DNA of 63,993 nt, the filler included, from Dimargaris cristalligena (lineage: Eukaryota), in assembly GCA_003614675.1 (NCBI GenBank). It is 4 parts of 4 records of this genome, joined end to end, with 100 filler letters (N's around TTAATTAATTAA, not from the genome) between each part and the next. Parts side by side here need not be neighbours in the genome. Positions count along the whole stretch, not along the records: positions 16,947 to 33,783 come from ML002829.1; 3 more parts are not named here. The stretch is one strand, 5' to 3'. Below the pieces are notes generated by a model, which saw only the letters and a list, made by a program, of their open reading frames with translations, was not told where the DNA came from and made no database searches. Positions 1 through 63,993 of this stretch are shown here, in pieces. Position numbers and translations under genes: made by a program. Numbering within the stretch: position 1 is the first letter of the stretch; each line of letters opens with the position of its first letter.

Positions 1-340
1 CCCTTGCTGCCACCTCTTGGAACAGCAAGTCTATCATCACCTTTCCCTTTTATCACCTATCTTTTCGAGTAAAGTTCAGTTTTCAAGGATTTGAGTTCAG
101 TTCTTTACACCCCCTCAGTTTACTCAATAAACTCTATATATACTCACCCACCCCTGTATTAACCAAGTAAGTGTGTACCACTGCACATCCCTTATATAGT
201 TGCCATACTTGCCTTTATTGGGTTAGTACTACCCCATACCTGATGTTAGTAGCCCACTTGGCTGAGTCCCAGCCCTGCCTACCATTGGAAGCCTATCCCC
301 GGGACTCTTGACAGACTAAGAGTGGTTAATTTGGGTGACA
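1..340 (+). mobile_element. LTR-like repeat relic (3' part), CpG-depleted
   Basis: 108-340 aligns with 58290-58494 (aataaactctatata...gtaagtgtg..cactgcacatccct...gggactctt..agactaagagt..t.aa..tggg..aca). Contains AATAAA and both copies end in ACA. LTR identity is inferred. Confidence 0.6.
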
Positions 341-499
341 TTTACCTCATCAAATGGAGTTTTCATTGTACAGCCTTGTTGAACTACTCCCAGGTGGATT
401 AGATGGGCCAATAATTAGAATGTGTTAATCTTGTGAGTCTATTATGGGTACTCCATGTCTCTTTAAATGGATAACCTTACAGTAGGGGGAATATATTTT

Positions 500-2130
500 G
501 ATTATTAAATATCTTACTGAGAGGGGACTGTTCTGCATGGATTACTGAAAAATTAAATCTGGCAACAGAGAAGGTCTAGACAGCTAACTTTATCTTCATA
601 CTGGTGTAAGTAGTTCTCAGTACTATGTTGGCTAGTGCCCATGGACATGGACAAAAGTTTGGTCAGAATAGCTATAGTGAAACCTTAGGAGGCCTCAACA
701 CCATCACTGTGATAAGGACTGTGACTAGAGAAGTGATGGTGGTAATATTCATGGCAAAAATGGGTAAAGTAGAGCCAGTAGAGGTAGGGAAAGAGAGAGA
801 AAATACCCCTAATTAAAGCATCATATAATAATAGATGAGATAATTCACCTAAGATAATATATGTAGTATTTTTAGTCAAACTGAGCTGTAAATGTGCCTC
901 TTTATATATGGCATTACAATACTGAAGTGCACTCATTGATGGTCTTGCACCCACCAGCTTTCTCAGAAAGGTGATGGGGTATTACAGGATGGAGGGAGGA
1001 AGATTAGTCAAATTACAGGCATTAAAATTACCAGTGGTATAGATATTTGGTAAAACCAAAAGAGAATATGTAATCAAGCATAAGGATCTATAAAAGGATT
1101 TGGAAAATGGTACAAGGGATGCTAGAAGTACGATGCACACACTGGCAGAACAGGTGGTCTACCCCAACCGGACCACTGAGGATGGTTCCAAAGGATTGCA
1201 GGCCATCTGTGGTTTCAAGAAGGGGGGCGGTATCACATTACCTGATACATATATGTCCTAGTCAACTTGCTAAATGTAATTCACTGACCTTCATTTGATC
1301 TCCCCATTTATAATGAATGATATATTCACTTGTTACACGGGGGGTAGAAGTGGCTGGTATGTTAGATTAGCGAATGAAAGGAGTGGTTTTTACTAGAAAT
1401 GTATAGTGTGAAGTAAGTAATCAAGGGTATGAGTGGTATAAATACTAGTAAAAAATCATATGTAGCCAAGTTTGCCATTCTTGGATGACCGGGGTGTCTG
1501 AATGGTCGGACCCCTGGTTAATTGGATTCTTGGCCATATTGTTCTCTGGCGAGGGTACTATCTCATTATAATTGGCAAGGCTAGTCTCAGCCATAGTATA
1601 GGGATTTATACCTTCCTGACCACCTATTTTTGCGAGATTTTATTACACTAGGTAACAGGTGGGGAAGATAGATCTTGTGATTTATGCCCATTGTTATTGC
1701 CTCCACCAGCCAGTCCGGTATGGCATGATCTCCCCAATCCAATGCCCAATATAAATATCATGGGTGTTATCATACTTCCACAGTTCCATAATAATGCCTT
1801 TACTTATTATTTTGTTATAGACGGATAATAAAGTTAGGGGAAATAGCGTCTTACCAAACTATCTAAAACCAGTGGGTATGGTGGAAGTAGGAAACTGAAA
1901 GATGTGAAATATGACACTCCTCACTATCCATTTCAACTTTCAGTTTAACTTATTAAGTGATGGTTTGTTTTAATAATAAAAATTTCACTACGCAATAGCT
2001 GGTTTTTGGGCCAAGTCACCTTGCTGATGATGTGGAGGGGGTTCTTATGGGTAGTCCCTAGAATAAAGTCAGTGAGTGTAGTCAGCCAATTTTGGGAGGC
2101 AAGACAACCTAAGTTAGAAAATTAGCCATT
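500..2130 (+). repeat. Segmental direct duplication, copy A (paralogous to ~8815-10330)
   Basis: Colinear matches, e.g. aattcactgacct, tatggcatgatctcccca, catacttccacag, ttttgggaggcaag. One indel of roughly 170 bp. Confidence 0.9.
515..752 (-). pseudogene. Pseudogene copy of the small secreted Cys-rich prepropeptide at 8824-9072
   Basis: Starts MNITTITSLVTVLIT (cf. MKFTIITSLVAVLIA). Apparent frameshift plus premature stops; many differences are C>T/G>A. Confidence 0.85.
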
Positions 2131-2418
2131 ACCAGCAGCCTCTGTTAAAAATGACGTCCCGATGGGTCTATTATTATATCCTGTTTCTATCTAGTTTTGT
2201 TTGTTTATTGGGCAATTATATATTCTCTCATTTTAATTATTTAACATACCCGCTGTCAACTACACTATTCAATACAACTGACCATCTAAAAGCACCTACT
2301 ATCCTCTAGCTATATTCCTCCCTTCTGCACAGGTTTCTTGATACAATTTATTAATACCAACATTAGGTCCCGTGGTGGCCTTCGCCATTCCCCAAGATCT
2401 AAAAAAATATTGGTTAGG

Positions 2419-3894
2419 CTACCCTTTAAATGCTTTACATAGGACCGGCCATGCCGTCTTCGGGAATTGGCTTTGACTCTCAATCGACAGTGTATAATAA
2501 TCCAGAAGATGCCGCTCAATACTGTGTCGGAAAATCAGCCTTTTGAGATTAGACAACCGACAAGTTACCGAGATATTTCCCTGGAGAGGATTGCGGCTGC
2601 ACAGAATACAGAGAAACATCAGTGATTCACTATTCAACTCCCCATTGATAAAATCACTCAGCTCATCGAGACTGGTGAAGCTAAGCACCAGACTGCGCAA
2701 TTTGGTCCACTGGGGCAGCCAGTGGGCACACAACAAACCCATGGCGGGGCAGTTCGTGATACGTAGGTACCGTATATTGGGGGCATTTTGGGCCATTCGG
2801 GATGCCATTTGACTATTCAAGGGGAAGTGGCTGAGTATCAAGGATTCTAACTTGGGCCAGCGTTGTCCGATGATCTGAAGGAAACCTGCGGCCATTTTGT
2901 TCTGGTTTGTAAAATTCATTTGTGGGTCAAAAATAACTGGTGCTGTTGTAAAACCCAGGCGCTTTAAATTGGGGTAGTCAGTGGGGTTTAGGGCCCTGAA
3001 ATCCACAGGATCCTCTGCCTTAAATACGAATTGCAGGTGAAGGGCCGTCAAATTCCTAAAATTGATCTGGTTGGGGGAGTGGAAGATTGCACAGTCCCAA
3101 TTGATACTTCCTATTTGCAATGTAGTAAGACCGGGCCACTTCTGTATGATCGCCTGGGCCAACTGTCGATCGATGTTCGGCATAGTCAGAGATAGACATT
3201 TCAATCTTTTAAATGGTGCCAAAAACTGGAACAGCCAGGTCAAATCGATGGGAGTTTGACAGTCGAAGCAAAGTCTGGTAATACGGCCCAGGAACTTAAG
3301 CACCTTGGGGGAATGGCTGTAAAAGAAATCCGGCCAGCTCATTTCTGGAACACTATTCCCGCCCCAAATCACTCCGGGACTGTGGGTGATCGTGGTGATG
3401 GACATGGTGCGAGAGGGTGACCGCCAGGGAAGGTCGGCAGCGAGCTGTTCTATAATTCGGGGCCAGGATGAGGCAAGAGAGTTAACGTAGAAGTTGAGAC
3501 TCTTCCAATGGGTGACCTGTTTCAAGAAGTTGACGTGGCGGCGGTACAAGTACGGCCACTCTAAATTGAATACCGGCTCATCGGCTATCTTTATAGTCAG
3601 GTTCTGCAAGGCGTCCGGGTACTGGCGCGCGAGATTATGGTAAAACTCCGGTTGGTTATTTAATTCCGTCCATAGAACTCTTCGGAAACAGATTAAAGGG
3701 GACGCTTTCCTCCACCCCACCAGCCATTTCAGTGCTCGGCAAAGGACCCCTATGTTGCGTTGTTCCCAATCATTGCAGTGGCTTAGAATTTTCTTCCCTA
3801 GTTTATCGTACTCCGTGATGAATACATAGTGGAATAGTTCCCACCCGGCAGATGACGCGGCGGAGGAGTTATTGATGAATGGCGTATGGGACAT
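2419..3894 (-). CDS. F-box-like/leucine-rich-repeat protein, 491 aa, intronless
   Basis: LRR-like units (LKCLSL, LTTLQI, LTALHL, LKRLGF, LESLIL, LRSLVL) and a degenerate N-terminal F-box-like segment (KILSHCNDWEQRNIGVLCRALKWL). Clear paralog of 5797-7227. Confidence 0.8.
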   Translation of the reverse strand: MSHTPFINNSSAASSAGWELFHYVFITEYDKLGKKILSHCNDWEQRNIGVLCRALKWLVGWRKASPLICFRRVLWTELNNQPEFYHNLARQYPDALQNLTIKIADEPVFNLEWPYLYRRHVNFLKQVTHWKSLNFYVNSLASSWPRIIEQLAADLPWRSPSRTMSITTITHSPGVIWGGNSVPEMSWPDFFYSHSPKVLKFLGRITRLCFDCQTPIDLTWLFQFLAPFKRLKCLSLTMPNIDRQLAQAIIQKWPGLTTLQIGSINWDCAIFHSPNQINFRNLTALHLQFVFKAEDPVDFRALNPTDYPNLKRLGFTTAPVIFDPQMNFTNQNKMAAGFLQIIGQRWPKLESLILSHFPLNSQMASRMAQNAPNIRYLRITNCPAMGLLCAHWLPQWTKLRSLVLSFTSLDELSDFINGELNSESLMFLCILCSRNPLQGNISVTCRLSNLKRLIFRHSIERHLLDYYTLSIESQSQFPKTAWPVLCKAFKG

Positions 3895-4019
3895 AGTGGG
3901 GAAAGTAAATGGGGAAAACTGAACCTCGAACGGGTGGGGAATAAAGGCGAAAACAGTGATCGATAAGTTTCGATTTTAAAGAGTGGAAATTTAACGATGT
4001 GCGAGATTGGGGCGGTTGT

Positions 4020-4400
4020 TTGAACTTGCTTCGGAGAGGTTAGGTGGTAATGGTTAAATATTGATCAATTTACAGCCAACAAACTAAAAGGTGAGGAGAT
4101 GTGCAAATGGTGCGATATGGTTAATACCAAAGAATATAAGGTGGGCTGCTTTTATACCTCTCTTGGAGGTATAGATGATACCTTCGCTCACTTAACAATC
4201 GACTAAGCTTAAGGCCGTCAAGCCACTGGAAAGTTATTTATGAAAGGAAATTGCTGCAATTGCTACTATTCATGGAAAAGACACCGTCTGATTAAGAACC
4301 ACAATGTTTGGCCACTATCATACGGTGGAAGTATTATTACCAAGAACACTGTAAACAACGCTAATGGCATTTGAAGGATATCTGGTTAAGCTCTCATTCA
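4020..4400 (-). promoter_or_regulatory. Upstream region, inverted homolog of ~5280-5690, with TATA-like element
   Basis: gagatgtgcaaatggtgcgatatggttaa vs reverse complement of ttaactatatcgcaccattagcacatctc. TATAAAA lies at equivalent positions (~4150 minus, ~5551 plus). Confidence 0.75.
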
Positions 4401-4747
4401 AGGACGCCGTGGAACTCAACTTCCGGTTCCATAGAGTTCTGATTGCTGAACTACATCTTCCCCCGAGTGCCATTTAATGTGTTGGGTTTTTCAAGCGAAC
4501 ATATTGGTCGAGATTATACCCAATAAATTACACCATGTTAAGCATAATCCTATCCTTGCGGTTCTTTTCATATTTTATCCATTTTGGAATAACACCATTG
4601 AGAGAACCAGCGGTTATACGAACATTAATAGCAAAACGGAAGCACACTCAGCTATTATGACACGCACCACTTCAATGTGATAGATATTCATCAATCACCA
4701 GTCAACAAGAGCAGTGGTTAAGCCACTAATCCGTCGGAAGAGGGTTG

Positions 4748-4985
4748 TAATAATGAGACCGTTTCCCCCTAATAGATGGGACTCCACCGTTAATGACCAA
4801 TGACAATAGTTCAATATTGGGACAGTTAGTCTTGGAAGCCATTCTTTTTTCATTTTCTTTTGTCTATTGTAGTAGAGGGGCTTCCTCCCTCGCCTTTTTA
4901 CCCCGTATCTTCACTCTCGCTTTTCTGCACATAAGGCGCCCTTCCTACTTTTTCCCGTTGTATTCGGGTTCTATTTCGCCTATAT
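4748..4985 (-). repeat. Dispersed repeat fragment homologous to 56265-56495
   Basis: Reverse complement ggcttccaagactaactgtcccaatattgaactattgtcattggtcattaacggtggagtccc matches gctgcaaggctgactgtccctatatttgaatattatcattggttaataaaggtggagtccc. Confidence 0.8.
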
Positions 4986-5796
4986 CACGGCGACCAGTCT
5001 AATGGCCGCCCCTCATTACGTATCAAAATTGGCCAATAAAGTACTGTGCAGGTAATAATGAGTGACATTGGCTATTAAAGGCAGAGGGATCGCCTCTACA
5101 AGGGACACTGTCGCGATACTCCACCCCAGTACGTCGGTGGCTTTAACTCCAGTATTGTTGATTGGCGATTGATGAGCACCTGGCATTAGATTGTTGAATA
5201 TTTTGATGGCTGAGCAGGCTTTTATTCCGCCATTATACCACAATGGGATTGGTAATTGATGTGAAAGGCGTCGCTAAATAGGGGCTTGGCCAGACGTCCT
5301 TCAAATGACATGAGCGATTATAAAGCCCTTCGTAATAACACTCCCATTGTATTATGGTGGCCGGACGTTGTGGTTTTTTTTTTGTACTGGCTTTGTGAAG
5401 TGCCTCGATTCTATATCAGAGAGCGGTCATTTCATTGATGGTAGCAATCGCGGCAATTGCCATGTAGGATTGATTTGCCCTTGAATGGGTAGTCTTTAAC
5501 CCAACTGTCTGTACAATAAGCTGTGATGCCGAATATACCCCCCGGAGAGATATAAAACCGACCCACTTTTCTTTAGTTTTAACTATATCGCACCATTAGC
5601 ACATCTCATTTTCTAGTTTGTTTACCGCAAATTGGACGATCTCCTGCCATTGTCACTTAACTCCTTCGAAGTAAAAATTTAACCATCGCCCTATCCTATA
5701 TATTTTTAAACCTCTCCTTATCTACAATCATTTCACCACTATACGTGACCCGTTTGAGCTACAGCTTACCACGCTTTATCCCCAATTATAGTCCGT

Positions 5797-7227
5797 ATGT
5801 CCATCTCCCGTAACCCCACTCCCGCACCATCCCCCGGGTGGAAACTACTTCACTATGTATTCGACGCGGACCAAGCTGCAATAGGGGCCATCATTCTAGG
5901 CTATTGCAATTCTTTGGAACGATGCAATATAGGGATCCTATGTAGCTCGTTGTACTGGCTGATGGCGTGGAGAAACGGGAGCATGTCTACCTACAGGGAG
6001 ATAGTTTCCATGACGCGGATTAGTCAACGGCCGACTTATTACCGCCTTCTCGTGAGCAAGTACCCGGAAGCCCTGCAGAGCCTACTTTTTTCAACCGACA
6101 TTGAGCCCAGATTGGAATTAGAGTGGGAGAGTATGTTCCGCCGCCACGTCCACCTCCTGAATAGGGTCACCCACTGGAAGACTCTCACTTTCCACATCGA
6201 TTCCCTTGCCCCACTCTGGCCCCGGATCATGCACTATCTCGTTGATAACTTGCCTTGGTGGTTGCCTTCCCGCAACCTGCACATTATAACGGCCACCCAC
6301 TATCTCAAAGGTGATGGGTGCTGGTACCAGGTTGAACATAAGGACTGGTTAGGGTTATTTTATTATTGTTTCCCTCGTGTGGTCCAATTCCTAGGCCATA
6401 TTACCCGGCTTACTTTTAAGTGTCAGACCCCTATCGATAATGATTGGATGCTCCGGTTTCTAGCGCCCTTTACCGGGTTGAAGCAACTAAAACTAGAAAT
6501 CCCGATGATTAATCACCAGTTGACTCAGGAAATCGCACAACGCTGGCCCGGTCTCATCTCGCTAAGACTGAAAGGCAATTATTTGGCCAATCCAGTGGAA
6601 TTTGCCCCCAGTCTGGGTGCATTTAGAAACTTGACGACCCTCGATCTGGGGCTGATGGTTAGGGAGGGGGACCAAGTGGATTTGAGGGCCCTTAACCCCA
6701 CCGACTACCCCCATTTAAGGCGCCTGCTCTTGTGCGCCGCACTTACCCAAGAGTTCCAGGTACGAACCCCCGTTATATTGGATGGAATGTCCGTGGGCTT
6801 CCTCCAGTTCATCAGTCGGTGCTGGCCCCAGTTGAAATCCTTGACGCTCATGCGCATCTACTTGGATGGTCAAATGGCGGACCTGCTGGCAAAAAATGCC
6901 CCCAATCTACGTATTTTACGCATTATGAGTTGCCCTTCCATGGGTGATTTGTGTACCCAATGGCTGTCCAAATGTACTAATTTGCGCAATCTGGTGCTTA
7001 GTTTCACTGATAGCGAGGAGCTGGAGAGATTTGTGATAAATGGGCTTTATAGTGAAACATTGACGTTTCTCTGTATTATGACTTGTTATAATATACCGGA
7101 TACCTCCCGTTTGAATATTCGATTACCCAATATCGTAAGGGTAGTTTACCGGAATTTAATCAACCCACAGGCTCTATATTCTAACCCCGCTAATGTCGAA
7201 TTTCTATGCATGGACTCGGGGCTTTAG
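5797..7227 (+). CDS. F-box-like/leucine-rich-repeat protein, 476 aa, intronless
   Basis: Paralog of 2419-3894 (shared GW.L.HYVF, VTHWK.L.F, RALNPTDYP, NAPN.R.LRI..CP.MG.LC..WL). Confidence 0.8.
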   Translation: MSISRNPTPAPSPGWKLLHYVFDADQAAIGAIILGYCNSLERCNIGILCSSLYWLMAWRNGSMSTYREIVSMTRISQRPTYYRLLVSKYPEALQSLLFSTDIEPRLELEWESMFRRHVHLLNRVTHWKTLTFHIDSLAPLWPRIMHYLVDNLPWWLPSRNLHIITATHYLKGDGCWYQVEHKDWLGLFYYCFPRVVQFLGHITRLTFKCQTPIDNDWMLRFLAPFTGLKQLKLEIPMINHQLTQEIAQRWPGLISLRLKGNYLANPVEFAPSLGAFRNLTTLDLGLMVREGDQVDLRALNPTDYPHLRRLLLCAALTQEFQVRTPVILDGMSVGFLQFISRCWPQLKSLTLMRIYLDGQMADLLAKNAPNLRILRIMSCPSMGDLCTQWLSKCTNLRNLVLSFTDSEELERFVINGLYSETLTFLCIMTCYNIPDTSRLNIRLPNIVRVVYRNLINPQALYSNPANVEFLCMDSGL

Positions 7228-8823
7228 CTTCAATAACTCAAGAACTTGAATAGTTAATATTTAGTGGTGGTTTATCATTCTAACTCATTTTTTTCACTAG
7301 TAAACTGGTGGATTATTTACATATAAGATTTTAATTTCTTTCTTATTAAATTTACAATTGGATAGTGCCAGAAACTAAGCAATATCGGCATCCTTAGTAT
7401 TGATATTTATATAAATAATGGCTTTGCCATTATTTGAAGTTTGCAAGTTATTTTTCTTAAATACATTTTTGCTAATTTAGGGTATTCATCAATTATTATG
7501 AACAACGGATTCTCAACATTGAATTATATTATCGGCACTCAGGGCAATTGTATCACAGGCTATAGGCATTGGAACAGCTTTATATGCCGCGAAGACTAAG
7601 GGCATAGGCCTAGAACCAATATAATTTTTCCGGGAAATACTACTAATAAATATGATGAAGGTGTATCATAATGAAGACGGAATGATGAATAGTGAATATA
7701 GTGGTATTGAATAGGTGAATAGAGAAGTGTAAATTGCTGAAGGGAGCTGACTCGCTTACCTCCCGCTACTGAGCAAACTCAGTGATGACAGCTCTTACAA
7801 CCCCACTGAGGAGTTAGCGGTGAGCGCCTTGGTTATTGAGCATTGTAATAATTCGAAGACTCCCCCAGTATTGTTGAAATGTGGACATCTCTAATCACAT
7901 CCGAATCGACGTGTCTCTCTAGACATTAGCTGGAATATTATTAAGGATAGTGGTTGGGAACCTTTTATCTACGTCCCTGCCTTTAGTAGCTCGGAGTGGA
8001 TTCATTCTAGTGAAGTAGGCTCTGTCTTTGGCCTATGGGCTGGAGATAATCACTAACGGGATTGTTAAAAGAGCGTGACGTATGAGCGGTTTTTATTAAG
8101 GAAAGAATATAAGTGGTATAGACTTGCCGAAGCGATGTGAACGCTAGTAAACTGAAAAACAAGAGTACGCATCCGATGTTTATTTATATGGGCCGTAACA
8201 GGGATCCGGGAAAGCTAAGGAGGGTCAATAACATATTCATCGGACCTTCTGGAAAAGTGTTCTAGATGACGGAATTAGTGGTGTCCTCAGAGGGTGTCAA
8301 TTTACCAGGGGTCCCTATGCTAGACATATGTCGCTGGAATGAATCCTCAGTCAAAGATGCTACGGCTGGAACATCAGGATTAGTGGAATCCATGGGATCC
8401 AAAGGAACCTCGCTACTTTGATGCCCGGGGTCTGACCCTGTATTGGCTGCGGATGTAACAGGATAAAATGAAAATTCAAACCTAATTCTAGACCCTTATA
8501 GACACAGCCTCGATGGGCATTGCAGGAAAGCAATCAACACCGTTTATTACATTTATATCATTAAGTCCATACTTTGGCCGCATGGTTTGCCATATTTTCC
8601 CCATAACTAAGTATAGGGGAACATAGATGGAAGGCTCTTTAAGTAGTTATAATTGAGGACATGAAAGTGATCTACTTGGCGTTAATTTTTTAATATATAT
8701 ATATATATTTATATATACTCAGAATAGGACAGCTGGAATGTTTGAATCTCATAAGTCCTCTATGGGGACCCAATGTCTCTCTAGGCGGACAACCTTGCGA
8801 CGGGGGGTGCTAAATTTTGATTG

Positions 8824-9072
8824 TCAAGCTTCTTCATAATAGGCGAGTGTTCCGCACGGATCACTGAAAAACGAAATCCAGCAGCAGAAAAAGCCCAGAC
8901 AGCCGACCTCGTCTTCACGCCGGTGTAGGTGGTTTTCGGTGCCATGTTGGTTAGTGCCTATGGACGTGGGCGAAAGTTTAGCCAAACAGGCTGTCGGGCA
9001 ACCCTGGGGGGCTCCTGACACCGTCGCTGCAATAAGAACTGCGACTAGAGAAGTGATGATGGTAAACTTCAT
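8824..9072 (-). CDS. Small secreted Cys-rich prepropeptide, 82 aa
   Basis: Signal peptide MKFTIITSLVAVLIAATVSG, pro-region ending HRR, then EDEVGCLGFFCCWISFFSDPCGTLAYYEEA. TATAAAAA on the minus strand at ~9230. Confidence 0.8.
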   Translation of the reverse strand: MKFTIITSLVAVLIAATVSGAPQGCPTACLAKLSPTSIGTNQHGTENHLHRREDEVGCLGFFCCWISFFSDPCGTLAYYEEA

Positions 9073-10047
9073 GGTGAAAATGGGTAGAGTGGAGCTGGTG
9101 GAGGTAGGAAAAGGTATTAAAAACAAATGTTTGAATTTAACCGGCCGATAGTGATAAACGAGATATTGTACCTAAGAGGCGCGATGTGTATAATATTTCA
9201 AGTCAAACTGGGTCGGCGATGGACCTCTTTTTATATGGCGTTGTGATAATCAAGTGCGCTCATTGATGGTCTGATACTCCCCGGGCTTTCTCAACAGGGC
9301 TATGAGATACGCCGGGGAGAGGATGCAGGGAAAAATAATCAAGGCATTGAAAACACCGGCGGCATAGATATTTGGCAAAACCGAAAGAGGACATGCAACC
9401 AGGCATGAGGATCCATAAAGGATTTGGAAGGTGGTACAAGGGATGCTACAAGTCCGATGCACACGCTGGTCGAACAGGGCGTCTCCCCCAACTCGGCCGC
9501 CGAGAATGGACCTGAGGGATGGTAGGTCACCTGTGGATTGAAGGAGTAGACGGTATTGGGTTATCTGGTACATCCCTGTTCTAGTCGACTTGCTAAATAC
9601 AATTCACTGACCTCCATTTGATCACCCCGTTTATAATGAATGGTGTATTTCTTTATGACGCGGGGGTAGAAGCGGCTGGTCCATCTGGAAGCCGCCAGGT
9701 ACAAACCATAATCATACTTGGCCATAGAATAGGGGCTAATATCTTGTTAACCACCTATGTTCGCGTTATCTTGTTACACTAGGTAGCGGGTGGGGAAGGG
9801 TGGATATTGGGATTTATGCTCATTGCTATTGCCTTCACCAGCCATTCCAGTATGGCATGATCTCCCCAACCCAATCCCCAATATAAATGCCACAGACGGC
9901 ACCATACTTCCACAGGAATACCTTGGTTAAATATATTATTATAGCTGGGTAATTCAGTTGGGAGAAATGGCGTCTTGCCGAGCCATCTAAAATCAGAAAA
10001 TAGCTGGATGATGGAGGCGGGGAAATAATGGACGTGAAATACCCCGC

Positions 10048-10161
10048 ACCTTAACCTTCACTTTAACTTGCAGTTTTTTTATATAACCTTAACCTTCACT
10101 TTAACTTGCAGTTTTTTTATATAACCTTAACCTTCACTTTAACTTACAGTTTTTTTATATA
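10048..10161 (+). repeat. Tandem repeat, 3 x 38 bp
   Basis: Unit accttaaccttcactttaacttgcagtttttttatata starts at 10048, 10086 and 10124 (one g>a change in unit 3). Confidence 0.95.
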
Positions 10162-11602
10162 ATTAGCGAGCATTTCAAAAAATGATAAAAATAGCACCCG
10201 GAAACTAATTTTAGGGAAATGCTATCTTGCTGATGAGGTGGGGTGGGGTGGATTCTTTCGGATAGTCCCCAGAATGGGATCAGTGATTGAAGTCGGTACA
10301 TTTTGGGAGGCAAGCCTGCCCTAATTAATGAATTAGCCGCCTTGATACGATGGGGGCCGTTGGTCAAATGCCGAACTGTCCATTATAACGAACCCAGTAA
10401 GGAAATCCGCGTGGCTACTCCTACTGATTTTTGACGGATGGCCGCCACCAAGGTATTACTGAACAATGTATACACTTTCCCATAGTCGAGGACGGATGGA
10501 GCGAAATGTACCACCCTACCCACATGCACCAGCAGCCCCCCAATGCAACTGCCAATTCAGAGTACGGAAAGGGGTATACTGTTTGCTTTTATCGTTGGAA
10601 TGAAGCGCTGAATCACCCTCGCCTTCTCTCCGTAGCTTTTCAGACGACGACAGTTGTGCGGCCTATATATCGAACTGTACGAGGATGCTAAACAACCGGA
10701 CCCTCCCGCCAATACCGGGCGCACTCTCTTATTGCCCCCCTTCTAAGGTGGATTGTCGATCTTGGAGAGGATATAGAATTGCCTCCAGGTTGTCGTGGGT
10801 GATAAAATGCCGATTGGGAGAGGGGCAAGGGTGCTTATTTGTACAGCAGTATGTACGTGTATATATATACTGAAGGGTGATTTTATTCACGGGGAAGACT
10901 GCTGGACAGACCAATCATAGTGAATAGTGAGGAGGGAGATTCCAGTTGCCATCATTGGCCATGTGCGACCCTCTCTCTCTCTCACTTTATTCTCCTGACT
11001 ATCTTTTTTTCATCACGGCGATGGTGGCGATTGGCTAGGGGAGGATATAGCGCATGTACTCACCAACCAACTGCCCAGGCCTGATAATAGGTATGCTCCT
11101 CCTTCCCCAACCCCTCTCTCTGGCTCCTTCCTTTCCTCCCTTTCTTTCATTTTGTTTGGCCGTTGTGTGCGTGTTGGCATTGCCACTTGTTGATTCGTCA
11201 AGTTTGTGCTGCCTTAGTTATATATATATATATATATAGTTTACCCGTTGGACTCTCGGCGATCCATCCATCTCCTTGCATTTCCTCATACTTACGTAAG
11301 CCCAATAGATATATATTATATATATACTCGGCCCCCTTGTCTCTCTCCTCACTCTCTTTATTCCCCGTTCTTTTCCTTCTTACACTATCTATCTCTGCTC
11401 TTCTGGCACATACCAGTCCGTTCCCCTTTGCCTCCTCTAATACACCCCTATTTCTCGAGTTGATAGATAGTATAGTAGTGTAGTCGAGTGCCGCCACCTC
11501 TGCCCATTCTCTCCCTACTTCTTCTTCATTCTCTCATTGCCCGTCCTTATTTTTTTTTAAAAAATATCTATATATTCATTTCGTATTTCTTTGCGCATAG
11601 CC

Positions 11603-12163
11603 ATGAAGCTCTTTCAAGCCGTCCACGAGTACGCCCAGAACTGGGCCACCGTCACCGCCGCCCATTGGCAGAAATACCCCAATGACAAGACCCCCCATGT
11701 CATTCACGTCGAGACCCTGAACCGGTCCGTCGATCCCGACACGGGTGTCCTCAAAACCGAGCGCCTCATTCTCTGCCGCCAGCCCTGTCCCGCCATCATC
11801 GCCCGGTTCCTGGGTTCCGACGATGTCTCCTATGTGCTCGAATACAGCGAAGTTGACCCCCAGCACAAGGTCCTGCGCGCCGTATCCACCAATCTCACCT
11901 ACCACAATGTCGTGGCCGTCAATGAGGAGCTCACCTACTCCGCCGACACCTCCCAGCCCCACCTGCAGCGCACCCAATTCAAGCAATCCGCCCAGATTAC
12001 CGCCTTTTCCATGATTTCCCGCATCTCCGGCTACGTGGAGGAATTCTGTGTCAAGCGGTTCCACGAGAACGCCCAGATCGGTAAACGTGCCCTTGAACAG
12101 GTGCTTGAGAAACTGGACCAGGCTAAAGTAGCGGCCACTTCGACGACCCATCTTCCCATGTAA
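11603..12163 (+). CDS. UPS2: PRELI/MSF1-domain mitochondrial intermembrane-space lipid transfer protein (Ups2/PRELID3-like)
   Basis: MKLFQAVHEY..NWATVTAAHWQKYPN..TPHV, GVLKTERLI, STNLTY..V..NE.L.Y, RFHENAQIGK.ALEQVL. Strong C3 codon bias. Confidence 0.9.
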   Translation: MKLFQAVHEYAQNWATVTAAHWQKYPNDKTPHVIHVETLNRSVDPDTGVLKTERLILCRQPCPAIIARFLGSDDVSYVLEYSEVDPQHKVLRAVSTNLTYHNVVAVNEELTYSADTSQPHLQRTQFKQSAQITAFSMISRISGYVEEFCVKRFHENAQIGKRALEQVLEKLDQAKVAATSTTHLPM

Positions 12164-12546
12164 ACCTCCCACTGGTTGGGGAAAATAGGTATGGGGTAGG
12201 CTGAGAGGTATAATATATCCCACGTGTAAATAATTTACCTTGTTGAGCCGCCTCACCTTTACAACCTACCTACCAACCACATGCTTCTGCTAAAACAAAA
12301 ATCCGCTACCTACTGCCACCCCATTTCAATCACTAGCTCTCTCTCTCTCTCTCTCCTCTTTCTCTCTAGTTTTCTTGGCATGGCATGCTAGTTTCTCTGC
12401 CAGCACTCTATCTGTGAACCGCGCACCATTCCACACACACACCCTTTGTATATTGAACAATATTTAATTCCTATTTTTTCCTTCGAACCTTCTCGAATTG
12501 GCGGTGCCCTGAGTGCTTGGTATGGAGTGAAGGTGCCACATGCGAA

Positions 12547-12695
12547 TATATGGGTGAAATTCGGCCCAGCTGTATAAGGGTTTGGGTTTAAATGATAAGT
12601 GTATGGGATAATAGGCGGGTGATTTATTTTCAACCAGTAATATTTGCCTCACCCAACGGATTTTTCGTTATACAGCTTGGATGAACTTCTCATAT
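12547..12695. mobile_element. MITE-like element copy 1 (~150 bp, ~28-bp imperfect terminal inverted repeats)
   Basis: atatgggtgaaattcggcccagctgtataa ... ttatacagcttggatgaacttctcatat. Homologous to 43842-43985 and 50878-51024. Confidence 0.75.
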
Positions 12696-14104
12696 CAGTT
12701 CGTCAGCTGCGCCACTTCTCGCATACGTATTCAATTTATTATTATCATTATTATTATTATTTGGGTTTACTCCTTCCGAACGACGAACCTGCCGATCATG
12801 TCCAATCCGGGTATTCCATATTTAAGTCACTGGGGAAATGGATTATAACGCGGACCCTTTGTCCGCACCAACCCCCCTTGCTTTATCTAAAGTTGTCCTT
12901 TCCAATAAGGCCAGGAAAAACACCCCTCCCATCGAGTGTTAGGGATTTAAGACCACTTTTGGTGTATTATACGTACCACCAAGCTTTTCTCTCGCGTTGG
13001 ATGCTAAGCACTTCCAATCTTTCAACTAATGACACCTAAAACATCGAATGAACTACTTAACCACCCCCCAAATACCGTTCCATTTAGTCTATTATAACCA
13101 ATGGATAAAGTATAGATGGATACTAGGACTCCGTGGCATCCTTAATGCATCGACAGCCATTAGTGATTGGTAATCGATGACACCCCAATTTGATGATCAC
13201 TTTATAATACTATTTTATTCACCCATCCTCCTCTCCCTTTTCCCTGCCCATAGTTGAGTGGGCCATAAATAACTAACTAACCCTATAATAGTCGGCAATG
13301 AACGAACTTTATGCCTTTAAACGGTTATTAATAATATGGTAGGGGTTAGCATAGTTTACATGTGATAATTAATTCTACCAGACATGGTTTGACTGCGATT
13401 GTATGAAAAATACAATAGGTTCACTAGGATTATACGACCTCTCCTCTCCTCAAGACATGGTACGCTGTAAACGATGCAAAGTTAAGGCTATATTGTACAG
13501 TTTTACTCGAGTATTGGGGAATAAAAGGCCAAAAGTGCAACACCTGTTTCTTCTATACTACAACAATCTAAATTAAGTGGAGGTATTCTCTGCTATCCAA
13601 AACCCTATCAACAATGGACCCATTCCTCTATTCACCAACATATAATAAAAATACCCCATTTTCAGGTTTGTGGACTAAAGACTATTTCATCCGAAAGAAC
13701 AGGCTATTCGTATGTTGCCAGTAGAGAAAAAAAATCTCAAAATAATATAAACCTAATAAAAAATCAAATAGTAAATAAATGTGTGTGTGTGTGTGTGTAT
13801 CACTATTTGGCAACAAGCCGATTAGCGAATTGTACATTGCAATAAGAAATGGATATATCAATAATAATAGTAATAATAATAATAATAAGGAAAAGCATAA
13901 CGAAAATATGTAAGTATCAGGAAATGGGTATATGTAAATATATATAAAGATCCCGTATGAACACGCAAAGCGCCCTAGACATCCCATCTTTTTCTGGGAA
14001 AACGAAAACTTAAAAATAATATAAAAAATGGAATACGATAAATTATTTGAAATGGACGTGGGGGGAGGGGGGTGTATTCAAGGGTGGAAAGGTCGTCTAG
14101 AACA

Positions 14105-16846
14105 CTATATATTTTGGGTGCGACAGAATTGGGCACTCATAGCCCCGTCGTCGTCATCCTGCACATAAATGGAGCCACGCGATCCTAGACCGAAAGTGCC
14201 GTTGGCACGTTGGATTTGGTCAGTGACAGTGCTATTACCCATAGCAGCGGAGCTATTCAAACTGGATGAGGGATCGGTATCCCCGGCCACCCGGGGGTCC
14301 AGGGCGGTCAGTTCAGTGGGGGTATATAGGAACTCTTCACCCGATTCCCAGCGGCGCCAGGCCTCGGCATAGCCCTTTTCAAGGTTGCGGGTCCAACGGG
14401 GGGTATCAAATAACCGGTTAGTATCGCGGTGCAAAAACAGATGCTTCCGCAAATTCATCACCGTGCCATGGCCCACTCGATGGTACTGGTTTGCGAGAGA
14501 TCCAAAACCAGTGGGGTCCTTGGCAGCCAATGTATGAACCGATGGCGGCGGTTCGGCCATGCGGGGAATGTAGTCGTAACGAACCGTTGTAGCTAGCTGG
14601 ACAGCAAGATCTTCATACTCCTGACCAGTCTGTACAATCATGGACTCTGCCAATCCGGTAGCGAGACATACACTGGCAGCTACCCGCGAGCATAGCTTGT
14701 GGTAGTTGCGGGGCCATGTCACAATGGGAGTGCCTGACCACAAAATATCTACCGCAGTAGTGTGGCCATTGCATTCGGGGGTATCTAGAAACACGTCAGC
14801 TACTCGGCCCCGGTGGATATGAACTTCTTTGGGAGCGACATCCGTGAAGACGATACGCTGGGCCACTGTAGGATCACCGGCATGCCACTGGAGGGCAGTG
14901 CGGGTGAGATGCTCTTTACCCGCCGCCGGGAAATTCAGGAGCCAGATAATCGACTTGGGCACCCGCACCAAAATCTTGATCCAGATCCGGAAAATAATTG
15001 GGTCGATCTTGTACAGCTGGTTAAAGTTGGCGAAAATAAACCAGTCGTCGGGGAATTGCGGGAAGAGCTCGTGGCGCATGGCCCAGCGCCGGTCTTGTTC
15101 GTAGAGCCAGCGGGTTTCCAGTTGGGCCTCGGTCATGTGGTCCGATAAGTGAAGATGACCGGGTGAGATATCATCCTTCTCACGGAAGCCCTGCCGGTGG
15201 TCGTCCACAAAGTAGCTATGGGGCATGTAGATCATACGTTCCGTATACACCCACTGGTCACTGTCTTCCTCGGGGTCCAGCTCCCCCTCATCCAGGGCAA
15301 GCTGTAGGGCAGGCTCAACCCCAGCCAGAGAAGCGGATAGGGCCAGTGTGCCCGTATCCGACAACCCTAGTGTGGTGGTGGTTGTGGGGGGGAGCTCACT
15401 ATTGGCACTGCCAGCGGCCATTTTCTGATGTTGCTCCTGGCGGCGCTTGTACCAGAGTTCGGGCTGTACCGTGTCTTGTGGGCATACGATAGGGTCAGTG
15501 ACGAACCAGTCGGTCCATTGGGCGCCAAGGGTACCGGCAAATCCCATGTAGCTGATTTGGACGGGCGCGGGACGGGCCGCAAACACTTCATTACGGGCCC
15601 CCTTAGTGTACCCATTCAAATTGATCAAAATATGGATCTGGTCCTGTAGGACCCGTTCGATGATGTCCTTCGTGGCCCAGCTGGACACGTCCAGGAATAC
15701 ATCGGCCTCTCGTTCAATCTTCTGGCGGTAGGGCGAGTGATCCGACGCGGTGGTGGCATAGCAGTAGACTCTAAAGCGGTTACGGTTGTGGAACCCAAAG
15801 ACCGACTGCATCAAATGGGACAAAGGGTGGTTATTGAAATCAGACGAAATGTAGCCTAGGCGGAGGTGGGGGTTAGGCGGGGGCGGGGGCCGGTATACAG
15901 TGGGGGGGAGCCAGGGTGACGTGAGAGCTGCGTGGGAGATTCGCAAACCGTTGCGGTGTGAAATGAGACGAACTTGGCGACCGTCCAGTGGGTAGGTGAA
16001 GGTATGGAATGGCAGGACCGTGGGTAGAGGCGGGGTCGGTAGGGGAGGTAAGGCGGGTCGGGCATAACGCCGGGCCACCTCCTCAGGGGCCAGGTTCACC
16101 TCCCCACGGTGGTACATGTCGATATACCAACGGCGCTGTACCCAGCGGATACACCGTTCCACCACCCGGATGCACCACCCGCCTTCGTTGCGAATAGTGG
16201 ACCGTAGGTAGTCGAGCTGGCGCTGAACAGCTGCCGATGGTGACAGCGGCGCCGAAGAAGCGGAAGGGGAGCGGAGCCCCGACTGTTGCTGTTGAAGAAG
16301 CCGATACCAGTAGTGGAGCTTGCATCGCAGAGGTACTGCTTCGCTATCCGGACCAAAAGCAGTAAGAATCCCAGCTAGGAAGGTGCTGAGGGCGACAGCC
16401 GAACCACTGGTAACGGTACTGGCGGTGGCGGGGAACACGGTACCTTTGCCATAATCTTGTCCTTCTTGAAGTTGCCGAGCGACAATGGCCACCACCTTGT
16501 CCATCCATCCGAACGCGCCTATTTCAACGGATGCCTGGTCGGGACTCAACGAGTAAATAGACTTGGCGGCGACAATACGGTAGAGCTTGAGGGTCACTTT
16601 GTCGGATGCCGCACCTGCATTAGTACTTCCGCGGAGGGCGGGGTCGACGACGACAAGAATACCGCTCTTACTGCCCGTCCGCCCACGCCAATCACAGACA
16701 CCACTGAGGGCATTGGCCATGCCGCATAGAGCATCGACAAAGTCGGGGTTTTCCTCGACAGCCCGGATGTAATACTGCACGCTGTCCTGTACCCTACCCA
16801 TATCTTTAACGGCGTTACCCAGGTTGGCGTAGGCCACGTCGAATTT
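14105..16846 (-). CDS. OGT: O-GlcNAc transferase (GT41, OGT/SEC-like), 5'-truncated at the assembly gap
   Basis: Last TPRs (AYANLGNAVKDMG..), DFNNHPLSHLMQSV, ILINLNGYTKGARNEVFAARPAPVQ, NFNQLYKIDP, DTPECNGHTTAVDILWSGTP. Confidence 0.95.
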   Translation of the reverse strand, partial: KFDVAYANLGNAVKDMGRVQDSVQYYIRAVEENPDFVDALCGMANALSGVCDWRGRTGSKSGILVVVDPALRGSTNAGAASDKVTLKLYRIVAAKSIYSLSPDQASVEIGAFGWMDKVVAIVARQLQEGQDYGKGTVFPATASTVTSGSAVALSTFLAGILTAFGPDSEAVPLRCKLHYWYRLLQQQQSGLRSPSASSAPLSPSAAVQRQLDYLRSTIRNEGGWCIRVVERCIRWVQRRWYIDMYHRGEVNLAPEEVARRYARPALPPLPTPPLPTVLPFHTFTYPLDGRQVRLISHRNGLRISHAALTSPWLPPTVYRPPPPPNPHLRLGYISSDFNNHPLSHLMQSVFGFHNRNRFRVYCYATTASDHSPYRQKIEREADVFLDVSSWATKDIIERVLQDQIHILINLNGYTKGARNEVFAARPAPVQISYMGFAGTLGAQWTDWFVTDPIVCPQDTVQPELWYKRRQEQHQKMAAGSANSELPPTTTTTLGLSDTGTLALSASLAGVEPALQLALDEGELDPEEDSDQWVYTERMIYMPHSYFVDDHRQGFREKDDISPGHLHLSDHMTEAQLETRWLYEQDRRWAMRHELFPQFPDDWFIFANFNQLYKIDPIIFRIWIKILVRVPKSIIWLLNFPAAGKEHLTRTALQWHAGDPTVAQRIVFTDVAPKEVHIHRGRVADVFLDTPECNGHTTAVDILWSGTPIVTWPRNYHKLCSRVAASVCLATGLAESMIVQTGQEYEDLAVQLATTVRYDYIPRMAEPPPSVHTLAAKDPTGFGSLANQYHRVGHGTVMNLRKHLFLHRDTNRLFDTPRWTRNLEKGYAEAWRRWESGEEFLYTPTELTALDPRVAGDTDPSSSLNSSAAMGNSTVTDQIQRANGTFGLGSRGSIYVQDDDDGAMSAQFCRTQNI

Positions 16847-16946
16847 NNNNNNNNNNNNNNNNNNNNNNNNNNNNNNNNNNNNNNNNNNNNTTAATTAATT
16901 AANNNNNNNNNNNNNNNNNNNNNNNNNNNNNNNNNNNNNNNNNNNN
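16847..16946. other. Artificial contig spacer (100 nt, Ns plus TTAATTAATTAA six-frame stop linker)
   Basis: Identical structure at 33784-33883 and 50693-50792. Confidence 0.97.
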
Positions 16947-17779
16947 TCCCCGGTTGCCCTAGTTGTCCCTATCTGAAGATCAGATAAGAATTGTCCCCGC
17001 CGAAGTGCGTGTTTCACTTAGCTAGTTAGTTTTTCCCACTAAACTGAGGCTGCTCCAGTTGGCCCTGATAAGGTTATCGGGCTATATTACCTTGTGGCAT
17101 TAATTGCAACCACAACAAAGGAATAAAAGGAGAAAGATAGAGAAAACAATTTTCGCATGAAAATTTTTCCTTTCTGCTTTGGGGAAAGTAATATTTTTAC
17201 GGATTTTTTTTCTTTCCCCTCTATTAACATAATATGTTTAAAAAACGTATTTTTTATCAATGAGTGGGATAAAGAGTAAGGGTTGGTAGTATCATAGGGA
17301 AAACGAAAGTGACCCAATCATTGACTATGTACATCAATGCCAGCTCGAAATATATCCAACTACTATAACTATGCCAACTATTCGGCCTCATGGAGAAAAG
17401 TGGATGGGGTGAGTTGTAGGTTATGGAACCATATGAAAAATATTGAGCTAGTTTGAAAGGGGATAAAGTGAGAGACAGAGAGAGCGGGGGGGTCGTATTT
17501 ACTAATTACCGGCAGACATTCCCCAGAACTCATTAATAGTATAAATATTGGTAACTTTCGCCTTCAGTTTCTCAATTTCAATATCATACTCACCCTTACT
17601 CTTACCCTCGCCCCCATCCCCATAGCCATTCCCATATCTTTCCTCCTTGTGAGCACCGTTGTCTACACTACTTCACTACTTAGTCCTTCCCCCCGCTACA
17701 TCGTCAGTCTCGCCCACCCTAAGTCTATTGTCGCCCCCCTCTTCTCCCATTACCCCTATTTACTCCGCCGTTATTCACC

Positions 17780-18121
17780 ATGCGTTTCGTCTGCCCCGGC
17801 ACGCTCGTTCTCGTCACGTCTGTGACGGTGACTCTGGTTCTTGCGCACCCGCTACCCCATGGTTTAGACCACCGCTAGTCCGACGAGTCCGCCACCTACC
17901 TCGTACGTCGTACCCCAACCTCCAGGGTGGAAACCAATGCGCCAATTAATACACCCCCTGCCCAAATAGATATACGTGTTGGCGAAGACAACACGTTCAA
18001 AAAAATTGATCAGTTCAGCACTAAGAAACTCTTGGTCACACTCAAAAGAACTAATGCCAGCAGGTCTTCAAAATCCAATACACGCCGAACTAGTCGTAGT
18101 TCATCAGTGACCTCTTTATAG
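17780..18121 (+). pseudogene. Signal-peptide ORF interrupted by one in-frame TAG (17876-17878)
   Basis: MRFVCPGTLVLVTSVTVTLVLAHPLPHGLDHR*SDESATYLVRRTPTSRVETNAP... stays in frame to the stop at 18121. TATAAATA at ~17540, and CACC precedes the ATG. Confidence 0.55.
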
Positions 18122-19295
18122 AAACTACCCTGGTATATCCGATGGATCCACAGGTTTAGTAGTTAAATATATATATATATATATAAAAAGCTATACACAA
18201 TGATATAAGGGCCATCCTGGCGAGTTATGTCCCCCATTTGTTTCAGGTACGGGTATTTGTGATGAAAATGGGATGTTCTTGAGTACGTTGCATTCTTAGC
18301 CCCACTAACCCATACCTCTAAGGTAATGAAAAAATAAGTTCAATCAACAGTTAATTAATTAATAAATAATAATACTAAAGAATAGATGGCAAGTAACGAT
18401 TTGAGTTAGCCCATCACGATATTGCTGTGACGTGGGGTTTTATATAATGGTACTCGTCTCAACTGTATAAGGTTTGGAAAGTAATTTATATGCGATTATG
18501 TTTACAAATTACGTCTTTTACATAGAAGGGGTTGCTTCAAGCGGATTTTGTTCTATACGGCTATATTGATTTTCTCCTATATTGTGTACATGTTGGGATA
18601 TAAACTCCACCCATCTACCCCCTCCACTCACTCTTGATGGTTAAAAAACAAAAACATTAAGTCGGACCAAGGCCAAAGCAAGGGATAATATGTCTGTAAA
18701 TTAGATTACACTGTGCCCCTCGCCAGTACATGAAAGGGAGTAACTAGCAGGATTCAGCTTATTATAGCGAATTATCAATGGAGGTGGAGGAGTTCCCGGT
18801 TCACCTACTCTTCGTACCAACGTCTTATTATTATACTTATTATTAGCTATTGTAATCTTTTACATGCACCCATAGACGCAGGGCATCGGGTGTATTAATC
18901 ATTGTGTTATAGTATTCTAAATCGACCCCCCTCTCCAAGGAGCTGAGCATCACATTAGCACAATACTAGACTCTATTCGTGGATTTTTTTAAAAAATGTG
19001 GATAAATCTATGATATATTTTGGAAATATATAGGCAAAGGCGGGTTAATGAAGAATATAGCCCTAGGACAACTCGATGCAACATTATAAACTCAATATTT
19101 CGATATAATGCACCGCAGTTTAAGTGAATATAGCACCAACTTGCGGCGGATAATGTATATATACCTAGAAAATATCTGACTGTGTGGACAAAAAAAAAAG
19201 AACCCTGTCCTAAAGACAGCTATAAAGGCCATCAGATATTTATAAACCAAGCCCCATCCATGGGGGTCCAGAGCCCAGGTATTGCGGGAACCCAA

Positions 19296-21872
19296 TTAAT
19301 AGTTATGGCGGGGCTTAAGTTCGGCAATCGCATCATTCATTTTATTGACAACTTTTTGAACCAGCGTGTTGCGAACCAAATAATTCATGGAACCATCCTG
19401 ATGAAGCGAGTCCAATCCAAGGGTCACCACTCCCGCATCCATGGATGCCGCGGTGAGTGACACGTCCTTGGCACTATCACGGTCATTGAAGGGCGAAGCC
19501 GGGGGCCGGACCCATAGGGTCACCTGTCCACTGGCCACGATAGACCAATCGACCGGGGCCACCGTGAAGGCGACCTGCAATATCCGGCCCAAAGCCACAC
19601 AGCGAGCCGTATCCGCCTCCCCCACCAAATCGCCCAAGGCCTGGATATGATCGGCCGGTAGGGGATCCCCTCCGTACCGATTGTACAGCACAAGGGCCAC
19701 ACAGGCGCGTTCTGCCGGGGTTAACGACACTGAGCCCGAGGCCAACACCGGGTAGGCCGACGCTGTGACGGTACGACTGCCCTGGCCACCGGCGAATAGG
19801 GCCAGGCCAGCGGCACTGTCGAGGTTGGCATCGCCAGAGGTGACCAAATTAGCGGTGGTCAGGGCGGCCCAGAGTGCGCGGGATGTCGAGGTGAGTGGGT
19901 GGGATTGTGATTGGGCCGGGATGGTGGCGGAAGCGCTGAGTAAGTGGTAGTGGTAGTCAATGAGTTGGATCCACCGGCGAAGGGCGGCTATCCACGCTTG
20001 GGGCGGGTCGGTCGCCGTCGTAGAAGTGGAAAGGCGGGCAGTGCGGATTGCTCGAATGGCCTCTACCAGTGGGTCCTGATCCCACGACCACCAAGTTGGT
20101 TTCGGGGCCAAGCCTAGAGCCCGAGTCTGGCGTTGTAGGTACAGACCCTCCTCCTCCTCTTTATTCGCCGGGTTACTATTACTGCTAGAGGAGGCCAACA
20201 TGCCAATATCCGCCCCCGGGCGAGGAATTGCGGATAAGAGAGTGGCCAGTACGCCCTGCTGAACCCCCGATTCCGAAAAATACACCCGATCCACCGCGCT
20301 CGACAGCCACGGCTCCAAACTACGTACCAAGAAACACACCGCTGGGATCATCTTCGCCCGCCGTTTACTGATGCCGGGGATTTGTTTCAGCTTCTTAAAT
20401 TTAAATTCCTTGTCCTCTTCGATCCGTCGGACCAGCTCCAGGAAATCGGGTCGACTCAAACTGTACCCGTGCACGATGGGGATGGGTTCATTGCGCGTGT
20501 GAATGGCAATGTAGGCTAGGGCCCGGAACCCGCCGCCGGAGAGATACAGGTTGCGGCCCAGGGTGGCATTTTGGCGGTGGCGCGGGCGGCGATGCTTATG
20601 CCGACGAGTCGAGGCGGCCGTCACGGCGGCGGCCGCAACGGGATCGGCCTTCGATTGGATAGCGGTCAGAATTTCCGAAGCCAGTTTCTGATGGGCCTTC
20701 TTTTCGGGATTAGCATCGAGGCGCTGGGTCAGTACGGCGGCACCGTAGGGGAAGGAATAAAACTGATCCACAGGTACCTGGCCATCATCAGTATAATTGT
20801 CGTTGGATGGCGTGGCAGGTTCAGGTAACGGATGAGACAGAAACGAATCGATCGGATCGATGATCGCTTCCTGATCATTACTGTAGGCCGCTTCGTATTG
20901 ATTAGCCGCTAGTTCGAGACTACCGCCACCCAAATCCATCGTAAAACCATCGAGTTCCGTGAAGCCCGACTGAATCCCCAGTGAAGTAAAATAACTTTCC
21001 TGTTCGGAGGCGATGGTCTGAATCAGCCAACCCGCGGGATCCCAGGCGTACTGAAAACCCACTGGACTCGGCTCCACTGCAGCCACGGTTGTTGACGCGA
21101 ACGACGACGCCAAGCCAGACGACACTGGTGAAAAGGTAGCTGGTTCCCCACCACCACCACTACCACTACCACCGTGGGACCGCGTGGCCTCTCGGATACG
21201 ATTGATCAATTCCAATCGATTGGTGGCTACCCGGGTTGCCTCCGTGGCGACAATGCTAATGGCCTGGACGCGGAATTGCGTGCAAATGGCCTGGAAATAA
21301 GTGAACGTATCGACCACCTGCTGGATAACCGCTTCAGGGATGAACCGCTTAGACGGGTCGGCCGGGTCGGGCACCAGTTCGGCGCTGAGGGAAATGGGGG
21401 CCCGTTGCCGATAGAGGACGGGGAAGTGCCGCAGTGAGGTCAAGGCCCCCTCCTCGCGGGTGAGGTGGGAGGGGCCACCGCCATGGTTGCCGGAGGCCTG
21501 GTGGAAACCATAAATACCGAGACGGATACCGTTGGAACCCATATCCACAATGGCAAACGGAGGTCGTACCAATGTGACGGGGCAGGCGACCATAGTAGCA
21601 GCAGTAGGGTCGGAATCCATAGTTGTGGACGAACCTAGCTGTGGGATGGTAGAGGCGGCTGCTGGTTGAAGGAATGCCGGCGGCGGTGGTGTACAATACA
21701 ACGAGGAAGGAAAGAAGCCCAAAGGGGCGACCGTCGGGGAATGGGTAGTAGAAAAGGGCGAAACCGAAGCAGAAGCTGGGGTGACGAAGAAGTCCGAGGA
21801 AAAAAGGGGAAACGAGCAAGGTCCAACTAATAATACAAGGGACCTCAGCAAGAGGTGGGCAAGTGGCCCCAT
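19296..21872 (-). CDS. RTG2: Ppx/GppA-family protein, retrograde regulation protein 2-like (alternative start at 21620)
   Basis: FAIVDMGSNGIRL, IVATEATRVATN, MDLGGGSLEL, SFPYGAAVLT, LYLSGGGFRAL, VYFSESGVQQG. Confidence 0.85.
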   Translation of the reverse strand: MGPLAHLLLRSLVLLVGPCSFPLFSSDFFVTPASASVSPFSTTHSPTVAPLGFFPSSLYCTPPPPAFLQPAAASTIPQLGSSTTMDSDPTAATMVACPVTLVRPPFAIVDMGSNGIRLGIYGFHQASGNHGGGPSHLTREEGALTSLRHFPVLYRQRAPISLSAELVPDPADPSKRFIPEAVIQQVVDTFTYFQAICTQFRVQAISIVATEATRVATNRLELINRIREATRSHGGSGSGGGGEPATFSPVSSGLASSFASTTVAAVEPSPVGFQYAWDPAGWLIQTIASEQESYFTSLGIQSGFTELDGFTMDLGGGSLELAANQYEAAYSNDQEAIIDPIDSFLSHPLPEPATPSNDNYTDDGQVPVDQFYSFPYGAAVLTQRLDANPEKKAHQKLASEILTAIQSKADPVAAAAVTAASTRRHKHRRPRHRQNATLGRNLYLSGGGFRALAYIAIHTRNEPIPIVHGYSLSRPDFLELVRRIEEDKEFKFKKLKQIPGISKRRAKMIPAVCFLVRSLEPWLSSAVDRVYFSESGVQQGVLATLLSAIPRPGADIGMLASSSSNSNPANKEEEEGLYLQRQTRALGLAPKPTWWSWDQDPLVEAIRAIRTARLSTSTTATDPPQAWIAALRRWIQLIDYHYHLLSASATIPAQSQSHPLTSTSRALWAALTTANLVTSGDANLDSAAGLALFAGGQGSRTVTASAYPVLASGSVSLTPAERACVALVLYNRYGGDPLPADHIQALGDLVGEADTARCVALGRILQVAFTVAPVDWSIVASGQVTLWVRPPASPFNDRDSAKDVSLTAASMDAGVVTLGLDSLHQDGSMNYLVRNTLVQKVVNKMNDAIAELKPRHNY

Positions 21873-23614
21873 ATAAACGAACTACAGTATCTTTGGGACA
21901 CCCCCACACACTCTGGCAAGTAATAAACCACTATTAGAAATAGAAAAGGGATACTTACTATAGGTGCAAAGCATAACCAACGTGGCCTATTTTGGTAATT
22001 AACCGCCACCTTTTACCAGGCAGACATGTTCACTAGGGTCAGTGGACTGGGTTGGTGTAAATACTAAGCGCAGTAATGATCTGTATAGTATACTCGTGGG
22101 TATTGTAAGGGTGAGAGAGTTGGGGTGTGAAAAGGATAGTCGGCGATGCTATTGTTCAACCTCAAACAAAACCTGGTGGGATATATATAAAGATATACAA
22201 ACGAATCAATAAATAACTATATTTATAGGTGTGTGTATAAGAGTAACCCGTATTCCGTCTAAAGAGGCCTTGTTACAAGGAAATGAAAGCGGGTTGCCGC
22301 AAAATAACCCCGTCAGGCGGATCAACTCAACCTGCAGCCTCCTTACCGCACTGCCGGCTAACCAACCAGTCAACGGCCTCCTACAACCACCACCCACGGC
22401 CCGTAGAACGTCGTTGTAGAAGTAGGGGGAGAGCATTTTACGGGGCCACCGCTACTCCCCTTTACCCCCTTAAACTACACCTACCCGGCTACCCCTTCTT
22501 TTTTAAGTACCGATTGGAATCAGCCGATTTACACACAGCCCACCGCGAAGCTGTTGCGGAGAGAGAATAAGTGAGCAAGAAGCCCCCCCCCCCCGCGCTA
22601 TTCTATGACGTCCACCATACCGTGCATAAAAATGGGTCAGATGAGGAGGAGGAATGCGACTATGCTATAATATCCATCGCTCGTATACATGTAGAGGCAG
22701 CCCGATAGAGGTTACGAAACCAATCTATATCTATATATATAAGAATCCTATTTCGGCTTAATTAATTGGTATGTATAGCTTGCTGGGATTATCACCCGAG
22801 GTCCAGCATAAACTCGTTCATTCATCTCCCGACCCCCTAAGAATTCCGGGGTTTGATGGCATTTGACGTCAGTCGATTAGGCTTTTAGGTAATCCGCTTA
22901 TTTGGAACCGCCCTATTGTATATTATACTATACGCCGTGAGGATGATATGAGGGGTAAGAACCGGCGGCGGGGCCATTAGTAAGGGGCACTTGCTTTTGA
23001 TGATGAAAAATACGATTGCTTCTTCCATTGAACCTATTGGCCATACTCACTCGCCCCTTTCCGATCTTAAGATTATATAGGCTTAATTGTCCCTTTAGAT
23101 CTAACATCTCGATGGAAGAATGTGTGAATCAAGAGCGTCCTATCTCTTATTCCCCGGTATTTGGATGGTTGGTACCTGAAATGTCGTCATTTGGAATACC
23201 GAAACACCAGAGGTATTCGCTTGCATTGACAAGGCATGCAAGTTGTTATATTCCCTACGATTGATCAGTAATGCACAATAATATCCGGCAACATAATAAC
23301 CCTTCTAAGGAATACAATAACATTCAATGTATTTACACATTGTTATACTAACCACGTCCATCATAGTTTATTAGATGGCCATATCAGAGAGCAATCTACA
23401 ATTTAGACTGCTGCCTGGGATAGCAAAACAATAATCTAGTTCAAACAAGTCGTAAAAACCCAATTCTCTCCAAAATAACAAATGCACTTCTTTTCTACCC
23501 CACCATAATCCCAAACATCCCAATGAGCGGCTGCTTTTGGTCTATATGGCGTCAGAACGAGAATACGATAGTAAATATATTCATCTCGCCTCCATATACC
23601 GATTTATTCGCAAT

Positions 23615-26600
23615 TTAACTGGTAGAGGATGGTGGTGGTAGGTTATGTGTGGTGTTCGATGCAACTGTGGTATGATCCGCTGTCGGTAAGCCGTTAAACA
23701 TTCCTGCGGCCGTATTGGCCGCCTGCATTCGTTGTAGAAGTGCCAAATGTTGTTGATGCTGTTGATGTTGCTGCTGATGATGAGCAGTTAGGTTGGGCGG
23801 ATGGTTAGCTGCCGCTAAAGCATGCGGGTTCATGAGTAACCCCTGTGCCGCCAATTGCTGCTGCTGGGCAATGTACTGTTGATAGAATTGCTGCTGAGAA
23901 TTGGCGGCGGACATGTTATTAATCGAAGGACTGCCGTTATTACCGCCCATACCGCCTACACCACCCATACCGACCCCGCTTTCTCTTCTAACGCTATTGG
24001 CCAAATGATCCGCCGCCAAAGCTGCTTGAAGGTCGTTATGTCTTTGGCGCTGCATCAGCTGGTTCGACAAGTGTGCTTGAAGTGCAAGTTGTTGCTGTTG
24101 CTGCTGATGTTGCTGTTGTTGCTGTTGTTGCTGATGGCGATGGAGTTGTTGTTGCAACTGCTGCTGTTGGGCTAGAGCGTAAAGCTGGGCTTGGGTCAGA
24201 GTCGACATATTAGGATGGACACCAATGGCAGCACCACCACTACCAACTCCGCTATTACCGGCCATTGATACGGCGATTGACGAACCATTTTGGGTAACCG
24301 AGCCCGCCGACTGCTGGGAAGACATAGCGGTAGCCGAGTTGTGATGGAGTTGGGTCATGGCAGAATTAGCTAGGTTACCCGTGACCGAGGTTGAGCCTCC
24401 TCCTGCTACCTGCTCGCTATAACCGAGCGGCACAGTGGACAAGTACTGCTGGGCAGCTGAGGTCCTTCGCGCCATATCGTTGGCCATTGGTGCGCTGATG
24501 TTAGGTAAATGACCACCACCGCCGCCGCCGAGGAGTGAGGATACTGATATTGGGGAATATAATGAGGCGGTCGACACACCTGAGGAATGGTTGTTGCTCA
24601 TGGGTGAGGATGTCGAGGACAGGCCATTCCCACCGCTGAGTTGGCCGGCAGCGGCACTCACCATCTGTTGTTGATATTGCTGAAGGGCCTGCAGGTTAGT
24701 CAAGTTAAACATGTGCTGCATAGAGGCCAAATCAGTGGGATTACCTATACCAGCAGGTGTGGCGGTGTTGAAATTAAGGCCCCCTCCCTGCATCATATAT
24801 TGAAGGTAGTTAGGGGTAAGGTCCTGGGCCATATCCAGTAGATTCGATTGGCTCATCAGGGATTGTTGCTGCTGTGCCGATTCCGAGGGGAGGGGGTGGC
24901 TAATAGACAAGCCCATTCCATTGGCGGTAGGTTGGCCCAAGTCGGTGGAACCAGGCGCACTGCCATTGCGTGCAGTTGGAATCGTTGACGATTCGCTCCG
25001 GGTCTGGGCCAATCCCGGGAATTGATTGTCAAACGCGGCTAGCACGGTAGGTTTCAATGCCGTCAAAAAAGTGGCCCAGTCTTCGGTATCGGGAAGTGCC
25101 GGGAATTGATCACGAAGCGTCTGGCGAAAATGGCGGGCACACACATAGTTCTGGGCCCAGTATTTGCCGATATCCTGGAGAATGTGAAAAACCTGGATGA
25201 GGTAGTCCGCGGCAGTCGCCACGCGGGTCCGGTCCGGTCCCCGGGGGTTGTTATTGGCACCGTGGCCACTTGGGCTGCGGTCCGGAACCAACAATACACC
25301 CCCAATATTATCGATGAGAACAAAGCCGGCGTTAATCAGACACATGCCAAAGAAGCTATTATAGTACTGGATAGACAAGTGCTCCGATAGTTCCATGAGT
25401 TGCACAATCGCTTCGGCTGATTTCCAGCATAGTTCCTGGGCGTTCAGTAACGTGCGGGGGTCCAAGTGAACTTGGGAAAGGAAGTGGCTGTCCGTCCGAT
25501 TGGTGATGATCACGGCCGTATAGTACAATGAGTGTAGGTTAATCAGATAGGAGCAGCTGGCGGGGTTAGAGCGCACGTGGGATTCGGACCAGCGTTGACC
25601 GGGTGGGATTTGCAGATGTGGGGGTAACTTCGAGAACCAGTCCACTAGCTCCTGGGTCAGGTTAGGTGCCCCAAGGAGCCATTTGTGGGCACTAATGGCC
25701 ACGCGGGATCGGAATACACTAATTTTGGAAATGATAAGGATGAGGTCCACATCGTAACCAGTCAAGTTCATGGCGGGCCGGGGGGGTTGCTGGGCCCGAC
25801 GGGCGTTGATAAGGGCCCGCTGGTGAAGGCCCATATTGGAATCTGTCATCTCGGAGTCGCCATTGCCGTTATGTCCAGCCGAGGACATATGTTTATTTAG
25901 GGAGGGTGGAACGGGGGATGTAATGTCGCTGAGGGACTGGCCAGTCGGGCTCATTTCCTGTATGGACCCGTTGCCGTTGTTACCGCTACTGTACGTAGCT
26001 ACGCCATCCCCGTCATCGCCTACCGAGATGAAATCCCGGATAACTTCTTCACTGCTCGGGTGGTTTACTTTGCAGTCGTCTGGGTGTAGTGAGGGAGGGC
26101 GATTCATGGCTAGGGAAGTGAGATTTTCGGTGATAAAGGTAAGCCACCACACCCGCCGCTTAGTTTCCCGCTGTTGCCATTCCCGGGCGGAGTAGGACCG
26201 GTGGGGGTCAGCATCGATACGGTTAAGCCCCATGCGCTGGGCCATGCGCGTGGCGATGCCAATGTACATCCATGCCGTTTCCTTTCCGCGGCCAATTTCA
26301 TAGAGGCCCAGTAGAATAAACGCCTGGATGTGGTCCAGCGAAGTGTGGCTCATGGCATTGACAGCCAGACCCTTGGCTTTTTCGAAGTAGACCTCGCCGG
26401 AACTGTACGGGGGGTCACGAATGACCAGGGACAGTGTCGAGTGACGACACGTGATCGCCAGGATGGTGTTGAGAAAGATGTCGGAAATCAGGTTCTGACG
26501 CCACCGTTTCATAAAGTCGGTGTAGGTGAAAACGCTCAGGAAGGGGTGCTTCGTTTTGAAGAAGAGTTCCACCAATGAGTTGACCACGGAGGGTTCGAAA

Positions 26601-27802
26601 TAGCGATCCGTATCGTTGCCTAGTCCCACGGGCGGGGCGGCCACGATACGCAGCTTGTTGGCATGGCCGCCCAAGTCGTGGGCGTGGTGGGACGAGTCCT
26701 GGCTGGGACTATCGCTGGACCCATTGTAGGACCTCTTGTTACTGTGGCCAGTGGTCTGAGTCGAGTTAAATCCGGGGGTTTGAGGGGTCAGGGGTGGGGG
26801 CTGTAACCCAGTACTGAAGGGCATAGTAGACGTTGAGCTACTGGTAGAGTGCTGTCGACCCAGGGTGGAGGAGGTACCAACAGCGGCAGCAGGGGCCGGG
26901 GCCATTGAAAGACTTCCCCCGTGAGCAGTGGCAGAGGGTACGGTGTTTAGCCCCAGTAAACCCATCGAGGGATATTCGGCAACGTTAGGGGGAGAGGATG
27001 ATGACGAGGAAGAGGTGACCAACTCGGCCAGGCGGCTTGCGGACAGGGTACCAGCCATATTGCCCCCATTGGCCATTTGGAGGGCGGGATTTTGTTGCAT
27101 CTGCATGTTCTGCAGGTGCTGTTCGAGGGTCTGAATCCGCTGGAACAATTCATTAATGTTTTTACTACTGTCATCTAAACCAACCAGGCCGAGGCCCAGT
27201 GACTGAAGGGACTCCATGGACAGAGGGCTTCCCCCGCCGCTCCCATCACCATTTGACCCATTCGGTAGGTGGGAGGACGAAAGACCGGTAGGGATACCGG
27301 CGGCCATGGCGGCGGCATTGACGTTGGGTAGTGGGTTGGGGGAATCGAGAGCGGAGGCCGAAAAATCCAAGGTGCCGAAGCCCGAGACGGTGGCGGGTCC
27401 GGACATATTGACCATAGTCGGTAGACCCCCCGGACCGGTGGATGGCGTCGATACCATCCCGGGGGGCGACTGAAGGTGGTGGTGACCCGAGGGGGCCGGT
27501 TGAAAAGAGAAGGTATTGGTCATTGTGTTGACATCGGGGCCACCACCGCCCATAGGTGGGGCTCTACCGCTGACGCCCTCAAGGATACTGCCTAAACCGT
27601 CCGCACTTCCGATGGTTTTGCGCGAACGTTTGCCGCGCACCCAGGGGCTGTAGTGGCAGGGGATTTGGTTGCGCCGACATGTACTGCACTCGGGTTTTTC
27701 GCCGGCGCATTTGATTTTCTTTTTGCGGCAAACGTCACAGGCGCGCATGAGCTTGGGCTCAGTGCAATCCCCGATACCAAGCAGGTCGTCTTGAAGACTC
27801 AT
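23615..27802 (-). CDS. Zn(II)2Cys6 transcription factor with fungal-specific TF domain and polyQ tail, 1395 aa
   Basis: RACDVCRKKKIKCAGEKPECSTCRRNQIPCHY; AWMYIGIATRMAQRMGL...ETKRRVWW; Q/H-rich C-terminus. Confidence 0.95.
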   Translation of the reverse strand: MSLQDDLLGIGDCTEPKLMRACDVCRKKKIKCAGEKPECSTCRRNQIPCHYSPWVRGKRSRKTIGSADGLGSILEGVSGRAPPMGGGGPDVNTMTNTFSFQPAPSGHHHLQSPPGMVSTPSTGPGGLPTMVNMSGPATVSGFGTLDFSASALDSPNPLPNVNAAAMAAGIPTGLSSSHLPNGSNGDGSGGGSPLSMESLQSLGLGLVGLDDSSKNINELFQRIQTLEQHLQNMQMQQNPALQMANGGNMAGTLSASRLAELVTSSSSSSSPPNVAEYPSMGLLGLNTVPSATAHGGSLSMAPAPAAAVGTSSTLGRQHSTSSSTSTMPFSTGLQPPPLTPQTPGFNSTQTTGHSNKRSYNGSSDSPSQDSSHHAHDLGGHANKLRIVAAPPVGLGNDTDRYFEPSVVNSLVELFFKTKHPFLSVFTYTDFMKRWRQNLISDIFLNTILAITCRHSTLSLVIRDPPYSSGEVYFEKAKGLAVNAMSHTSLDHIQAFILLGLYEIGRGKETAWMYIGIATRMAQRMGLNRIDADPHRSYSAREWQQRETKRRVWWLTFITENLTSLAMNRPPSLHPDDCKVNHPSSEEVIRDFISVGDDGDGVATYSSGNNGNGSIQEMSPTGQSLSDITSPVPPSLNKHMSSAGHNGNGDSEMTDSNMGLHQRALINARRAQQPPRPAMNLTGYDVDLILIISKISVFRSRVAISAHKWLLGAPNLTQELVDWFSKLPPHLQIPPGQRWSESHVRSNPASCSYLINLHSLYYTAVIITNRTDSHFLSQVHLDPRTLLNAQELCWKSAEAIVQLMELSEHLSIQYYNSFFGMCLINAGFVLIDNIGGVLLVPDRSPSGHGANNNPRGPDRTRVATAADYLIQVFHILQDIGKYWAQNYVCARHFRQTLRDQFPALPDTEDWATFLTALKPTVLAAFDNQFPGLAQTRSESSTIPTARNGSAPGSTDLGQPTANGMGLSISHPLPSESAQQQQSLMSQSNLLDMAQDLTPNYLQYMMQGGGLNFNTATPAGIGNPTDLASMQHMFNLTNLQALQQYQQQMVSAAAGQLSGGNGLSSTSSPMSNNHSSGVSTASLYSPISVSSLLGGGGGGHLPNISAPMANDMARRTSAAQQYLSTVPLGYSEQVAGGGSTSVTGNLANSAMTQLHHNSATAMSSQQSAGSVTQNGSSIAVSMAGNSGVGSGGAAIGVHPNMSTLTQAQLYALAQQQQLQQQLHRHQQQQQQQQHQQQQQQLALQAHLSNQLMQRQRHNDLQAALAADHLANSVRRESGVGMGGVGGMGGNNGSPSINNMSAANSQQQFYQQYIAQQQQLAAQGLLMNPHALAAANHPPNLTAHHQQQHQQHQQHLALLQRMQAANTAAGMFNGLPTADHTTVASNTTHNLPPPSSTS

Positions 27803-29016
27803 TTCTGGCCAGGCCGGGTTAAAAGAGAGGGGGTATTTTTAAAAGGATAAAAAAGGAAAGAGAGAGAGAGGGTGTGTGTGTGTGTGTATGCGAGAATAAG
27901 GAGGGTTCAAAAAGAACGGACCTGGAATTCGAGAGACTGGGGTTCCTCCAGGGAAGCAAGGGATAAGTTGAGAGGGGCCAAGGCGTATAAATAGAATAGG
28001 CGCTGTATTAAAGGGGTCTATGGGTGGTGAACTTCGCAAAGGGTTGGTTAGTGGACGGGGGTAAGAGAGGAACCAGACAAATCGACGGAGGAGGGGTGAG
28101 AGGAGGATTAGGACTCGGGCAAAAGATGTAGTGAGTATATATCGAGAGTATCATAAGCAAAACGCCAAGAAACAAGAAAGGAATTCCAGACGACTGGTAA
28201 GTAAGTGTGTGAGGCTAGTTGAGAAGGGGAAATAATATGTGTAACGCAGGTTAAGTCGAATGGCTTCGGGAACTCGGGGAAGGAATGTCCGGAGGGGGAG
28301 GAACGGCACAGTAGGCGAATACGAAAAAATGGGGAGAAATAGTGAAGAAGAATATAAGGTCAGTAGTAGTAAAGAGAAAAGATAGGGAGAAGGGGGGCTT
28401 ATCCTATATTCCTCTTCCCTTGGCATGTAACCTGCATATATTAGCCATGGCGAGTGTATGCGCATATAGCATATACCCAATATAATAGGGGAGGATTTGT
28501 AGGAGGACGCCCTCATTCACTATTGCTATTGCGTATTCAGCACCAGCAGTGCCAATCAGCCCATCGCGCTATTTTTACCTGATTAATACAAAAGAGCCTG
28601 GAAGGCATGCCGCGGGCGCTGGGCAGCCTTGGCTGTGGTTGGTTCACTGGACTGGACTGGAGAGGGGAACAACTAATCACAGTGCCCCGACCGCAGTCTG
28701 CCCCGTTCGTTTCTCATGGTTGCACGCCTCCTCCAACTGGGAGAGGAAGTGGTGTAAGAAATTTCTCTCTACTGCGGGACCTTTTTATTAACAACTGGTT
28801 GTTGGTATGGTCTATATAGTAGATAATATCGAGATTATAATAAGTAAGGTCAAGAGGGCTTATTTTACCTATCAGCATAGACACACCCAAGCGGGGGAGT
28901 TGGTTGTTGTCACACAGAGCCACCCCTCCTCATTCAGCTTCTCACTCTCCGAATCTCCCTCCCTCCCTCCCTTCGGCTCCACTGCTGCACAACGCCCTTC
29001 AGAAGCCAACCCAGCT

Positions 29017-31241
29017 ATGGGGGCCCCTTCCAAATCAGCCCCCGTTTCTGTCCGCTTTATCTACATATACCCCCATTTTCCCTATGCCACTTCACTGCCG
29101 ACTTCCTCCGAGCCGCAACCCCCCTCATTAACCCCCTGTTCGCGGGAGGGTCGGTCGAACGAGGAGGATGTCCTTTCGGCCATTTACGATTGTCCCCATG
29201 TCTTTCCCAGTTGTCCCGGCTGTTGGCGCAAAATGGCCCGAGCTGACACGGCTCCAAGCCAATCGCCACCCCTCGCTCGGCCCGCCGCCGCCACCACCAC
29301 CACCACCACCACCACCACCACCGTGACTTGTCGCCGCTGCGGCATAACCACGGCTAACTCAAGGTTCATTCGGGTTACTTATTCTGTTCGCGCCCTGACG
29401 GTGATTAACCAACAGCTTCGTTTAGGTAAACCAAATTATAGCTTGATTTCCAAGCATCCCACCACCACCCTACTATTTAATATCAACTGCCCTCGTTTCC
29501 ATCACTACTGCTCGGGGCTGCGCTGCGCCGGCGGAGTCCCTTACCCAATAGCTGATTACGCCAGCATCCTACCGTCCCACTGCGTATTACCCAAGGAATT
29601 GTGACCCAAATGGCAGATTCTTACTCGTATTGGTATTATCGGTATTATTTTATTCCGGGGGCCCTCGACCAAAATATCCACTACACTATATACTATCAAC
29701 TAGTGGTAATGTTCGGCTCCCAACTCGATCAAATATTCGGTCTGTCGGCCGGCGATTATTACCGATGGTTCGGTCGCTATTCCCTATCAACTGGCCAGCC
29801 CGCCCACGCTCTCGTCCGGCAACTACTACGGACCAGATTGGTGGGATCCACTTGGACGGCTACCACCCGTGCGGGAAATCGCTCCATCCATCAAACCAAC
29901 CTCGCTCAAACTACGGGGTCAGGCCGTGTACCGTCGCAATGGACATCACTTACCATCGATCTCATCGGCCCCGAGTACCAGCCCCTGTGTTATACGCTTA
30001 CGGGGGTCACCCGATTTCTACAGGCGAACTGTTTGTATTATAGTGATATGCAATCGTGGGCTTGGGCCCAGGCCAACCGACTGCAAAAATACACCTACTC
30101 GGCCGACCCAAAGTCGGTATTCCCCCCGAGAGGCACAGGCCTAGATTCAACCAAGGACACCAAACCCGATACCACTGTGGTATTACCCCAGATCAAACCT
30201 CGTGTGGTTAGACGGCAGACCACCGAGGCAGTTCAACGGGAAATTGATGGTTGGCTAGATATGATAACCCGGGCTGCAGTAGGTCGCCTATTGACCAGTG
30301 TATCTGTCATTTGTAAATCACAGAATCATTCCTCTACCAATTTAACGCAACTGTCTCATGTGCCCCATATCCCCGCCATCGACCTGTTCGACGATGACCT
30401 GGACAAATACCTTGCAGAGCTAACTGTGGCCGATTGGAAGGCTCCTGACACTGACTCCGCCCAATTGAAGCAAGCGCGTCATCGTGGTGGTGGGTCCGAT
30501 TTGCTACCCAGCCCAACACCAGACCTGTCTTCCCTGCTTGAGCAGGTACAAGTTATAGATCCCACGGATCCCCGACGAGCTGACCAGAATCAGGCTATTC
30601 CCCCGCAATTAAATGGCCTTCCACCCCAATCCCCGGGCTCCCCAACCGTCGTGGTTACTGACTCCCCACTCAAGGTAGCCTCCCCTCTCGAATCCTCCTC
30701 CTCCTCCACCATCTCCCCATCCGTTGGGGAAATAGTGGCCCCTTTAACCAGCCCAACAAACTTATATGACCATTTCCTCGATGATGCCGATTTTCCAGCC
30801 AATCTACTGGCCCAACTCTCTGATTTCGAACTTATGGGCTGGACCCCCCAAAAATCCCCAACAGTAACCCCTGGCAATGCTTCGGCGATCCCGTCCTCTA
30901 CCCATATGTCTGTTAGTGAGGGACTTGGTCAAATACCTGCCCTCCATCCGCCTAAAGAGCCACTGTTGCCTTCCCCTGCACCGTCCGGATTATACAATCT
31001 GAACCGTGGTGGGGCTCAGGCACGGTTAGCTATCCATGGTACCCAGCACCCCCCACCCCCACATACCCCATCAGCAGTGGCAGTGGTAACTGATTCCAGT
31101 CCCCCCGAATCTACTGCCCCGCCTACTATTTCAGTACCACCAAAGCCATTCCCGGCTCCCGTAAAATTGGCCTCAAAAGTTTTTCATTACACAACCCCCA
31201 AAAAACCCCCCACCAGATATAACACCAATAAAATCGAATGA
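29017..31241 (+). CDS. DDIAS/noxin-like OB-fold (RPA1-C-like) zinc-ribbon protein; exons 29017-29425 and 29704-31241
   Basis: VFPSCPGCWRKM...TCRRCG...VTYSVRAL joined by an in-frame GT-AG intron (29426-29703) to VVMFGSQLDQIFGLSA, matching the DDIAS N-terminal pattern. Long S/P-rich disordered tail. Confidence 0.7.
29290..29322 (+). repeat. (CAC/ACC)n microsatellite encoding poly-Thr between the two CxxC pairs
   Basis: ccaccaccaccaccacc... read directly. Confidence 0.9.
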
Positions 31242-31753
31242 TGTATGTATGATAAAGGGGCGGGGATGTAATGGCTTCATATTGGTTGGCATAATCTTGT
31301 TGACGGCTTTAACTGTATTTTTTTCACATGCCAATTTTTTTGGAGTGGGGGAGGGAGTTATATATTTCATAGACAGCCAACTCATGACGTGTCACACTAC
31401 TGCGGTACTTTCTCCGCCTCTGTGTCTACTTCTGTATTTGGGCATAAGCGGACAACGCCATACGCATATTGGCAGAGTTGCCTAGATGCACTTTGTAATT
31501 ATCCCTTCCCCAAAGCTCAGCCCATATATTTCACTCGCTAGCAGAAGCCATTAACCCTTTTGGCCGTGGCAATGGTCCCTGCAGTTTGATTCTGTAAGTA
31601 TAGCCCATACCAGCCATTTAAATGATACTCGGTAGAGGTAATGTAAGAAAGGAAGATACTCTCAAGTTTATCGGTCCATTCCCCGCCTTATTTTTAAGGC
31701 GGGCCCCATGGTTTAGTGAAAATGGGCCCCACTGGGGCTTAGTAATGGATGTT

Positions 31754-33282
31754 TTAAATCTGGTAAACCCGTACCGCCAACTGACCTGCACTATTTAAAT
31801 GCACTATTCTATACTGATTAAAAACCACATCACAGTCATGATCAACCGAGGACGGCCAAATCACTGATTTAGTATCGAGCCACTGACCGACGGGCTGCCA
31901 CCCGAAGGACTGACAGCAGTACCGAACCTTGGCCAAGATCGGGCGCCGGAACAGGGCCATGAAAGGCCACAACCATTGGGCCACGGTAATATTACCGTAT
32001 TGAGCGGCCACCACCATGGTCAGAATCTGGTCACTGGAGCTCCAGGCGGGATGGCCCCACACCGCCAGCCGGATTTGGCGGAGCCACATGGGTCGGATTT
32101 GGGGTTTAATGGTGGCCCCGAAGATCATACTGGTGGTTAGGACTTCCGTCAATCCATCCGCAAGGTACTGGACCATGATCCGGCGGCGGCGTTCAGCTAG
32201 AGAGGCTAAATGCGGAGCTCGGCGGATGGGATGGTGGGCCATGGGCTGTTCCTGGATGATCGTAATCATGCCGACGTACGTTGCGGGAAGCCAGTCGCCG
32301 AGGTGGCGGAGGAGAGCTTCCACAAATGAATCGCCGGAGAAAAAGGCCGAAGCGGCCCAAATGGCCCGCTCGATATTCGCAATGACTAGTCCGTCCTCTG
32401 GTATAACGGCTTCCCCACTGGTTTCACCAGCCCGCACTTTTTCTTTTATTTCCCGTTTCCCTGCCCATACCCATGCCTCCTTGCCGTCGTCATCGTCGTA
32501 GTAGTCATTGTTGGGGGGCCCTTGTTGGGCTAAATACACCAGGGGATAAAAGGCCTGTAGCATCGTATCATCTAGTGTATGCAGAATCACGGCATGGGTT
32601 TGGTGGTCACGTAGGGTTTTTAGGGAGGGTCGAAAGGCCTCCAGAGTGGCTTGGAAATCGGAATTGTCGAGGATGGTTCGGGAGGGCGGACGTCCCAGTT
32701 TTCGTACTTGGCCCAAGGCATCGTACCGTAGGTTCCAGAGACCCTGCATAAGCAGATTGTTGACGAGAATGGGGCGAATATAGCCTTCGACTAAGGGGAA
32801 CAGCTGCTTATAGGCTTCATCGGCTTGGGACTCCACCAAGGGACTTGTGAGTTGCTTCTCGTCCATCTTCATAAGATAATCGAACGCCTGTTTGGTTTAA
32901 TGGGTTTTTTAAAACACGCACATATATATATATATAACAGCGATGTATAGCTACCTACAATTAGAGGAAATATTAATAGACACTGGTAAAAATAGGTGAT
33001 AATTCAATTTGTCGAATTTCACCCCTCAGTACATGTCTATTTTAATCAAAAACCTACTTTTTGGTTCCGGCGGATGCGTTCCTGGGTGATTATAGCTTTC
33101 CAGGTTGGACTAACTTGGCTAGCCGTCAGTTGGTCTTCGAACGTCTTGACATTGTTTAACGCCAGACCCACTACCTCGGTGGGTAGGTCATCAACGGTTT
33201 GTTGGGCAGTTATTGGGTTTAATTGAACCAACACTATCCCCACTAACGACCAGATGGTCAAGGCCCACTTCGGAGCAAACAT
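31754..33282 (-). CDS. Secreted F-box-like effector candidate; exons 33282-33058 and 32887-31754 (~452 aa)
   Basis: Signal peptide MFAPKWALTIWSLVGIVLVQLNPITA, then DDLPTEVVGLALNNVKTFEDQLTASQVSPTWKAII (F-box pattern). Phase-0 GTAGGT...CAG intron. Ankyrin-like AAQYGNITVAQWL near the C-terminus. Confidence 0.7.
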
Positions 33283-33783
33283 CAGTATAACTATCACCGC
33301 TAAACAGATACGGTGAATACAGTTGGGATTAAGCGCGGTATCGGAAGTCAGAACAAAGTAGAAATAAGCTAAAGGGGTGAATCGTCAAAACTTAGCTGGC
33401 GGGGACCCACTCAATATTTAAATAAGGGGTTTCGCTCTGAATAGCATGTGCTGCTTCCTCCATTTCCTCCCTCCTTTCCCCATAAGACCGTTCACACACA
33501 CACACACATATATATATATATACCCCCATATATACCTTCATATGTACCACCTAACACTGTCCCTGTAGAGCTCATCATTGTGGAGCCATTTTTGCAAGTA
33601 GGAAAACATTGGTCCGTTACTAAATATGATAGTCTGCTCAGTTACGAGTCTTGCGGTATTTCCATATTTACCCTTCGGCGTAGCAATTGCCGGAGGGAAG
33701 CATTAACAGTCTGCGACTGCATCCGGCTTTATTGGGCGTTGATAGCCTAAAAAAATTGGAGCAGGGTGGGGGAGCTGAAATGG

Positions 33784-33883
33784 NNNNNNNNNNNNNNNNN
33801 NNNNNNNNNNNNNNNNNNNNNNNNNNNTTAATTAATTAANNNNNNNNNNNNNNNNNNNNNNNNNNNNNNNNNNNNNNNNNNNN
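33784..33883. other. Artificial contig spacer
   Basis: Ns plus TTAATTAATTAA. Confidence 0.97.
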
Positions 33884-33937
33884 GAGAGCGCTCGCTTAGC
33901 ATGCGAGAGGCACGGGGATCGATACCCTGGTCCTCCA
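33884..33937 (+). tRNA. tRNA-Ala(AGC), 5' part lost in the gap
   Basis: Anticodon arm CTCGC-TTAGCAT-GCGAG (AGC at 33898-33900), T-arm CGGGG-ATCGATA-CCCTG, acceptor 3' strand GTCCTCC-A with U70 (the Ala G3:U70 identity position). Confidence 0.9.
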
Positions 33938-36900
33938 TTATTTGTATATTTTTTATCCTGATTTACAACCAATTTTTACTTGCCTTTTATTGTGTAACAA
34001 CCAGCTGGATGGGAGGATGGCTACCAAAAACTAACTGCCCCCGCCTCCCTTTTGCTCGAGGGGGCTCCTTCGTACTATCTTGGATATTTACATTATCACA
34101 TTATGATTTTTTGACATGTAACAATTGAATGATAGGTTTGGTTGAAATCAGACTTATTTCGCTTTCATTTTTATTAACACAAATGGCCAAGGCAATCATT
34201 TCACACATGTAAGAAATACCTCGGTAAACCCTTTTACAAGGCTATGTAAAGGAGCACATTTTATTTTACAATGGCTATTTGATTCTTGAAAAAAAAAATG
34301 CGAGGAAAACGCGTTGAACCCAATTTAGAATAACTTTTTAATTAAAGAGGTGTCAGCATAATGGGCATGGAATAGCCACTGGTGCTGTTGATGAACTTTA
34401 CCTCGTATTTCATGGGTGGAAATAGTGCAACCCTCAGAGGGGGCGGACAACCCCGAGTCAGAACGACCCCTCATCTCAACCAATGAGAACTCTCCATCTA
34501 ACCCCCTCACTATAGCGGCCCCCTCAGAACAAGCAGCGAACGGTAGTCACTCTACCCAGATACCAGAGATATAGATATAAAAGAGGTGGCAACTCGCATA
34601 CCCAAAAGATCTTCATGTTTCAATAAAATACTTATTTTAAAACCTATATATCTTCTTCCTAAATAACCCTCCTCGGTATTTACTAGTTTACTTGGTCCCC
34701 ACTCGGATTTCTGTCATAATAGTAATGGGGCGGTGATCTGAAGCTTTCGTTTAAATTTTACCCCTGCCTATGGTGGCTGCAAAATAATTACCCCTTCGAA
34801 CCATTCTACAGCGGGCTAGGCAATCATCGGCATCACCCCAGTCCAAAATAGTAATATTAGCACCCCTGTGATATACACTCGCCGGTTTAAAATGTGATTG
34901 GCTCCCTAGGCCCGAGGTACTGTAAAAAAAAAATAGCTTAGGTGTTAAATTATCTCCATCGAGACACTACTTACAAACCACCGATTCGATAGTGAGACTA
35001 ATATGACAAGGATGGGTAGAAGGAAGTCACCAATCAGCCCGTTTGATGGTGGTTGAAGCTACATATTTCAAGTAATATGATGCACAAAATAAAAGGGGTT
35101 CAGCCGAATGGCACCAAATTAAATATATAGTCTAAATGGAAGGGAAATCGGGTACAAGCGCCATTCGCTAACGAATATAGATGGCCCAGTCCGATTGACT
35201 AATTTAGGGGGAACCGGATTAGCAGGTGTTTTCGTCTTTGCTTTAGGCCGGTCCGGCAATTTTATTATTATAGTTTTTTCCAGTTCTTGTTCTTTATAAT
35301 GAGGGGACTGGGTTGCTAGACATAAGTATGTAACCCAACCGGTTACTTTTTTGGGACTGAATGTCAATGTCGACCACAGTCACTGGCTGGTGGTGTTATG
35401 TGTTATCATGGCAACATAAACACGATTTGGAATGAACCAGAGGACCTAGTTACCCACCAGCTCGCAGTGTCTGACAACCGTCTTTCTCCGATGGTATTGT
35501 ACTTGAAATGAATGGTAGTGGAGGCAAATCGGCGTGGGATATTTGGAAATTCTGGCGACTATCCATTTCCAGCGAGGATGGATATAGACTAAATGTTGAA
35601 GGATTCTCATGTAAATTGCACTGGGCTTCAGCTACAGGTGCACACTATCAGGTCCCGCTGATATAGCTCATGAACCGGATTCTACTACGAAAGCCGACGA
35701 ATGGCTACAATTTACCTACCATATAAATTCGGGGGGAGGGTTAGTAAAGGATCCTGATGAGAGAATAAGTATGTTGGTCTAGTCGCATACTGTCGTGAGC
35801 AACAGTATTCCAGAAATAACGGTTAAGGTGCTCCCCCCGAAAGACCTAACCGATTACGGTCCCTTGCACTGGCCCCAATTTAATAGACTATGCTATTGAG
35901 ATAACTGTCAGCACATTGGGATGATGTTGGGAACCCTGTACCGCATTTTTTCCACGCGTAGCCAGATTCGGGTTGATTAAGGGTAGAAAGCGCTTGGTAA
36001 ATCCCATGTTCTTGCCGGGTCATCTAGGGTTGGCCGTAAAAGAGAACAATAATAGGACAATGTCACGGTTGCATAGTCTATTGGACATGAATTCCGTCTA
36101 TTCTATTATCTTGGGGGTTACCCTTTTTCTAAACCGGGGAATCCGCCGACCCGTTTTGAACTTCCTGATCCGTCCCTTCTACAGGGCATTCTCCTATCTA
36201 CCATTCATCCCGACCACTTACTAATTCAACGCTTGCTGGCGTGAGAAATTGGGTGACCTCCGGATTTGGGGATAATTAAGTTGCGAATTCGCTTGGCGGC
36301 AACCGCGAGCCGCCGCTTGGGTGTGTCCCCTCCCCCCTCGCGAATCCGGCGGTTTCCAGCCGCGGTCTGTTGGCCTAATCAAAGGGACGCCATGCTAGCC
36401 CGGTGACCATGGCTATGGAAGGAGTGTGGGTACCTGTCTCTCCCCGTAGTTCGGAATTTTAGTAATGCCAAATCACCTCACCCTGCGCCAACAAGGTATG
36501 CCCTATGCGGGTGTGATGATGCAGCTGTGTTTGATGTCCGACACCGCAAATAGACACGACCATGGTGGCCATTCGAACTTCCACGAGAATTATTGGAATA
36601 TTCAAGGTGGGGCGTCTTTAGCCCCTGCGATATATCCGGGGATTGTTTAAATTTAGAACAATGAAGCCCACCCATTTGGCAATCAATATGGGACCATTTC
36701 AATCACATCGCCCCCCCTCCCTCATCTTCGTAGTTGACTAAGTAGGGCGCTCTTGGCCGACTTACCATCGTCTGATTGGGTACAGCGGATCTACGGGTAA
36801 CTTGACTTATAATGGCGAATGTTATATTCGCTTCTTTGAGAAGGTTCCTCTTTCAGTGAAGGTGCCGTAGCCCCCGTCTCCTTCAGCGGCTTATTTTCAC

Positions 36901-39247
36901 CTGTCATCACTGCGACCTTCCTCCATCTTCTTTTGATGGCGGATAGACGGTTTCCCAAGCTGTTCTATCTATGGGGGTGTCGATCTTTGCTCCAGAAGAT
37001 AGTTAGGCCAATGTCCGACTTTACTGACTAGCACTCTTGTACTAACCCTTTGTTCTAGGGGCTGACCCATATAGTCCTGCTGAACCCGTTTTACCTATAT
37101 AGCAATATGTAATACTTGCCACTGGAACAGTTACGGAGTCCCAAACTTGGCCGTTTCCCTGGCTATCCGCTTTTGGTAGGGCATATCCGGTTGTACCGAT
37201 TTACAGCGGATTGCGTCTATAACCTCGCCAAATGGCCATTACATTTCGAGCCTAAGATCTTGGTTTAGATTGTTATAAGTAACTGCCAAGGCACCGTACC
37301 GCCGTGTACTGGGCGTGTTTCGTCTATTGTGTGGTCATAATATGTAATCGTCCGACTTCCTGGGTTTAGGGTCAATTTCGGCCTGGTCATTTTTGACCTC
37401 CCTGCTCCACCGGGTCGGCTGTTTTGGTTCATCCATAACCTGATTATACCGGCGCCTCTGCCCTTTACCCGAAATGGCCAAACGCATATTATTCAATCCA
37501 CTTTGCTATTTTCCCCATCCTGACGGATCATCCCCAAAGTGTGTGGGTGTGGGGGGGGTGTATATCAATGTACATATATATCCTTATTCTATGACCAATC
37601 TCCCAACCAGCCACCAGCTTCTGCTTTCTTGTGGACCTGTACATGAGAAGAACGCGCGAGAATAATAGAAGAGGGGACGGGAGGCGGCGATGGAGGAGAA
37701 AAGGCACTGCCACTTCGGTCTATCCATTCACTACTGACTTGCGTAATAAAAGTGAACTGGAATGGTTTTGGGGGAGGGGGTTGTCTTCACCCCATTATAT
37801 TCTTCACTGGCCTGCACGGAAATGAAATCCCATATTCAGTTCCCTTACCACTTTCATTTGCCTGTTTGAAAAAAAAACCCCTACTACTACTATACTAAGA
37901 AGGCTGGACAAAGACGAACCAAGGCAGGCAGACCAGTGCATATACTGACTGATTCGGCTGTTTCTTGCCTAATTTCTCCCCTTCCATACATTTCCCAATG
38001 ACAGGTTGTTTCGATATCACGGTCTAGTTTCTGCCTATATGCGCATTGGTTGATGCACAATGGGTATATATATTTATACATGGCCCCCGCCTTGATCTCC
38101 CCCCTTATTCTTCTAATACCTTTGTTTCATTTTCCTGTTGATTGTCTTCTTGATTGATTCCAATGCACCGTTGGGCCACTCGTTGATGTCTTCTCTTTAT
38201 CTAGTATCTACAGTCTCCATAAACTGCTACCCTGTTACCGGTTTGCATTGGGCTTAATACCTTGTACCGGACCCCCATAGCGCGCATCTGCAGTGGCTAC
38301 ACTGGGCACTCCTAATCGTAGTCGCTTGATCCATAATTCCTTACGTAGGAGGCTGCAAGCTGGCCACCGTCTGTGTGAATGCGTCAACCCACGTCCGGCC
38401 TGCTTAGTCCTTCTCACTCTTCAGCATTAGCCGTTCCCACTTTACCACATTCGCCTTTAGCGGCCGCAGCTTAGACCATCAAAACCCGAGCAAAAACATC
38501 CACACCTGTGCCGCTTGATTATTTGTCGTCCCGCCAATGTAGGTGATGCCGGCCCAGAAAGACCACCATCTCCCTCCTGTCGGCTTGACTATCGTGGCGG
38601 CTGAGGCGCCTCTCCCCCTCGTCATTGCCCAACTACATTGTACTTCCACCTCCCCCTCACCCACCTCACCCGGTCACATATAAACCAAGGGTGGACCCAC
38701 TGCCGTAGCTCGATGATGTTTCTACCCTATTGACACTTAAACTAATTTTATATATTTATATCTATTCGAAATCTTTTTCGACTTTCTTGGTTTCGGCTTC
38801 CCCAGAACCAACGATTATATTTCTCATTTAGCACTCCGTCATCCAATCGCTTGATAGCTTATCACGGCTCCTTAAATGTAAGTAAGACAATCAGAACATC
38901 ACCAAGTTGAGTAGTGTCATGTTCACTGAATGGCAGAACTTCTCTTGGGTAACCAATTGCCTAGGCTAATTCCCTCCCCCCTCTCGCTATTTTTGGCCAA
39001 CAATCCCACAATATACCCACTACTTCAGCCCTTGAAATGTTTACATACTAAGCGGCTGGATAAAAAGAAAAAAAAAAGTATTGGTCCCCCCATTTGAAAC
39101 ACCGATTTTTCTAGCCCTTTATACTTAAGTAGCACCCGCCTTCCTTGGGTATGTTGATGTTTTGTTCTCCATTTGTTTTTACCTGGTCCCCTCGATAGAT
39201 TACCCCGCCCCTTTCTCTTGGTCTGCGGGCCATGCTTATGGGTGGCT

Positions 39248-41636
39248 ATGTTGCCCAATGAACCTGTATCGGAGGCGCCTACCACTGCCCCCGCTTGCAC
39301 CATCACCCACCCATCGTCTTCAGCATCTGTTTTCCATTATCCAAACCCAGCTCCCTCCGCCCCCGGGCTACCGGCCTATGCACGGTTGACAGGCCTAACC
39401 CATGACCCTTCCGAATTTCCACGCCCTTATGGCCAGGCCCATCGGGGCGGCGGCGTCACCTCCCCGTACGATCACCCTCTGCCAAACGCCCCTGGACAGG
39501 TAAATCATTGATTTTATTTAATTTTCGCTGCATGATTCGTTATTTACTAAGGAGAAGGACAAGCTGAAGTAGGGGTAAGGCGAAGAGGGGGGAGATGCTA
39601 AGGTAAAGTGTTGGGTCAGTCGACAGTAGCGTGCAGGCCGGGCTATTGGGCCACATCGAGCAATGAATGGGCCAGTGTCGGACGAACGAGGTGAATGAAG
39701 GGGTAGAAGGTGATAAAAGCTTCGGTATTCACCCCTCGACCCGTACCCAAGCCACTCCTCCCGGCGGTCTCTCTAATCCAGGTGGGAAATCGGCCTGGGT
39801 CGGTCGGTGGGGGGGGTTCCTTTCACAAAGGCCCCCGTCTAGGTAGTGACCAATGCCCTGGACGCAATTTCCCCTTATCATCTACCAGGGCAGGCCAGGC
39901 CAGGTGGGCAGACAGTGTTGCCCCTCAATGTCCGTGTTCATGCAGCGTGATTCCGGAATATTCCCTACCAGTGCATCACAGGATGTGGCTGCCGGTTGTT
40001 ACGCGACCCTATTCCCTACCCCTACCCTCGCCCTGGTGTCTGGATGCAGATTGATGCATAGACTATGCACAAATGGGCCGACCCCGAGCCCTGCACCCTG
40101 GGGGCCAATAGCCGAGCAAACCGACAACTGTGGAACCTGGCCCACTGTCAAGTCTCTATAGCTTGTGAATGAATACCAACTCCCCCCTCGTTCCCTTTCC
40201 TTAATCCTCTCCCCCCAAGACCCCCATTAGTCCACAGCTTTATAGGAACAGAGTATTGTAGCAATGGCCTCAGTCACTTGCCCCCCTGTCATCCCCCTGA
40301 CTCCTTCACTTCGATCTGCTTACCCGGGTGCTCGTCTTATGGTTTCTACTGCACGTTATATCCTTTGAGAACACATGAATGGAGTGTACTTTCCGGATCT
40401 ACCACTATATTGATGCCCAAGGCTATAGTGGGTGTAACAAGCGGCCGACTCCATCTATGGCCGTTTTGGGCTTATGGGTGGCAACTCTGATGCTACGCTA
40501 ATCTATAGTGGAAGGTATATGGCGCCTTTACAAATCCATCCTGTTCATTTTACCATATTCCTAGTCTACGTCCTTTTACGACGGTACTAATCCTGCTTTT
40601 TAATCATTTATATACGCCACAAATCAATACCACCTACGCACCCTAGAGGAATCCAACCTCAGTCCATTTAACTACACCCTATGATTATCGGGCCTATCAA
40701 GGTCATCGCCCTTCTACCTACGAATCCACCGCTCTAGCCCCAATGAGTCCTGCCCCGCCCGTATCACCGCACCATAGTAGCGGGTGTACTCTACCCCCTA
40801 CGACTTGGGGATCTTACCATTCCCCCGAGACAGCGCCTTCCCGGCGCCCGGAAATACCGATGTTTGGTCATAGTGGCTCGGCCAGCTCTAGTTCATCAGC
40901 CCTCAATAGTCCAATGGCTCAAATATCGTTTAGCCCGGGGCCACCGCCCTCTTTGACTGCCGCATCCTCTACGCAGGCTCGCTCATCCACAACTTCTACA
41001 TGGAGAAGTATGTCGAGCTCCATTTCCACTCGAGCGAGTCGAGCAGCTCGGGTCCGTCGCCGGCCACGCGTCGAGAACATTTCGGAAACCATCGCTACGT
41101 ATCAGAAGATACTGGATAGCTTGCATATTCAGTATAGCCAAATCCAGGGGTATGACCAGCAGCCCCAGATCCCTGCCCGCTTTATGGGCCCACTCTCGAG
41201 TCACCCGTCCAACACCAACGATCAGTCCATTTCAGCTCTACACCCTCCGACTAATCTTCCTCCCGAAATGGTGCGATCATTGTACACATTAAGGGATGAA
41301 AATTATCGACTGGCTTGGTACTATATTCAGAATCGATGTGAGGTATGTATTATTTTTTTAAAAAAAAAAATTGGCAGGAAACCACAGTCGTACAAGGATG
41401 CAGCCATTGCTGTGTACATGAAGCTCTGCCAGGCGTAGTTTACGAATACTACTATCCCAATAAGTGATGGGGGCTCACCTAGTTCAACCGGCATGGGCAC
41501 TAACCATTGTAAAATTAGAGTTTTTTATGATATTTTTTTAATACCTTACTCGCAGCTTGATTACTTACAGGACTTAATCGCCAGGGAGTCGCAGTCGCCG
41601 AATACCCGAACGGCCGACGGACTACCGACTATATGA
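39248..41636 (+). CDS. Pro/Ser-rich protein with a degenerate bHLH-like C-terminus; exons 39248-39499, 40647-41342, 41556-41636
   Basis: Both introns are phase 0 with GTAAAT/GTATGT donors, CTAAT/CTAAC-type branch sites and TAG/CAG acceptors. Basic region RAARVRRRPRVENISETIATYQKIL followed by LAWYYIQ. Confidence 0.55.
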
Positions 41637-42247
41637 TGCCTGGTAATATTCCCAGCATTAATAAGGATAGGAGGGATTTGAATGGGCTTCTTCTAGGAGA
41701 CATACCCGATTCGGGGCGTCCATTGAATGGTGCTGGACATGCTAGCTAGCCATGACACCCACGAATGGGTGTATTTCAGCACCATTCCCATGGCCGCATT
41801 AGGTTATAATTCTCTAGCCCATTCCAACGGGAAAGAGAAATATTGTTCATAAGGGACAATCATTTTTATTTGTTTTTTTCTTTGGGGGGAGGATGGTGGC
41901 GGTGAGAGTTCGGCCATTTTTGTCGATCCCCCAACACTGTTTGAAGTTTCCGATTAGGACATATTGCTTATGGCAATATTGTCCAAATAGTTTTTGTAGG
42001 TTAAGGTTTACATACCCATGCTGTTTAGTTGATTGATGAAAAGATATATATCTGGTAGTAGTTTTCCATGTATGAATCGGCAAGTTGACCGTTTCTGAAT
42101 GGATATATAAATAAAGGTTATAGTTTTATTTTTTTGGATGACAGACGATGGGATGGATCAGCAGGATCGATTTAACGGAGAACGCTAAGCAAATAGTTTG
42201 GAAACTCGATGCGGACGAAGATTAATAGGATAAACATTGAGCAAAGG

Positions 42248-43562
42248 TTAGAGGGTTTTGGATTTAACCGATCGGGAATAGGTGTTGATGGCAAATTGTA
42301 CGAACAGGTAGATCAGCGGAAGTAGATAGAGGACATTGACGTGTGCGGCAAATCGGGAACCCTCGGTGACCAGGCAGTTGGGTACGAATAAGTAACCGAC
42401 GGCCATGAAAATGCCAAGTAGGAACTGAGTGATTTGCATGAATGTGATGTAAGGTTTGCCCGGGGGATGAAGACCGACGGTTGTGCAGAGATAGTAGAAG
42501 TACATGATGGTATGCACCAGGGAATTGAATACCACGAAGATCCAGATGGGAATGGAACGGAACTGAATGCCAGCCCACATGCAGAGAATAGCGCCCGAGT
42601 GGTGGTAGGTTTGCAGGGTTGACGAGCGACGACCTGTTCGCGGGAGTAAGCGGCGCCAACGGGAGACACAAGGTGAGAAGAAAGGAATAAATGAGAGGTA
42701 TTGGTTAGATGAGTGTACATTTTGCATGATTGGTGTTGGTAGCCAGCTACAGACGGCCTATTTGACCAAAATAGGTAACCGGGGATATACTATATCGAGC
42801 AAGCGCAGCCAATCAGGTCAGATCAAGAAGGGGGTGATGGTTGGTGGCGCACCCATTCACCGCCCCCCCTTCATTCATTCCGAGCACTGTTCGTATAATT
42901 TCACTCGATTCGGAAAAATCGGGTGGTTAGAAGAAGACGAGCAACAGTAGCAGCAGTAAGCACATCGTTGTGCCATGGATATATAAATGAATATATATAT
43001 ATATATAGTCTCCAAACAAGTTACCTTTTAGGAGGATGATGATGGTGTCGATGATTTCGTAATACTTGGACAGGTAAAAGAGGTAGCCCCAGTAGTACAG
43101 CCCGGACCGCCAGAATTTTTCCTCGGTATCACATAGGACGCCGTGCCAGGAGTATTCGTTTTGGACGCGCTGGTGGAGGGTGGTGACGGCGTGGTAGAAA
43201 GTGACAGCCGAGTACACACAGAGGAGTAGGTTGTGAAGAACGACAAAGGTGGTGAAGGCCATTGACTGAGTCCAGTGGGGTTGTTTTGGAAGGGCAGTCT
43301 TGGCCGAGGCTGGCGTTGTAGCAGTGGTAGTAGTGCCAACAGCCCCTTCGGCGGCCTTTCGGTACCGGGCCTGAACCCGGGACAGTCCCCCGGTGGGCTG
43401 TTGGGTGTTGATGTACTTGACGGTGGCGGCGTACACGATGGCGGTGAGGACGGGTGTTTTCCAGTGCATGGCCCAGGGGAAAAGACTCGGCCAGGGTAGG
43501 GATTCGACGGGAATGGGCGGCGGCGGAGGGGCCATGGTCAGGTAGTGCAGGAAGTTCAGCAT
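42248..43562 (-). CDS. Fatty acid elongase, GNS1/SUR4 (ELO) family; exons 43562-43025 and 42633-42248
   Basis: FYLSKYYEIIDTIIILLKG|RRSSTLQTYHHSGA, NSLVHTIMYFYY, YITFMQITQF. C-terminal KSKTL resembles a dilysine ER retrieval signal. Confidence 0.93.
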
Positions 43563-43841
43563 GGCGAACGGAGCTGGGTGGGTGGGGGTGGGAGGAAGAG
43601 GGGGATTGGTGATAATGGTAATGTAGAGGAAATAGGCCGGACGGAAGAATAGGTGGAAGGAGAGGAGGGTAAATAAATGGTGGATGAGGGAGGGAGGGGG
43701 TCCAAATAATGATATTATGAGAGAGATACCCTTAGGCTAGGAGCACGAAGAAAAAAGAACAGTAGATATATATCTATCAACAGGCACATCAACGCAGGGG
43801 TGAGATTAGGTGGGTAAATGGGAGGGAGACGTGGTGTATTT

Positions 43842-43985
43842 ATATGGAAGAAATTCAAACCAGCTGTATAAGGTTTTACATAATATGTGTATGGATGAAT
43901 ATATGCGAGAATATCTTTTAACCAGTAATATTGGCTTCATCCAATGGATTTTGCGTTATACAGCCTGAATGAACTTCTCCCATAT
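43842..43985. mobile_element. MITE-like element copy 2
   Basis: atatggaagaaattcaaaccagctgtataa ... ttatacagcctgaatgaacttctcccatat; internal aaccagtaatatt shared with copy 1. Confidence 0.75.
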
Positions 43986-45846
43986 TCTCTTGTATCCATC
44001 AGTAGGTTCTTAATCACGCATCAGTCAGTAGTGGTTTATTTAAATGACGATCCCTTTTTATAAGAAAGGGTTTCTCACTTCTCCTCCTAGTATAATATAA
44101 TAGCCTATAATGATGAGCATCTCCCAGAAACGGGAGGTGAAGCACGGCCCCTTCTATATAATACCTTCTAGGTTAACTACGGATTTATAAGGGGAGACTG
44201 CTAGGATTTTATTTCATTAGAAGGTTTAAGCCACCATTTTGTGCAACTAACCACACACAACAACCCTTCCTTTTCAGCTGGATTAAGGGAGGATTTTAGC
44301 TGGTATATAGAAAGGTAATATAATATCTACACTCTATGATGGAGATTTCCCGCCCACCGTTTATTTTATCCAACCCTGGCTACTAAGTTAACGCGTGGCC
44401 CTCCTATATTATTATAATATAGTAGGTATGCCCGTTTTCTTACTTATCTGGCTACCACAACCCACACGCACGGCGTGCCCTTGTCGAATTCTCCAATTAT
44501 ACTGGTTAGAACAGCAGTCAGGCCATTTATCTGGACAGTCCCCACCCAAGAGGGAAGAAGGGATTGGGTATGTGAAACACCAACATTATTAGATGGAGAG
44601 ATACCCATTTGGGGGAAGAACAGGGTAATTAGTATGCGCACACGTCACATCGCTTAGTGGGCTGTTTTTTCCCCTTATGCAGCATCGCATTTTTCCCATC
44701 CGGCGGCGGCGGTTGCACTATATATCATTATTCATTCTGCTTGACCTCCCCCCGGACCAACCAGTTCGCCCGATTGGGGCCGGTGGCAGAGAACCCCCCG
44801 CTACCAGGTAGGGTAGATCTCATTATAATGTACTCTAGAGTGGGAGAAGGAGAGCGAGCGAGAGAGAGAGAGAGAGTCACACGCCCAACTCTGCCTGGCC
44901 TGGCCCGGAAATACTACTTACTACTAATACTACACCACCTGCTTGCTTGCTATTCATAGGGCTACCAGCGAATGGCCTGATTATGGGCCGAGCAAATCTC
45001 ATTCGTGTGGCTGATAAATCGGCCCAGTCACCATCATATCCCTCTTCTAATCTAAATAATAGTCAATCAAGTGACTACTTCAATCGTCCGTGAGTGGAAG
45101 AACCACTATCGTCCGATAATTCCAAAAGCGCCGATGGCATAACGGCGATGTCGGAAGGAAGCCCGAGGAAACAGGGGGTTGGATAAGCTATAATATAAAC
45201 CATTGGGAACCCCCCCTAGGGCTGCGTAGACAGGGGGGGGGATACATATGATACTGCTCGATGACCTATATCTCTCTCTCCTTTATTCTGGCCATCTACA
45301 ATGCCGGATATCATCAATCACACAGACATTTCTCAACTTATCCGCTGTGTGGCAGTACCAGGGAAATTATGATAAGCTGGTTCTGATATAACATATATTA
45401 TATATAGGGGAACTATATTGGGGCTATGTATAATAGAGCCATTTTTCCCTATTCCTATCACTTCACTTGGATAAATTAGAGGGGTGGTAGATTTACACCG
45501 CCAGGGTGCCAAACCCAATGACCTCGGCAGGCGAAAAGATAATAAATATATTAAGTAGTAGTAGTAGTAGTAGTAGTGGTGGTATCATCTTCGGGTGAAA
45601 CCGTCTCAGAAACGGGGATGTTCGCCACCTTTCCCTTCCCGCCCTTGCAAACCAATACCCACCACCAACACCTACACTGTACCGCCTCACCTACTTCTAA
45701 CTCGCGCTACTCTATTCCGAAACCCTCACTATCCCTTTTTACTACTAAACTCTCGCTCGCTCCATTACATTGTCTTGTCCAAAGTCACCTACATACATAC
45801 ATAATATATATATATCAAAAAATTAACTTACCCCTCACTGCCCGCC

Positions 45847-46584
45847 ATGTCGTCTACCACCCCTCGCACCATTGTCATTGCCATTAACCCAAAGGCAGAC
45901 GAAACCAAGCATACCCTGCAATGGGCCATTGACAACTTCCTCAACCCCGACCGGGACTCGGTTCAGCTGGTCGCTGCCCTGTGTCTGGAGTCCGACTTGG
46001 ACGCTATTTCCCTCGGTAAGGGCTCCCTCAACTGTATACATACAACCCTAGGCTAAGCAGCACTTTTCCACTCTCTTAAAGAGAGTACTCGTGTCTTAAA
46101 AATAAAAGGGGGGGGGTTCACCTATAAGAGGGACTATGCTACCCACTCTACTGGCTAACTAACTCTAATCTACTCCCTGTATTGCCTTTTTTCTTACCTC
46201 TGTATCCGCGCACCGGTTGGCGTATTCCGGGCCAACTCCACCCTCCTCCTCCCTGTAGGTATCAATGCTGGTGACCTGGCTGGCTATCTAGTGGGCCTGG
46301 AGGAAGAGAATGAAGGCGAAATCACCAACCTCATTAGCCAGTACGCTGCTCTTCTGAGCGCGGCCCATATCAACCACGAAAGCGTCATTCTCAAGGGCCA
46401 TACCGACGTTCGCGACATCGTGGTCAATTACATCAACGATCTCAAGGCCCATACTTTAATTGTTGGCAGTCGCGACCTGGGTGTGTGGAAGCGTCTGTGG
46501 CTCGGCAGTTTCAGCGACTTCTGCGTCCATTCTGTCCACTGCCCCGTCATTGTCGTTAAATCGCCCGACGCGGAAGAGCAGTAG
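45847..46584 (+). CDS. Universal stress protein (UspA family); exons 45847-46015 and 46259-46584
   Basis: RTIVIAIN...TLQWAIDN; LIVGSRDLGVWKRLWLGSFSDFCVHSVHCPVIVVK; GTAAGG...CTAAC...TAG intron. Confidence 0.92.
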
Positions 46585-48187
46585 AAAGGCTATCGAGGAC
46601 GATAGTTTTACCTGATCGTATCCTAACGCAGCGCCCGCGTGTTCCACTTTCCTACTATATGCTCTCCTTCCCTTTGAATTAAATGGGGTGACTTTATATG
46701 CGCATTTATGGACTACTTAATCAATGCGCCTATTTGACCGGCGTGATACCTTCCCTTATCCTTTCCCTTTTCTAACCCATACCAGCGATCACTCCTCTAT
46801 CCCGCGGATGTTTGATTTATTCTTGTATTACCATTACACTGTTCTATATTCGCCAGTTTCACCTCCCCTCCCCATTTTATTGCCCTATTCCATCTCCCTG
46901 CCCAAGGAGTAAAAGGAATCGTTCGTCAAGCATTCCCAAATTAAACACCATTATATAATAAGCATAATAGTCCCTAGCAATTACCTAGCCAATATACGCA
47001 CCACGTGTCCGCTCCAAGTCATGAACCAAGACGAGCGACTGTTAATGGGTTATACTCCCTTTGACCGCAATCACTACGAGGCGGAGATTAAACGACAAAC
47101 CCAACATATGCAGGATACCTGTCACGGTAGGAATTGGCCCGCTTAATCCTGCGCTCACCGCCCTTTTCCCCATATCTCTCACCCTCCACCTAACCCTTCC
47201 TCCTGTCAGCCCAATTGAATTAACACCCTGCTGTATTCAGTGTATATTTATACCCCTCGTCACAAAAAACAAACAAACACACAACTTCTCTTTCCTGCAC
47301 GTCGGCATCAATAGCCATCGTGGATGACATGGCCAATCTGGTGAGTGAGCTCGCCAATATCTTGTCCGACCACATGGAAAGCCAGGTGGCCGATATTCAC
47401 CGTCGCTTTCAAACCCAAGCCCAGGAGATCCAGGAAAAAGAAGAATACCAAGGTAAACCAACTCTATACAATACATAGATTAATCTGGTCAACGACGGTT
47501 AGAGCCACCGTTCCAAAAAAAATAACAATTAGCAGGGGTTGGGATCAAGGCCTGGTTCTTATATAAATAAGTTGGGATATGGCGGACCAGGCCCAACTAA
47601 TTGACATTGCTTTTCTCAAACTATTATCCAGCCGTTTTGCTATCGATTCGAATCCCTTGCCTCGCCGTTTCGATGTAATGGATGGGCGAACTAAAACAGA
47701 GAGTCTCCATATTCAGCTTCTTACGTTTGTTGGAGTCATGAAAAGCGCCTATACCGAACTCTTCGAGTCAATGGGCCAACCCTCCCACGGGAGTCTCAGT
47801 TAGTTACTTGGATTTCATGTCCGCTTTTCTAGTTTTAGGGCCCTGAACCACATTCTTCTCCAAGCTGGTACGAATAGTCGTGGTCAACAGCGTCCCATAT
47901 ACAGCTAGTAGATTGAAAAATCCGTCGATTAAAAATAATAATACACTATTTTATTTTCAAATTTTGGGAAATGGAAAAAAAAGGCTAAATATACTATAAT
48001 ATATACAAGTGTTAGTGATAAATAAGAGCTCCGCGGAGCAGCATGTCAACTACGCCATAGTCTTAATGTGCGAGAGTGTACGCAGTAAACGGGAGCGTCT
48101 CTTCGTGGCAATAACAGAGCCCGTATGGCTACAGCCCCTCTCATCAATTGATTTTTCTTTGGAGAAAAGCGATGGGAGTTGTGAGCC

Positions 48188-48460
48188 TTAGGCCTGAACT
48201 AGGCTGGCCCGTTGCGCGTTGAAATTGTCTATGGTCGCCTGACTGTTGCAGTACCCAAACTCACTACAGATGGGGAATTCAGGCACCCGACAGTCCGCGC
48301 TGGATTGGCATAGGCCTCCGTTGGTATCGGGGTACGGGATAGCACCGAAGTTGGCGGTGTCCAAGTTGGCCTTGGGGGCGCACTTTTTAGCGGTGACGGT
48401 ATCGACCAGGAGGGTAGCGGCGACCAAACCCAGAACCAGGGCAGCGTGGAAAACCTTCAT
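48188..48460 (-). CDS. Small secreted Cys-rich protein with hevein/CBM18-like motif, 90 aa
   Basis: Signal peptide MKVFHAALVLGLVAATLLVDTVTA; CQSSADC.....PICSEFGYC; TATA-like element at ~48710. Confidence 0.8.
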   Translation of the reverse strand: MKVFHAALVLGLVAATLLVDTVTAKKCAPKANLDTANFGAIPYPDTNGGLCQSSADCRVPEFPICSEFGYCNSQATIDNFNAQRASLVQA

Positions 48461-50418
48461 TTTGGCTTGAAAATAGAAAGAAAAGATAAAACGGAAGGCT
48501 CGGGATTACGGATAAAGAGTGGTAAGGGCAGTGGTCAATTTTCTATTACTAATAAAAAAAATCAACGACCAAGCTGGCAAATCCCTCTAATATTGGATAA
48601 ATATGTCGGTGGATAAACGGAGGGCAAGGAAATAAAAGGAAAGGTGTGGGGGGGAGAGAACCAAGCGGAAATGGGATAACAATAAAGAGATGGCAGGTCG
48701 GGGAGTGCTTTATATATAAAATTTCCGGCGAGGGTGTCAAGCGAACCGAGCCATCTCTTTCAGGTACGCAGGGTCCACCACCATGTATGTATTCTTTCCT
48801 TCCCTGTTTCCTTTAATCTTGGCCTAATTTTGCGATGCCTTTACCCAATGATTAGTCCAGAAACCCTTCCCAGAATTAACAGTAGCAGGAGGGGTGAAGA
48901 GGAAGAGGAAACGGAGACTAGCCGGCCTTTTGCCAAGTTTCGCTCGTTGGCCATTGGCTTTTACACGGCCGTTTGTGATTACTACCGCGTCTTCTAAGAA
49001 TCCCTGTAGCATGTGTAGTTTTCCTCACGGGGGCTTCCCTCCCTATATACTTGTATTAATTAGGGGCTAGTGATGCCTTACATATCCACCCGGCGGAACA
49101 TGAATTCGGCATAGCGGCCTATTGGTAACGAGAGGCATCCGACGGAGGCCAACCCTTACAGAGGAGGGACGGGGGAAAGAGAATGGGAGGGAGAGATACA
49201 TAGAGAAAAGAGGGGAGGAGCTCGACATTCTTTCTCCGTATCGGGCTCGTTGAGTTTCGAGTGGTTCCACCGTGGTTATTCGCGACAAAAAAGATCTAAA
49301 TATAATGGGGGCTTTTGGACCAATTCACCACCGTGCCAAGACCGATTAGAGACCAGGCCTAATATATTATGATTCAGGCCGAATGGATCCCTCTGTTGTT
49401 GGCTAACTAACTTAATGGGGTGCGTCCCTTTATCTCTCCATTGAGGTACTAAAACCAGGCGGACTGCCCCCGTTGGCATCTTTTGCCAATATAGTCAAGT
49501 TTAGGCGAGTATGTATGTATGGAAATGGACCCGGATTCCGATTACCGTTTTATATTAACATTACAGAATCCGACCCTCTCTTCTTCCCCTTGATACGTTC
49601 ACCTCGGCGTTGTATTAGACTGCGCTGTTTGAGTATAAAATTATCCAACGGTAGATGTAGGCGGCCATTACCCTCATAGCTCACTGTTGACGGACTAGGG
49701 TTTATTCCTCCATTTGGGTTTGCGAGGCATGTGCCATAATCTGAGGGCTACTTTCCGAAATGTAATATGTATATTTACTCCGCGTTAAAAATATCCGAAT
49801 AGAGAGCGACCCAAAGCAATCGTTAGAATCGGCTAAAGTACCCCCCCCCCCACACATGCTATGTCACATAATTTCCTTTACACGCCTCTAATATGATTAT
49901 TATTAAAACGAGGTAAACATCACAGAGCTATTGTGCACTGTTTAATGAATAATAATAATTAGCCAAGTCTTCCCTGTCAAACAAAGCGCTTTTAAGCCCC
50001 CGAGAGAGTATATATGCATTTATTGATTTCATTCGACATATCGCCACTGGGTTGGTTAGCTATTGATGATTTCCCTCTTTACGGGAACCGCGGAACGCGG
50101 AGTCTCCTTTATCACAACCCCACCACCTCCTTCCCTTCCTCACACCCGCCTCGCATTCTGTGACTAGTGGACATTGCTTTTCCTGACTTTACTACTGCCT
50201 CTCCTATACTTCTTTCCAGTTTTCCGCATTCTCCGAAAGGCCTACTACTACTAGCAGTGGATTTTTTCCCCCTCGGTCCCCCCATTTCCGGTTCGTTTAA
50301 CCTTATTCTCCCCATTTTTCTCATTCAGCATTTCTAAGCATTGCGACGCGTACGTGTCAGTTTCGCAGTCCCTAAACTCCCCCCCCCACCACCTCCCCCT
50401 TCCGACCCATTGTTCACC

Positions 50419-50476
50419 ATGGCCGACGAAAAAAATGCCCTAAAGGAGCGGTCGAAGACGCGCATCACAGCAATAG
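50419..50476 (+). CDS. Possible first exon of a gene truncated by the gap (MADEKNALKERSKTRITAI|GTAAGC)
   Basis: CACC-ATG context after a pyrimidine-rich leader, followed by a canonical donor site. Confidence 0.35.
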
Positions 50477-50692
50477 GTAAGCCCTGAAACTCTCTCATTT
50501 CAGACCTAGCACTACCACCACCATGCGGCTCCTTCTTCTGTACTAGGTCCCTCCGCCCAGCACAGGCGTAGGGTTGGGTGGAACTTCCGTCGTCTCGGCA
50601 GCGGTCCAGACTGGGCCTGTGGGCGGCGCTCGTGGATTCGCTTGGGTGATCCCCCCCCCCCCCCCCCCCCCCTTCCCCCCCCCCCCCCCCCC

Positions 50693-50792
50693 NNNNNNNN
50701 NNNNNNNNNNNNNNNNNNNNNNNNNNNNNNNNNNNNTTAATTAATTAANNNNNNNNNNNNNNNNNNNNNNNNNNNNNNNNNNNNNNNNNNNN
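50693..50792. other. Artificial contig spacer
   Basis: Ns plus TTAATTAATTAA, preceded by a poly-C contig end. Confidence 0.97.
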
Positions 50793-51715
50793 AAAAAAAG
50801 AAAGGGAGAAAGCTATTGTTAGCTATTCTTTGAACAGGGGTGCAGTTGGGCCAGGGGTAGTGTGAATGCAGGGGTATCATCTGGTAGATATTCATCCAGG
50901 CTGTATAACAAATAATCCATTTAATGAGGTAAATATTACTGGTCAAAAGTTATTCTCTCACATATTATCTCATATATATATTGTATAAAATCTTATACAG
51001 TTGGGTTGAAGTTCACCCATCTGGTCAGGGGTAGGGGTGCATCACAGTCAAGGGTATATAATATACTAATGGAAAAAATACTATACTAATAAAAATGGAG
51101 GAAAAATGACTATACTCATCAGGGGCAGGGGCTCATTTACTCATCAGGGGTGTACTTCCAATAAGTGTAAAAAATAGATAAAAATAAAAGTAGGTAAAAA
51201 TGTGGTAAGTTCACCACATAAGTGATAAGTGATAACCCCATAGTGCTGGGAGTGACCATGGGGTATTTAATATGGTGCTATAAGGCCTGATATGGTGGAC
51301 AATCATTCACTTAGATTAGGTTGGATTAGAAGGGCTGACAAGGCAGATGAGTACTGATGAGATTCTAATTATGACCAGAAAGAAGAGTAGGGAGATATCA
51401 GGTTAGGTAGGTTGTATTATTCAGAGTGAAGCCCGTGCTGGACTCTTATATAAAAAATTGGGCCATGGTTAAATTGGGTGGTAGGCCACTGTCCAATAAA
51501 GTACATAGGTGTAACCCAATGCATCTCTATATTGGATTTAAAATGAAATGTGAAGAGCAAAATAGGCAGGGAAATAGATTTTGGCCAGTCAAACCAGACT
51601 TATGGACTCACACTTTTTTTCCCCTACACAATAGCCTAACTAATCCTATATGATTATTAGTCACTGCAATACCACCCATTATGCCCTCTCCAGTGGCCCT
51701 TGTTGAAACCCAATA
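50793..51715. mobile_element. CpG-depleted repeat relic containing MITE-like copy 3 (50878-51024, inverted)
   Basis: I counted only one CpG in ~920 bp. ttcatccaggctgtataac...aatattactggt...ttatacagttgggttgaagttcacccat is the reverse complement of copies 1 and 2. Confidence 0.65.
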
Positions 51716-54207
51716 GGCCGACGAAAGAGGAAACCATCATATAATAGGAGACTATATTCGCCAAGAGCATTTGCCATGTTCATTCATTATGTAATGTAGT
51801 TGAGGGTGTGTTCAAATATAGTGGTTGCTTATCCGAAAGTTGTGTATAGCACCCCCTCTTCCTCGCCTTGATCATTTAACCGTCAGGTTTGGCCAGGCTT
51901 TGAAAAATATATGCGGGCTATCCAGCCATTCATTGGCTTTCAACCCATATGATTCATGTACCACCGAATGTAGTATCCGAGAGGCCGAGCAATGGAGCGC
52001 GCTGGTATTGACCAGCCGTTTAGGTAGTCTGGGATATCACTGGACAAAGCTTCACCACAACCAATAGAAATTACTCACCGGGGTTATTCATGGAATAGAA
52101 GAGAGGGGGAAATGAAACGAAAATAGTAGCGTACCCTTTCTACTAACTACTGTTTAGTCTCGTTACAGTACAAAATTAGCTAGTCAAGCTATAGCCTCGC
52201 TGGTTGAGAGTCGGAGTATACTTTGGGCGTCTTTTGGATGGCAAGGGGAGAGGTGATTCCAGAAGGGCCTACTACTCTAGGAATGTAACTAACTAGCTCC
52301 CTAAAGGTGGGTATTTCGAAACTTATAATGCTATCGAAATGGATACGGCCATAATATTGACTGCCCCATTTCCATGGGGTCAAGGGAAATAGATAGGGCG
52401 TGCCAGTTGCAGAAATGGGTCTAAAGCCAGGGTCTCCAAATTGCTCGAAACGACAAAATAGGAGCAGGAGAATGACGCACATGTGTTGTTTGAGGGGAGA
52501 AGATACAGTCTCCCGATTTACGACCATTTATTTTAATGAAGTAGTAGATATTATATTCCACTGCCGCCGGGTATATTTAAACTTAGGTCACTATTTCATA
52601 TGTATGTGGTATTAGTTTCTCCTTGCTGTAAAAGTTCCTCCACGTACGCAATTCTTGAATTATGCATTCGTGCGTCCTTTTTTACCGCTACCCGGGTTTG
52701 CCAAATAACACTTCCATTCATATGATGTTTGGTGTCCAAATATCTCGGATTTAATTACTTCAGCACGGACAAGCTCATTAGCATTGTAGTTATGTACTGC
52801 TGCAAAGTGCAGGATGGGGGGATACCTACTTTTTATCAATTTTTATCACATACGGCCATTTTCCGATTAAATCATGTTGCCATGAAATATGTATTGCCAT
52901 CGCCCCAACGAAGCATTCTTCCGTCACCTCTGAAATCGCGAGTAGGAAACAACCACCGATAGCGAGACCTGTGCGCAAAATTAAAGAGCGTCTGACGAAA
53001 GACCATCGTTGCTACCTGCGTGGACACCTTCAGCTAATCCTAAAGACAAGTTCTGATGTCCAGCGTATTTAACTTCACCGATTGTGTTCCTTATGTCGGG
53101 GAGCACGAGTACGTGCGTGAACATAACCCATAGTACGATTTAGAGTCCGTCTTAGATTATATTGCCCGTTACGACTACTCGCTTCCAAGATTTTCTTAAT
53201 GAATACATAATTTTGTGAATATATCCCTTAAAATGATCGCGCATGTTCATTAATTTTACGCGAATTCACGAGGGTAAAGCTGTAAGTTACCAGGATCCTT
53301 TGAGCTCGTTAATGTTGATCTAGTTTTATCAATTTATTCGATTTATTTGATAAATAGTAGGAGGTCCGTTTCAAATTACAATGTCCCAAAATTTCCGCCA
53401 CTGTTCTGTCTTTTCGAAAGAGGCAGAGTCCCCGACAACATATTCCGCATTGTCTCTGTTTTCCCGGCTTATATCACCGAAGGAACAGTGGTTTTTTCCC
53501 AAGCACCCCGCCCTGGTCCGGTTCTTCTCAACCCAGACGGAGCACATCGAATCCTCCCGGAACCCTGGGTCCTGGCACTACAATCATGCTACCAACCTCT
53601 CCTATACACTACTGCCCCTGGGTACCAGTGGAAAAATGGACATAATACCCTGTTGGGATGAAGAGCAGTTAAAATGTTTCTTTTATACAAATACCCGTTC
53701 GCCACTAACACACCTTTAACTATAACTGCTGATAGTTACGAATTGGTTAAATACCAACTTCCTCGACCCTGTGGGTAACCTAGTCATTTTATATACATTC
53801 CACCCATCCTATTAAAAAGATATACTAACCCAGGACCCTCTCTTGTTTCGTTGGCATCATTGCCGAGCCCTTTCTCTTGGAAATCTCCATTTTTACGCCA
53901 CATCATGCGATTCCCCTCAATGTTTACTTTGCGTGTCAATATATTTGCGTCTGAATAAATAGCTGATGTAGTTTATTAGGAGACTAACAATTGGGAATTT
54001 TGACAATTATGTATGTTAAAAAATCTATTGAATAAAGCTGCCTGAGATCGCGGCTAGCTGTTATTGAACCCTAAGCCATCTACAAGGCAGTTTCTCTGCG
54101 CTAATACCATTACTATAACTAAAATGTCTTATAAATCAAAAGTTCTAAAAGAAACAAAATGCACGCCCACGGTGCGTACAGACCGGTAATGCTTTGTCTA
54201 CCAGCCT

Positions 54208-55414
54208 TTAACCGCGACCAGTAAACAAGTTGGCGATAGTTGAAGCCCAGCCTCCGATTAATGACTGACCTATCCCGTCGTCGATCAGCCACACAGTGAA
54301 TGATTTCTGAGCTTTGGTAAATGGCAACACCTCGTCCTCATCAAAGTGCCCAATTTTGCGGCAAGCTTGGTTGTCGAGCGACTTTAGCTCTGGTTCTGGG
54401 ACCTCTTTTTCGGTGTCCTTGAAAAGGTGGTCGAGAATCAGCTTGGCCCTGCTATAACCAAGGAGGCCGGCGCAAAATGCAAGCATTTTTTGCATATGGT
54501 ACTTATATCCCAACAGATTTTCTCCAAGGGTAGAAGTGCGCGAAATGCTTAGAGGTAGATTGTTGAGAACGGCTAGTAGGGCTGACCTGTCGATGTCCAT
54601 GCCGAGGGATTTGGTCAGCACCTGTTCCAAACTATTGTGGCTTTTGGGGTCTGCGACGATGGCTAAAAGCACTTGCTTGGATAGTGTTTTTCCAATGTAT
54701 TTCTCCAATGTGACGGTGTCCAGCTTTACGTTTGGGGTATTTGTATTTACTTGGTTGGCCCAGACGTCTACCAGACGGTCTTCTTGGCTATCGAGCAGCC
54801 ATTGGATGCCCTCAATGTAGGCCAGAGAATCAAGCGGTTTCTGAGGTGCGCACCACAAGAGGGGGAAATTTTGGCTCTTTTGATCATCCGACAGTTTACT
54901 CCAGTCGATCACCCGGGGCTCAGGTTGGCTGCCGATGTAAGGTACCTTGTCTATAACGATGTGAGTCGTAAGGTCGTCGCTAATCCACCCTAGAATCCTC
55001 TTGAGTAAGTCGATAGTATACTCCACCGATTCATACATTGGGCCGCCTGCCGTGCTTACCCGGAAATAGTCCGCCAGCTCACTAAGCTGCTCACAGTCAG
55101 TTGGACTCGGACCATTGATCTAGGCATATAAGTGAAATTGGGGGGTTTAGAGTTACTATTTAATATTTAATCACAGCTGGCGCTGGGGTACATTAATCTA
55201 GATTAATTCGAAACTGAGTGGTTTCAACCAGCTAGGCTTTGTGATAAGAGGTTAGGATTGGATAATGGGACAAATTACTTACTTTGAGTGACACACTTTT
55301 GGCTAATTGGGACACGGACTCGCCCTGGGATTGAATCGAAGCCCCATTACTAGATACAATCATTAAGCTCAGGGACAGAGCAATCCATTTCAGAGAGGGG
55401 GCGTGTATAAACAT
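54208..55414 (-). CDS. Secreted lineage-specific protein; exons 55414-55283 and 55119-54208 (~347 aa)
   Basis: Signal peptide MFIHAPSLKWIALSLSLMIVSSNGA; phase-0 GTAAGT...TAG intron; IDWSKLSDDQKSQNFPLLWCA motif. Confidence 0.75.
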
Positions 55415-56264
55415 TGGGGCGGGCTGGGTAGGCTGGATAGGGAGGTATAGTAATGAAAATTGAAACGTGAGTTTCCAAAGAATAAATGAAGCGATTAAAA
55501 GCGGCCAGAGACTATAGCTTAGCTATATCGTTATGCAGATATGGAAGAGGTAAAGGGGAAATCACATCTAAATATATATATTTCTCTTTTCGTGAATTGT
55601 CGGGGACCTCGGGTGCAGGTTTATGTGAATGAAGGATACACCAAAAATAGACCTTGCGTTTAGTCTATTATACGGCGTTTAAAATAAGCCATAATTTTAT
55701 ATAGTACGTTTTTTCTCCCAAGCTAATGCGGTCATGTGGCTGGGATCAATACACCTACTCTACTTAGGCCAGCCCCTTGAGTAACTGTTCCATCGAATAA
55801 TGGGGTCGGGAGTGCAAAGGGTCTTTGTGGCTGCTACGCTCTCTATTGGCACACTCAGGGTTCATTTTCAAGGGCACCTTGTTCTAAGATCCCTTTATTC
55901 CCACCAATTAGTCCTCGCATTGCTGCCTGAGGTATAGTAGTCTAGGCGGAAAAGCAGGGGGATATGCCAACTATTCACCCTTTATAGTCCATTATTTTGG
56001 CTCTATAAAATATATAGGTTTATACTGAGATGATATCCGACCAATCGGGGGCCAGCATACTCAAAACACTAACGTAAGGCCTTACGAATTTACCTATATC
56101 TCGGCCCTCGCTACCCTACATAAATTAAAGATATTCCCTTTTTTTACTAAAAACATCGCTAATTATCTACATTACCTATTAAAGAACTTATTGCCTGCAT
56201 GGCAATTTATCAACTAATTTCGATACATAATAAGGGGGAACCAGTAAACTGGTCACTAAGCTAT

Positions 56265-58680
56265 GGATAAAAGAGAAAACAAATCAAAAGGAAAAAAGAG
56301 GAAACCCGCTGGCAGCAAAGGGAGAGTGCAGGTGTGGGGTAAGAGGCGAGGGTGGGAGAGCCCCAACAAAAAAAGAGAAAATATAAGGAGAAAAGGGCAG
56401 GCTGCAAGGCTGACTGTCCCTATATTTGAATATTATCATTGGTTAATAAAGGTGGAGTCCCCTCTAAAAAGGGGATACCATTTCATTATTATAATAATAA
56501 TATAATAAGGTTTAATATACCTTTATAATTGAGGGGGAAATAGGCTGGGTACTCTATTATGGAAGTTTGATCAGTAAAACCTTCCTTCTAGATGGTGTCC
56601 ACTGATTGGCCATATACACCCATGCAATAACTATTGGGTTACACAGTATCAATACTAATAGTATCTGGTACCATGTAGTTCACACCATTCTGGCATATAC
56701 AACCACACTTTCTGAAACACCAGGAAGCTAGTCTCAAAGTGACATTGGGGAGCTAATATATGGCTGTATAATAGGTAGCTTGTTTATAGGAAATGAACTT
56801 GGCATAATTTAAGTGGGCATTAGGTTCTGGAGCAAAAGATTTAAAACCCCCCACATTGATAAGGTTTACCTCAAATTAGGTTTCTATATTATACTCAGCT
56901 ACCCCAATTTCCATTTCCCTAGAAACTGTTTAGAGTTGTTACAGTCATGTTGACTATCCTCAGCAGGTGCTGGGTTATCTAGTGGCGGATCCTTCCATAT
57001 AGGGAATACACTATATCAGCTAATAGGAATAACCCAGAGAATAACTATAGTACCTGGCCTAGGGCTGGTAGAGGACTTATACTGTGCCCCCTACTCCCCT
57101 CCATGGATCTAGGAGGTTACCTTTCTATTCTATTTAATATATATTATTTAATATTTTAATAAGACTTTTATAAACATTATAGGATCTAGACATTTAAATC
57201 CTAGTGTATATGTAGTACTATCTGGAGGTCAGCACTTATCCCTAGCCTATGGACAGCCAGTTATCATTGTCAGGGGGCGGAATATAATGCAATATACAAT
57301 GGTGGTATCATTCCCAGTATTTTCCCACTGAAATTACCACCTATACTGTGGTATACACAAAAAAAAAGATATATTTCTTTATACTCACAGTTTACATTAA
57401 AAAGTCTGCCATTCTTCCTTGCATTTAAAAGTCTGACCTATTTTTTGGTGGATTCCTTATCATTCCATTCTTGTCCTTTTTTCTACATCCCTTTCCTTGT
57501 ATCCAGTGGCCCCTAAGGCCCATGGGATGGTTACATTAGTAAGCAGCAAATTCCTGCTTGTTTGGAGGAACAATAATCATTGCTCATTTTAAATTTCAAA
57601 CTCATTTTACTATTCCTTAAACTTGACAATGACTTTAATTGATTATTAGTTATTAACTCACTTAGTTTTATTATTTCTCAATAAACTTTGATACTCCTCA
57701 TTTATCCCCCTGTTCCCCATCTGGTTTACTAACTATCTGCCCCTCTGTAATCCCAACATAATGACACCTAACTCTGCCCCTGTCTCCTCTAACTCTGTGA
57801 ATCTCCAATCTTCAATAACCAGGGAGCTGGCTACCACAACTTTTGGCCATATTGATAAGGAGGCTGCTGCCTCCTCACAAAACCCAAAGGCCACTAGTAA
57901 TAGGCCAGACCTCCCAGGTAGTATATATGCTACACCATCAAACTATCTAATCCTCTTTAAACTGGATGCCTTAGTGTATATCCCTATTAGGCCTTATAGC
58001 TCCATATTAACCTTCCCATGGTAACCCCCAGTACTATGGGATCATCCTATATTTTATAACCCTTCCCCTTCTAAACTCTGCCTCTTTGCACTAATTACTC
58101 AAGTGCTGATCTGAAGACTCTTCCAGTTACTATTAGAGTCTTCCAGATACTAGTGGCTGCCTGGTTAGCTTATTTACTTATACTATAGCCTTAGTAATAT
58201 TCTTCCCTTAGGACCTCCCTCTGGAGTTGTCCCTATATATATATAACTAGGCCCTATTAGGGCTGGTTAGATTTCTTAGCTCATTCTTACCCCTTAGTTT
58301 ACCCTTAATAAACTCTATATACACCCACTCCCCTCATATACTAACTAGTAAGTGTGCCCACTGCACATCCCTCACCTATACCTATACTTAGCCTTTATTA
58401 GTTAGTACTGTGCCTGTACCTGATACTAGAGCCTGCTTAGCTAAGCCTATCCTGGGGACTCTTAATAGACTAAGAGTAGTAAACCTGGGCAACAAAGATA
58501 ACTAATGAAGGAGTAGATAGGGATAATAAGGATAGTGAAATCAATGATAAGATCCAAAGGATAGGCAATACCACTCTAACAAGGGAGGAAATTCTGCTGG
58601 TTCCTTATAGTAATTCCCAATAAGCCAGTTTAGGCTGCTACTTGCTAGTGCAGGGCCAATGGACCAAAGCATACAAAGGG
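56265..58680. mobile_element. Nested, decayed CpG-depleted transposon relics, including an LTR-like segment ending at 58494
   Basis: About two CpGs between 56350 and 58680. Homology to 4748-4985 (at 56265-56495) and to 108-340 (at 58290-58494). No long ORF. Confidence 0.7.
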
Positions 58681-59344
58681 AAGTCGGAAAGTACAGTAGA
58701 AAGAAAGATCAGACTTTAAATATGTAAAGTTGACAATATACATTTGCATTGTAGTTATTTTTTTGGTTAGTATTACCAATGCAAAGCTAACAATCAGGTT
58801 TTCTGTAATTGGAGTGACCTATTGAGGAGGGGCAACTCACCTGCCAATTCGCCTAGCAGTCGGTAAATCGCAGAAAACAATTGGCAGTAAAGTGGGACCT
58901 CGGAATACAGCGCATTTTTCCTCCTTTCACTAGGGGGAATATGTCACCCACAGTCGGGGACAAATATAATACCATTGGGTGGCACCGTCCATGCAATCGA
59001 TAAGTTACCCAGCCTGTTATGCAGGGCCAGCATCAGCCCGCCACGCCCGACGTAGGCAGCCCAATTTTAAATCAACCAGTTATACATTTCTAAGGAATTT
59101 ACATATACGAGTATTGATTGATAGAATAGTTAGATCGGAATATACAGCATTTGAAATGGTCGAAATGTAGATCAACATAGTTTTGAAGCTTTGTAAGACC
59201 AACTCTGACATTTCATTGTTTTGGGAGAAATAGAAATGACTTGTAAATCACGAATCGGTCATAATAAAATCAGGACCAACTTGTGAGTTGAAAAACTTTT
59301 GTGTGTGTGCTGTTTTATATATATCACTAATAATAAATGGTCCC

Positions 59345-60891
59345 TTAAAAAGCATACTCGCGGTACTTCCACCCTTCGGGAGGTGTGGTCTTCGAATTTC
59401 CGAGCAAGGGACTCTTACGGAAGCCGAGCGAAGGAACGGTAGTGTGAAGGTTGCCTATATCATCCAACCACATGTATTCATTATTGAGATACGGCAGACC
59501 TCCCGCCCCCTTAGTGGCCTGATCGCATGACTTATCGTCGAACCACTCCTCCTCCAAATGCTCGGCCGCTACCGTCAAACCGTCTTGGTAAAGCTGATCC
59601 ACATACAAACACTGGTAATGCATGGCCCGTGGGAGATCCGCATCCCCAGTGGTATACCCGAACGTGACGTATTCCCGCATCCAGTCTGTACGTTTGCTAT
59701 CGTCATTCAGAGCGGCCAGAGTGGCCACGAATCGGGCATGTTGGCCAATCAGTTTGGCCTGTTCGGACGGGGCATCATCCCCGTCGGCCGGAGTGGCTGA
59801 ACCATAGACCAACGCTTCGGCAGTTTCAAAGTAATGCTTGATGCTTTCCCAATCATTCTGGCCGTGGAGTCGCCACAGGGCAGTCGTGATAATCCGGTCC
59901 ACCACCACCGGGATGATCACTTGGGCCTGATTGTACTCCATATAACGTTGGTCGAGGTCCTCGAGATTGGGACTGAATTCAAGGCTAGAATCGAGACCCG
60001 TGGCGAAAACTCGCATCCCTCTCTGGTTTCGGGTTCGACTGAGATGGGGCCGGATAGGTAAGAGTTTGGTTAACCACGCCAGGTGTTTATTCGTCGCGCC
60101 CCACGCCAGCGGAAATTCCCGCCGGAGGGTCTCCTCGCTAGTGCCATCCAAATCGAAAGGAACGCGGTGACTGTTGCGGAGGAGAGCCCGGGCCATAGGT
60201 TGGTTTCCGACTAGCCCCAACGGCGACTGTGGTGAGTGATAGTTTTTCGGTGCCGCTAAAGAGGGCCAGTCCGCCTCGTCGTCAAAATCGAATATGTCTT
60301 CGTCTTCACGGGGCCGAATGGACGCCATGTACACGTCCCAGGTTTCCAGAGGGGCCAGATTATACCAGAGCCGGGAGGCCTTGTTCCAGGATACTTCGTG
60401 ATCGAGTAGTCCTTTCAAGGTATGGAAGTGCATATCCCAATGCTTGAGAATCTATACCGGATATTTCGAATCAGTGGATATTAATTTTTTTTGGGAGGGG
60501 GGCATAGAGGTGGATCAAAAGATGTGTATATTGGGAATTGGTTAATGTATGCTGGCTTGTATTCAATGATACACCGTATAAATGCGAGAAATCCTTAAAC
60601 CCCGCCAGAATTAGCTATAGTTTTTTTTACCTTTTCCGCGTTGGGAGTTACAATAGGTCGAGGGATAGACCCACTGCTGTCACTGGACGGACTGGACGAT
60701 TCGGCGGAGTCATCGAGGCCGGGTGGGCTTAGCATAAGCTTGTGAGAGACAATGCCTCGGGCCCCGTCAGCGATAACAATGGGTTCGGCCAGGTTATTGG
60801 GCTTATTTCCAAAGAGCCAACCGGGAGGTTGAGATGTGACTTGGCTGAGGTGAAGTCCTACCAAAGCAAATACGGAGATTAACGCCCTCAT
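59345..60891 (-). CDS. Secreted lineage-specific protein; exons 60891-60631 and 60451-59345 (~455 aa)
   Basis: Signal peptide MRALISVFALVGLHLSQVTS; phase-0 GTAAAA...TAG intron; tandem paralog at 63279-63993. Confidence 0.78.
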
Positions 60892-63278
60892 GGTTTATAC
60901 TAAGCGAATCACCCACTGTGGTAAGAATTGCGGAAGAAGATAGGTAAGGTACTGGCGAGAAAGGTGGTTTGGTAAAAGTCTGCCTAGAAAACCAAGTACA
61001 ATAAGTAGAACAAAGTGTCCAAGGTTTTTTCTTCTTTGCGATAGATAGTATGGTGATAAGACTGGGATAGTAATGAGAAGGGTGGAAATGGGGTAGAACA
61101 TCAACTCCAGATAAGTGGATAAATCATGAATAATGGAGAGGCGGTGTAGGTCCTTTATATACCCTTGTTATACATAGTCCAGCCCTAATACAGGGGGTGT
61201 TGGGATATGTCAAACCATAGTGGTCAGGATTTTTGCGTTACTCTAGCTGGCTATGGGTGGTAGTCTTCGTGGGGAGGCTGGACTCTCGAGATAGTCGCCA
61301 AATATTATAATAGTAATATATACTTATAAAAGAGAGACGTAGCCTCTACTCAACTTTGAATAGAGGCCCTAGGTTGGACCCCCTTCCCCCTTTCTCCCCT
61401 TTACCTTCTCCCACCACTCATCTCCATGGTTGTACATGTAAAGCTATCGGAAGCGAGGCGTTTGGGTCGTACTACCATGGTCAAGCAAGTGCACCAGTAA
61501 GGGTATGGGTGTATGATTAACTCCCAAAAGTGGTCGAGTGTCCTTTAAGGAGAAATTGCAAACTGATTTAAACACTTGAGTAGTGTTGGCACATGCGTAA
61601 AACAACCCTATTACAATTCTCACAAACCCAATGGCAGGGTATGTTTAGATCCGATGGTTATACACTGATTTATACATCTCTGGATCTCTACGCGGCTGTG
61701 TTTTAATGAGAGCGGGTAATTTTCTTAAATCCGGCCTTGTTGATTTTTCGTACCCTGACCAAGTAGGCTTCACTGCCACGATATTATGAAGACGCCAGCC
61801 CATCTGGGGGTTCCAGCGACTACTTTACTCATAAAATTGTGCTAAATACAACCTACACCCATTTACTTTAGGACAAGGTGTCGGTGATTACCATCGATGG
61901 CTTTTAATTATCCTTGGAGTTGGATAGTTATTATTAGAGTTGCCCCCCCCATGCTATAGTATAGTGGCGAAATGGGACTGTGGACAGGGAATGTATTTGG
62001 GACCGATATATAAATCACCCCAGACGTACAAAGCCATGGAGTGGGTGTTACAGGAAGGGGTTCCAGGAAGGTGGTGGCTAAGGTAAACTCATTCGTCCAA
62101 TGTACCAAAAAAGGGTGGCTGTAGTTGGGGAGAAGGGGGGGATGAGGGAAGGGATGAGGGGGGTGGGGTATCCAACCAGCTGGTGGTTGGTTGATGGCCA
62201 TGGAAATAACGCCCCCTATGTAGATTTTCAAAGGACTATTGGCCATAATTCGAGCCCTTAATTCGGCACCAGAATAGGCATGGGGTGTTTTGCATGGCGA
62301 GTCTTTTAGGCGGGCGTATGGCCCTGACTTTCGGGTTTTAATGAAGACAATGCTTGGCATTTTAGGGTGTGTTGGCAACCGAAAGCAGGAGGTGACTATT
62401 GAATGGTAGCAGCAAGATCTAAGAAGTTTTACAACCGCCGCACGAATACTTGGCATGATGAAGGATGGGGTTGGTGTAAGGATTGGGGTTCCTACACTCC
62501 CCCCGTTACTTTCCAATAGTATACATTTGACAATGAGTTGAATGATGGACCGAATGAAGACGAGCTATACCACTTAAAAGCGGTTTATTGGGGAACCCTT
62601 TTTCGTCTGTATTAACAGGCTTAAATGGGGCAAATTGGGCAGATGGAATGAAGATAAATTCAAGTGTAGTAAACTATTGTTAAAGCCAACACGCAAAATC
62701 ATAGGCGGTGGGGGCAATTGTCCCTAATAGGATAATGGACATCGCTGCTTCTTTACTTTGAAATTATTTGTATAGGATCCGTAAGGCCAATAAGTAGAGG
62801 GATACGAATACCACCAAGGAAAAAGTCTATATCGCCAACACTTAAAAAAAAATACCATACTCAGTAGGAGATTGGGTACCAATAGAACAAGAGGGAGAAT
62901 CAGTTTATTCAAGAGTATCAGAGAATGCACTACTATCGATAATGGGGTCCTAAGGGACGGAGGGGGGGAACGACAGGAGAGAGATTTCGAAACTAGAGGA
63001 CTGCGATGGTCGATTAAAAGTTGAGAAGGGGGCTAGAAGCCGTGCTTACTCTTGGAAAACGGACAGGTCGTCTTAACCAACTTCTAGGTCGTGATTCGAC
63101 GTGGACTAGCCCGCTATACTAGGCTTCGAAGTTTTCATCATGTAGCCCGTCTATGGCTATATGGCCTGCCTAATGGACACATTGGTATCCCGAGTGAAAA
63201 GGACTAAAGTGGAAAAAGTGACTTATGGCATTAAGCAGTATTACTAGTAGCGCAATCTTCTAGGCAAACGACTTTACC

Positions 63279-63993
63279 TTACAAATGGTAGGCTTCAATA
63301 TACCATTTATCGGGGATGTCTGCAGCCATTATGTTCAATCCACCCAACCGACTCTGGAGCGCCGCCAAAGGTACCACTGTATAAAGATTACCGTCCGGGC
63401 CCAAACTTAAGAACTGGTCGTTGATGAAGGGCAAGCCCGGGGGAGATGATGATCCAGCATGGATTCTAGTTTTAGGCCACTGCTGGCGAAGGAACCTGGT
63501 GGCCGCATCCTCCAAACCCATTTTCGAAACCAGGCTCAAGAACCTCCGTTGGTATTCCGCAGCCGAGCGACCATGTTCATCACCCAGGTGGTGGTATTCG
63601 AAGGTCACTAAGGGACGCAACCACTTGAGGGGCTCCTCCTGCTTCAAAATAGCGGCCAGCGTAGCCACAAAGCGGGCGTGCTGGCCGACTAAGACCGCTC
63701 GCGGCGACGACGACGACGACGGCTCATCCCCTTGACTAGGGGCCGGATCCGAAAAAGTTACCAACGCCCGGGCCTCCGTAAAGTAAGTCCGAATACGATC
63801 CCAGTCCCCCTGGCGACCTAGTTTCCACAGGGCCGTCGGAATCACCCGGTCCACGACCGTCGGTATGACCAGCTGGGCCGTGGCATAATCCAACTCCCGC
63901 CGACTAAGATCCTGTCTCAGCAGGGCGATAATGGAGGAGGAGTAGGAGGAGAAGGGGGGGTATTCGAGGCCAATTTGCGCGGCAGACAGGTAA
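63279..63993 (-). CDS. C-terminal part of a paralog of 59345-60891 (runs off the window end)
   Basis: AQLVIPTVVDRVIPTALWKL vs AQVIIPVVVDRIITTALWRL; GQHARFVATLAA identical; GLPFINDQFL..GNLYTVVP vs GLPYLNNEYM..GNLHTTVP. Confidence 0.8.
   Translation of the reverse strand, partial: YLSAAQIGLEYPPFSSYSSSIIALLRQDLSRRELDYATAQLVIPTVVDRVIPTALWKLGRQGDWDRIRTYFTEARALVTFSDPAPSQGDEPSSSSSPRAVLVGQHARFVATLAAILKQEEPLKWLRPLVTFEYHHLGDEHGRSAAEYQRRFLSLVSKMGLEDAATRFLRQQWPKTRIHAGSSSPPGLPFINDQFLSLGPDGNLYTVVPLAALQSRLGGLNIMAADIPDKWYIEAYHL

Follow-up and report, generated by a model that had tools for sequence, protein, structure and literature searches.

Results

The DNA analyzed here (the window; 63,993 nucleotides) comes from Dimargaris cristalligena (Zoopagomycota) and consists of four contigs with spacers of the form N44-TTAATTAATTAA-N44 between them; its position 1 is a contig end. 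The first 10 kb of the window hold a block of repeats (1-392), a decayed segment (copy A; 418-2127, plus strand), an intact 518-aa ORF (2419-3975, minus strand), a 489-aa ORF that is its partner (5758-7227, plus strand) and the paralogue of copy A (copy B; 8736-10338, plus strand). Neither the 518-aa nor the 489-aa ORF had a match in Pfam. An Atlas match of the pair was F-box-like and is taken as a lead only.

The observed/expected ratio (o/e) of CpG is bimodal. Three islands, 5.7 kb together, have values of 0.05-0.20 and the other 58 kb have 0.81, the depleted fraction being ~9% of the DNA sampled (64 kb) and the rest having near-normal CpG. Island 1 (1-2250) comprises the repeats at 1-392 and copy A. 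Island 2 (50793-51750; 3 CpGs, o/e 0.09) lies at the start of the fourth contig, and island 3 is found at 56250-58750 (5 CpGs, o/e 0.05). Members of repeat families are present in all three CpG-poor islands of the 64 kb sampled. The 81 low-GC (<0.45) 250-bp bins beyond the islands have a mean CpG o/e of 0.80, and low GC or non-coding status alone is therefore insufficient for CpG depletion. TG+CA is raised in islands 1 and 2 (o/e 1.12-1.15). Island 1, with a TG+CA o/e of 1.12 and a TA o/e of 1.06, displays neither CpA depletion nor TpA excess. The CpGs that survive within islands are in a TCG context in 12 of 50 cases (24%), compared with 1440 of 5400 (27%) outside (p = 0.74).

At the left end of the window, CpGs occur at positions 66, 300 and 1131, and the preliminary description of this DNA was accurate in reporting none within 302-1130. 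The CpG-free run (300-1131; 831 bp) is the second longest of the whole window; an o/e of 0.8, typical of the window, predicts ~22 CpGs for it, and none was observed (Poisson P = 2.6e-10). It had also been proposed that CpGs return past ~1130. The first one does stand at 1131, but depletion continues beyond it, with o/e still at 0.2-0.5 up to ~2250. Across the first three kilobases, moving off the repeat block, CpG o/e is 0.05, 0.35 and 0.52. A tail of the island into the 518-aa gene (2500-3250, CpG o/e 0.5-0.7) was considered and dropped, because the comparison with the paralogue gave no net asymmetry there, and the island border was placed at ~2250 for this reason.

Repeat content of the islands

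The preliminary description placed an LTR relic at 1-340. This part of the window is repeat DNA, found up to 392 in tens of different contexts per sequencing run, but three high-copy pieces make up this mosaic: copies elsewhere end at ~109, 340 and 392, which indicates that three repeats abut here. The contig end cuts the element, and no ORF of >=130 aa was found in 1-2400. There was likewise none of that size within 56250-58750, and a scan for ORFs of >=50 aa across 55500-59400 gave none >110 aa within island 3.

The first piece, R0 (1-109), is the end of a very high-copy repeat located at the contig end. Between 43 and 71 contigs per run match it at position 69, and 21 contigs of run X5 depart from the window sequence after 109. 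Summed depth, which does not equal copy number, is 78,000-338,000 in bin 1-347 and 50-490 in unique bins. R1 (111-340), the supposed LTR-like element, has a second copy on a different contig, in island 3 (copy b; 58290-58489), to which 111-266 and 289-335 match with 76-83% identity. Both copies are without CpG or almost so, and many contigs branch off after 329-342. Copy b has TA opposite TG/CA of copy a at nine sites, and the reverse holds at three, a difference that is not significant (p = 0.15).

R2 is a small MITE-like repeat, represented at 340-396 by a fragment and elsewhere by copies at 12547-12691, 43841-43985 and 50879-51020 (reverse strand), the last of these within island 2. In each run, 16-32 contigs branch off after 392 and 9-15 have the remaining R2 ahead of 340. 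The copies outside islands have 4 and 2 CpGs and those inside have none; solitary copies retain their CpGs. Of the two R3 copies, copy a (4745-5058) lies outside the islands and has 13 CpGs, while copy b (56188-56494) is mostly in island 3 and has 3. CpG in copy a is opposite TG, CA or TA in copy b at eight sites, versus two in the opposite direction. The repeat adjoining copy B (8060-8700) has a CpG o/e of 0.79 and, together with the intact CpGs of solitary R2 copies, demonstrates that the presence of a repeat alone is insufficient for CpG loss. Rfam (gathering threshold) and ARAGORN searches of the whole window returned 0 matches, so R1 and R2 are not recognizable as tRNA- or RNA-derived.

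Comparison of copy A with copy B

BLAST aligned 418-2127 with 8736-10338 in three blocks of 72-73% identity, and the full alignment has 1410 columns at 73.1% identity. The pair is an old duplication, ~27% diverged, in which A is the dead copy of a 1.7-kb segment, with indels, a repeat insertion and stop codons. Its read depth is that of single-copy DNA. A stretch found only in A (1366-1580, a gap in B) overlaps a piece of a dispersed repeat (1460-1593; a 134-bp match with 21 differing letters), and depth is raised in bin 1389-1735.

Copy B was rightly described as CpG-rich at 8830-9450; over its length it has a normal CpG content, with 60 CpGs (o/e 0.73) compared with 13 in copy A (o/e 0.21), a TG+CA o/e of 1.03 and a TA o/e of 0.93. 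None of the 31 CpGs of B that lie opposite A 418-1130 is kept, the present dinucleotides being 12 CA, 8 TG, 5 TA and 6 others. Opposite 1131-2127, 4 of 24 are kept (p = 0.03 for the difference in retention). CpG in B corresponds to TG, CA or TA in A at 44 sites, and the reverse at 2. Tabulation of the aligned copies by context, the check that had been proposed for this locus, gave a one-sided result, with 50 transitions in CpG context from B to A and 3 the opposite way (p = 6e-12).

Six example changes cited earlier (ccga>ctaa and others) are all present in the alignment. The accompanying claim that changes are strongly C>T/G>A stands only as to direction: the asymmetry is 2.6:1 in 418-1130, where transitions number 103 versus 40 and transversions 57, and 2:1 in the whole alignment (174 versus 87, with 118 transversions), for a transition/transversion ratio of 2.2 (261:118). 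Changes per site follow the order CpG (0.45), CpA (0.30), CpT (0.20) and CpC (0.17). Outside CpG, transitions toward AT in A number 124 versus 84 (CpA, 57 versus 34; CpT, 31 versus 20). Transversions cannot be produced by deamination, and they are similarly asymmetric, with 46 GC>AT versus 22 AT>GC in A. The non-CpG asymmetry is consequently not specific to deamination. We therefore rejected a specific second step from CpA to TpA at 1-2250, which the preliminary description had postulated; the raised TG+CA (1.12) also speaks against it.

The neighboring pair of paralogues that contains the 518-aa and 489-aa ORFs (2419-4420 and 7260-5250) served as a control and is symmetric, with 207 versus 194 transitions and 79 versus 84 CpGs. 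Given this symmetry and the depletion of R2 and R3 copies only in islands, with copy B untouched, CpG loss follows place rather than duplication, in agreement with the one-sided, location-bound loss first proposed.

It had further been claimed that the decay killed a secreted-peptide gene. The sequence in question is an 82-aa ORF of copy B (8824-9072, minus strand) with, by eye, a signal-peptide-like start and 6 Cys. Its remnant in A (504-752, minus strand) does carry a frameshift, along with 3 in-frame stops relative to B. The ORF is an orphan: a word-indexed search gave no candidate homologue, a comparison with 1.84 billion representatives gave 0 matches at E <= 0.001, and it is absent from a protein collection that includes the annotated GT41 protein of the same contig. 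Between B and A there are 37 non-synonymous and 13 synonymous changes, by estimate about the neutral ratio. As far as sequence comparison can tell, then, constraint on coding is not evident in the 82-aa ORF, and the claim of a killed gene was not upheld.

Differences between isolates

Contigs of run X5, from a second study, provided a second isolate. Relative to the window, it has 33 differences over 1491 bases of copy A (307-1797) and 12 over 1927 bases of copy B (odds ratio 3.6, p = 6e-5); in 1793-6885 there are 47 over 5090 bases. The positions listed cover 21 of these 33 and 12 of these 47; for differences in 307-1797 that hit a CpG, whether extant or ancestral, a lower bound of 8 of 33 is accordingly obtained. 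In 887-2331, 11 of 33 listed differences are on a CpG of one isolate, although CpG bases make up ~3% of the sequence (odds ratio 21, p = 7e-10). About half of the ~22 CpG dinucleotides in this interval differ between the isolates, compared with <1% of nearby unique DNA. At one ancestral CpG (1263/1264, with B as outgroup), the two isolates carry changes on different strands, and 4 of 6 polarized recent CpG losses are, by eye, at TCG. This polarization relies on an outgroup that is 27% diverged, and some apparent gains of CpG (three or four) could be losses polarized wrongly. Non-CpG divergence between the isolates is also raised in copy A. The loss is CpG-specific, one-sided and island-bound, and it has been active recently.

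Discussion

We favor the explanation that CpG methylation is limited to repeat-rich islands and is followed by deamination of 5-methylcytosine (5mC), and assign it a probability of roughly 0.65. A methylation-linked CpG mutator had been put forward in the preliminary description and best explains the data. The interval 1-2250 is one of three or more repeat-rich islands of these contigs where mutation is far faster than elsewhere at CpG sites and at practically no others. CpG cytosines would be methylated in repeat-associated silent chromatin only, and spontaneous deamination of 5mC to thymine would turn CpG into TG or CA. Copy A would have lost its CpGs because it is situated in such an island, flanked by the repeats at 1-392 and bearing the piece at 1460-1593, and copy B, 8 kb off in normal DNA, would have kept them. 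The process is independent of duplication and is active still or was until very recently. Methylation is the probable cause, and it appears to have spread out of the repeats into the unique flank. Consistent with 5mC decay are the TG/CA products, the limitation of loss to repeat-bearing segments and the recent hypermutability of CpG among the listed differences. CpG methylation by itself does not explain the non-CpG GC>AT excess of copy A or its raised divergence between isolates, which we provisionally attribute to lost constraint and AT-biased drift.

That methylated repeats decay by CpG>TpG change is established for other fungi (PMC4352252, PMC13297926). In Microbotryum, rusts and Tuber, which have DNMT1/Masc2- or DNMT5-type enzymes, decay of methylated TEs (Amselem et al. 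2015, PMC4352252) resembles the present case in CpG-specific C>T change in repeat-rich DNA, TG/CA excess and CpG-normal genes. It differs in that TE consensus comparisons were used there, while here a unique flank was followed through a paralogue and a second isolate, and in the Zoopagomycota species, where the decay is known from sequence. RIP-like TpCpG hypermutation in Pucciniomycotina (Horns et al. 2012, PMC3318451) likewise involves C>T change at repeat CpGs outside Ascomycota, but surviving CpGs here display no detectable TCG preference. CpG depletion of the vertebrate type shares the chemistry and the TG/CA signature (PMC13297926), although here it is limited to ~9% of the sampled DNA.

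Leakage of classical RIP, as in Neurospora crassa and at AvrLm6 and the LmCys effectors of Leptosphaeria maculans (PMC2973834), also mutates single-copy DNA beside a high-copy repeat and fades over ~1 kb, and in both systems an ORF for a small, secreted, cysteine-rich protein is the candidate victim. Classical RIP differs from the present locus, however, in its near-exclusive C:G>T:A change (here there are 118 transversions, a modest transition/transversion ratio, and 87 of 261 transitions run opposite), in its target, CpA rather than CpG, with TpA excess (TG+CA is 1.12 and TA 1.06 in 1-2250), and in mutating both copies (B is unaffected at o/e 0.73).

The pattern of CpG loss is most likely an ordinary footprint of DNA methylation, not a new genome-defence system. 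It had been presented as an unusual mode of genome defence, but both CpG>TpG decay and RIP leakage are already published (PMC4352252, PMC3318451, PMC2973834), the signature being textbook in vertebrates and on record for basidiomycete and Tuber transposons. A sharp, still-active island decay of CpG in a mycoparasite of the Dimargaritales nevertheless suggests repeat-targeted CpG methylation in this lineage, now or very recently, and our literature search found no prior description of repeat-island CpG decay for Zoopagomycota. A literature search for papers on methylation in D. cristalligena found none. In favor of methylation, a CDCA7-type protein, of a family that co-occurs with DNMT1 and HELLS, is reported for other Kickxellomycotina, Coemansia and Linderina (bioRxiv 10.1101/2023.01.30.526367). 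Against it, a 2026 review, in its passages on early-diverging fungi, describes them as almost without 5mC and reliant on 6mA, and those passages do not name Zoopagomycota (PMC13297926). The intervals 1-2250 and 8736-10338 are the exact loci at which a methylome would give a yes-or-no answer.

An unlikely alternative to island-limited methylation is enzymatic, repeat-triggered hypermutation directed at CpG, acting on the repeats at 1-392 and leaking ~1-2 kb into the unique flank. It would be akin to the RIP-like process inferred in Pucciniomycotina. RIP leaks into single-copy flanks elsewhere (PMC2973834), and such an activity would fit the graded recovery of CpG (o/e 0.05, 0.35, 0.52; 0 of 31 versus 4 of 24 kept) and the polymorphism of about half of the ~22 CpGs in 887-2331 amid unique DNA that is <1% different. 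Of the 6 polarized recent losses, the 4 at TCG point the same way, but surviving CpGs have no detectable trinucleotide bias (24% versus 27%, p = 0.74). In island 3, which has a TA-rich signature at 58001-58500, three bins of 250 bp have a TA o/e of 1.6-1.8 and a TG+CA o/e of 0.56-0.71, and R1 copy b has the TA excess noted above; yet TA-rich, CA-poor bins exist outside islands too, the R1 count (9 versus 3) is not significant, and 1-2250 is without CpA depletion or TpA excess. The transition/transversion ratio is a mere 2.2, and solitary R2 copies beyond the islands are unaffected. The ratio of CpG to non-CpG rates here, 15-20 fold, is also within reach of a passive process: in mammals, passive 5mC deamination gives a range that encompasses 15-20 fold, and the vertebrate ratio is of the same order.

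Bolder, and slightly more doubtful, is the idea of an active, repeat-nucleated CpG mutator, an enzymatic, RIP-like defence outside Dikarya now spreading into unique flanks and erasing neighbor genes. The interval 1131-2250, with its CpGs half-polymorphic between isolates, would then be its moving front and the TA-rich blocks of island 3 its end state.

It is improbable that no special mutator is involved, with A drifting neutrally as a pseudogene and selection or GC-biased gene conversion preserving or raising the CpG and GC of B. In its favor, the old A/B changes are not polarized by any true outgroup, the asymmetry reaches non-CpG transitions (124 versus 84) and transversions (46 versus 22), and the indels, repeat insertion and stop codons of A are those of a pseudogene. 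Presumably neutral low-GC DNA elsewhere in the window is at o/e 0.80 (81 bins), however, which argues that neutral drift here does not strip CpG. The 82-aa ORF in B seems unconstrained, making selection for CpGs over 1.6 kb unlikely. Isolate differences in A are ~20-fold enriched at CpG, and R2 and R3 copies lose CpGs alike when other copies of their families are the reference.

An artefactual origin, through assembly, amplification or contamination, is barely credible: although the feature is located at a contig end and the assembly may itself derive from 4 of the 5 runs with the locus, 303-8265 is matched with 0 differing letters by contigs of X1, X2 and X4, A and B are on a single contig in X1 and X2, and X5, from a separate study, has the CpG-poor copy A too, ~2% different.

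CpG loss in copy A

We have found an excess of CpG to TpG/CpA changes that is island-bound, CpG-specific, one-sided and recently active, and that lies beside and among high-copy repeats. CpG loss is a real, statistically solid feature of copy A (418-2127), the CpG-poor member of a paralogous pair in which copy B (8736-10338) is CpG-normal. CpGs occur at 66, 300 and 1131 with none in between, and at the window's normal observed/expected ratio (o/e) ~22 would be expected in the 300-1131 run (P = 2.6e-10). The copies were paired by self-BLAST at 72-73% identity in three blocks (418-1358 with 8736-9680, 1590-1946 with 9721-10076, and 2020-2127 with 10226-10338), and a MAFFT alignment gave 73.1% identity over 1410 comparable columns. 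Copy B holds 60 CpGs (o/e 0.73) and copy A 13 (o/e 0.21), which bears out the one-sided loss claimed in the preliminary description. None of the 31 copy B CpGs opposite 418-1130 is kept, and these sites now read CA (12), TG (8), TA (5) or other (6). Opposite 1131-2127, 4 of 24 are kept (p = 0.03 for 4 of 24 versus 0 of 31) and 17 are now CA, TG or TA. The depletion does not end at 1130 and reaches ~2250 (250-bp bins, o/e 0.2-0.5). Transitions with C/G in copy B and T/A in copy A number 174, versus 87 in reverse (103 vs 40 in 418-1130; 71 vs 47 beyond), with 118 transversions. The core of the first description is thus right, but the asymmetry, at 2-2.6 to 1, is not near-total. A tandem ~38-bp unit, present three times at 10048-10162 in copy B, is missing from copy A.

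Repeats at the contig end and elsewhere

Positions 1-340 had been taken for an LTR relic. This is indeed high-copy repeat DNA, with position 69 covered by 43-71 contigs per run; however, tens of contigs turn to unrelated sequence past ~109, 329-342 and 392, and 1-392 is therefore a mosaic of three abutting high-copy pieces, in which nothing indicates an LTR. On the fourth contig, 58290-58489 resembles 111-335 at 76-83% identity. A MITE-like family of ~140 bp (R2), high-copy in the public runs, occurs at 12547-12691, 43841-43985 and 50879-51020 and as a fragment at 340-396, and has an internal inverted repeat (GCTGTATAA ... TTATACAGC). Sequence is single-copy from 303 on, save for small depth bumps and a dispersed 134-bp piece (1460-1593) that overlaps a stretch missing from copy B. 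Just upstream of copy B, 7982-8675 is moderately repeated, with 2-4 contigs in each run resembling it at 80-90%. Contigs of runs X1, X2 and X5 skip 7 bases at 1452-1460, and an X5 contig (record 25) carries 114 additional bases at 1452/1453 relative to the window. The variation at 1452/1453 is a structural polymorphism inside the A-specific insertion.

Regional distribution of CpG loss

Besides island 1 (1-2250), CpG-poor islands were found at 50793-51750 (island 2; 3 CpGs, o/e 0.09) and 56250-58750 (island 3; 5 CpGs, o/e 0.05). The 58 kb outside the islands has a CpG o/e of 0.81, and low-GC bins there (n=81) average 0.80. The CpG content of repeat copies follows their location. The repeat R3 has 13 CpGs at 4745-5058 versus 3 at 56188-56494, with 8 CpG>TG/CA/TA changes versus 2 in reverse; R2 copies outside islands have 4 and 2 CpGs and the island copy 0, and the CpG common to both outside copies is TG and CA in 50879-51020 and 340-396. 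CpGs of solitary R2 copies are unaffected. The moderately repeated stretch 8060-8700 beside copy B has an o/e of 0.79, so some repeats in this genome lack CpG depletion, and repeat status alone is insufficient for CpG loss. In an adjacent inverted paralogue pair taken as control, the 518-aa and 489-aa ORFs, transitions are symmetric (207 vs 194) and CpG counts are 79 vs 84. This symmetry, and the tracking of island location by R2 and R3 losses, uphold the earlier proposal that mutation does not act on the duplication itself. The loss affects CpGs specifically, depends on region and does not depend on the A/B duplication.

CpA changes and a possible RIP-like process

We consider it improbable that a RIP-like process underlies the CpG loss. 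The per-site share of C/G sites in copy B that read T/A in copy A is 0.45 for CpG, 0.30 for CpA, 0.20 for CpT and 0.17 for CpC, and in the opposite direction 0.20, 0.18, 0.11 and 0.18, respectively. Non-CpG transitions are in excess in copy A (124 vs 84, p = 0.007). Transversions, which deamination cannot produce, show a similar asymmetry (GC>AT 46 vs AT>GC 22, p = 0.005), and the non-CpG part is therefore taken to reflect a general drift towards AT in a copy that is dead. Region 1-2250 has raised TG+CA (o/e 1.12) and normal TA (o/e 1.06), the reverse of what CpA>TpA change would leave, and the proposed second step at CpA is not supported. No trinucleotide bias was detected among surviving CpGs (p = 0.74). 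Within island 3, bins 57001, 58001 and 58251 have TA o/e of 1.6-1.8 and TG+CA o/e of 0.56-0.71, and the pattern of 57001-57250 and 58001-58500 looks like CpA>TpA (or CAG/CTG>TAG/CTA) change atop CpG loss. Bins of this kind also occur outside islands. The island 3 copy of the repeat R1 reads TA where 111-340 has TG/CA at 9 sites versus 3 in reverse (p = 0.15). Both 57001-57250 and 58001-58500 are rich in CTAG, TTAG and CTAA.

Differences between isolates

Run X5, from a second study, carries the copy A locus with differences from the window at 33/1491 bases in 307-1797, compared with 47/5090 in 1793-6885 and 12/1927 in copy B (copy A vs copy B: odds ratio 3.6, p = 6e-5). Among the X5-only differences listed in 887-2331 (n=33, a subset of all), 11 fall on a CpG of either isolate, 5 in the window and 6 in X5; CpG bases make up ~3% of this region (odds ratio 21, p = 7e-10). 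Outgroup comparison with copy B polarised 28 of the 30 listed differences up to 2134, of which 16 are C>T/G>A, 7 are T>C/A>G and 5 are transversions. Because copy B is 27% diverged, the polarity may be wrong for 3-4 apparent CpG gains. At the ancestral CpG 1263/1264, opposite strands were hit in the window isolate and X5. Whether strains or alleles are being compared may depend on ploidy, as D. cristalligena is described in a review as possibly non-haploid (PMC10386755). CpG decay visible between two isolates is a useful addition.

Proposed mechanism and comparison with other fungi

An ordinary process, the methylation-type decay of CpGs in repeat islands, most likely explains the loss, which here occurs in a member of the Dimargaritales. 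The islands would be CpG-methylated silent chromatin, and the CpG changes 5mC deaminations. Methylation may reach past the repeats into the unique flank, or may also be seeded by the 1460-1593 piece; this reading is partly supported because CpG recovery is graded at 3 of 4 island edges, over 0.4-1.5 kb, and CpG retention differs between 418-1130 and 1131-2127. The CpG decay of the D. cristalligena islands resembles that of transposons in Microbotryum, rusts and Tuber, where CpG-signature decay is attributed to Masc2/DNMT1-type methylation and deamination (PMC4352252). A TCG-specific RIP-like pattern is described in Pucciniomycotina (PMC3318451). RIP leakage extends at least 930 bp from the repeat border in N. 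crassa and into single-copy effector genes in L. maculans (PMC2973834). A CDCA7-type protein, of a family that co-occurs with DNMT1 and HELLS, is present in Coemansia and Linderina (bioRxiv 10.1101/2023.01.30.526367). No report on D. cristalligena methylation or CpG decay was found in the literature covered by our searches.

Coding potential of the paralogues

The mutation had also been described as killing one copy of a secreted-peptide gene. The ORF concerned in copy B (8824-9072, reverse strand; 82 residues) has, by eye, a signal-like hydrophobic start and six cysteines. A word-indexed protein search returned no homologue; the ORF is missing from that protein collection, in which the same contig's annotated GT41 protein is present. 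A search of 1.84 billion representative proteins (E <= 0.001) also gave no match. Over 83 codons (82 + stop), comparison with copy A gave 37 non-synonymous and 13 synonymous differences, roughly neutral by our estimate, and the ORF therefore bears no sign of past constraint. The copy A remnant has one frameshift and three in-frame stops; in reading order the frameshift precedes the stops, and a copy B CpG underlies only one of them (TCG>TAA), which required a second change. These results do not support the killing of a gene.

Sequence sources and gene content

The analysis was based on the 64 kb of sequence from Dimargaris cristalligena (Zoopagomycota, Kickxellomycotina) and on contigs from public runs, and contigs of four runs were mapped to 1-10400 at 80% likeness. 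Position 1 is a contig end, and N44-TTAATTAATTAA-N44 spacers at 16847-16946, 33784-33883 and 50693-50792 join four contigs; matches such as 111-335 with 58290-58489 therefore lie between contigs and not within one locus. The control ORFs (518 aa, 2419-3975, reverse strand; 489 aa, 5758-7227, forward strand) are intact and share 62-65% DNA identity, varying with the aligner. No Pfam match was found for either, and the proteins that a language model groups with them are of the F-box or F-box/LRR type, which serves as a lead only. Long reverse-strand ORFs without internal stops encode a Zn2Cys6 fungal transcription factor (1407 aa, 23615-27838), a Ppx/GppA-domain protein (861 aa, 19296-21881) and a GT41 O-GlcNAc transferase (14105-16846). 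The top database match of the last is P0001, a D. cristalligena protein according to NCBI, whose full 502 residues align to 14108-15811.

Follow-up and report, generated by a model that had tools for sequence, protein, structure and literature searches.

A candidate secreted F-box protein and its species-restricted family in the mycoparasitic fungus Dimargaris cristalligena

In this work we describe a two-exon gene of Dimargaris cristalligena with a predicted product of 452 aa, in which a putative cleavable signal peptide is followed by an F-box and then by a long helical body. On the basis of this architecture, the protein is a credible candidate for a secreted hijacker of a ubiquitin ligase of the host fungus. 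The gene was found in a window of 63,993 nucleotides, i.e., the whole stretch of DNA that was analysed. The original prediction, made from the DNA alone, had guessed at a parasite of other fungi, and rightly so: the available part of the genome paper lists D. cristalligena among the biotrophic mycoparasites (PMC6784888).

The gene is located on the minus strand, with the start codon ATG at 33282–33280 and the stop codon TAA at 31756–31754 (feature 31754–31756), as originally predicted. Exon 1 (33058–33282, minus strand, 75 aa) contains the start codon, the hydrophobic leader and the entire F-box; both elements can be assigned to this exon because its translation holds the leader together with LPTEVVGLALNNV..FEDQLTASQVSPTWKAII. 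Exon 2 (31757–32887, minus strand, 377 aa) encodes the helical body, for which no family is known. The exons are separated by a GT..AG intron of 170 nt (32888–33057, minus strand; GTAGGT...AACAG, phase 0) with a (TA)n run; the splice follows ...RRNQK, past the end of the F-box. Three observations support the joining of the two exons: the junction is common to both public gene models of the locus (P0003 and P0014), the residues flanking it (RIRRNQKA/FDYL) align without gaps to five paralogues, and the G+C content drops sharply from 49–54% in the exons to 30% in the intron. Retention of the intron would lead to an in-frame stop three codons in. Exon 1 is the same in both public models except for one strain difference, A41V.

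The gene adjoins a contig end and has only 501 bp upstream. Its neighbours are ordinary housekeeping genes (a Zn2Cys6 factor and Ppx/GppA) and do not form an effector cluster, which speaks against the effector reading. When the window was searched by tblastn with P0001–P0003, no paralogue was detected besides the gene itself. A Pfam scan of 35 of the 56 window ORFs of at least 110 aa revealed no other F-box; the remainder are mostly overlapping or antisense ORFs.

The public annotations P0003 and P0014 differ at both ends of the gene. In the contested 5′ region (33283–33578, minus strand), P0014 places the start at an ATG at 33578 and an exon reaching to 33536, followed by an intron that spans a (TA)n(TG)n microsatellite (to about 33371) and by an extension at 33370–33283, which adds in frame 43 residues ahead of MFAPKW. 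The GC3 of these 43 codons is 18/43 (0.42) versus 0.61 in the accepted exons, and the binomial P is 0.009 if they are coding and 0.68 if they are non-coding. In the contested 3′ region (31426–31914, minus strand), P0014 introduces a splice from the GT at 31914 to an AG ending at 31482 (433 nt) and a terminal exon of 17 codons (31481–31429) with a stop at 31428–31426. This splice drops 52 residues, which make up the C-terminal module conserved in the family, and is probably a mis-prediction because the removed residues contain family-invariant positions. The N-terminal change of P0014 is thus disfavoured by codon composition, and its C-terminal change by conservation among the paralogues. The choice of model matters: if P0014 were correct, the leader would be an internal signal-anchor and not a cleavable N-terminal signal peptide, and the protein might stay membrane-bound. 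A secretome screen based on P0014 would probably miss the gene as secreted, since its leader is not N-terminal in that model.

It can be asked whether the N-terminus of the present model is itself an artefact, the true start being the upstream ATG at 33578 or lying in an exon beyond the contig end. In that case, we would be dealing with an ordinary lineage-specific F-box protein of the cytosol that contains an internal hydrophobic helix. This reading draws on the disagreement of the two annotations, on the proximity of the contig end, on a reading frame without stops in the 34 codons before the ATG at 33282, and on the A found at -3 of the upstream ATG versus the C at -3 of the one at 33282. 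However, 34 open codons would be expected by chance in about 1 in 5 cases, as estimated from (61/64)^34, the composition of the 43 extra codons is non-coding-like, P0014 is probably wrong at its 3′ end, where it deletes family-invariant residues, and the paralogues start directly with the leader in both annotations. We therefore consider an artefact at the N-terminus improbable.

The F-box occupies residues 31–72 (33067–33192, minus strand). It had been proposed from the sequence and was borne out by the HMM search: Pfam PF00646 matches exon 1 with 24.9 bits (E 1.8e-5) over profile positions 2–42 of 43, above the curated gathering cut-off of 20.5 bits, and the public model P0003 with 23.9 bits. 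The conserved Leu-Pro and the Val/Trp signature of helix 3 are both present (L33-P34, V57 and W61); following the Skp1–Skp2 literature, we take these to be the Skp1-contact positions. In the structure model, the predicted F-box helices comprise residues 35–43, 48–57 and 59–82. Consistent with this assignment, P0014 and two other proteins of the family, P0013 and P0009, bear the UniRef name ‘F-box domain-containing protein’.

Structural comparison of the exon-1 model by VIA-align revealed six F-box chains among the 50 matches listed, covering residues ~24–75 with Z 3.0–3.7, values that small helical models can also reach by noise. The best of them was 5ibk_E (Z 3.7, rmsd 2.8, 48 residues; all F-box Z values are <4), and other weak matches included 9o04_G (Z 3.5), 9xzj_F (Z 3.4), 9cb3_A (Z 3.2) and 6w66_B (Z 3.0). 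The F-box chains show the highest sequence identities among these 50 listed matches (16–27%). A Foldseek search of PDB with the same model gave no F-box match, its sole row having E 6.3, and the best match of exon 1 in a PDB sequence search was an unrelated regulator (E 0.26). The language-model neighbour of residues 27–100 is an F-box cluster (score 0.91), to be treated as a lead only. The proposed order of a secretion-type leader, an F-box and a helical body is confirmed.

A hydropathy/run-length script revealed the putative cleavable signal peptide at residues 1–26 (33205–33282, minus strand). It consists of MFAPK, a 14-residue uncharged core WALTIWSLVGIVLV (residues 6–19) and QLNPITA, and cleavage would occur before QQ (...ITA/QQ), a site placed by visual inspection on account of the small residue A at -1 (-3 is I). 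The AlphaFold2 pLDDT is <50 across residues 1–28. In length, the core falls short of a typical membrane span, and the same script found no second hydrophobic segment in the protein, the best 19-residue hydropathy elsewhere being 1.25. A scan of the C-terminus revealed no KDEL/HDEL-type end. The core is preceded by Lys5 and followed by an acidic flank (..TVDD), a distribution that, by the positive-inside rule, would leave the F-box facing the lumen or the outside of the cell. Judging from the hydropathy script and from the site chosen by eye, it is likely that the protein enters the secretory pathway, is cleaved there and is secreted. The interval from the leader to the F-box is too small to accommodate a known host-uptake motif, which speaks against the effector reading. 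Mitochondrial targeting was also considered and rejected for this family: the leaders are hydrophobic, not amphipathic or Arg-rich, and the flank behind the core is not positively charged.

To place the protein among its relatives, we searched 1.84 billion representatives exhaustively with HMMER. Six relatives with 20–26% identity were found, all of them from D. cristalligena, and none at E<=0.001 from any other organism among these representatives. At this threshold the family consists of seven proteins, and its membership is thus at least seven. Word-indexed searches proved insensitive: the family profile recovered two members and P0006 only itself, in both cases with the 8000 most word-sharing candidates scored, and with exon 2 as a query only its own cluster was matched.

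A signal-peptide-like N-terminal segment, which begins with M(R/K) and continues into a hydrophobic core, was found in six of the seven members. In four of the seven, an LP-containing F-box follows 1–10 residues after the leader. In particular, P0006, P0013 and P0009 contain a small-x-small site (YSA, VSA and VPA, respectively) and then LPxEL within 1–10 residues. The Leu-Pro is kept in four members; one of the remaining three is N-terminally truncated, and two (P0004 and P0005) are devoid of it. The Trp is kept in six of the seven sequences in the family alignment. None of the other six members reaches the PF00646 cut-off: two give sub-threshold scores (17.5 and 13.7 bits) and four no match.

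Two paralogues have adjacent locus tags and thus represent a tandem duplicate. In two tandem members the LP of the F-box is gone while the body persists, which suggests that the body has a binding function of its own. The restriction to one species, the tandem pair and the decay of the F-box in two members give the evolution of the family an effector-like character. The effector idea is strengthened by the recurrence of the same architecture in at least seven diverged species-restricted paralogues.

The leader could also serve as an uncleaved ER or organelle anchor of an endogenous Dimargaris protein, with the F-box and the body exposed to the cytosol and acting as a local SCF substrate receptor. 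A membrane-anchored F-box protein is known from human cells, where FBXL4 is located on the mitochondrial outer membrane. Such an arrangement would agree with the cytosolic or nuclear location of the SCF partners, with P0014, in which the leader becomes an internal hydrophobic stretch of 28 residues, and with the N-terminus of P0005, whose 29-residue uncharged stretch resembles a true membrane span. The charge distribution in P0003, P0006, P0013 and P0009, however, predicts that the C-terminal side is translocated and not cytosolic, and in four of the six leaders the hydrophobic core is only 11–16 residues long, which is short for a membrane span. An F-box located 1–10 residues after the core would, moreover, be pressed against the membrane, and SCF receptors with an endogenous role tend to be shared by related fungi, whereas the HMMER search found no relative of this family outside the species. 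We consequently regard a membrane-anchored endogenous receptor as rather unlikely and prefer the reading of the leader as a signal peptide.

The body had been described at the outset as helical and ankyrin-like. Its helical nature stood: the AlphaFold2 model (pLDDT 76.6, pTM 0.77) is nearly all helix. Ankyrin similarity did not, as no Pfam family matched the body even at E<=10; neither an ankyrin profile match nor a 33-residue internal repeat was detected, and comparison of the family profile with itself revealed no internal repeats (probability of the second alignment, 0.3%). What is left is a weak lead consisting of non-significant matches: ankyrin 1n11 as the best match of the family profile in a PDB sequence search (E 0.064), ankyrin chains with Z 4.0–4.7 in the noisy VIA-align list of the full model, and Atlas neighbours hinting at ankyrin (0.91–0.94) with low shared-feature counts. 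Foldseek found no PDB structure similar to the full model at E<=0.001 (best E 0.32), and VIA-align gave only generic helical-repeat matches, the best of which (CNOT1, Z 6.2) lies within helical-protein noise. An acidic/charged insert of low confidence at residues ~201–237 is absent from most paralogues in the alignment.

A conserved C-terminal module (residues 401–452; 31757–31912, minus strand) was recognized by the invariant columns of the family alignment. It contains five such columns (G404, W405, L412, C427, G443, R448 region), and a further invariant residue, C399, is located just upstream of it. C399 and C427 are thus both invariant in an otherwise Cys-poor family, and this pair would be compatible with a disulfide formed in the secretory pathway.

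The same pair would fit an extracellular life. It can be supposed that the protein is secreted or lumenal while its F-box-like three-helix segment is an evolutionary relic that has ceased to bind Skp1. The whole family would then function independently of SCF, be it at the cell wall or the interface, or by binding or inhibiting a surface factor or a secreted factor of the host via the helical body. To our knowledge, F-box proteins have no partner in the secretory pathway or outside cells; in addition, Pfam detects the F-box weakly or not at all in six of the seven members, and P0004 and P0005 conserve the body without the LP. On the other hand, the member studied here exceeds the PF00646 cut-off over the full profile length, and LP (4/7) and W (6/7) are retained despite 20–26% identity, which argues for selection on the Skp1-contact positions. 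Large, Cys-poor, all-helical proteins are also atypical of the apoplast. A relic F-box is therefore an unlikely explanation, but one that deserves attention, and a functional F-box mimic is the reading followed below.

Comparison with known systems revealed no sequence homology to the described F-box effectors (AnkB, GALA/RipG, VirF and SSGP-71) in the exhaustive HMMER and PDB sequence searches; judged from these sequences, the likeness is one of architecture, not of descent. The closest parallel in a eukaryotic parasite is offered by the SSGP-71 proteins of the Hessian fly, which reportedly carry secretion signals. In the passages available from the paper on this insect (Mayetiola destructor), they are described as having an N-terminal F-box and repeats and as binding host Skp, and some members as being without an F-box (PMC4617103). 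Both families thus have an N-terminal F-box followed by a repeat or helical body that would bind the target, are large or diverged and lineage-specific, and include members devoid of the F-box. They differ in that SSGP-71 has an LRR body and a plant host, while the Dimargaris protein has a non-repetitive helical body and a fungal host and is known from sequence alone.

Among bacterial effectors, the consulted part of the literature describes AnkB of Legionella pneumophila as a mimic of host F-box proteins composed of an F-box and ankyrin repeats. In AnkB, too, the acting protein opens with the F-box, followed by a helical domain (in AnkB, one for binding), and the AnkB structure with Skp1 (5k35_A) matched the exon-1 model weakly in VIA-align (Z 3.3, rmsd 3.7, 49 residues, 16% identity). 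However, it is a bacterial, type IV-injected protein without an ER signal peptide, is much smaller and possesses true ankyrin repeats. VirF of Agrobacterium is another F-box effector. For Ralstonia GALA/RipG proteins, the available passages report interaction with host SKP1-like proteins and a requirement of the RipG7 F-box for virulence (PMC4617103). GALA/RipG and VirF, which have host SKP1-like partners, resemble the Dimargaris protein in their N-terminal F-box ahead of a domain that would bind a target, but they are bacterial type III/type IV substrates with LRR bodies, and no homology between them and the Dimargaris family was found.

F-box/ankyrin-annotated proteins of giant viruses (Pandoravirus and others) have a similar size and head the lists of Atlas and BFVD neighbours. 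We treat this as a lead only; in contrast to the Dimargaris protein, they show no signal peptide context. These matches are non-significant (Foldseek versus BFVD, best E 0.07, TM 0.13–0.18; Atlas recognition below the reliability mark). Horizontal transfer from giant viruses, an idea prompted by the same neighbours, was rejected, as no match was significant. Ordinary cytosolic F-box proteins of fungi have the Pfam F-box and the LP...V...W signature in common with the Dimargaris protein. Behind their F-box there is usually a known domain, such as WD40 or LRR, and such proteins are not known to carry a secretion-type leader. The Dimargaris family differs from them also in its restriction to one species among 1.84 billion representatives.

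Based on these data, the following mode of action can be proposed. The short cleavable N-terminal signal peptide would take the 452-aa protein into the secretory pathway and so out of the parasite. The most plausible site of exit would be the contact or haustorial interface with the Mucorales host. Inside the host cell it would act as an F-box mimic: residues 31–72 would dock onto host Skp1/Cul1, and the fast-evolving helical body (residues ~75–452) would select a host protein for ubiquitination or merely sequester its target. In this way, at least seven rapidly diverging exported proteins, each built from a signal peptide, an F-box and a possibly new helical fold, could plug into the Skp1–Cul1 ligase of Mucorales and degrade or trap host regulators of defence or growth; the paralogues that have shed the F-box might act as pure binders. 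The full chain, from secretion through uptake by the host and Skp1 binding to redirection of the SCF ligase, is a serious possibility, although we would stop short of calling it probable.

The system had been put forward as undescribed. For fungi this holds within the literature searched, while the principle is known from bacteria and the Hessian fly. We found no paper naming both Dimargaris and F-box, and no Dimargaris effector is described in that literature. The portions consulted of the genome paper (PMC6784888), of a comparison of Kickxellomycotina and of a paper on zygomycete secretomes contain no F-box passages. Only tentatively can the protein be viewed as founding a family of secreted F-box mimics that would be the first described from fungi and also the first from parasitism of one fungus on another.

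Hardly anything has been learned about the ways in which biotrophic mycoparasites of early-diverging lineages manipulate the fungi they live on. Should the idea fail, what remains is a lineage-specific family of F-box proteins whose body belongs to no known family and whose secretion-type leader calls for an explanation. Bacteria, viruses and one insect have been proven to use F-box mimicry; a mimic of this kind made by one fungus and aimed at another would, if true, extend the strategy to a new kingdom pair. It would also offer a concrete, testable entry point through the seven genes, their single conserved docking motif and Skp1 as a conserved partner in the host.

The F-box gene lies on the minus strand and consists of exon 1 (33282–33058), which translates to 75 aa, MFAPKWALTIWSLVGIVLVQLNPITAQQTVDDLPTEVVGLALNNVKTFEDQLTASQVSPTWKAIITQERIRRNQK, exon 2 (32887–31757, 377 aa) and a stop codon at 31756–31754. 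The 170 nt intron between them (33057–32888; GTAGGT...AACAG, phase 0) has a G+C content of 30% vs 49–54% in the exons, and on read-through a stop is met three codons in. The splice proposed in the original prediction is exactly reproduced in the NCBI record P0003, a 452 aa ‘hypothetical protein’ of D. cristalligena: the exon 2 protein is 100% identical to it over the matched length, and only two residue differences, A41V and R269C, separate P0003 from the translation of the window. The predicted order of leader, F-box and body was seen as well. The leader (putative signal peptide, residues 1–26) and the F-box both fall within exon 1; the splice links the F-box to the body (residues ~75–452), and this architecture is very probably as described. 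A (TA)n microsatellite was found at 32921–32936 in the intron and a (TG)n(TA)n microsatellite at about 33490–33535 in the 5′ flank, the latter within an intron proposed by the rival gene model P0014.

P0014 (460 aa, UniRef name ‘F-box domain-containing protein’) has the central intron in common with P0003 and differs at both ends. At its 3′ end, a splice from 31914 to 31482 (433 nt) exchanges the final 52 residues for 17 that are unrelated and drops G404, W405, L412, C427, G443 and R448, which are invariant in the protein family. Because these positions are deleted, the 3′ end is, judging from the alignment, almost certainly wrong. At the 5′ end, P0014 begins at an ATG at 33578 and its intron spans the (TA)n(TG)n microsatellite, so that an in-frame stretch precedes MFAPKW and adds 43 residues. 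The GC3 of this extension is 18/43 (0.42) vs 0.61 in the 452 accepted codons (binomial P of 0.009 at the coding rate and 0.68 at flank composition), that is, non-coding-like, and no paralogue has a comparable N-terminal extension in either annotation. On these sequence grounds we therefore favour the 452 aa model, and consider a mis-annotated N-terminus, of which P0014 offers one version, very unlikely.

The F-box was recovered by profile search: Pfam PF00646 matches residues 31–72 of exon 1 (24.9 bits, E = 1.8e-5, profile positions 2–42 of 43) above its curated cut-off of 20.5 bits, and P0003 scores 23.9 bits. The signature positions are occupied by L33-P34, V57 and W61. AlphaFold2 places three helices at 35–43, 48–57 and 59–82, both in the exon 1 model (pLDDT 65.5) and in the full-length model built from the seven-sequence family alignment (pLDDT 76.6, pTM 0.77). 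Foldseek with the exon 1 model gave no match. When this model was compared by VIA-align with 48,161 representative chains, F-box chains made up six of the 50 matches listed, all with Z in the tool's noise range: 5ibk_E (Z 3.7, rmsd 2.8, 48 residues), 9o04_G (FBXO42, 3.5), 9xzj_F (FBH1, 3.4), 5k35_A (Legionella AnkB with Skp1, 3.3), 9cb3_A (cyclin F, 3.2) and 6w66_B (FBXL17, 3.0). All of them aligned to model residues ~24–75 and had the top identities among the matches listed (16–27%). A language-model search with residues 27–100 ranked an F-box cluster first (0.91), which is a lead only. The models are thus consistent with an F-box fold of residues 31–72, without proving it.

The leader has an uncharged core of 14 residues (6–19, WALTIWSLVGIVLV), preceded by K5 and followed by QLNPITA/QQTVDD. 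No similarly hydrophobic 19-residue stretch was found elsewhere in the protein (maximum 1.25, hydropathy script), and its C-terminus has no KDEL/HDEL-type ending. Residues 1–28 have a pLDDT below 50 and are detached from the body in the AlphaFold2 model. By heuristic judgement, the short core, the preceding positive charge and the acidic flank fit a cleavable signal peptide. Under the positive-inside rule, the charge pattern round the core fits translocation of its C-terminal side; the P0014 start has the same charges (..CIHR before, ..TVDD after) and would also predict passage of the F-box side through the membrane. We consider it probable that the protein enters the secretory pathway. An endogenous membrane-anchored SCF receptor would likewise combine a hydrophobic core with an F-box; given the predicted crossing of the F-box side, we regard it as unlikely.

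The body proved almost entirely helical in the AlphaFold2 model, as originally predicted. Its supposed ankyrin-like character was not borne out: ankyrin recurred across searches, never significantly, and no internal repeats were detectable. A PDB profile search gave ankyrin 1n11 at a non-significant E of 0.064, and VIA-align on the full model gave generic helical-repeat matches only (best Z 6.2, CNOT1), with several ankyrin proteins at Z 4.0–4.7. Ankyrin was also among the Atlas neighbours (0.91–0.94, with a recognition value under the reliability mark), and the BFVD list was headed by Pandoravirus F-box and ankyrin proteins (best E 0.07, not significant). No Pfam family matched the body even at E ≤ 10, nor did Foldseek find a match in the PDB (best E 0.32). 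We describe the body as a helical domain that belongs to none of the known families, and do not class it as ankyrin. A motif of acidic residues followed by (F/Y)PL occurs twice in the P0003 body, as ADEAYKQLFPLVEGY and DDTMLQAFYPLVYLA (residues 94–118 and 178–201; about 32680–33003, minus strand), and is kept in the paralogues; self-alignment was not significant (probability 0.3%).

When 1.84 billion representatives were searched exhaustively with phmmer, seven proteins came out at E ≤ 0.001, the query's own cluster counted. All matches are D. cristalligena records, most of them present in both public annotations, and the six relatives (E 8.9e-24 to 8.2e-4) are 20–26% identical to the query as aligned. 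Six of the seven members start with M(R/K) and a hydrophobic core; the seventh, P0012/P0007, is truncated N-terminally inside the F-box in both annotations. In P0006, P0013 and P0009, a small-x-small site (..YSA/A, ..VSA/K and ..VPA/Q, respectively) is followed by LPxEL within 1–10 residues. C399 and C427 are invariant, with 2–4 cysteines per protein.

The F-box itself varies among the members. Trp is aligned in six of seven and the LP dipeptide in four, P0004 and P0005 being without it and P0012 truncated. The locus tags of P0004 and P0005 are adjacent (H4R33_003870 and 003871), and the two are therefore tandem duplicates; both have lost LP, but the C-terminal module and the body motifs LYPLVEGYIK and LDDxMLEAFYPL are kept. 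The Pfam cut-off is passed by the query alone; P0006 scores 17.5 bits (F-box-like) and P0009 scores 13.7 bits, both below it, and four members have no Pfam F-box match. Such losses would suit a secreted protein whose F-box is a relic; with the query's own F-box above the cut-off, we find this reading rather doubtful.

The window joins four contigs (~16.8, 16.8, 16.8 and 13.2 kb) by N44-TTAATTAATTAA-N44 spacers (16847–16946, 33784–33883 and 50693–50792), and genes flanking a spacer are not neighbours. The F-box gene is on the 16,837 bp piece 16947–33783, which extends just 501 bp beyond the ATG on the upstream side. Its neighbours there are ordinary genes: a Ppx/GppA-family gene (19299–21881, minus), a Zn2Cys6 transcription factor (23618–27838, minus) and a convergent 561 aa ORF of no Pfam family (29556–31238, plus), Pro/Ser/Thr-rich towards its end and ~510 bp away, stop to stop. 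No effector cluster surrounds the F-box gene, and no further F-box ORF was found among 35 ORFs scanned in the window. The other contigs carry a PRELI-like gene (11561–12160, plus), a universal-stress-protein domain (46159–46581, plus) and a fatty-acid elongase gene (ELO, GNS1/SUR4; 42251–43736, minus) split between two open frames, as would fit an intron.

No F-box partner is known in the secretory pathway, so an ER-translocated protein with a selectively maintained F-box would be best explained in the cytosol of another cell. The protein would be translocated into the ER, exported and end up in that cytosol. Skp1 is highly conserved in fungi, and through it the protein might redirect the SCF of the host fungus. 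We put forward this full reading as a possible, still tentative one. D. cristalligena (Kickxellomycotina, Dimargaritales) forms haustoria in Mucorales hosts. PMC6784888 lists it among biotrophic mycoparasites, in agreement with the fungus-on-fungus setting first proposed.

The family is restricted to one species, diverges fast and is partly arranged in tandem, and the integrity of the F-box varies among its members. Hessian-fly SSGP-71 effectors, which bind host Skp and some of which have no F-box, are described as showing the same pattern (PMC4617103); bacterial RipG/GALA and AnkB are analogous. No paper in the open-access text searched contains ‘Dimargaris’ and ‘F-box’ together, nor does an ‘F-box’ passage occur in the open-access text of the paper on the genome, of the one comparing Kickxellomycotina or of the one on zygomycete secretomes. 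Among the open-access titles and abstracts listed, none describes a fungal effector with a signal peptide and an F-box; the searches for secreted or F-box effectors gave bacterial cases. The system had been called a candidate for an undescribed one, which holds in part: the principle of F-box mimicry is already known, and what Dimargaris would add is a new kingdom pair, a new route of secretion and a new body.
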